NCBI GenBank assembly: GCA_002269645.1
Contig: NIVC01004991.1
Span: forward strand, 1-29,256
DNA: 29,256 nt
DNA from: Macrostomum lignano
Lineage: Eukaryota
Reading direction: 5' to 3'
Shown here: piece by piece, positions 1-29,256 of the stretch
How positions within the stretch are numbered: position 1 is the first letter of the stretch
How the letters are laid out: every line of letters starts with the position of its first letter
Notes under the pieces: model-generated
Database searches by the model: none
Told to the model about the DNA's origin: nothing
Seen by the model: only the letters and a program-made list of their open reading frames with translations
Translations under genes and position numbers: made by a program

Positions 1-358
1 GCAAATTCTGATTAGTACCCCAGCCTATGTTATCATTTGTCTCAATATTTTTTTTAGCACAAATTTGCTCCATTTCTTACTCAATTTTTGTTTAGTATGA
101 CCATGAATGTGCAAAAAAGTTCTAGAGTTTTTTTTCAGCAGATCCTATGCCTGGCTACATGTATGTAAATAAACTTGATACATATCTGAACTTGTAATGC
201 ATTTTTCCTGCTTGTGACAGTGTCCTTTTAAGTAATTGAGTGCATTAAATTTAATTAGACTTTGAATGTAAATGCTAGTATATCATAGCTTGGCTGGACA
301 CTGACAGGTAACTGTTACTTTTCAATTATATCATGTTAATTAATTAATTAATTTTTAG

Positions 359-462
359 GAATTGGCTTGGACTCGTGTGTTATACCTCTTCGACATGGCG
401 GACTGCATCTGATTCAAACTACGGACTTTTTCTATCCTCTAATTGATGATCCATACACTATG
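359..462 (+). CDS. SEPHS: Selenophosphate synthetase coding exon (internal; upstream exons with the Sec/Cys or SPS1-type site lie outside the window)
   Basis: After tttttAG (357-358) it reads (G)[34 protein letters not shown], then GTAAAT at 463. Closely matches recalled SEPHS1/2 [28 protein letters not shown]. Not in the ORF track. Confidence 0.95.
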
Positions 463-2191
463 GTAAATGCTTAGCTTATCTCTTACTTGTTTTAAGTCTG
501 TGTGTGCATTTGTTTGAAGATTCATTTTTTCTGTCAAATACTAAAATATAAAACCAGAATGCTAGCTAGTCAAAAATTTACTCTGACCAGGGCTGGCGAG
601 TATTGGTTCTGTGACTGGCCGAGTACTTTGTGTGTGGCTTCTTTTTGAAAGTTGATTAGCTGCCTTTTCTGGGAAAGAAAATCGTTAATATTCCAATCTG
701 GGGGATGCTTGTGTGCTAGGCCTCTTGGCTCTGTCTTATAAAGTCCTAATTCTGAGCCTCTGCCTAGTCCTTATGCTGCCACCAAAGTTGTCAAAGGGCT
801 AAACTCCTGCTTTATAAATGTTGGTAGCTGCCACCAGGATTATCCTATTAATAAATTATGAGTTTATCAATCTTAGAATAATCCGAGAAACGTTTCTTAG
901 AATTGATCTGAGTATATATCTTAGTATTTAGTCTGAGTATTTAGTCTGAGTATTATTCTTGGAAACTATTAGCCCTTAAAGATTTTATTCCTCTGTTATT
1001 CTGTAGCGTTTATTCGGATTCCGGTAGCGTTTGCTGTACTTTTGGCCTGAGTGGTCTATTGGCTATACTGGTATATGTATTCCATGTACTTTGCAAGTCC
1101 TTGGGCGTTACCGAGATCAGAGGGTCACAGCCTCCGGTTATTCTTACACGTATCACTTCAGATCTACTTCGTATTCTCTTACTACTCAATACTGCTGCTT
1201 CTCAATAGTATGTACTGTATACGCTTCAGTCTATTTCACTCTTACTTCTTAAAAGGAATTAACACAGAAAACACTTCTTCAAATTCTTATTTTCTCGGAA
1301 CTCTTACTATTCGCTATCAATCACTTATTGCGGAACCGCGATGCGCAAGGTAGAAGGTTAGTTCCTCTTCGCCGGAATCGCTTTTATTTATACTAAAATT
1401 TCCTATAGTTTTAAACAAAAATTCGTTAGCGCAAAATATTATAGAAAATAAGAGTATTAAAACAAAATATCTTTCTTAGTTTTGGCGTGAATTCAAATAG
1501 ACTAAACGGTGACTATTTTATAAAGAAATCGGGAGGGGCCTGCACACTTGCTATCTGCGGGATGCTTGCTGTCTTGGGGATATGTTTTCTATTTAGGTAG
1601 AGTGTCTGTTATCTTTGTGAAGGCTTTATTTTGTTGTCTTTTTGTTACTTTTAGAAAACAGACATTCATAGCAAACAATTTTACCATGATAATTTTACTC
1701 GAATAAAGTGATTTATAAAACTGAAGAAGGAATTGGTTCTTAAGAAAATGTGCTTCCTAATGGATTTGCATAAATAATTTTTGCTCCTTTCTTATTGGTC
1801 GCCTCGAAGAGGGGCACTAAATTGCTAGTTACTTTTCTAATAATCATCAAAACTTGATTCTAAACGAGTACTGAGTGCCAAATACCAATACCCAGTACAA
1901 TACCTAGGGCCGTTTCTGACTCTGAGAAGTTGCAGAAGTCTTCTCCAGACTCTATGTTTTTAGGCATTGACAGAGAGAAAATTGATAAAAGCCTTTAAAT
2001 CTTAAGAATCACAATAAAATGAAATATAAATTAATAATAATATCAAACGAATCGAATGGTATCCAAATTTAAAAACTTACACTAGTGCCGAAGTTGATGT
2101 GTCATGACATACGCTGTTTCACAACAAAACCTATCATCAGAGAACAATTTTAATAACAAACTCTAAAATAAGACAATAACAACATATACAG

Positions 2192-2512
2192 GGTCGCATC
2201 ACATGTGCCAATGTTCTAAGCGACCTATACGCTATGGGAGTGACCGAATGCGACAACATGCTAATGCTGCTTGGCGTTAGCAACAAACTGTCTACGGACG
2301 AGAAGGAGATTGTTGTTAAATTAATTATGCAAGGATTTCGCGACTGCGCACTGGAAGCTGGTACATCGATTCAAGGCGGTCAGACTGTTGTGAATCCTTG
2401 GATGGTGATTGGCGGTGTGGCTACGTCTGTTTGTCTGCCTAGCGAGTACTGCCAGCCTGATGGCGCCGTGCCTGGCGATGTGTTAGTTCTTACTAAAGCT
2501 CTGGGGACGCAG
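2192..2512 (+). CDS. SEPHS: Selenophosphate synthetase coding exon
   Basis: cAG at 2190-2191, then [27 protein letters not shown]...[17 protein letters not shown]...[13 protein letters not shown], then GTATGT at 2513. 321 nt, phase 0/0, continuous with flanking exons. Confidence 0.97.
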
Positions 2513-2619
2513 GTATGTGAATAATTTGCATTGTATTAATTGTACATGTAGTTTGCTAGCTTCTGCAGCTAATGTCAATAGAAGTTGCTTTAATCTTAAG
2601 GATGGTAGCGATTCATTCT

Positions 2620-3528
2620 TGTGACCCTGTTTCACTCCATGAGTCTCTTCAGGTGTACTGTCGCTCTTCCGTAGTCTCTACAGGTGTAGTGTCACTCTCT
2701 TCCTTAGACTCTTTAGGTGTACTGTCACCTGGGTTTTTTTGTGCGAATGGGTGCGAATAGCATCCTGGTCTTAAAAATTGCACCCTGAAATTTGACTCAG
2801 GGTGCGAAAAGCGCACCCAAATTTTTGCAAGGATGTGATGCGGGTTTTACAATTTAGTGTTTTACTGTTATGGACATCTTAAGTCCGTAACTTCGTATTC
2901 TTAGAATTAGCCAGTAATTTTTTGAATCTTTAATTAATGTAAAGCAATTAAGTTAAGCATTTGGAATTTGGAATTTGGATCATCATTGGATGGTTTGGAT
3001 GGACAAAAACTTTGAAACACTATTAGTATTAGACCAGTTTTTGTCTGCAGCAGTGCAGCGCATCCTGGTCTTGAAAATCGCACCCTGAAATCTAGCACAG
3101 GGTGCGAAATCGCACCCAAGTTATGGACGAAAAAAAAACCAGACTGTCACTCTCTTCCTTAGACTCTTCAGGTGTACTGTCACTCTCTTCCTTAGTCTCT
3201 TTAGGTGTACTGTCACTCTCTTCCTTAGTCTCTTTAGGTGTACTGTCACTCTCTTCCTTAGTCTCTTTAGGTGTACTGTCACTCTCTTCCTTAGACTCTT
3301 CAGGTGTACTGTCACTCTCTTCCTTAGACTCTTCAGGTGTACTGTCACTCTCTTTCTTAGTCTCTTTAGGTGTACTGTCACTCTCTTCCTTAGTTTCCTT
3401 AGGTGTACTGTCACTCTCTTCCTTAGTCTCTTTAGGTGTACTGTCACTCTCTTCCTTAGTTTCCTTAGGTGTACTGTCACTCTTCCTTAGTCTCAACAGG
3501 TGTACTGTCACTCTTTTCTTTAGTCTCT
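2620..3528. repeat. 33-bp minisatellite (gtgtactgtcactctcttccttagtctctttag) in a SEPHS intron, split by a MITE
   Basis: About 3 diverged units at 2620-2728 and about 11-12 units at 3143-3528. Explains the 11-aa periodic ORFs on both strands. Confidence 0.95.
2729..3142. mobile_element. 414-bp MITE with an 8-bp target-site duplication (hAT/P/Merlin-type TSD length)
   Basis: Ends CTGGGTTTTTTT and AAAAAAAACCAG are inverted repeats. Flanked by actgtcac at 2721-2728 and 3143-3150. Internal ~60-bp direct repeat at 2761-2820 and 3061-3119, each with a gcaccctg...cagggtgc palindrome. Confidence 0.85.
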
Positions 3529-3636
3529 ATATTAGCTACCTCTCCTACATTCCTAGGTACCTTAATATTGGCTGCACTCACTTCCTCTTCTCATGCTGAA
3601 TCTGCTAAAAATGTTTGAAACACTTCCAAAATACAG

Positions 3637-4035
3637 GTAGCAGTGAATGTACACCAGTGGCTAATTGAACAGTCGGATCGTTGGCGTCAGGTATCAACGG
3701 TGCTCACTGAGCAGCAAGCACGTCAGGCTTATCAGTCAGCAACCAGACAGATGGCTCGCCTTAATCGCACCGCGGCCCGTCTGATGCGGCAGTACAATGC
3801 TCACGCGTGCACCGACGTGACCGGCTTCGGACTGTTAGGGCACGCCAACAATTTGGCAGCTTGCCAGAAAGCCGACGTGTCTATGGTGGTGCATAATCTG
3901 CCAATCATTGCCGGTATGGCGGCTGCTAGCGCTCATCTGGGCGGTGCTTTCGGTTTGTTGCGAGGCACTTCGGCTGAGACTTCCGGCGGATTGTTAGTTG
4001 CTATGTCTAGAACTGATGCGGCAGAGTATTGCAAG
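3637..4035 (+). CDS. SEPHS: Selenophosphate synthetase coding exon
   Basis: cAG at 3635-3636, then VAVNVHQWL...[32 protein letters not shown]...[11 protein letters not shown]...EYCK, then GTGAGG at 4036. 399 nt; carries the family motifs TD(V/I)TGFG(L/I)LGH and SAETSGGLL. Confidence 0.97.
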
Positions 4036-4090
4036 GTGAGGATCATTTCTTTATGTATTGTATTTATTTAGCATTTTAATAGTAAATTGA

Positions 4091-4320
4091 TTACACCTGC
4101 CCCAATCGCAGCTATTGCGCAGCGCATCTGAAAGCTGCGTACGGCTGTTCAGTCCACGGACTGGGGGTCGGCACACACCCTCAGTTACCCCAGCTAAATG
4201 CTGGCACCCATTTTACAACTGGATGAACTGAAGCAATACAGAGTTAAGTGTCTTGCTTAAGGACACAAATTGCTCCGATTGTGGGATCGGGAATCGAACC
4301 CTCGACCTTCAAGTTGCGAG
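4091..4320 (-). mobile_element. tRNA-derived SINE (5'-truncated), family A
   Basis: B-box GGTTCGATTCCC on the minus strand (4289-4300), followed by the ttgtgtcctt(a/g)agcaagacacttaac core typical of animal SINE superfamilies. Body is shared with the copies at 4452 and 9834. Confidence 0.8.
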
Positions 4321-4451
4321 TCAAATCAAATCAAATCAAAATTAGTATATCGATAGATTTTGCACTGTTTGTCTGCCTGTGTAATTCATTTTTTCAAGAA
4401 TCATCTGGCGAAGAAATAATAGCCGATATGTATCGTTTGTCGATCTGCTTG

Positions 4452-4555
4452 GAACAATTTGTGTCCTTGAGCCAGACACTTAACTCTGCATTGCTTCAAT
4501 TCACCCAGCTGTAAAATAGGTGCCAGCCATTTAGGTGTCTATGGCGACCCCTCCA
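4452..4555 (+). mobile_element. SINE family A fragment, inverted relative to 4091-4320
   Basis: gaacaatttgtgtccttgagccagacacttaactctgcattgcttca...gtgccagc...ggactgaacag aligns with the reverse complement of about 4140-4270. Confidence 0.8.
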
Positions 4556-4635
4556 GTCGTTGGACTGAACAGTTACTATGTTCTATCCTATTAATAAAAT
4601 CTAAAAGATAATCATTTCCAAATTCTATTTCAAAG

Positions 4636-4773
4636 GCTCTCGAAGCCACGTCAAGCTCTGACGGCGGCGGTGCAGCATGGATTGTTGGTGTTGTTGAAGC
4701 TGGCAGTCGGTCAGCTGTCATTGCTGACAAGCCGCGTATTATTGAAGTCAATGCCGCTGGTAATACCGAGTAA
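4636..4773 (+). CDS. SEPHS: Selenophosphate synthetase last coding exon
   Basis: aAG at 4634-4635, then ALEATSSSDGGGAAWIVGVVEAGSRSAVIADKPRIIEVNAAGNTE*. Matches the recalled C-terminus [25 protein letters not shown]. TAA at 4771-4773. Not in the ORF track. Confidence 0.93.
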   Translation, partial: ALEATSSSDGGGAAWIVGVVEAGSRSAVIADKPRIIEVNAAGNTE

Positions 4774-5703
4774 AATTTATTTTCAATAGTTGAGGCAGTA
4801 GAATCAGTCCGTTGTTTTTGTGTGCAGTCCTCAAAGTTGACTATCTGTGCTGAATTTTAACAAAAGCCTTTGCATCCTTGAATTGCTTTATGGCAATCGG
4901 TTCTTAAGAGCAGACTATTGAATTTTTTCTTAGAAAGAGGAGTCCAAGCCTATTCCAAGTTGTTTTTGCCAATTTTACCTGACTTATTCATTGCTGTCAT
5001 GTTTTGATTATCAATCCATTTGTCTGATGATTTTTTCTGGTACTCTTTCAGATCGATAAACACAGGAACGTTTTTTCATTAGAAATTCAAATATAGAAAA
5101 TTACGCAAATAAATCAGTGGTTTAAATCTGACACTTAATAAGCGTACTTTAAGATTTCGAAGCTCGAAAGTTTACTAGCTCGAAACTTCATTAAGCTCAA
5201 TTTTTGACAATTTCAACGACAAACCTGATTGCATACCATTTCAACCTACTATTTTTATATTAGCACAATTGATTTAGCTTCGCGGCCTTCAAATTATGCT
5301 GTAAGTCCGGTGAATGGTGCTTAAGGTGATCAATGTTTTTGGGCTGAAAGCTTACAAACAGGCTGAAATGGTATGCAATTAGTTTTGTGTGAGGCAGATT
5401 TCAGTGCAATACCTTTCTACCTCGTCGATAGTTTTCAACAATACAGATGACTTTCAAGATGTGACTGCAAAATCGTAAAATCAAAGTTTGCCCTTGTGAA
5501 AACGTTTCTGTGTTTGGTTAAGAAGGCTACTAGTTTTGTCCTAATTGTTAATGTCATTTATGATTTCCTGTAGCTAACAACACACGATATTAATTCAAGT
5601 CAGTAAAATTGTTGTTTCATTTCAAGAATTCGGGAATTCAATCGTAGCAAAATGGTACGCTCTTTTTATAGGTCTATGCATTGCGATTCGGACAGTAATA
5701 AAC

Positions 5704-5759
5704 ATGACGATACAGTTTGAAAATCAGTTCGTTGTTAAAACTGACCGACTGTGTCCGAA
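5704..5759 (+). promoter_or_regulatory. Candidate type-II SECIS element in the SEPHS 3' region
   Basis: ATGA 5704-5707; helix II GATACAGTTTG (5709-5719) pairs with CCGACTGTGTC (5745-5755), 10 of 11 pairs including G-U; apical AAAA 5720-5723; helix III TCAGTT/AACTGA (5724-5729/5739-5744); 3' core CGAA 5756-5759. Helix I is weak and a competing pairing exists. Confidence 0.55.
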
Positions 5760-5992
5760 TAGAAGATGGAGGAATGCCTCCCTTATCCGATCGCATTGCT
5801 TTGACTGGGGCTGTGTGATTTTAAAAACAAGTTGCTGTGGTTCTTTGTTTTTTTTCAAATCTAGCTTGTAGAAGTTGTAAAGCTTTTTCTTGAAGTTAAG
5901 TTCAATTTATATTTATTTAGCCAACAGCTATGAAGTTTTAAAGAAATACTGGAAAATATTGTTTAGTGACTAATTACTAAATGAGAATCAGA

Positions 5993-6330
5993 AGTGACTG
6001 TATGTGACTGTATGATGAGGATTAGAAGTTTCTCTATGATGAGGATCATAAGCGACTCTTTAGTGAGGATCAAGAGTGACTTTAGGGAGGAATAATATTG
6101 ACTTTTTAGTGAGGATCAAAAGTGACTCTTTAGTGAGGATCAGGATTGACTCTATGGTGAGGATGAGGAGTGACTCTGGTGAGGATCAGGAGTGACTCTA
6201 CGGTGGGGATCAGGAGTAACTATGGTGAAGATCGTGAGTGACCCTACGGTGGGACTCAGGAGGGACTCTAATGAGGAATAGGTTAACTCTTATGAGGATC
6301 AGGAGTGACTCTCCAATAAGGATTATGAGT
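5993..6330. repeat. Degenerate 24-bp minisatellite (gtgactctatggtgaggatcagga)
   Basis: About 14 imperfect units visible directly in the sequence. Confidence 0.9.
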
Positions 6331-6599
6331 AAATACTTAAGTTAAAATTTCAAATGTGCTCTTTTAGGTGAAAAATTATTAATCAATAAAGCATTTGTTT
6401 ACGTGCATTGCTTCTACTTAGCTAGGCATATATACAAGCTAATTAAAACCTCACGTATTGAATCTGCTAGTAAACTGAGCTAACTAGCACAGTAGCGAAG
6501 ATTTGCTTGATATCTTGTATTTTCGTTCCAGAGCTCATAAGTCAATCGATATTCTGTCAATCTTTGAATAAAACATCAAGTAAGATAAAAAACGTAAAA

Positions 6600-8233
6600 A
6601 TGTCGAATACTGAACAAGAAGCAACCAAATGCATCTCGCGGTTTTGCGAACGGACAGCTGATGGCGAAAGTCCCTTCTCTGGTTTTCCTTTGTGCCAAGA
6701 ACATCTTGACGAAGATTTGCAAAGATGTGAAAATCGAAAGGCTGATATTCTTGAAAAGCTCGATAAGCTCTCTTGCAAGTTGGGGAGACAGTCGCTTCAG
6801 TTAGAGAAGCAGGCTTTGGCTATAGAAATCCAGGAGATTGCCGATATGTTCGATTCCATTCAAGAAAATCTACAGCAGTGGAAAGAAAAACTTATTTCGA
6901 GTGTGCAGAACGTGCACGATGGTGTGTCTGACAGGCTTGAAATTGCATCTGAATCAGACGTATGCGCCAAAGACATAGCTACAGTGTCTAACTCTGGGAA
7001 TATGCGCGACCTGATACAGCTTACAGTGTCCATGGAATCCTGGCTAGATGCTGCCACTAGAAAAACTGCTGAATTTGATCAAAAAGAGCTCAGTTGCGAC
7101 AGCGACAGAACAATAATTTTGGTATTCGTTCTGTCGGAGATGTCGCTGCTGGTGTCCAGCACTTGCAAAATTTGTTTGACAGGCATCTGAACGACGTGAT
7201 GAAGACTTGCTGGCTTGATGATGGGGAAACTAAACCAACAGGAATGTTAGAGCAGGATTCTGAAATAGGCGATTTAACGAGCAAACCAACACATGTTGCA
7301 GCGTGCACTAACACTGCTGGATTTTTCGGCGATGCCTCAGGTCGGGTAGTTCGAGCTGACTCAGTTTGGCATGAAATCTCCCAAACGTTGCCACAGCCTT
7401 GTATTTTTGTGGCCTTTGAAAATCAGAGCGCCGACCATCTATTGGTACTGTCACTTGATGGTTCGGTGAGACTTAAATGTCAAGGTGAGTCAGTCAGCGG
7501 TCAAACCGCTATCAAAGGATTCGAGTGCGACAGTAGACGCCAGCTGTTGTATGTTGGCCGTGCAAATCTTGTTTCTGTTGCTGACTTAAGTGGCACTCTG
7601 CTTCATACTATAGACGGTGAACGTATCAAGCGTCCTTTTGGTACCGTTCACGGCATGACAGCCAACTCTGATAAGTTGTTTATGCTTTGTTCGACAGACA
7701 ACGTATTACTGTGTATTAATAAAGATTCACTTCTAGTCGACTCAGAAATCAGATCTAGAGTATTTAACTGTTTAACATCTGCCTCTGTTGGAGTCGGACT
7801 ACATGGCGGTAAAATTATACTTTCGGATGCAAAATTGGTGACTCAAGGAAAAACTAGGAAGTACAAAACTTCGGTCTACAAGATTTGCAGTGTCAGTGGC
7901 GAACTAATTCGTTGCGTTAATTTTGTGAGTTCTTTGCCTGATGAAAATAGACACATGTGCCAAGTTTCGGTCTCTAACACTGGCTTCTTATTCTTGTGCA
8001 ACTTGGCAACATTGAGAGTTTTATCTGGTTACAATTTTGAGAGTTTAGCTTCTACTTCTCACTCGGAAGCACCAAGCGATCTGGCTCTGCTGCAGTCGCA
8101 GATTATTGTGACAAGTACCGGTACTAATGTATTCTCGAGTCGGTCAAAATTGCACTGTTATAAGTTTCATGGTGAGTTGAAAATTATGCATGTATGTAAA
8201 ATCCTCCACGGTGAAAATTTCAAGAACAGCTAA
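6600..8233 (+). CDS. ZnF-coiled coil-beta-propeller paralogue 1 (intronless; one-base frameshift at about 7081-7085; about 544 aa if repaired)
   Basis: ATG 6600 (MSNTEQ). ORF 6507-7190 and ORF 7094-8233 are consecutive halves homologous to 12506-14104. Adding one A to the A5 run gives EFDQKRAQLRQ, in register with EHEELRAELKQ and IFDDFRARLRE of the paralogues. Confidence 0.85.
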
Positions 8234-8634
8234 ACCATAAATTTAGCCGTTATTCATGGCTTTATTAGCTTAATTAGCTCGTAGCACGCTGTGTTTTAAT
8301 AATTTGTGTTTTTACACTTCTGATAAGAAATTATGTAACACACGCTTATGCAATTAAAGTAGTCTGTTCATCAAGTCAAGAGCTTCTGTTAACATTTGAT
8401 TTAATGGAACATTGAATGATTTCGAATCTTTGTTGTCTATAAAGTTTCGAAGTTGTAAAGATGGGGATATTGTTGTTTTTATTTATTTCTAATTACAGTT
8501 TGATTATTTGTTCTTTTTAAGTGATTCAATTGAGTTATACGAGCCGTATTTATGTTAGTCGTAGCCCGCTATTGTAAATTATACGTTTAAGTGCCCAGGA
8601 ATAGAAAAAAGGTAGTCGCTGATGTGTAGCTGTC

Positions 8635-8920
8635 TATACTCAGCAACATTGGAAAATTGCCATCACAGAAGATTCCGTCTGTGGTCGCCACTTTTCAAAG
8701 TGTAGGTAAAGTCTCTCAATCTTGCGAGTGACGCAACTTACATGTAGCTACGCCACGCGACAACATTTAGGTTGAGGAATGAAGTGGGGGAATCTCGGTG
8801 TGCGAGGATTAGACGGATTAAAGCTACCCCTCAGTTTTATCGTATCATTTATTTCAGAATTGTCAAAGATAAATGCTCACTGGTGCATATAGTGACGACT
8901 TTTCAATGTTGCTGAGTATA
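8635..8920. mobile_element. 286-bp MITE, Tc1/mariner-like (TA flanks)
   Basis: TATACTCAGCAACATTGGAAA (8635-8655) versus the reverse complement of 8900-8920, TATACTCAGCAACATTGAAAA: 20 of 21 identical, including terminal TA. Confidence 0.85.
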
Positions 8921-9286
8921 CTTAATAGTTATTTATTATTCTATACTGGGGTGGGATATTGGGATATTACAGGTTGTAGCTGTTACAGGGGTGTTTATTT
9001 ATAGTTTAATCCTACTGTTTTGCTACCAAATTGTGACGGGCCTCTTTTGGGGAAATTATACTGCTGCTGTCTAATTTGTTATAAGGGGGGGGGGGCGGGT
9101 CGGGGTTACTGGCTTTTACAAGAATTATTTTGGGAATTTCGTAGGATTTGGGGAGAATATGCAATTTCTACTACTAAAAGGAGTATGCTTTAAAGTTACT
9201 CCTGGTGGCGTGAGTGTCCGAGCGGCAAGACACTATATTTCTACTCAGTCCGGATATCTAAGGAGGGGAAGGGGAATAAGGGCTTC

Positions 9287-9625
9287 GCGGTCGAAAAATC
9301 ACATCGTCGAAAAGCATCCACCATCACAAGCTCGAAAAGTCATAAGCTCGAAAAATCATATCGTCGAAAAGTTTAGCAACCACCATCACAAGCTCGAAAA
9401 CTCACAAGCTCGAAAACTCACATCGTCGAAAACTGATTTAGCAACCACCATCACAAGCTCGAAAAATCATATCGTTGAAAAGTTAAGCAACCACCATCAC
9501 AAGCTCGAAAAATCACATCGTCGAAAACTGATTTAGCAGCCACCATCACAAGCTCGTAAAGTCATAAGCTCGAAAAATCACATCGTCGAAAAGTTTAGCA
9601 ACCACCATCATAAGCTCAAAAAGTC
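9287..9625. repeat. Complex tandem array of cacaagctcgaaaa / cacatcgtcgaaaa / gcaaccaccat modules (probably TE subterminal repeats)
   Basis: Repeated modules visible directly; related aagctcgaaa motifs at about 5155-5200. Explains ORF 9159-9536. Confidence 0.8.
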
Positions 9626-9833
9626 TTAAAGAATTAATTATTTATATTTATATTTATTCATATTTAAAGAATAAAAGTTGCTCTTAGAATAGTCTATGGC
9701 AAAAACTCAAGCCCTACTTATCACAGCTTCACAACAAGAGTAGGCTGGTGTGATTTCAATTCTTGCACCGATTTTTTAAACAAAAATGCTCGAATCGGCA
9801 TTCTGTGTATATTCTGTGATTGTCGACCCACTC

Positions 9834-10000
9834 AGAACAATTTGTGTCGTTGAGCAAGACGCTTAACTCTGCATTGCTTCATTAACTATTAGCTTTAAAA
9901 TGGATGCCAGCATTAGTTAGGGCAGTTGAAAGTGTGTGTCACCCCCAGTCCTTGGACTGACAGCCGTATGCAGCCTTCAGATGCGCTGCGCAAAAGCTGT
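9834..10000 (+). mobile_element. SINE family A copy
   Basis: agaacaatttgtgtcgttgagcaagacgcttaactctgcattgcttca...cccccagtccttggactgacagccgtatgcagccttcagatgcgctgcgcaa matches the reverse complement of 4110-4270. Confidence 0.85.
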
Positions 10001-11754
10001 GGTAAAATCAGGTAATAGAAAGTGGTAAAATCAATTATTAGGGGTATAGGGGTGAAGTTATGTGTGATTATACGAGAGTTGACAAAAAACAAATATACAA
10101 CTTTAAGCGAGAGGGGAGAGAGCGCAATCTGTGTCATACTGCCATAAAAGTCAGAAAAAATAATAATTCTAATAATAATAATAAATAACAATTATTTTCA
10201 TCTGGTATATTGTTTATTATTACAGCTATATCAACATCCATCCTCCATTACACAGCCGAGTGTTTTTCGTTTCAAGCCGTAGCCAGCGGATGAGTTTCAC
10301 TCTCATGGACAGACGCGGAACAAGCATATTTGAGCACTTACTCGTATTCACGTGTAAGCTAAATACGAGTAACATTTTTATTGACTCGGTTGAATTTTTT
10401 ATCGAAGTGTATACAAACTATACTAATGACCCGTGTCCTTAATGAAGTTTTCGTCTTAATAGTCTTAATTTAAGCTTTGTGTCCTCTGTTGCCTCCTTAT
10501 CTTCATTTGTAAAGAATATTAGAATATCCAATTAAGTGAGCCTGTTCAAGTATTTTACTCTTAGCACTGAACTGATCAAATAAAAAATAAGCTCAGATAT
10601 GCAAGCAGATAGCTTAGTAAGTTACTCGTTGCTAGTTAATAAGAAGGTAACGTTCGTTACTTCGTTACCGCTTATCAAAAAATTACCGATATATTGAAAT
10701 TATATTAGTTAAAATGATCATAAAGTTTTTTTGGTAGCAGAAAAAGAAACAAAGCTTATTTTCAATTTCAAGTCAACTAAGGTATCCTATTTTATTTACT
10801 GCTCTACAGATTCGATTAAACGTACAGAAAGAAGCTTGTTTTGCCTACTGAAAGCAGCTAGTAGACTTGTTAGCATCGTGTTTTAATCGATCTCAATCAA
10901 ACGGAAAAGTAACTCTAAAGTAACAAGTACTTATCGCTACTTAGTTTCTGGCACCGATAATAGAATGACTAAGGTATGCCACTCAAAAAATGCGCTCATT
11001 TACTCTCTAAGTATAGCGACAATAGTTTTTGCACTTAAACTTGTAAAACTAATAAATTTTACAAGACTTCTGACTTTCTGTAAGCAGAGTCTCACCAAAC
11101 CCATTAATTGTCCTAGATTCTAAGTGATTTTTTATGAAATCCTAAAGGTCTTAAAGACTGAAGATAGCGCTCTTGATACCAGCAAGGCTGATGAAATTGT
11201 TACCTTATTTTCCTACTATTGTTTTTGTTGACGTTTATTTTCCTAAGAATTTATGTCATAAAATGTTGCTACTTCGTCCATCTCTGATACATGTATACGC
11301 GATTGCGATTTTTATGTATCCATTGATATGTTATACTATATGTTATATGTTATATCAACTCAACAGTGACATGAAAAGTTTTTAGTTCAGACTATTCTGA
11401 ACATTTTTCTTTAAATTTTATTAGTAAGCATTAGTAGCGGAAAGTTAAGTTGATACTATGCTTAGTTTTGTGTTTATGATTTTATTTTATGTCGTAGCTT
11501 AACCTTTTCATGTAACGTTTTTTGCGTCTTGCATGCAGCCTTCTACATCTCTGTCAGATTCTTACAATAAATATGCCGCGCACAGCTGAATGAGTATCTA
11601 CTAAATTCAATAGAAAAATTAATTGGTTCATTTTTGATGTCATTTTTTTTCATATAAAACTAGTATAATACTCGTAATAATAAAAAACTGATTTACCTGA
11701 CCAACTGCCCGGAAAGTGCCCGTCAACATAAGCTCATAAAGTTCATAAGCTCAT

Positions 11755-12040
11755 GAGCCCGAGTAGCCTATGCACAAAAATGACACGTCATTCTGCTCAC
11801 AGTAATACCGGGAAGCTGGGTTTGGCAATAAGAGGGACACAAATTGGACTTAAGAGAACGAGCAAGGGGATGGTTAGGGATTATTATGTCAACCTAAGCT
11901 CATAAAGTAGAGTCCCTAATTATCCCATTGCTTGTTTTTTCCTATCCCAAGTCGAATTTGCATCGCTCTTTTTGCCAAACCTAGCTTCCTAGTGTCATTG
12001 TCAGTAGAATATTATTTGTGTACATAACTTACTCGGGCTC
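11755..12040. mobile_element. Foldback/MITE with long imperfect inverted arms
   Basis: Arm 11755-11880 (gagcccgagta...ggaagctgggtttggcaa...ttaggga) is the imperfect reverse complement of 11913-12040 (tccctaa...ttgccaaacctagcttcc...tactcgggctc). Confidence 0.8.
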
Positions 12041-12505
12041 CACTTTATGATCCTAAGTTAACAGCCCATTTAAAGTGCCAAATGGAAAGATGTGTAAATT
12101 TTTATGCAGCGTTCTAGCCTACTTTTCAAGCTTTGAAGTACGTATAGGTTTTAGTTCAGCCAATTTGCCAAGAAAATGAGCCCACGAGCGTATATTTTGT
12201 CCTTATTAGGTATACAATGTATACGCAGTTTGCTAGGGACGATTTAAAGCCGTTCTTTCTACGTTGTTGATATACGAGCTATTACAACTGCTGTGTAAAG
12301 TAATTTCGATGGCATATGATATAGAAAATTCATAAAGCTGCTGAAGCTTCTTAAATCCAAGTAGTGATGTTTCTTTTGATAGTTATTTTCTCTTTAATAT
12401 TTGGTAGGATTTGTTTATAGATTTCTCTAGCAACTATTGAACACATATGGGTATTAATTTCAATAAATTGAAGGCTAACCGGTTGCTTTAAATTGTTTTC
12501 TTTGC

Positions 12506-14104
12506 ATGCCGAAAATGTCAAGTGAACAGCAAATCTGCATTGCTAGATCCTGCGATCGTCCGGCTGAAGACACGAGTCCATACTCTGGTTTTGCTTTCTG
12601 TCGGCAGCATCTTGCCACTGAGATTCAGCGTCTAGAGAAACGACAACAAGAACTGCTAGATAAGCTTGACAAACTTAGCAACTGTTCAGAAAGACAGGCA
12701 ATGCGTCTTGGTCAACAAGTTTTGATTGTTGAGATGCAGGAGATTACAGACATGTTTGAAGCTGTTCATAATAGACTGCACCAGTGGAAGGATCGGTTGG
12801 TGTCGCATGTGCAAAAGATCCATGACAATATTGCTACCACGCTTAAGGATGTAGACGAGGCCGATGCTTGTAAGCAGGAACTAATGCAGGCTCGGGATTC
12901 GGGACAGCTGCGCAAAGTGATGGAGCTTGTTGTTTCCATGGAATCATTCGCTGATGACGCTATGGACCGATTGCCAGAGCATGAAGAACTTCGAGCCGAA
13001 TTGAAGCAAGATGCTCCCAATCGAATCATTGGCGATGTGTCAGTTGGAGTACAGCAGCTTCAGTTCAAGATCGATCGACATTTCACAGATTTGACACAGC
13101 ACTGTAAGCTTAAAGACATGCCTTCTGATGACTCACCGCAGTGCAATGTGTGCAAGTTCGATAGCACTGTCTCCGAGCTTCCAAGTGGACCTCGGTACAT
13201 AACTTTGTGTCAAAACACGAAAAATTATGCTGCCAACCATACAGGAGTGATTATTCCTGCTAAACAAGCTGATAAGAGAAGTTTAGAACTGCCAGAACAG
13301 TGCTTATTTATAGCATTTGATAGGAACAAGGCGGATTATTTGTTGGTGATATCACTAAACAGACGTGATTCTATCGATGAGCTAAAGTATCGCTGCGAAC
13401 AGTTTAACTGGAGCAAGGACATATATGGCATTCATTGCGACAGCAATCGGCAGCAGCTGTTTATAGCTCAGGATCACGCTGTGACAGTGACAGACCTGTG
13501 TGGCCGAATTGTTAGAGTGGTGACTTCTGATCTGTTCGGTTGGCCTGTTGGAAAGATTTCTGGAATCTCTTGCAACGGAGACAAAGTTTTTGTGCTAGTG
13601 TTGGGCAGCCGCAACCAGAAGGTGCATTCATTTAGCAAGAACTCCGGAAATTTGGAGTCCAGCCTTGATTTAAAAGGCCATTTTGATGGCGACTTGCGCA
13701 AAATCTGCCTGCAAGAGAGCAAGATTTGGCTAGCTGATTGGAAATACCCGAAAGTTTACAAAGTTTGCGGCATTTCTGGGAAGTTAATTGAAACCATTGA
13801 TTGCATTGAATCATGTGTTGGTGATATTAAGAAAACGAAATTTTCGCCAATACACATTTGCACTGATGACAGAGGCCTTTTGTTTGCTAGCCTGATGTCG
13901 GCAAATAGCGTAGAAATTTTTGTTGGAGATTCCGTTATTATTAAGTTTCTGGTAGATTTCAACATCGAAGGCGAAGAAAACGACGACTGCTTTGATCGCC
14001 CGGCAGACATGATCATTTTTAACGACGAGACAAAGAACTGCAAGAAGTTAATAGTTTGCGATTATGCTAACGAGAGGCTCTGTATTTTCTTGCTTTCCAC
14101 TTAA
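12506..14104 (+). CDS. ZnF-coiled coil-beta-propeller paralogue 2 (intact, intronless, 532 aa; may start at ATG 12515); RING-less TRIM-NHL-like architecture
   Basis: Long ATG-initiated ORF with an N-terminal C-x4-C-x15-C-x2-H motif, a helical heptad-like region at about aa 35-190, and a beta-rich C-terminus ending in an NHL-like DRPADMIIF...LIVCDYANERLCIF. Confidence 0.9.
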   Translation: MPKMSSEQQICIARSCDRPAEDTSPYSGFAFCRQHLATEIQRLEKRQQELLDKLDKLSNCSERQAMRLGQQVLIVEMQEITDMFEAVHNRLHQWKDRLVSHVQKIHDNIATTLKDVDEADACKQELMQARDSGQLRKVMELVVSMESFADDAMDRLPEHEELRAELKQDAPNRIIGDVSVGVQQLQFKIDRHFTDLTQHCKLKDMPSDDSPQCNVCKFDSTVSELPSGPRYITLCQNTKNYAANHTGVIIPAKQADKRSLELPEQCLFIAFDRNKADYLLVISLNRRDSIDELKYRCEQFNWSKDIYGIHCDSNRQQLFIAQDHAVTVTDLCGRIVRVVTSDLFGWPVGKISGISCNGDKVFVLVLGSRNQKVHSFSKNSGNLESSLDLKGHFDGDLRKICLQESKIWLADWKYPKVYKVCGISGKLIETIDCIESCVGDIKKTKFSPIHICTDDRGLLFASLMSANSVEIFVGDSVIIKFLVDFNIEGEENDDCFDRPADMIIFNDETKNCKKLIVCDYANERLCIFLLST

Positions 14105-14493
14105 ACCGATGGATCAAGCTTAGCTCAAGTAAAGCGGTTATTGACCGAAGAATGTGAATATCGTAACTCGTCGTTTGTAACAGTTTTCTCAAAACACATT
14201 CTTTTACTTGAAGATATATGTATACCTAATATTTCATTTATAAATTTTATAAATATTTATATTAATCTTAATTTTGGTGCTTGCTTATCTTAAATCTTTT
14301 TAATTGCAAGCAGAATGTTCAATCGCCATAGCGTACAGAATTTTTCACGTTTTTTGCTACGCTGCATTTTTACATATCTATTGTACTTTCAGTACCGCAT
14401 GGCAAGTGTTTGTCGTATTTAACAGTTAAAATTTATTTCTTTATTTATTAGTAATCGTTACACATTGTTTTTTGGTTCCAAGTAGCTCGTACT

Positions 14494-15507
14494 TATACTC
14501 AGCAGCAGTCAAAAGTGCTATCCAACTTCCACTTCTCAATTAAAATTCAACCCACGAGTTTTACGTAACTATGTAGCCAAGTCAAGGGACAGTAACAGGG
14601 TAACAGTCTATCTCAATAGAGTGCTTTATTTTTAGTTTTTTTCGGTAATGTAGGAAAATAGCCAAATCAATTTGCAAAATTACCGATTCGGAGTTACCAA
14701 AGACCAAGTTAAGTGCATCATAGTTAATTTAAGTAGCAGAATCGTTTGGTTCTGTATACTTTTTATGCCCATGTACTCTGCCAAGCGCAGGCAGTCTTCT
14801 CTTTGCTCAAGTGCGTCTTTCAATCGCTGCTTAATCCTCAGCGGATATTCTGGCTCGGGCGGCAGCCATTTACTGTTGAGTTGGCATTGTCCCACCAGGT
14901 TTGGCCTTTTGTATCCATCGTTGTCACTGCGCAACAGATTAGCGCTCTTATTGGCTAATTTACAATTTGAACTGGTGTTTGCACTTGACTTGGTTAGATA
15001 ATTAACTGGTTTTTGACCTTGCATTGTTATAGTATCCTCAGGAGAATTTTTATAACAAAAAACATCAGCCCTAAAGGCCAGCTATATCGCCTAAGATATC
15101 TGTATCTCCTTTGAGCTTTGGCATCAACGCCTCCCTTTAGGCCATTATTTAATCCTATTTCTCCCTTCGATCTACCTTTGGCTTGGCCTACCAAAAACTT
15201 CAAAATGAACCTTCTAAATGAAACTTCCAAATATCTCATTAACACTCCCTAAACCGCCACAGCATTTCAGCAATTCCCCCATAAGCTTTGACATGTCAGG
15301 GATCCTCCCTGAGAGCCTCAGCAGATTTGGCTATTTGCCAGATAAACTGAATTTTATGCATTTGGGATGTGGAACTTAAGTTGGATATAGTACTACGTGA
15401 CCGAAAATGCCTATAAAGTGTGTACAGTTTTTGTAAGCTATCTAAAGTGCAAAATTTTCGACTTGCGTGAAGGGTAGCACTAGCACTTTTGACTATTGCT
15501 GAATATA
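14494..15507 (-). mobile_element. Internally deleted Tc1/mariner (IS630-like) DNA transposon, about 1014 bp
   Basis: TIR TATACTCAGCAGCAGTCAAAAGTGCTA (14494-14520) versus the reverse complement of 15481-15507: 24 of 27 identical, with TA flanks. Contains ORF 14680-15024. Confidence 0.75.
14680..15024 (-). pseudogene. 114-aa ORF, probable N-terminal HTH remnant of a Tc1/IS630-type transposase
   Basis: ATG in ACAATG context. YPLRIKQRLKDALEQREDCLRLAEYMGIK resembles recalled transposase HTH segments (Y..D.R.RI..A.E..E.Y..IA..LGV). No DDE domain follows. Lies inside the TIR pair, with AATAAA on the minus strand at 14625-14630. Confidence 0.5.
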
Positions 15508-16588
15508 CGCGCCAGAAAATTCAAGATTTTCTGTCGTTGTGGTGCTACTAAACTTAAGACACAATAAGTACGTCGTAAAATATTAGACTCATTTACTCGC
15601 CATATATTTTTGTAGGGTCCCACCTCGAGAACAAACTCTATGTGCCTTGCGTCCTATTGTCATGCAACTATATAGTCCATTGTGTAATAATTTACGCATG
15701 CTCAACATCTGCATCGTAGCTCTCGTCATTGAGGCACAGTGCTTTTCGAAAGCTGTAAATCTTACACTGCGTCCCATTGCTAGCCGTGTGTGCAGGCCTA
15801 AGTTGTCTCGTCTTGTTTGTGGGGTTGTTTGAAAGGCTCATTTACAGGTATATAACTTTAAGTGAGTTGTGCGTACTTTTACGCTTAGAATTCACTCGTA
15901 ATTAAAATAAAGCAAGTGTATCTTGCTTCTCTTGCTTGTATTTTTTGTGTGCTTATTATTGTAAAATTAATTCTTTTGGCGCTTTTGCAGCATGTTTAAT
16001 AATAATTTGATAAGTTTAATACCGAGTGAAAAAGTTTGCTTAAAAGTTCGGAATGCTTGTGCTTTTATTTTGATTCAACTCCAAACTTCTTTAGCTGTGT
16101 ATTTCAACATCTAGCTAGGTTATTGCAATATTAAATGAAGTTTTAGTATATGTTTGCCTTTATAATAGATCGTCCACTGAAAAGTTGCAAAGATTTACTT
16201 TGATACCTTAACTAATTGTAGCTCGTATCTAACTGATAGCTAAATAGAACTTCCAATGTGTGTACTAAACTTGTGTGCTTCGAATGGTTAAGACCAAAAG
16301 GACTAAAAACTGAGAAACTGTTTGTGGCCTATTGCAAGGTCTAAACTCACTTTAAGACTCTAATGTACGAGCTCGTAGAAGCACGCAGGAGTTCCCTGAA
16401 ATTGTCTACTAGCTAGCCGCCCTGACCCCTGATCCTTGAGATGAGATACTCGTAGAGCTGGTAGAGTTGCAGTGTGGTGACAATATAAGATGTCGCCTAC
16501 TGATTACTTGTACTTGCATTGGTTCAGACTAATTACAGAAAAATGATTGAATTTTTGTTTATATTCATGCCGGACGCTAACCGCAGCC

Positions 16589-17650
16589 ATGTCCAGCGAT
16601 ACCCACCGCATGTGCATTGTCAGATCCTGTTACCAAGCGTCTGATAGCGTGAGTCCTTATTCCGGATTCGCTCTGTGTCAGCAACATCTTGGTAGCGATC
16701 TTGAACGGCTTGAACAGAGAGAAACTGAAGTTTTAAATAAACTGAATACTGTCGCGGCTAATTCGGAGAAGCAAACTTTTCGACTAGAACAGCAAGCGAT
16801 TCAAATAGAAATGCAAGAAATTGACGACATGTTTGAATCTGTGCAGGCGAGGCTCCAGCTGTGGAAAGAGCAGCTGGTTTCCAGTGTCCAACAGATCCAC
16901 GATGCATTTGCTAGTAGGCTGAGAGATGTCGCCGATGCTGAGCATTGTCTGAAAGACATTCATTCGGCACGGTCCAACGGGAAGTTGCGCAAAGTGATGA
17001 AGCTAATACTGTCTGTTGAAAGCTTTGCCGATGAAGCCGTCGATAGATCGGCAATTTTTGACGACTTTCGAGCAAGGCTTCGTGAAATTACAATGGAACG
17101 CGATAAGGATAATGACTCTGATGACGATGATGGTGATGAAGATGAAGACGAGTCTTCGAAAACTACTATCTATCGATGCATTGGTGATGTGTCATCTGAG
17201 GTGCAGATGCTACAATCACTGATTGACAAGCATATGCATAGTGTAATGGAGTATTGCCAAATTGACGGCGAATCGCCAGACAAGCCAGTTTGTCCGCCTT
17301 TAAAGCAGTCAATTACTCTTCCAGGAGAGCCGCGTTATCTAACTCTGTGTACGAACACAAGTGGATACGTGTGCAACATGAATGACTGCGTGGTTTCGCT
17401 CAAGTCTGTTGCGAACGCCTCTTATCGAGAATTACCAATGCCTACTATCTTTGTTGCGCTAAGGCCAGGTAGCAGTTCTTTACTGCTGGGCGTTTCTTTT
17501 AACATGCGTCGCAAGTTTAAACTAATCTGCGAAAAATTCGACTGGAACAAAGCTATTACCGGCCTTCATTGTGACAATTTGCGTCAGAGATTATTTTTAG
17601 CTCAGGAGCACGCAGTGACAGTGTCAGATTTGACAGATTTGTGTTTTTGA
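16589..17650 (+). pseudogene. ZnF-coiled coil-beta-propeller paralogue 3, C-terminally truncated (353 aa)
   Basis: ATG 16589 (MSSDTH); same zinc-finger motif and coiled coil; acidic insert DNDSDDDDGDEDEDE. Homology to copy 2 ends at AVTVSDLTDLC, where copy 2 continues for about 200 aa. Confidence 0.85.
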
Positions 17651-20404
17651 ATTGTATAATCCTATACTTCCATCTTAGGAATACGTCGAAAAGCATTAGT
17701 TTATCGACGCCTAGTTGCTTTAGCTTTGTTTGTTAGTGTTTGAAGTCTAGCTTTACACTGTATACTCGTACTTTTATTAAACCTAAATATGATACTTGTA
17801 CTTCGAAGCAGTGCCCTGCTGTTCCTTGACTCTGGTTGTTGTTTTTTTATTCACATTATCTGCTTCTAAGTTTAGTCCGCCAAAAATATCTAATTAGCGA
17901 AGATACTAAACAAACAAAACAGTACTTGCGATTCTGAAAAAGATATTTAAGGCGGAATGGTTAATAAAAAGACGACTGAATGATTAATTGTTAATCGTTT
18001 ATAAAAAGTATTTTGTTATAACAAGTTAAACACACTTATTTTGATAAAAATTGTCGAACCAAGCGCCATCTGAGTGCCATTAAAAGCGCGCGAGTATGAT
18101 AATTTCTGAACTTGTTTTTAGAAAACCACAGCTAACTTTCTTTAAATCTTCCAGCTAAGCGTCATGTACATCCTGGCCTATTCTATGTTGAAATATCCTT
18201 TGAATTTTACTAATAGGTTTCATTAATACCAATTCAGGCATTATATCATTATTGTTGATTTTTAGTATGAGTCGAAATCATAAGCTGCTGTATCTTGCGT
18301 TTGCTATGCATACTTGCTTATTTACGAGCGTATTTGTTTTTTTGTTGATCGAAAACTGTATTTTTCGCTCTTTTAGAATTAGACTATACTAACTATGGGG
18401 GGTAACCTAATAATTAAGCGTTTCCTATTTATTTTTGTTTGCTAATTAATCTTGTGTAAATTTTAATTATGGGCCCGATTTGTTAGTTTTGATTGCTACA
18501 GTACATGCTTCTATTACTGTAGCATTTAAATACATTGTGACGGGGGACTTGTGGAAAACTTCATTGTTTTACTATCATTTTTACTATTAGTAGACTACTA
18601 CATAAGTGTATCATATTTTGTATGAATTCTGTGTACATTCATTGAATCGGCTTTTATATGTCGGCAAGTGATGAATTTTTAACAAATCAATAATTTTGCC
18701 CAGCGCCCATCGTAACTCTCAGCCAATTACAATTCGCTGTATCATCTATCGTTTTATATTAACTGTTCGTTTTTCGTCGCTACTCTAAATAAAATAAAAT
18801 AAACTTGGCCAACTAAGCAAGCAAAATATATCAATTCAATTGAATATTGGACTGCGCTATACTTGCATTTTTCTTCGGTCTTGTTCTGCCAAGGACTGCC
18901 AGATTAAATTGTCACAACATATATGATTTCAACGTACGTTTTTTCACATTTTTACTGTGCACTCAAGTGCTATTACAAAGATATAGTCACTTACATGGCA
19001 GTTACATGTAAGTTTTTGCTTTGTTTAACTTTTTTACTAAACAGTTAGATAAAAATGTGCACGTACAGTTCAGTCCAGATCGATCTTGGCTCGCGCGTCC
19101 GCTCTGCAGCTTTTACCTGGGCTTCACGCTCGTACATGTAGCTATAACTCAATTCTTACCTAATTCATGCCACAGAACGACTAAATAAATAGAAATACAA
19201 GGATCATATTAAAGGATCTGAATAGGGCCGCATATATCAAATAAGCCCGCAGAAAGCACTCAGATTTTGATTGATACATCGACCTACATGTAGATTGATA
19301 CGCGTACTTTTCAACTATACAGCTGCATAAAAATGGACCAGGAAGGTGATTTAATGTGAACTTATACCGTGCCCACAACTACTGAGGAAAAAACAGCATT
19401 CTTTCTGTTTAATTACTCGTGTACATGTACAATATAAACAGCTAGTAGTTAAAGTCTGCAGAGCTCTGCTCAGTGCTTACGGTCCCAATGCCTAAATGAG
19501 TGTTAACATCACCGATTCCATTAAAAGTGTAGGAATGGGAATAGGAATAGGACTAGTAATAAGGAATTTAGTCAGAATTATTGCTTAATCAATTATTGCA
19601 CAGCTCCCCACTGCATTTACATGATCCATGCATATGGCGACGCCAAATGATGGAGCTGAGTATTTGTTACTCGCCACACTGCACCTCACCGATCGCGTAC
19701 ATTATACATGTGTAAGCACCACTGCAGTGGCAGTTTTAAAAACATTACGGTAATGCCGCCATTTTCATGCAGTTAGCACTACAAATACTCTGACATTGAA
19801 ACTTATTTGATAGTATTGTAATTTTACAAGTCGAAATTAATTATTATTGCTAGTATTATAATGCATGAGTATTCTAAATGTCAAACTCTAAAGTTGGTTT
19901 ACAAAATTACTGTTTTGTTAAAGTTTGTTTTTTCTTTAAGGGGTTTTTAATTTTCTTTATTTCTTATAAAATCGTGTTTCCTGTAAAGCGTTAGCAAGTG
20001 AATAGGGTAGGAAAGAATTGGAGTAGTGCACATTGTGCTTGCGCAAGCAGTGTATTTGTATTATAGGCTTCTTGTCGGGATAATTTAATTTGCCTATAAA
20101 AACTCTTTATTTGACCTATCTAGTCTATTGTTTACCGAGTAAATTAATTAGGACATACACCGACACCGAGTCACCGACTTACTACCTATATTGAACTTGA
20201 ATGAACATTAGGCCTAATTAAAATAGTAAAATATTCAATAAATCCCATATACTTAATCAAACGTAACGACGAACGGGATAATTTAAGCTGCACCTTAAAT
20301 TTTTGGCTTGGTGTTTTCAGTTCTAGGATGGTTTTGTAGGATGAGTTTTTCTTTGTGACCAGTGACCACTGACCACCCAGTTAAAAGCCTTTCTGACTAG
20401 TCTA

Positions 20405-20539
20405 ATGCCTGAGCAAGTTGTTCGAATTGGTGTGACAGATTTTGTCACATATACATATGAAGATTTGCAGGATGCAACCAACAGTAGATTCATTCAAAAA
20501 ATATTACAACTAAGGAAAACTGTGGATTCAATTTCTTAT
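20405..20539 (+). CDS. ASAP1: ASAP-family ArfGAP, first coding exon (N-terminus/BAR domain)
   Basis: MPEQVVRIGVTDFVTYTYEDLQDATNSRFIQKILQLRKTVDSISY resembles recalled ASAP1 MPDQISVSEFIAETTEDYNSPTTSSFTTRLHNCRNTVTLLEE. GTATGT donor at 20540. Likely acceptor(s) at 20319-20326 imply an upstream UTR exon. Confidence 0.85.
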
Positions 20540-20720
20540 GTATGTCAATTTTTTTATTGCCTAATTTTTTATATACAACCCATTTTACCTTTTTGACTAT
20601 TGCCTAAGCAATAAATAGGGCCCTATCTTTTTATGACAGTATGACATGAATCCTTATTAATATTCGGCTAGAGCCTAGGTATGTTACAAATTTGAATATC
20701 AAAAGAATATGCTATTATAT

Positions 20721-21207
20721 GCCTGGATGGAATTCTTGCAGAAAAATCACAACGCGTTATGCAATTGAGCGAAAAAAATGCGATTTTGCATAAAAAAATC
20801 CAGAAAAAATGTGTTGCAGAATTTCAGACAAAATTTCTAATTCTTAATATATGCAAAAGTGCGCTTGAGATATTGGATTTTGCAAAAGATAATCTTACCA
20901 GCTAATATCACAAAGAAAAATAAAAAGTAAAAACTAAATAAGGCACAAAAGTAAAAATTCAAAAAAAATTCTATAAAAAGTAGAAACTCGTAACATTCTC
21001 TAACATTCATATTTGGACAAAAATTCAAATTACTACATTATCTTAGAATGCATTTTTCATTATTGTCTTTCGTTATTTTGTTATTTCGTTATTTTGCAAT
21101 GTGCTAAGTACCAAAATAAAAAATGCGACCAATAAAAAATATTTTGCGTGCCATAAAAAATCGCATAATTCCATTTGACTTAAGAAATACAAGAATTCCA
21201 TCCTGGC
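20721..21207. mobile_element. 487-bp MITE in ASAP intron 1 with an apparent 6-bp TSD
   Basis: GCCTGGATGGAATTCTTG (20721-20738) versus the reverse complement of 21190-21207, GCCAGGATGGAATTCTTG: 17 of 18 identical. ttatat flanks at 20715-20720 and 21208-21213. Confidence 0.8.
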
Positions 21208-21764
21208 TTATATGCTTATTTTATTATACGCAATTTTGAATTTTTCAAAAAAAGAATTCTTGCATAAAAGTTATTATGCCTCTATGTGTGCTTTCAAATT
21301 TGTCTACAGGTGTATGTTGAAAATGGGCCTACCTGCTTGCATACTTTAAAAATATATATATAGTACTTATGTACATTTGTACAAAAAGCTATTTGCTACA
21401 TAATTATAATGCATAGGCCTACAATACAGTTATAGTAATAGTAACTTCTATATTTCTTCAGTTTACCTTGTGCTCTTGATTGTTTACTTTCTTATGAAAT
21501 TTAGTCTAGACTTCTCTCTCTTCCTATTTTCATTCTGATTAGTTTTCACTTTAACTTCCTAGCCTTTTCTATCCTTTTATTCCATTTGTATAGCTAGCCC
21601 CCTTCTTTTTGTATGCTCAAATTAAAAGCCAACTTCTCAGTTCTTAATGCCCTAAACCCTAATTACTTCTTTTATTTTTAACCAAAATGTCAATATTCAA
21701 ATCTTAATCTATTTTAAATCTTTACCCTACATCAAAGTGACTAATTAATATTTCAATTATCAAT

Positions 21765-22575
21765 TTCCAATTCTAATTCAAATTATATATTCTATTCTTA
21801 ACATTAACTAGAGATGTTCCAAAATTTTGATTTAAATTTAAATTTTCTAAAATTTGCATTTTTAAAGCAAATTTTAATTTCTAAATAATTTGGAAATCAA
21901 AATTTTAGAAGTGCCTACTTCCAAACTTCTTATCTGATGTTAGTTTTTTTAGAACTTTGTTACTGCTTTCATTAGTGATATTATTACATTTTTTACATGT
22001 AAAACTATTTGAATTTGTTAAAACTGTTCCATACATATAGAACATACATATAGGGCTGTATGCAGAAAGCTCTGTCTAGGGTAGTCCGGTCTTGAAAAGC
22101 TAGTCTGGACTTGGATTTGGTATGCAGAAATGCAAAGTTAGACCGGTCTACTATAGCAGAACTAGGGTAGCTGGACCATAGACTATAGACTGAACTACCC
22201 AAGTCTGGACTAGCTAGTCTAGACTAAGCTTTCTGCATACGACCCATAGTTTGTGGAACTGTAAATTTTTCAATTCTAATTCAAATTATATATTCTATTC
22301 TTGACATTAACTAGAGATGTTCTAAAATTTCCATTTAAATTTAAATTTTCTAAAAGTTGCATTTTTGAAGCAAATTTTAATTTCTAAAGAATTTGGAAAT
22401 CAAAATTTTAGAAGTGCCTACTTCCAAACTTCTTATCTGATGTTAGTTTTTTTAGAACTTCATTACTGCTTTTATTGGTGATATTATTACATTTTTTACA
22501 TGTAAAACTATTTGAATTTGTTAAAACTGTTCCATACATATAGAACATACATATAGTTTGTGGAACTAAATTTTT
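21765..22575. repeat. Local tandem duplication of a ~305-bp intronic segment (copy 1 about 21765-22267 including a MITE; copy 2 about 22268-22575)
   Basis: Near-identical sequence from caattctaattcaaattatatattc to atagtttgtggaact; about 9 differing sites by eye. Confidence 0.95.
22053..22245. mobile_element. 193-bp MITE with a 3-bp TSD (PIF/Harbinger-Tourist-like)
   Basis: GGGCTGTATGCAGAAAGCT versus the reverse complement of the right end, GGGTCGTATGCAGAAAGCT: 17 of 19 identical. ATA duplicated at 22050-22052 and 22246-22248. The empty site is preserved in duplicate copy 2. Confidence 0.92.
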
Positions 22576-24336
22576 GTAAATTTTGTTGCACTTTAAAGCT
22601 GTAAAAGCATCTGCTGATATATTGCACATTTTTGCATAATACAATACAATAATGCATATGTACATTTACCATACATGTACATGCATTATTGTTTACACAA
22701 TCTCAGTTTATTGCTAGTCATGCAGTGATACATGTATATTTTAACTAAATTTTATACATGTACAACTGAGTACACGTAGTTTTTGCATTGAAAAAAGTTT
22801 TTGCATTTAAAGTGGCAATGAGGGATTCTACTTATTTAGTGGCTAAAAAAACTAACTTCTGCTAAACATACATATATTTTGTTTTGCATGAGCAGTAAAT
22901 TTAAAGTAAAAAAGTGAGTGTTGGTTGTACTAAACTTTGTTTTTCTGAATTTTGATTTCAACTATATAGCTGCAGTATTAATTAATTATTTAAAATTGTA
23001 TTAATTTGACAAATAAATAAAATACAACTTAAGAAAAGAAAATTAAGCAATTATTTATACCTATTAAGAAGATAGTATAAAGGGGTTCTATAGTGCCAGC
23101 TGGTTATTAGGGATTGCTAATTGAGTTTGTTGATAGATGGGACCTAGTGCTATAGTATAGTTAGTCTATAGTGCTGTGGGTGATATTGCTAGTATATGTA
23201 TCTTAGCTACACAAATGATCTGATTGGATAGCTGTCTATGAGCCCATGTTGGCATAGTGTAGATTGGTTTTTTATAAGATATTATGTCATTTTTGGGAAC
23301 AGTAAGGCTGCTAATGGGTTAGCTACATTTATTATATAATAGCAACAGCAATGCAATGAGATTAAGAAGTAATGATAGTAGATAGTGGATAATAGTGCTT
23401 TCAGGCATCTCTATTAATAGCATAAAAGCATGTAAAACATTCACAAAGAGGCTGCTCAACATCTCATTGGACTATTTGTGGAAGGGTTTTTGTTGGTTAG
23501 TGAATAAGAGCAAGGCAATGGTTCTTTTAGTAGGATAATTAATGGAAATTAGATTGGGGATTCAAACAAAGAAAAAGAAGAGGCATGATTTGTATCATTG
23601 TCATCATCACCATATATTTATAGATTTGTAAACGGTTTCTAGAGTTTTCTAGAAAGATTGAATGCATCCTAACAAACTGGTTTTGACTTTTAGAAATCTA
23701 ACGAAATTTTGAAAAAGTTATTAAAGTATGATATAGTAGCAGTATTCATAGAATATTTACTATGTACTAACAAGGCATTTAGGAACAATAGTCTATAATT
23801 TCTCAGTAATATTGAGTATCTATTTATTTATTAATATAAATAAGAGCTTATCTAAGCCATATAATAATAGGCTCTTAGCATAAAAAATGTTTGCTAAACA
23901 AATATTAAAAAATAAAATAATTTAATTATTGCCATTAGTATTTTTTGTCCATTTTTTAAATCTTGTTATTCTGTTTGAATATATAAAGTATATATAAATT
24001 TCAAAACTGTACACAGAATCTTGTTTCAAGCACAAAGAATTGTTATTTGAGCAAATAAAAATCTAAGTTATTTTAACTGGACTCTAAGCTACAATACTAT
24101 ATAACCTCCTGAGTAAATAGTCTTGTCTTCTCTGAACTTTGTCATGCTAATAAATATTTTTATAATTTAATTTTTGTTTTAATACCAAGGGTAAGATGAT
24201 AGTGTATCATCTTTAACATGTATATATATACTCTTAACAGATTCTAAAATAGTATTTCCTCAATTCAAGACAAAAAATTCAAAGTAGAATACAAACAAAA
24301 TACAAATTTTAAATAAAAAATACCTCTCATTAATAG

Positions 24337-24409
24337 GACTTGGACTTAGACAAAGCAGCACTGAACAAGGTTCGCAAATCAGTGAAAGCTGTTTATGGAT
24401 CTGGAAAAT
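24337..24409 (+). CDS. ASAP1: ASAP coding exon 2
   Basis: tAG then DLDLDKAALNKVRKSVKAVYGSGK plus T, then GTAAGT at 24410. Resembles ALDQDRTALQKVKKSVKAIYNSG. Not in the ORF track. Confidence 0.92.
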
Positions 24410-24487
24410 GTAAGTTATATTTTGTAATTTAACTACTGGCATTATTTCTCGCATAGTAACACTTGCACCCCTGTCTTGCACCTGCAG

Positions 24488-24633
24488 CGCACATTCAAAG
24501 CGAAAGCGATCTGTCTAATTTGCTAGCCGAGCTGGGCAACTATGCCATCGACGAGGGCGCCGACTCTGTTGGCAGCGCGCTGTCCAAATTCTCTGTTGTT
24601 ACCAAGGAAACGAATTCTTATTTTGCTAATTTG
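24488..24633 (+). CDS. ASAP1: ASAP coding exon 3
   Basis: cAG then (S)HIQSESDLSNLLAELGNYAIDEGADSVGSALSKFSVVTKETNSYFANL, then GTATGC at 24634. Phase matches exon 2. Confidence 0.92.
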
Positions 24634-24678
24634 GTATGCTCTGCTGCTGGCGGTTGATGTCACTTTTTTAGTGTTTCT

Positions 24679-24725
24679 TAGATGGATATATATATAGATA
24701 GATAGATAGAAGGATAGATAGATAA

Positions 24726-24775
<50 letters not shown>

Positions 24776-24781
24776 TGATAA

Positions 24782-24870
<89 letters not shown>

Positions 24871-24917
24871 AGGATTAGAAGGGTAGATAGATAGATGGAT
24901 GGATAGATAGATAGATG

Positions 24918-24982
<65 letters not shown>
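24679..24982. repeat. (GATA)n microsatellite, about 300 bp, filling most of ASAP intron 3
   Basis: Directly visible, with a few GGAT/GAAG/AATA interruptions. Confidence 0.98.
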
Positions 24983-25051
24983 GTTCATTGAAAGAAAAAC
25001 AATGATGAAACTCAACAAACCGAAAAATCATTAACCCGCCCCCTCCACCAG

Positions 25052-25243
25052 ATGCAAAACCTGTCCAACATAGTGCTAAGCCCGTTGGAAACTTTCATCA
25101 AAGTGGAAATGAAGTCCGACATGAAGAAAGGCTTCGACAAGGCATTGAAAGAATACGAATCAAAATTCGACAAGATTCGTAAAGAAAAGATTCAAGCCGC
25201 TAAAGAGGCTGGTCACACCAAGACAGACGTGTCAATGACCGAG
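25052..25243 (+). CDS. ASAP1: ASAP coding exon 4
   Basis: cAG then MQNLSNIVLSPLETFIKVEMKSDMKKGFDKALKEYESKFDKIRKEK...SMTE, then GTAAAC at 25244. Resembles GDLKKPFDKAWKDYETKFTKIEKEK. Confidence 0.93.
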
Positions 25244-25299
25244 GTAAACAATAGATTGGACCCATTTGTCTATTTTCTTGACTTAGAAATTGAAGCTAG

Positions 25300-25620
25300 T
25301 CAATAAAAGTAGATTAATATCCACTGAATATCGACATCGTCTCACAGCAACCAGGGCTGAAGCAATGCTGCCCATTCTACCGATCTTAAGCACATTCTTG
25401 AGCACGCGCTCACACACACGCTCACATAAGGTGTACAACAGCTCCGGCTTTCTAATCGTTCAAGGCGTGTACACTCTCTGTGCTTTGGCGGTTGGCCCAA
25501 ATTTGCTGTGAATCGCACGGCAACACTAATCTCCATTTTCTTACACACAAGCCCCGTATAAATGTGGGCCGCTCACAGAATCGAACCACGGGCCGTGTTG
25601 CAAGAGACTCAGACTCGTTT
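25300..25620 (-). mobile_element. Candidate tRNA-derived SINE, family B, in ASAP intron 4
   Basis: GC-richer block. The minus strand begins GTCTCTTGCAACACGGCCCGTGGTTCGATTC, similar to the family A head GACTCGCAAC...GGTTCGATTC with a B-box. No A-box and no second copy in the window. Confidence 0.45.
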
Positions 25621-25823
25621 ATTGAAATAAAAAAGACAAAAGCAAAGACAAACATTTAATTAATATTCATTCTTCTTAGACAACTGCTATATAAGTTCCG
25701 TGCTTAAAAAATAATTCTAGTTGTATATATGTGCACTCTAAACATGAAAACTTTATTAATATCTATAACTTGCTTACTATAAAATGAAATGATCCGATAC
25801 TAAAAAAAAACACTGCCTTGCAG

Positions 25824-25877
25824 ATTCAAGAGGAACTTGAACGGGAACGGCGGTCCTTGCAGCTGCAACTGTGCGAG
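25824..25877 (+). CDS. ASAP1: ASAP coding exon 5
   Basis: ttgcAG then IQEELERERRSLQLQLCE, then GTTTGT at 25878. Resembles IAEEMEKERRLFQLQMCE. Not in the ORF track. Confidence 0.9.
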
Positions 25878-26529
25878 GTTTGTTCTAGTTTAATAAAACA
25901 TACCTGTTACTGTTTCTTGATACTTTTGTTCACCTCTATCAAACGCTGTTTTTTAAATACTAGAGATAATATACAGCATAGTTCTAAATAAGTGTTTTTT
26001 CACTCTGCTCATTTTTTTCTCGCAATATGGTCCAAGAAACGGGTCTATGCAGGTTTATTTTGCGTGCAAGTAAATTGCTTTGGACAGACAGATAATAATA
26101 GTAGTAGGAATAATAAGAATGCCAGCCACAATAATGTAAAATATCCAATAAGAATGGTAAGTAAGTTTGTTACTCAGTTTAGAAAGAGTAGATATAATAC
26201 AGGATCGAGTGGTCTCTCGAGTTGCTATGGGAATGAGGAAAAATAAGAGATATTTGTACAGAAAAAATAGTCGACAAAGCAAATTATTAAAAGCAGAGCG
26301 GCACCGAGTGTACGATAAAAATATGTGCTTTTATACATTGGTTGTAACTTGGCAGGTTGCTTTATTCTCAGATCATCAAAAGTTCGGGCCCGTTAGGCGT
26401 GGAAGCTAGATTGGCATTGAGACGGAGAGTGTATGCGTATACAATAATAATAATATAAATTGCAGACAAGCTGGTCTGGCGTTTGATAAGAAGCTGCCTA
26501 TTGATATTGCAATAATATTAATTTAGATC

Positions 26530-26715
26530 TTAGAATAATAATAATAATAATGGATTAGAATGTGGAGCTGCTTTACCGAAAGAAATGTCGTTATAGAATG
26601 CAAGATATTGTGTGCTCAAAATGGATCTCACATGCATCTGTCTCGTCTTCTTGTTGCGTCTTTCGAATGTGTCGAATGTCTCTGTCTGCATTATGTTAGA
26701 TGAATTATTTAACAT
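26530..26715 (-). CDS. Putative 61-aa orphan ORF (ORF C)
   Basis: ATG 2 nt after the ORF B stop; MLNNSSNIMQTETFDTFERRNKKTRQMHV...; ends in a (TTA)n run. Could be 3' UTR only. Confidence 0.25.
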   Translation of the reverse strand: MLNNSSNIMQTETFDTFERRNKKTRQMHVRSILSTQYLAFYNDISFGKAAPHSNPLLLLLF

Positions 26716-26717
26716 TA

Positions 26718-27794
26718 TTAAATAAACTCCGTACCCTCTAGCGGTGTGTCGAATACGCGGACCATTTGGTAGCACTTTGGTCGCCTAACATTGCCGCCTC
26801 CTACGTGTAGAATCTGGGCCTTGCCTTTTGATAATCGGCGCTTACCGATTCGTCTGCCAGTTTTATTTCCAGGCCGGCGTTGCCTTGTCGCCGATCTAGC
26901 GGAGCTTGCATTAGTTTGGCTTCCAGTTGCAACAGCAGCCTCTTGCGTTGGTACTATTGGAAGTTGTTCGTCTTCATCGGCGTCTTCTATCGTTTCGAAT
27001 GCCGTATCGGTTGTTGTTGTTATTGGCGCAATTGGTTTGTTTGTCGCTGTCCGTGTTCTTGCTGCTTTTACTTCTGCTTCTGCTGCTTGGCGTTTGAGGT
27101 CCTCTAAAATGCGGCTGTAGATATCGGCTAGAGCTGCATCCGCTGCGTTGCCTTCTAGTACGCTGCGCTCTCTTAACTGAGCAATCTGGTTTGCTAGCGT
27201 CTCTGCTACGTCTTCGTTCACATTTTGGTGGTCCTGTTCGACTTCTTGTGCCGCCTGCCAGTGCTGGGCTTCCTGTTCCAGCTCGTCTAGTCCGACTTTG
27301 TCTTCCGCTTCGGAAACTGACTCGCACCGGATTAAGTCGTGCTCCGCAGCTATCTCATCCTCCTGCTCGGTCTCTTCGTTAGCGACGAATTTCTCTTCGT
27401 TGGCGTCTTCTGTTAGATTTTTGCGCGGGCGTCGCTTGATCTTGACGAAGCTGACGTGGCCGGGTTTAACTGAATCGCACAGTTGAGGACTGTCGCCTTC
27501 GTTGACGAACAGATACGGGCTGTCCGAGACAGATACTAGTTGTTCAACTTGCTGCTGCTGCTGCTGGTTGGCGTCGGACGATATGTTTATATTGCTAGCA
27601 TTTTTAGCATTACGACGAGCGTCGCGGTTTTTGTTGTGCTTCAACAGGGCTTGCGGATCGGCGGTTGGCGGCTTGCCTAGTCTCAGGTTTAGGTAAACGC
27701 TCTTGATGTCAGCAAGTTTCTCCATCTCGCTACGGATCATGTAGTTTGACGCTTTCTCGCTCCGATTCAGGTCCAGGATTACTCCCAACCGCAC
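26718..27794 (-). CDS. Orphan ORF B (acidic middle, basic Arg/Lys-rich tail); first ATG at 27740, or the frameshifted continuation of ORF A
   Basis: Frame open from 27842 to 26718; GC/CpG-rich with coding-like composition; the annotated start is GTG. No family recognised. Confidence 0.7.
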   Translation of the reverse strand: MRLGVILDLNRSEKASNYMIRSEMEKLADIKSVYLNLRLGKPPTADPQALLKHNKNRDARRNAKNASNINISSDANQQQQQQVEQLVSVSDSPYLFVNEGDSPQLCDSVKPGHVSFVKIKRRPRKNLTEDANEEKFVANEETEQEDEIAAEHDLIRCESVSEAEDKVGLDELEQEAQHWQAAQEVEQDHQNVNEDVAETLANQIAQLRERSVLEGNAADAALADIYSRILEDLKRQAAEAEVKAARTRTATNKPIAPITTTTDTAFETIEDADEDEQLPIVPTQEAAVATGSQTNASSARSATRQRRPGNKTGRRIGKRRLSKGKAQILHVGGGNVRRPKCYQMVRVFDTPLEGTEFI

Positions 27795-29017
27795 GTCTGC
27801 GAACGTGTTCTGAAGATTGGATTTAGTTGGAAGTCGATCTCGTCATCAAAGCTATATGGCGGAAATTCAGCTTCCAAAAAGCGAATCAGCTGTCTGCTGT
27901 GCAACAAGACGTGATATAAAATTCCAATCAGTCGCTTTATAGTCCTAGCTAGAATAAGACGCTTGTTATTTGCCTTCTTAGTCGGATCAACGTGCGCATG
28001 TTTCTGCTTTTTATCGCCCTTCTGCATCTTATTTAACTTGTCAATATTGTCGAATTGCTGCTGTAGCAGATTTAACAGTAGCACGGCAGCGTTGCGCGCG
28101 TCGCGATTCTGCATTTCCACCAGCTTTTTCTTGGCCTTGACCGCATCCGGTGGCAAATTGTTGCCTCCTTTGCCTTTCTTCTTTTTGGGCGGCGGTTCAA
28201 TTACAAATAAGCCGCGCTTGATGTACACGTCTACAGTGTCTAGTAGCGGTTGTAAAGGCGTCTTGTTAGCCACTTTGGCGCCAGTTTTCAGCGCGTGCAG
28301 CAGCACTCTAGTGGCTTCGGACGCATACGGCCCTGGGTCAGAGGCCGAGTTCTTGCCTTTCTTAGCCGCGGCGGCATTGTTATTAGCGTTGGCGCCGGGG
28401 TCCTCAGCCTCGTAGCCCGCATCGTAGTCTTGAGCTTGGGCCATCACAATCTGCGGATTATAACCGTCGGCAATCATCTCTTTGATACAATTTCGAACCT
28501 CTTCGTAGCGCACTCTGGTCTGCTGATAGCTGGCGTAATCTTCGGCGATTTCCATTAACGATTTCGTGCCAATCATTCGAGCACCGTGCGGCAGGTTATC
28601 CACTTCGATTAGTCCGGTTTGAACGCGTTGATTTTCATTTTTCGGATTAACAATCGACATTGGCAAGCGTTGGAATTTGTAAAACGCCGGATCAAAAGTC
28701 ATGTTATGTACGAGGCGAGCTAGCGGCAACAATGGTCGTTCGTTCATCAGCCACAGACAGTAATCTAACCAGTCCGTGAAGTAGTAGGCTCGACGTTCGT
28801 ATCTCCGTCTTGCTGGCATGCAGATTGGCTCTAGTGCCTCCCACTTGTTCATTAGCATGTCGGGCACGTATTCGTAGCAACCGCTTCGTAGAACGATCAC
28901 CGACAGCGGGTAGGCGTGAAAATCTCCAGTGACCGTGTCTTGGACGTGAGTGGCGTACTGCGGCTCCTTCAACGTGTAAAGCGCATCTCCTATGGGATCT
29001 CGATAAGCCAGAGCCAT
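27779..29017 (-). CDS. Orphan ORF A (412 aa from ATG 29017), antisense within the presumed ASAP intron 5
   Basis: AAAATGG Kozak context at 29017, and a possible in-frame acceptor CAG at 29035-29033. Globular-looking N-terminal half, NLS-like PPPKKKKGK, helical C-terminal part. No family recognised. Confidence 0.8.
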   Translation of the reverse strand: MALAYRDPIGDALYTLKEPQYATHVQDTVTGDFHAYPLSVIVLRSGCYEYVPDMLMNKWEALEPICMPARRRYERRAYYFTDWLDYCLWLMNERPLLPLARLVHNMTFDPAFYKFQRLPMSIVNPKNENQRVQTGLIEVDNLPHGARMIGTKSLMEIAEDYASYQQTRVRYEEVRNCIKEMIADGYNPQIVMAQAQDYDAGYEAEDPGANANNNAAAAKKGKNSASDPGPYASEATRVLLHALKTGAKVANKTPLQPLLDTVDVYIKRGLFVIEPPPKKKKGKGGNNLPPDAVKAKKKLVEMQNRDARNAAVLLLNLLQQQFDNIDKLNKMQKGDKKQKHAHVDPTKKANNKRLILARTIKRLIGILYHVLLHSRQLIRFLEAEFPPYSFDDEIDFQLNPIFRTRSQTCGWE

Positions 29018-29256
29018 TTTCACCACGTCGACCTGTGATTATTGGGGAATTGCAGTTGTGAATATTTTAATTTAGACTTTGATATCGAGTTAGTTACCTG
29101 TGTTAACAACTATTCAATTATCGTGAGTGTCAATAATGACCTACTTGTCAATAAGTTTATTTCCATGACACCCCATTCTCTCTATCTTATGCTCCTCGAT
29201 TCAATAGATGATTAAATTTAAGTTTTAAAAAGAGACTTACACTCTTCAGATAGAAG

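What the first reader, a model, noticed from the sequence alone, without database searches (positions are those of the whole stretch)
6600..17650. Tandem trio of intronless ZnF-coiled coil-beta-propeller genes with an unusual N-terminal finger
Seen: three same-strand paralogues about 4-6 kb apart share an invariant C-x4-C-x15-C-x2-H motif containing SP(Y/F)SGF, then about 150 aa of coiled coil, a linker of variable length, and a propeller that diverges strongly between copies. They lack introns although both neighbours are intron-rich. Established: B-box/coiled-coil/NHL (TRIM-like) families are expanded in marine invertebrates and often act in RNA binding or immunity. Inference: this single four-ligand finger is not a canonical two-zinc B-box or RING, so this may be an undescribed, retroposition-derived, birth-and-death family with a conserved oligomerisation module and a variable recognition module.
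Basis: partly seen in the sequence, partly recalled or inferred. Interest (0 to 1): 0.7.

Follow-up and report, generated by a model that had tools for sequence, protein, structure and literature searches.

The report
Flatworm zinc-knuckle, coiled-coil, NHL-propeller gene array
The window holds the cut-down remnant of a six-gene tandem array from the flatworm Macrostomum lignano, encoding an uncharacterised family that looks like TRIM-NHL proteins with the RING lost and a one-zinc knuckle where the B-box would be; it is a modestly interesting variant of a known kind, not a new class.

Summary
The three same-strand paralogues and their C-x4-C-x15-C-x2-H motif are real. The window is the whole contig NIVC01004991.1 of Macrostomum lignano. 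Only copy 2 (12506-14104, 532 aa) is intact here.

- Copy 1 has a 1-nt loss in an A-run (A5 here, A6 in two sister contigs).
- Copy 3 is cut after about 346 codons by an 8.5-kb microhomology deletion. That deletion also removed copies 4 and 5 and nearly all of copy 6 of a six-gene array that two sister contigs keep.

AlphaFold (pLDDT 84) shows a short knuckle whose last two ligands start about 165 residues of helices, followed by a beta-propeller. The propeller's best structural and profile matches are the NHL domains of Thin, TRIM71, TRIM2/3 and Brat.

The finger matches no Pfam family and scores 0.1% against a B-box by hhalign, so descent from a B-box is inference. About 25 subfamilies exist. 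Seventeen of the 20 looked up are M. lignano; three are unnamed environmental contigs.

Tandem DNA duplication, gene conversion and deletion shape the arrays. Retroposition is not supported, and neither is a "conserved coil, fast propeller" selection pattern (omega about 0.3-0.4 in both). Function is untested.

The parts
6597..8233 (+). Copy 1 of the family. It reads in two frames here (6597-7190, then 7094-8233) because of a 1-nt deletion in the A-run 7081-7085. It is an intact 562-codon frame in sister contig NIVC01000168.1.
   Evidence: Against the sister haplotype it has 5 synonymous and 12 nonsynonymous differences and three indels, which suggests relaxed constraint.
6627..6701 (+). Copy 1 zinc knuckle, CISRFCERTADGESPFSGFPLCQEH (C-x4-C-x15-C-x2-H).
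7081..7085 (+). A5 homopolymer carrying the frameshift of copy 1 (A6 in L005 and L001). Either a long-read homopolymer error or a haplotype-specific mutation.
12506..14104 (+). Copy 2, the only intact member in the window: a single 532-codon reading frame (a second ATG lies at 12515).
   Evidence: The identical protein is encoded on three contigs. There are 0 nucleotide differences from the sister haplotype in 1599 nt, against 6.2 per kb in the intergenic DNA.
12536..12610 (+). Copy 2 zinc knuckle (residues C11, C16, C32, H35).
   Evidence: AlphaFold pLDDT is about 90. C32 and H35 sit at the N-terminus of helix 33-58, preceded by a short hairpin. The four ligands are invariant or nearly so across 21 family members.
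12602..13105 (+). Copy 2 helical region (residues 33-200; four helices of 26, 70, 35 and 23 residues). Inferred to be a coiled coil that dimerises.
   Evidence: Dimerisation is inferred, not tested.
13151..14101 (+). Copy 2 NHL-type beta-propeller (residues 216-532; 26 strands).
   Evidence: Foldseek top hits are the NHL domains of Thin, TRIM3, TRIM2, TRIM71, Brat and Mei-P26, with TM 0.72-0.76 normalised to the target. The family profile against PDB gives Thin 1e-24 and TRIM71 1e-20. Pfam NHL scores above its cut-off in the intact copy 3 protein (25.7 against 20 bits).
16589..17650 (+). Copy 3, truncated. About 346 homologous codons (knuckle, helices, acidic linker, first third of the propeller), then 4 out-of-frame codons and a stop. 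It is an intact 538-codon gene in both sister contigs.
   Evidence: Against the sister haplotype it has 10 synonymous and 4 nonsynonymous differences.
16613..16687 (+). Copy 3 zinc knuckle, CIVRSCYQASDSVSPYSGFALCQQH.
17626..17645 (+). Deletion junction. Window position 17632 corresponds to 8167, and 17637 to 16695, of locus L006 (contig NIVC01002962.1), so 8,527 bp are missing. Both parental sites share the microhomology ATTTGTG, and the junction carries a 9-nt duplicated filler.
17637..17678 (+). Remnant of the last array member (copy 6): its final 13 codons and stop (ICVFELYNPILPS*), out of frame with copy 3.
   Evidence: (end of P0009).

Best explanation
The region is a tandem array of intronless genes of a Macrostomum lignano family.

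Protein architecture: each protein has (i) an N-terminal single-zinc CCCH knuckle, (ii) about 165 residues of long helices that most likely form an antiparallel dimeric coiled coil as in TRIM proteins, (iii) a short variable linker, and (iv) an NHL-type beta-propeller that serves as the ligand-binding module.

Origin and function: the most economical origin is a TRIM-NHL ancestor of the Brat, Thin or TRIM32 kind. That ancestor lost its RING, and its B-box decayed to (or was replaced by) one zinc site that caps the start of the coiled coil. With no RING, the proteins cannot be stand-alone E3 ligases. They would act as dimeric adaptors that hold two propellers apart and bind a protein or RNA ligand.

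Locus history: the array grew by tandem DNA duplication and is being remodelled by gene conversion and deletion. This particular contig is a haplotype, or assembly variant, in which a microhomology-mediated 8.5-kb deletion removed the 3' part of copy 3, copies 4 and 5, and all but the last 14 codons of copy 6.

Shown: homology, array structure, deletion, fold, NHL affinity, purifying selection on copies 2 and 3.
Inferred: zinc binding, dimerisation, TRIM ancestry of the finger, adaptor function.
For: - Organism and locus: 100% and named hits to M. lignano. The window is contig NIVC01004991.1.
- Sister contigs carry six single-frame paralogues.
- The window is 99.4-99.9% identical to NIVC01002962.1 on both sides of an 8,527-bp gap, and the junction shows microhomology.
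- Fold: an AlphaFold model built from 25 family sequences has pLDDT 83.6 and pTM 0.72, with the knuckle at about 90 and C32/H35 at a helix N-terminus.
- Propeller: Foldseek's best hits are six TRIM-NHL propellers. The family profile gives Thin 1e-24, TRIM71 1e-20 and TRIM2/3 1e-15, against 1e-7 or worse for natural NHL domains outside the TRIM group (NHLRC2 9e-8) and about 1e-9 for designed Pizza propellers.
- Finger: it sits where TRIM-NHL proteins have B-box2. Its spacing between ligand pairs (15-16 residues) equals the spacing between pair 1 and pair 3, the first zinc site, in the TRIM28 B-box2 sequence returned by PDB (16 residues).
- Automatic names: UniProt calls divergent members 'B box-type', 'RING-type' and 'TRIM2'.
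- Selection: copy 2 has 0 differences in 1599 nt between haplotypes against 6.2 per kb nearby. Copy 3 has 10 synonymous and 4 nonsynonymous differences. dN/dS is 0.31-0.39 among copies 4-6.
Against: - No sequence method links the finger to a B-box. Pfam gives no hit at E<=10, and hhalign against the TRIM28 B-box2 gives 0.1%.
- The family profile does not pick up any TRIM coiled coil in PDB.
- One C-x2-C member scores just below threshold against an unrelated zinc-ribbon model (Zn_ribbon_12, 24 against 27 bits).
- One member has Y in place of the His ligand.
- Most family propellers are acidic or neutral (pI 4.4-6.5), unlike what I recall of the basic RNA-binding faces of Brat and LIN-41. RNA binding is therefore doubtful.
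- Blade number is unresolved: 26 strands over 317 residues fit six blades plus extras, or seven.
- There is no expression or functional data.
- The A5 frameshift and the deletion could be assembly artefacts of a small contig.
Confidence: 0.6

Rival explanations
1. The knuckle and helical module is an independent invention, or comes from an unrelated zinc ribbon, and was joined to an NHL propeller by domain shuffling. On this reading the family only converges on the TRIM-NHL layout.
For: - Sequence searches find no B-box or RING signal.
- The only weak hits are to zinc ribbons and to the two ends of the THAP domain (Zn_ribbon_12 E=3e-5, below its cut-off; THAP11 E=1.2).
- The helical region finds no TRIM coiled coil in PDB.
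Against: - The domain order and the finger's position match TRIM-NHL proteins.
- The propeller's closest relatives are specifically TRIM-NHL propellers.
- The ligand-pair spacing fits one B-box zinc site.
- B-boxes and TRIM coiled coils diverge quickly, so negative sequence searches on 25 residues carry little weight.
Confidence: 0.25
2. The genes are processed retrocopies, which would explain why they are intronless beside intron-bearing neighbours.
For: Every copy examined is a single uninterrupted reading frame, and both neighbours have introns.
Against: - The copies are arranged head-to-tail in the same orientation in at least two arrays, which is the signature of unequal crossing-over and not of retroposition.
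- No poly(A) tract follows copies 1 or 2.
- No intron-bearing parent was found among the members read.
- At most, the founder of the whole family could have been a retrogene, and that cannot now be tested.
Confidence: 0.07
3. The trio in this window is decaying junk: pseudogenes of a family that is being lost, with no current function.
For: - Two of the three copies are broken in this contig.
- Copy 1 shows 12 nonsynonymous and 5 synonymous differences, three indels between haplotypes, and a read-through C-terminal extension.
- Further broken copies exist elsewhere.
Against: - Copy 2 is intact and identical on three contigs, while the flanking DNA differs at 6.2 per kb.
- Copy 3 is intact in two contigs with a synonymous excess.
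- dN/dS is about 0.3-0.4 across old paralogues.
- About 25 subfamilies keep full-length frames.
Confidence: 0.08

Closest known systems
RING-less TRIM-NHL proteins such as Drosophila Brat, and the TRIM-NHL group in general (Thin/TRIM32, TRIM71/LIN-41, TRIM2/3, Mei-P26)
   Same: The order is zinc finger, coiled coil, C-terminal NHL propeller with no filamin domain. The propeller's best profile and structural matches are exactly these proteins. Like Brat, there is no RING (my knowledge of Brat's domain set).
   Different: There is one four-ligand zinc site in place of one or two two-zinc B-boxes, and no detectable B-box sequence signal. Only the last two blades show clear NHL repeat motifs. The propeller spans 317 residues against about 280. 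The family is found so far in one flatworm and in tandem arrays, not as conserved single-copy genes.
B-box type 2 zinc finger (Pfam PF00643)
   Same: It lies immediately N-terminal to the coiled coil. It has a knuckle, hairpin and helix-start arrangement of ligands. The spacing between ligand pairs is 15-16 residues, as between pairs 1 and 3 of the TRIM28 B-box2. UniProt's automatic rule labels one divergent member 'B box-type'.
   Different: The second zinc site (pairs 2 and 4) is missing. The first pair is C-x4-C or C-x2-C, not C-x2-H. Pfam and hhalign find nothing.
THAP zinc finger (C2CH)
   Same: It has the same ligand types and similar end motifs (C-x4-C ... C-x2-H-[FL]). THAP11 is a non-significant hit on both ends (E=1.2).
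   Different: The spacer is 15 residues against 35-53 in THAP (my knowledge). There is no Pfam THAP hit. A coiled coil starts directly at the last ligands.
Lineage-specific TRIM and NHL gene expansions in invertebrates
   Same: Many tandem paralogues, copy-number variation and pseudogenes.
   Different: There is no evidence here of immune induction or positive selection. Domain-wide dN/dS is 0.3-0.4.

Membership tests
TRIM-NHL (tripartite motif, class with C-terminal NHL) | N-terminal RING finger | tested here: not met
   The proteins start 1-35 residues before the single knuckle. Pfam finds no RING. Some accepted relatives such as Brat also lack it (my knowledge).
TRIM-NHL | One or two B-box zinc fingers (two zinc ions, 7-8 ligands) | tested here: not met
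   Only four conserved ligands. No zf-B_box hit at E<=10 in 21 finger fragments or in 15 full or partial proteins scanned whole. hhalign against the TRIM28 B-box2 gives 0.1%.
TRIM-NHL | Coiled coil directly after the finger, forming an antiparallel dimer | tested here: inconclusive
   Long helices at 33-200 with pLDDT 80-94. The dimer was not modelled, and no TRIM coiled coil was recovered by profile search.
TRIM-NHL | C-terminal NHL-repeat beta-propeller | tested here: met
   Pfam NHL 25.7 bits against a cut-off of 20 in the intact copy 3 protein. PDB profile hits Thin 1e-24 and TRIM71 1e-20. Foldseek TM 0.72-0.76 to NHL domains. Blade number, six or seven, is not settled.
THAP domain | C-x2-4-C-x35-53-C-x2-H with a conserved core between the ligand pairs | tested here: not met
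   The spacer is 15-16 residues. The only match is THAP11, non-significant and split in two (E=1.2).
Processed retrogene | Intronless copy of an intron-bearing parent, dispersed, with a poly(A) remnant and target-site duplications | tested here: not met
   Intronless: yes. But the copies are in tandem arrays, no poly(A) follows copies 1 or 2, and no intron-bearing parent was seen. Target-site duplications were not searched for.
Birth-and-death multigene family | Tandem arrays with gain and loss of copies, pseudogenes, and independent divergence of members | tested here: met
   Six copies against two and a half between contigs that are 99.4-99.9% identical. Truncated, frameshifted and interrupted copies occur. 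Paralogues are 24-52% identical outside the gene-conversion tract of copies 4-6. That tract, between copies 4-6, is a departure from the pure model.

The most novel reading that the evidence does not exclude
The CCCH knuckle with its helical bundle is a previously undescribed zinc-capped oligomerisation domain unrelated to the B-box. The roughly 25 subfamilies of copy-number-polymorphic genes would then form a Macrostomum-specific recognition repertoire, for example in innate immunity or reproductive conflict, in which propellers are exchanged and diversified between array members.
Probability: 0.15. Interest if true: 0.6.

Novelty: new variant of a known kind. Interest (0 to 1): 0.4.

Why it matters
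If the reading holds, Macrostomum lignano carries a large, uncharacterised, apparently lineage-restricted family that shows how the TRIM-NHL scaffold can be reduced to one zinc site, a coiled coil and a propeller.

The arrays show duplication, gene conversion and microhomology deletion between near-identical haplotypes, which makes them a convenient case for studying gene-family turnover in a flatworm with a recently duplicated genome.

For annotation, the work shows three things. Several GenBank gene models in these arrays fuse neighbouring paralogues. This small contig is a structural variant of a larger one. The name 'hypothetical protein' can be replaced by 'RING-less TRIM-NHL-like protein'.

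It answers no long-standing question, and no function is known.

Tried and rejected
- Word-indexed homologue searches returned only the same three proteins for copy 2 and for the 25-sequence alignment, and returned nothing for the N-terminal alignment. They therefore say little about distribution. The exhaustive HMMER search was used for that.
- The first AlphaFold run, with 3 sequences, was too poor to use (pLDDT 54).
- A finger-only profile against Pfam and PDB gave only chance-level hits: WRC, CxC6, LIM-like, ZNF174 SCAN, THAP11.
- A consensus B-box probe returned alignments for TRIM28 only, so no B-box alignment could be built. The single-sequence hhalign was negative.
- dN/dS for the window's own three copies is not estimable because synonymous sites are saturated (pS 0.62-0.98).
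- Literature searches for Macrostomum with NHL or tripartite motif, for TRIM-NHL expansions, and for six locus tags found nothing relevant.
- Rfam and tRNA scans of the window were empty.
- A self-comparison shows that the intergenic DNA between the copies is not duplicated, so the duplications are old.
- I considered non-allelic homologous recombination between copy 3 and copy 6 as the cause of the deletion, and rejected it. The breakpoints are at non-equivalent positions (codon about 346 against the last 14 codons) and the fusion is out of frame.

Full report
**What is in the window.**
- A six-frame ORF list shows three homologous reading frames on the + strand. Copy 1 starts at ATG 6597 and continues in a second frame to 8233. 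Copy 2 is a clean 532-codon frame at 12506-14104. Copy 3 starts at ATG 16589 and stops at 17650.
- Copy 2 is 100% identical to a database protein. The nearest named relatives are hypothetical proteins of the flatworm Macrostomum lignano.
- A look-up of that protein shows that the window is the whole 29,256-bp contig NIVC01004991.1 of assembly GCA_002269645.1. Two larger contigs carry the same locus.
- All three copies have C-x4-C-x15-C-x2-H with SPFSGF or SPYSGF.
- tblastn between the copies and their relatives gives E-values of 1e-36 to 1e-144, so the resemblance is homology.

**State of the three copies.**
- Only copy 2 is intact.
- Copy 1 changes frame at an A-run, 7081-7085. The window has A5 where both sister contigs have A6 and an uninterrupted 562-codon frame. 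This is either a long-read homopolymer error or a private mutation.
- Copy 3 matches the intact 538-residue protein P0002 only to about residue 346.
- The window is 99.9% identical to NIVC01002962.1 up to position 17632 and 99.4% identical from 17637 onward, but 8,527 bp of that contig are missing between these points.
- The missing stretch holds the 3' third of copy 3, copies 4 and 5, and all but the last 14 codons of copy 6.
- Both parental breakpoints contain ATTTGTG, and the junction carries a 9-nt duplicated filler. Window 17637-17678 still reads ICVFELYNPILPS-stop, the end of copy 6, out of frame with copy 3. Such a junction looks like a real microhomology-mediated deletion, but only reads can prove it.
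- The 'trio' is therefore the remnant of a six-gene array.

**The protein.**
- A 25-sequence family alignment gave an AlphaFold model with mean pLDDT 83.6 and pTM 0.72.
- Residues 10-35 (pLDDT about 90) form a knuckle and short hairpin, with C32 and H35 on the first turn of helix 33-58.
- Helices 33-58, 62-131, 135-169 and 178-200 follow. Then 26 strands run between residues 216 and 530.
- Foldseek against PDB puts the NHL propellers of Thin, TRIM3, TRIM2, TRIM71/LIN-41, Brat and Mei-P26 on top, with TM 0.72-0.76 normalised to the target. Seven-bladed WD40 proteins score lower, at 0.55-0.60.
- The family profile against PDB sequences gives Thin 1e-24, TRIM71 1e-20 and TRIM2/3 1e-15. Natural NHL domains outside the TRIM group score 1e-7 or worse (NHLRC2 9e-8), and designed Pizza propellers about 1e-9. 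The sequence signal lies mainly in the last two blades.
- Pfam NHL passes its cut-off in the intact copy 3 protein, though not in copy 2 itself.
- Whether there are six blades with extras or seven cannot be decided from the secondary-structure string alone.

**The finger.**
- Across 21 members only the four ligands are conserved. The first pair is C-x2-C in some subfamilies, one member has a 16-residue spacer, and one has Tyr in place of His.
- No Pfam model of B-box, RING or THAP is hit even at E<=10.
- A finger profile finds only chance-level PDB hits.
- hhalign against the TRIM28 B-box2 sequence gives 0.1% probability.
- Evidence in favour of a B-box remnant is circumstantial. The finger occupies the B-box2 position next to the coiled coil. 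Its pair-to-pair spacing equals that of the first zinc site of the TRIM28 B-box2. UniProt's automatic rules name divergent members 'B box-type', 'RING-type' or 'TRIM2'.
- I therefore describe the family as working like a RING-less TRIM-NHL protein, but I do not file the finger as a B-box.

**Distribution.**
- An exhaustive HMMER profile search of 1.84 billion cluster representatives found about 25 full-length or fragmentary clusters of this architecture. Every other hit among the best 150 was a giant multi-NHL protein that matched only the C-terminal blades.
- Of 20 clusters looked up, 17 are M. lignano and 3 come from short JGI environmental contigs of unknown organism.
- A second array, on contig NIVC01001253.1, has three copies, one of them interrupted.
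- Several deposited gene models fuse neighbouring paralogues.
- No paper mentioning the family was found.

**Evolution.**
- The window's copies are old. DNA similarity is barely detectable (68% over 199 nt) and synonymous sites are saturated.
- Protein identity for the coil against the propeller is 42% and 24% for copies 1 and 2, 42% and 27% for copies 1 and 3, and 49% and 47% for copies 2 and 3. Only copy 1 has an unusually divergent propeller.
- In copies 4-6 the coil and linker are 81-100% identical, while the finger (42-55%) and propeller (45-49%) are not. Synonymous divergence is 0.1-0.27 in the coil against 1.2-1.4 in the propeller, and dN/dS is 0.31-0.39 in both.
- That pattern is a gene-conversion tract and not stronger constraint on the coil.
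- Between haplotypes, copy 2 has no difference in 1599 nt, against 6.2 per kb in intergenic DNA. Copy 3 has 10 synonymous and 4 nonsynonymous changes. Copy 1 has 5 synonymous and 12 nonsynonymous changes and three indels.
- Copies 2 and 3 thus look functional, and copy 1 looks relaxed.
- Nothing supports retroposition: the copies are tandem and same-strand, no poly(A) follows copies 1 or 2, and no intron-bearing parent was found.

**Mechanism.**
- The best-supported reading is a dimeric adaptor. A zinc-stabilised cap starts a TRIM-like coiled coil that presents two NHL propellers.
- Without a RING there is no intrinsic E3 ligase activity.
- Most family propellers are acidic or neutral (pI 4.4-6.5). 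In my view this favours protein ligands over RNA, but the argument is weak.
- Zinc binding, dimerisation, ligand and biological role are all untested.

**Verdict.** It is partly wrong: retroposition and domain-specific selection are not supported. This is a new variant of a known kind, of moderate interest.

Noticed in passing
window 17632-17637, versus L006 8167-16695: The whole window is a small contig that differs from a 103-kb sister contig by an 8.5-kb deletion with a microhomology junction. It is either a structural haplotype or an assembly variant.
   Followed up: yes
L001 12507-19336 (sister contig NIVC01000168.1): Copies 4-6 share a gene-conversion tract covering the coiled coil and linker (dS 0.1-0.27). 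Their fingers and propellers are saturated (dS above 1.2).
   Followed up: yes
L001 12531-17034; L002 10001-41067; L006 10001-16736: Deposited gene models fuse neighbouring paralogues. Examples are a 31-kb 'gene' whose product joins the first and third array members, and a 4.5-kb model joining copies 4 and 5.
   Followed up: partly
window 3143-3528 and 2645-2728: A 33-nt tandem repeat (11.8 copies, 92% matches) lies inside the range of the upstream AIRS/AIRS_C-domain gene. It creates a spurious 165-codon reading frame with an 11-residue period.
   Followed up: no
window 6004-6312: A 24-nt (46 or 70-nt) tandem repeat of about 13 copies ends roughly 285 bp upstream of the copy 1 start codon.
   Followed up: no
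window 8981-9818, 9818-9999 and 4109-4527: About 840 bp are present here and in NIVC01002962.1 but absent from NIVC01000168.1, and contain 49-111-nt tandem repeats (9291-9629). The adjacent 9818-9999 is an inverted 81% copy of 4109-4295, probably a dispersed repeat or transposon fragment.
   Followed up: no
window 20406-27678 (+) and 26718-29026 (-): The downstream neighbours are a BAR-PH-ArfGAP-Ank-SH3 (ASAP-like) gene and, on the opposite strand, a gene seen here as two long low-complexity K/Q/A-rich reading frames that overlap by 16 nt in different frames and have no Pfam domain. The two gene models overlap on the sister contig.
   Followed up: no
window 24679-24982; 21764-22053 and 22267-22556: A (TAGA)n microsatellite of about 76 units, and a 290-bp direct repeat pair (96% identical, 503 bp start to start), both within the range of the ASAP-like gene.
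   Followed up: no
L007 (JGI 3300040775) and L008 (JGI 3300040801): Family members occur on short environmental contigs of unknown organism, one with the C-x4-C-x15-C-x2-H finger. The family may therefore exist outside the sequenced M. lignano strain.
   Followed up: partly

Follow-up and report, generated by a model that had tools for sequence, protein, structure and literature searches.

A block of antisense reading frames in an ASAP intron of Macrostomum lignano is very probably the second exon of the annotated nested gene Mlig022898

The closest described counterpart of the locus studied here is the annotated gene Mlig022898 of Macrostomum lignano (assembly GCA_002269645.1), the 877-aa product of which is listed as "hypothetical protein" (PAA60398.1, identical to UniRef100_A0A267EFW2 and BOX15_Mlig022898g2; hereafter P0001). 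Two wider classes of systems also invite comparison. Animal genomes hold genes that lie complete within one intron of a host gene, on the opposite strand and with host exons on both sides, and the locus shares these properties. Fragments of Polintons and DNA viruses resemble it superficially in their long ORFs, their basic stretches and their lack of a recognisable domain. The DNA that we analysed, hereafter the window, comprises positions 1 to 29,256 of contig NIVC01004991.1. An earlier note, made from the letters alone, had singled out a compact block of three ORFs (A, B and C) antisense to an ASAP gene, and had considered both a viral or Polinton-like fragment and an orphan or domesticated host gene.

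We consider the block, with a probability of roughly 0.9, to be exon 2 and the 3' UTR of Mlig022898, an ordinary two-exon nuclear gene antisense to ASAP; the figure covers the identity and structure of the gene and not its inferred function. Positions 16719-29256 of the window are 99.9% identical in DNA over 12.5 kb to the M. lignano GenBank contig NIVC01002156.1, and the best phmmer match of the block protein among 1.84 billion representatives is P0001 (99% identity, E=3.7e-273). The window thus holds the same locus as the annotated Mlig022898 by DNA, protein and exon structure, including the two-exon layout and the nesting in ASAP, and departs from it in exon 2, where a length difference of one base breaks the frame into ORF A and ORF B. 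There are three near-identical GenBank copies of this locus, all from M. lignano and all with an intact frame: the one just mentioned (L001) and two sister copies (L009 and L010).

The gene runs on the minus strand. Its first exon enters the window with the last 16 nt only (29241-29256, coding for ...FYLKS), where the sequence reads CTTCTATCTGAAGAGT followed at the exon boundary by GTAAGT, and the remainder (aa 1-106) is located past the right window end; residues 1-106 of P0001 map to L001 from base 10001. The mapping of P0001, together with the window sequence, places intron 1 at 29033-29240, a 208-nt AT-rich stretch (GC 0.33) that begins with GTAAGT and ends with CACAG. Exon 2 (26718-29032, ~2.3 kb) encodes aa 107-877 and the stop codon. 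The block had been described as intronless, and on L001, to which P0001 maps as two exons, exon 2 is indeed a run of 771 uninterrupted codons; the gene as a whole is not intronless, since the GT-AG intron lies between its two exons. Likewise, the acceptor AG noticed upstream of the ATG is real, whereas the ATG itself (29017), taken for a start in Kozak context, encodes the internal Met113 of the 877-aa protein.

ORF A (27779-29026, minus strand; 415 aa from a GTG, 412 aa from the ATG at 29017) contains the motif PPPKKKKGK and overlaps by 16 nt, in another frame, with ORF B (26718-27794, minus strand; 358 aa), which ends in the basic tail RRPGNKTGRRIGKRRLSKGK. The translation of frame A equals P0001 over 405 aa (residues 107-511) and that of frame B over all 358 aa (520-877). 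In L001, L009 and L010 exon 2 is a single open frame, and the paralogue alignments run straight across the junction of ORF A and ORF B. Both ORFs show the codon periodicity of coding DNA (GC1/2/3 of 0.56/0.36/0.57 in ORF A and 0.62/0.40/0.52 in ORF B). ORF A and ORF B are therefore two frames of one exon, which read as one frame in the public copy and in its two sisters. A short intron or a programmed frameshift joining A to B was rejected because the GenBank copy, both sisters and all paralogues read straight through.

The third member of the supposed block does not code. ORF C (listed at 26530-26775, minus strand; 61 aa in its ATG form) has its ATG 2 nt past the stop of ORF B and lies inside the putative 3' UTR, which extends over 26362-26717 to the first AATAAA (26362-26367), the presumed end of the transcript. 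It lacks codon periodicity and has no counterpart at the paralogous loci, and an ORF of at least 61 aa arose in 218 of 2000 shuffles of the 3' flank (11%); ORF C is a chance ORF. What stands of the compact block is thus the presence of three antisense ORFs in CpG-rich DNA, and what falls is the idea of three packed genes. The compositional contrast was also correctly observed: the block has a GC content of 0.49 and a CpG o/e of 1.26, the window as a whole has 0.38 and 0.88, and in the 21-24 kb region the ASAP introns have a CpG o/e of 0.1-0.4. However, the ASAP exons have a GC content of 0.50-0.62 and a CpG o/e of 0.9-1.3, which is the composition of the block, and the contrast is one between exon and intron only. 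Scans of the window for Rfam families and tRNAs gave no match.

The host is an ASAP-type ArfGAP gene, with a 1263-aa product in which Pfam finds BAR_3, PH, ArfGap, Ank_2 (weak) and SH3_1/2/9. Its upstream exons occupy approximately 20405-25210 of the plus strand, with exon 1 starting at the ATG at 20405 and BAR exons at ~24496-24645 and ~25049-25210. Exon 5 (25823-25878, plus strand; acceptor ttgcag) still encodes BAR domain, ...IQEELERERRSLQLQLCE, and its donor GT at 25879 forms the upstream boundary of the host intron, of which 25879-29256 lies in the window; as had been noticed, no ASAP exon follows inside the window. In L001 the intron, ~3.9 kb in total, ends at exon 6 (~9690-9776, on the ASAP strand), which lies ~0.5 kb outside the window, with 224 nt between it and the ATG of the nested gene. 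The later exons, which encode the end of the BAR domain, PH, ArfGAP and ANK, likewise follow on the ASAP strand past the window end. In GenBank the ASAP model covers 1-19156 of L001, on the strand opposite to Mlig022898 and on both sides of it; its upper end at 19156 corresponds to ~20405 of the window, and its exons are collinear with those of the paralogous locus. The whole of Mlig022898 thus lies within ASAP intron 5, with host exons on both sides, and the nesting is alike in the three copies. The nesting and the orphan host gene proposed in the earlier note are thereby borne out, as a two-exon gene wholly in an ASAP intron, and the sequence beyond 29256, to which that note had pointed, contains, as seen in L001, ASAP exon 6 and no adjoining polB, integrase, capsid or ATPase gene. 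Compared with other nested genes of animals, Mlig022898 fills ~75% of a short 3.9-kb intron, has its ATG only 224 nt from the next host exon, and shows an arrangement that is kept in an old paralogous pair. Its expression might tentatively be ascribed to a promoter of its own or to a spliced-leader acceptor in these 224 nt between the ATG and ASAP exon 6.

The alternative that survives best accepts the gene and takes the frame break at face value. The window copy would then be a genuinely frameshifted Mlig022898, recently inactivated or truncated to its first ~520 aa, as one of several redundant copies in a neopolyploid. The frameshift is present in the window sequence as given, with three near-identical copies of the locus in M. 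lignano one could decay without cost, and some of the other differences between window and GenBank are substitutions, so that one and the same consensus does not underlie both sequences. Nevertheless, we regard this reading as improbable, though not negligibly so. Over the ~2.3 kb of exon 2 the window differs from the GenBank copy of this locus, which is intact, by one 1-nt indel in a 3-base run, with zero substitutions and no stops otherwise. Eight more 1-nt indels are scattered over the remaining ~10 kb of the alignment, and a 1-nt change in a short homopolymer among eight similar ones is the usual signature of long-read consensus error. Moreover, the frame is intact in each of the three GenBank copies, and purifying selection acts on them: when they are compared, 13 variable codons are synonymous and 6 nonsynonymous (pN/pS 0.10-0.17, binomial P=2.4e-5), and even the sister copy that is 6 nt (2 codons) shorter through two indel events is still open over 875 aa. 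The frame break is therefore most likely a long-read consensus error or assembly indel and less likely a very young allele. The locus illustrates how an assembly indel of one base, combined with a window edge, can make one exon resemble a packed multi-gene block.

Mlig022898 is not alone. A phmmer search related eight other representatives to it (E 5e-74 to 4.8e-4), and the family comprises at least seven paralogue groups, among them Mlig032244, Mlig011744, Mlig009405, Mlig028909, Mlig014962 and the locus of UniRef A0A1I8IJ07. Members were recognised by the invariant residues of the N-terminal domain, by a D..N motif in the middle part and by the position of the first intron. In the alignments the N-terminal domain is common to the paralogues at 22-45% identity, with Y66, Q68, D71, P73, Y103, D143, W170, R182 and D193 invariant, and in the helical middle D417, N420 and L482 are invariant. 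The first intron follows a ...YL(K/R)S motif in Mlig022898, Mlig009405, Mlig032244 and Mlig011744, where exon 1 ends at aa 106-111; paralogues carry 2-4 introns, except for Mlig014962, which has none. On the other hand, the C-terminal halves of the paralogues cannot be aligned with that of Mlig022898, and most paralogues are not nested. One that is nested is Mlig009405: its host is a paralogous BAR-PH-ArfGap gene, the exons of which are collinear, and it occupies the homologous intron there. That this nesting is kept at two paralogous loci of old standing is a modest piece of evidence on the stability of nested pairs through duplication. Mlig032244 and Mlig011744 both adjoin Ribosomal_L22 genes, and more generally the neighbours at the family loci (L001-L005 and L009-L013) are host genes, namely ASAP, Ribosomal_L22, dNK, Na_H_Exchanger, Na_Ca_ex and RING genes. 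The family duplicates together with these neighbours. It is intron-bearing and under purifying selection and appears to be flatworm-restricted, with a taxonomic range that is poorly bounded; word-indexed protein searches, which returned at most three family proteins and in one case missed the 99%-identical P0001, say little about distribution. The M. lignano paralogues and a reported planarian homologue are the clear eukaryotic relatives that had been named beforehand as an argument against both novelty and a viral origin.

The uninterrupted 2.3 kb of exon 2, seen next to paralogues with 2-4 introns, could suggest a retrogene origin for Mlig022898, in which a processed copy of a paralogue with introns would have inserted into the ASAP intron, and the block is indeed bracketed by a 28-nt direct repeat (20/28 matches). 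However, a processed copy would hardly have kept the conserved first intron of the family, and the 3' end lacks a poly(A) tract. The repeat, which is AT-rich and the sole direct repeat found to bracket the block, was tried as a target-site duplication and rejected because its 5' copy lies inside intron 1 of Mlig022898 and not external to the gene. In addition, the position of Mlig009405 in the homologous intron of a paralogous host implies that the nesting predates the duplication. A retrogene origin is accordingly very unlikely, and the length of exon 2 in the ordinary two-exon gene is explained by partial intron loss.

The dense coding, the basic NLS-like segments and the absence of a recognisable domain had prompted the idea of an endogenous DNA virus or a Polinton/Maverick-like fragment in the ASAP intron, or of a gene domesticated from one, and two further facts could be quoted in its favour: one member of the UniRef cluster (875 aa) is named 'Integrase catalytic domain-containing protein', and one copy of a paralogue has a KDZ transposase gene 9 kb away. 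Still, Pfam finds no family in that 875-aa protein or in any other member. The Polinton hallmarks (protein-primed PolB, RVE integrase, double and single jelly-roll capsids, FtsK-type ATPase and adenain protease) were seen neither in ORFs A-C nor in 14 family members nor at the loci; no PolB, integrase, capsid or ATPase gene adjoins the family loci L001-L005 and L009-L013, which share host neighbours and not element genes. No TIR brackets the block within 24000-29256, and neither TSD nor LTR was found. A Foldseek comparison of the full-length model with BFVD gave a best E of 0.037, with none at E<=0.001 and TM-scores of 0.06-0.12, a result that is weak alone given the modest model (pLDDT 57). 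With a spliceosomal intron at a position common to the paralogues, the composition of host exons and copies under purifying selection, a viral or Polinton origin is the least probable of the readings considered here and can be set aside. Mlig022898 is already annotated and, as a candidate relic of a virus or mobile element, is without importance.

The encoded protein has no significant match in the domain and structure databases searched. Pfam detects no family in any of ORFs A-C, in the 14 family members or in 10 N-terminal domains, NCBIfam gives no match, and neither ORF A nor the family profile drew a meaningful match from PDB sequences. Structure predictions by AF2, which rest on 8-10 sequences, reached a pLDDT of 73 and a pTM of 0.75 for the N-terminal domain and a mean pLDDT of 57 for the full-length protein; Foldseek searches of the PDB with either model gave no match at E<=0.001. 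Strand-helix-helix units and FH..A..L motifs had suggested ankyrin repeats in the N-terminal domain, but this candidate was dropped: Pfam reports no Ank in 10 domains at E<=10, and Foldseek finds no ankyrin protein in the PDB for the domain model (best E 0.9). Similarly, the names 'Integrase catalytic', 'Bromo', 'MPN', 'ANK_REP_REGION', 'TPR_REGION' and 'Fungal_trans', attached by UniRef to cluster members, were not reproduced by Pfam in any case. The charge and sequence profile of the protein contains no TM segment. A tentative picture would be that of a soluble, intracellular and probably nuclear protein, the N-terminus of which is modelled as a conserved ~200-aa alpha/beta domain (aa ~25-220) with no detectable relative. 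This domain may be followed by a basic helical middle domain with the invariant D..N motif, and further parts could comprise an acidic disordered or coiled-coil region and a basic tail with several NLS-like clusters. Such a protein might serve in binding or as a scaffold rather than as an enzyme, conceivably in proliferating cells, in line with the report on one paralogue; the functional part of this picture draws only on sequence features and on one paralogue at ~45% identity.

The paralogue in question is Mlig032244, the only one for which neoblast enrichment is documented in the part of the published data that we covered. In Supplementary Table 2 of PMC5816591, Mlig032244.g1 is trans-spliced and depleted upon irradiation (logFC -2.0 to -3.0, FDR down to 1e-81), and is classed as 'Neoblast, stringent'. 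For Mlig022898 itself, the full texts and published supplements examined, including part of the PMC5816591 table, hold no expression record, and no mention of dd_Smes_v1_1986 was found in the literature. One could imagine that the family is a flatworm invention with an unseen N-terminal fold that acts in neoblasts, and that its antisense position within one and the same BAR-domain intron of two ASAP-type ArfGAP genes that diverged long ago is kept by transcriptional coupling of host and guest; this combined proposal is speculative and we think it rather improbable. According to PMC5816591, Mlig032244.g1 falls into the conservation class 'flatworms', a homologue in Schmidtea has E=1e-20 in the published BLAST table, and Mlig032244.g1 belongs to the 14 flatworm-specific 'stringent neoblast' transcript clusters of M. 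lignano, so that this uncharacterised, flatworm-only family may bear on flatworm stem-cell biology.

The antisense coding block at the right end of the window is a gene that has already been annotated, Mlig022898g2, which belongs to an uncharacterised, flatworm-restricted family and occupies an ordinary nested-gene arrangement. Pfam and PDB sequence searches gave no match, and phmmer, run exhaustively against 1.84 billion representatives, returned nine relatives. The window is flatworm DNA. Positions 16719-29256 are 99.9% identical to contig NIVC01002156.1 (GCA_002269645.1; locus L001), which encodes the 877-aa GenBank protein of this gene (PAA60398.1, P0001) and adds 10.3 kb past the right end of the window. 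On L001 the protein is specified by two exons, the second of which comprises 771 codons without interruption.

Three minus-strand reading frames are seen in the window: ORF A (27779-29026; 415 aa from a GTG, or 412 aa from the ATG at 29017), ORF B (26718-27794; 358 aa) and ORF C (26530-26775). A and B share 16 nt but are read in different frames. The earlier note described tight head-to-tail packing, and the motifs it quoted are indeed present. However, the frame-A translation equals P0001 over 405 residues, starting at residue 107 and all identical, and the frame-B translation does so over all 358 residues, through the C-terminus; A and B are thus one exon of one gene, split by a single-base difference. 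Coding periodicity is normal in both (GC1/2/3 of 0.56/0.36/0.57 and 0.62/0.40/0.52, respectively). The physical description of the block was accurate, except that ORF C is not a coding gene: it lacks periodicity (0.37/0.38/0.37), lies inside the 3' UTR, has no counterpart at the paralogous loci and is less conserved between sister copies than the CDS, while an ORF of its length occurs in 11% of shuffles. The first AATAAA after the stop lies at 26362-26367 (minus strand). Upstream, intron 1 (29033-29240, minus strand; 208 nt, GTAAGT...CACAG) joins exon 2 to exon 1, with whose final 16 nt the window opens on the minus strand. The acceptor noticed earlier is genuine and marks the end of this intron. 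The 'Kozak ATG' is the internal Met113. The packed appearance results from a chance UTR ORF and a one-base difference, together with a window edge that truncates exon 1.

Between the window and GenBank, exon 2 has no substitutions and differs solely in the length of a 3-base run, by one base. The junction of A and B is read straight through in the near-identical sister copies (L009 and L010) and in all paralogues. Since the GenBank copy, the sister copies and the paralogues are all open here, exon 2 is broken once, by one frameshift, in the window copy. Eight more 1-nt indels are spread over the remaining ~10 kb of the alignment, a pattern typical of noise in long-read consensus sequences. We consider the frameshift to be an assembly artefact, with a probability of roughly three in four or slightly better; that the same break represents a real young allele is unlikely.

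The GenBank model of the host gene ASAP (1263 aa; BAR_3, PH, ArfGap, Ank_2, SH3) extends over L001 1-19156 on the opposite strand and flanks the nested gene on both sides. ASAP exon 5 lies at window positions 25823-25878 (plus strand), and exon 6 (L001 ~9690-9776; FFIKANDVKTKKRSGLMQYLIDYYTAQM, flanked by ttttcag and gtgagag) follows ~0.5 kb past the window end, 224 nt from the nested ATG, with the PH, ArfGAP and ANK exons further downstream. As these downstream exons exist beyond the window, the proposed nesting holds; the host intron measures ~3.9 kb and is mostly occupied by the nested gene. The sharp contrast in composition reported before is also present (block GC 0.49, CpG o/e 1.26; whole window 0.38 and 0.88; CpG o/e 0.1-0.4 in the ASAP introns at 21-24 kb), but it is merely that of exon versus intron, as the exons of ASAP itself (GC 0.50-0.62, CpG o/e 0.9-1.3) match the nested exon. 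The first ASAP intron, very AT-rich and CpG-depleted (o/e 0.1-0.4), carries two ~290-nt segments (21764-22053 and 22267-22556; ~96% identical, 503 nt apart) that have the look of a local duplication or of a short repeat family. Spurious 'SIYLSIYL' ORFs come from a (TAGA)n microsatellite (24679-24982; ~76 copies) in an ASAP intron.

In M. lignano the family has seven or more paralogue groups (Mlig022898, 032244, 011744, 009405, 028909, 014962 and the A0A1I8IJ07 locus), and Logan contigs resembling transcripts were also found. A word-indexed protein search missed P0001 at 99% identity and gave nothing for the N-domain alignment, so that its negatives do not equal absence of homologues. The gene shares its first intron position with paralogues, which have 2-4 introns; the most divergent M. 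lignano member, Mlig014962 (615 aa; L012/L013 10001-11848), is intronless, unlike the rest. Mlig009405 (~40% identical; L002/L003 10001-12939, versus L001 10001-12842 for the nested gene) occupies, on the antisense strand, the homologous intron in the BAR-domain region of a paralogous BAR-PH-ArfGap gene. The host exons are collinear on either side of both genes, which indicates that host and guest were duplicated as a unit long ago; this nesting, kept in two old paralogous ArfGAP loci, is still of interest. Ribosomal_L22 genes adjoin both Mlig032244 and Mlig011744, and Mlig028909 and Mlig014962 neighbour Na_Ca_ex, RING and KY-type genes.

All tests favour a host gene for the nested block. The alternative of an orphan nested host gene raised earlier is supported by the shared intron position, the host neighbours and composition, and purifying selection: 13 synonymous and 6 nonsynonymous codon differences separate the three near-identical copies (pN/pS 0.10-0.17, P=2.4e-5 against neutrality). 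Two indel events leave one sister copy 6 nt (2 codons) shorter, yet its frame remains open and specifies an 875-aa protein. The viral or Polinton-like origin also suggested there finds no support, given the host-type intron and neighbours: no polymerase, integrase, capsid or packaging ATPase gene occurs near any paralogous locus examined, no TIR or TSD was found at the block, Pfam gave no match for ORFs A, B or C, and Foldseek against viral structures returned nothing at E<=0.001. One 28-nt AT-rich direct repeat (20/28 matches; 26500-26527 and 29049-29076) brackets the block at nearly its exact edges, but its 5' copy lies inside intron 1, so that it is a coincidental match rather than a target-site duplication. 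The UniRef names of family entries (A0A1I8JGZ8, A0A1I8HFS5, A0A1I8JAF2, A0A1I8IJ07, A0A1I8HFF2 and A0A1I8IHA4) disagree with one another (Integrase catalytic, Bromo, MPN, ANK_REP_REGION, TPR_REGION, Fungal_trans) and none was reproduced by Pfam, including the 'Integrase catalytic domain-containing protein' label on one cluster member. P0023 also holds an antisense translation of ArfGAP exons and is therefore a mis-fused gene model. Every tested defining feature of a Polinton, an endogenous viral element or a retrogene was lacking.

AF2 modelling of the full-length protein from an 8-sequence alignment (mean pLDDT 57) gave confident predictions for residues ~25-135, 345-555 and 690-770, and disorder for 556-689 and 771-877. 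Modelled by itself, the N-terminal domain (10 sequences; pLDDT 73, pTM 0.75) shows three to four strand-strand-helix-helix units, for which an ankyrin-like reading was tried and failed. Neither model nor the family profile matched the PDB, and there was no match in Pfam. A basic helical middle (net +15) is followed by acidic regions and then by a basic tail containing several K/R clusters. Neither a signal peptide nor a TM segment was found. The protein is tentatively read as soluble and probably nuclear, with a binding or scaffold role and possibly a tie to proliferating cells. For Mlig022898 no expression record was found in literature full texts and supplements. Its paralogue Mlig032244.g1 is listed in Suppl. 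Table 2 of PMC5816591 as trans-spliced, strongly irradiation-depleted, enriched in S/G2/M cells and 'Neoblast, stringent', with conservation class 'flatworms' and a Schmidtea homologue (E=1e-20); only 14/489 stringent-neoblast clusters are flatworm-specific. Also of interest is the orphan N-terminal domain in this family, of which one member is neoblast-enriched. At L004 7637-14128, Mlig032244.g1 and the deoxynucleoside kinase (TK2-like) gene next upstream of it correspond to transcript clusters 18137.0 and 18137.1, both entered as trans-spliced and 'Neoblast, stringent' (PMC5816591), and the two may be co-regulated.

Elsewhere in the window, exons of a selenophosphate-synthetase-like gene (AIRS, AIRS_C; 2234-4071, plus strand) are separated by a 33-nt tandem repeat of 11.8 copies (3143-3528), open in several frames. 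Three tandem paralogous ORFs (6507-8233, 12506-14104 and 16547-17650, plus strand) encode another orphan protein, which is rich in Cys and His near its N-terminal end (C..R.C....SP[YF]SGF..C..HL) and for which Pfam gave no family above threshold. Two overlapping ORFs (6507-7190 and 7094-8233) make up the first copy, and the third ends early relative to the 532-aa middle copy, which could reflect short introns or more single-base indels.
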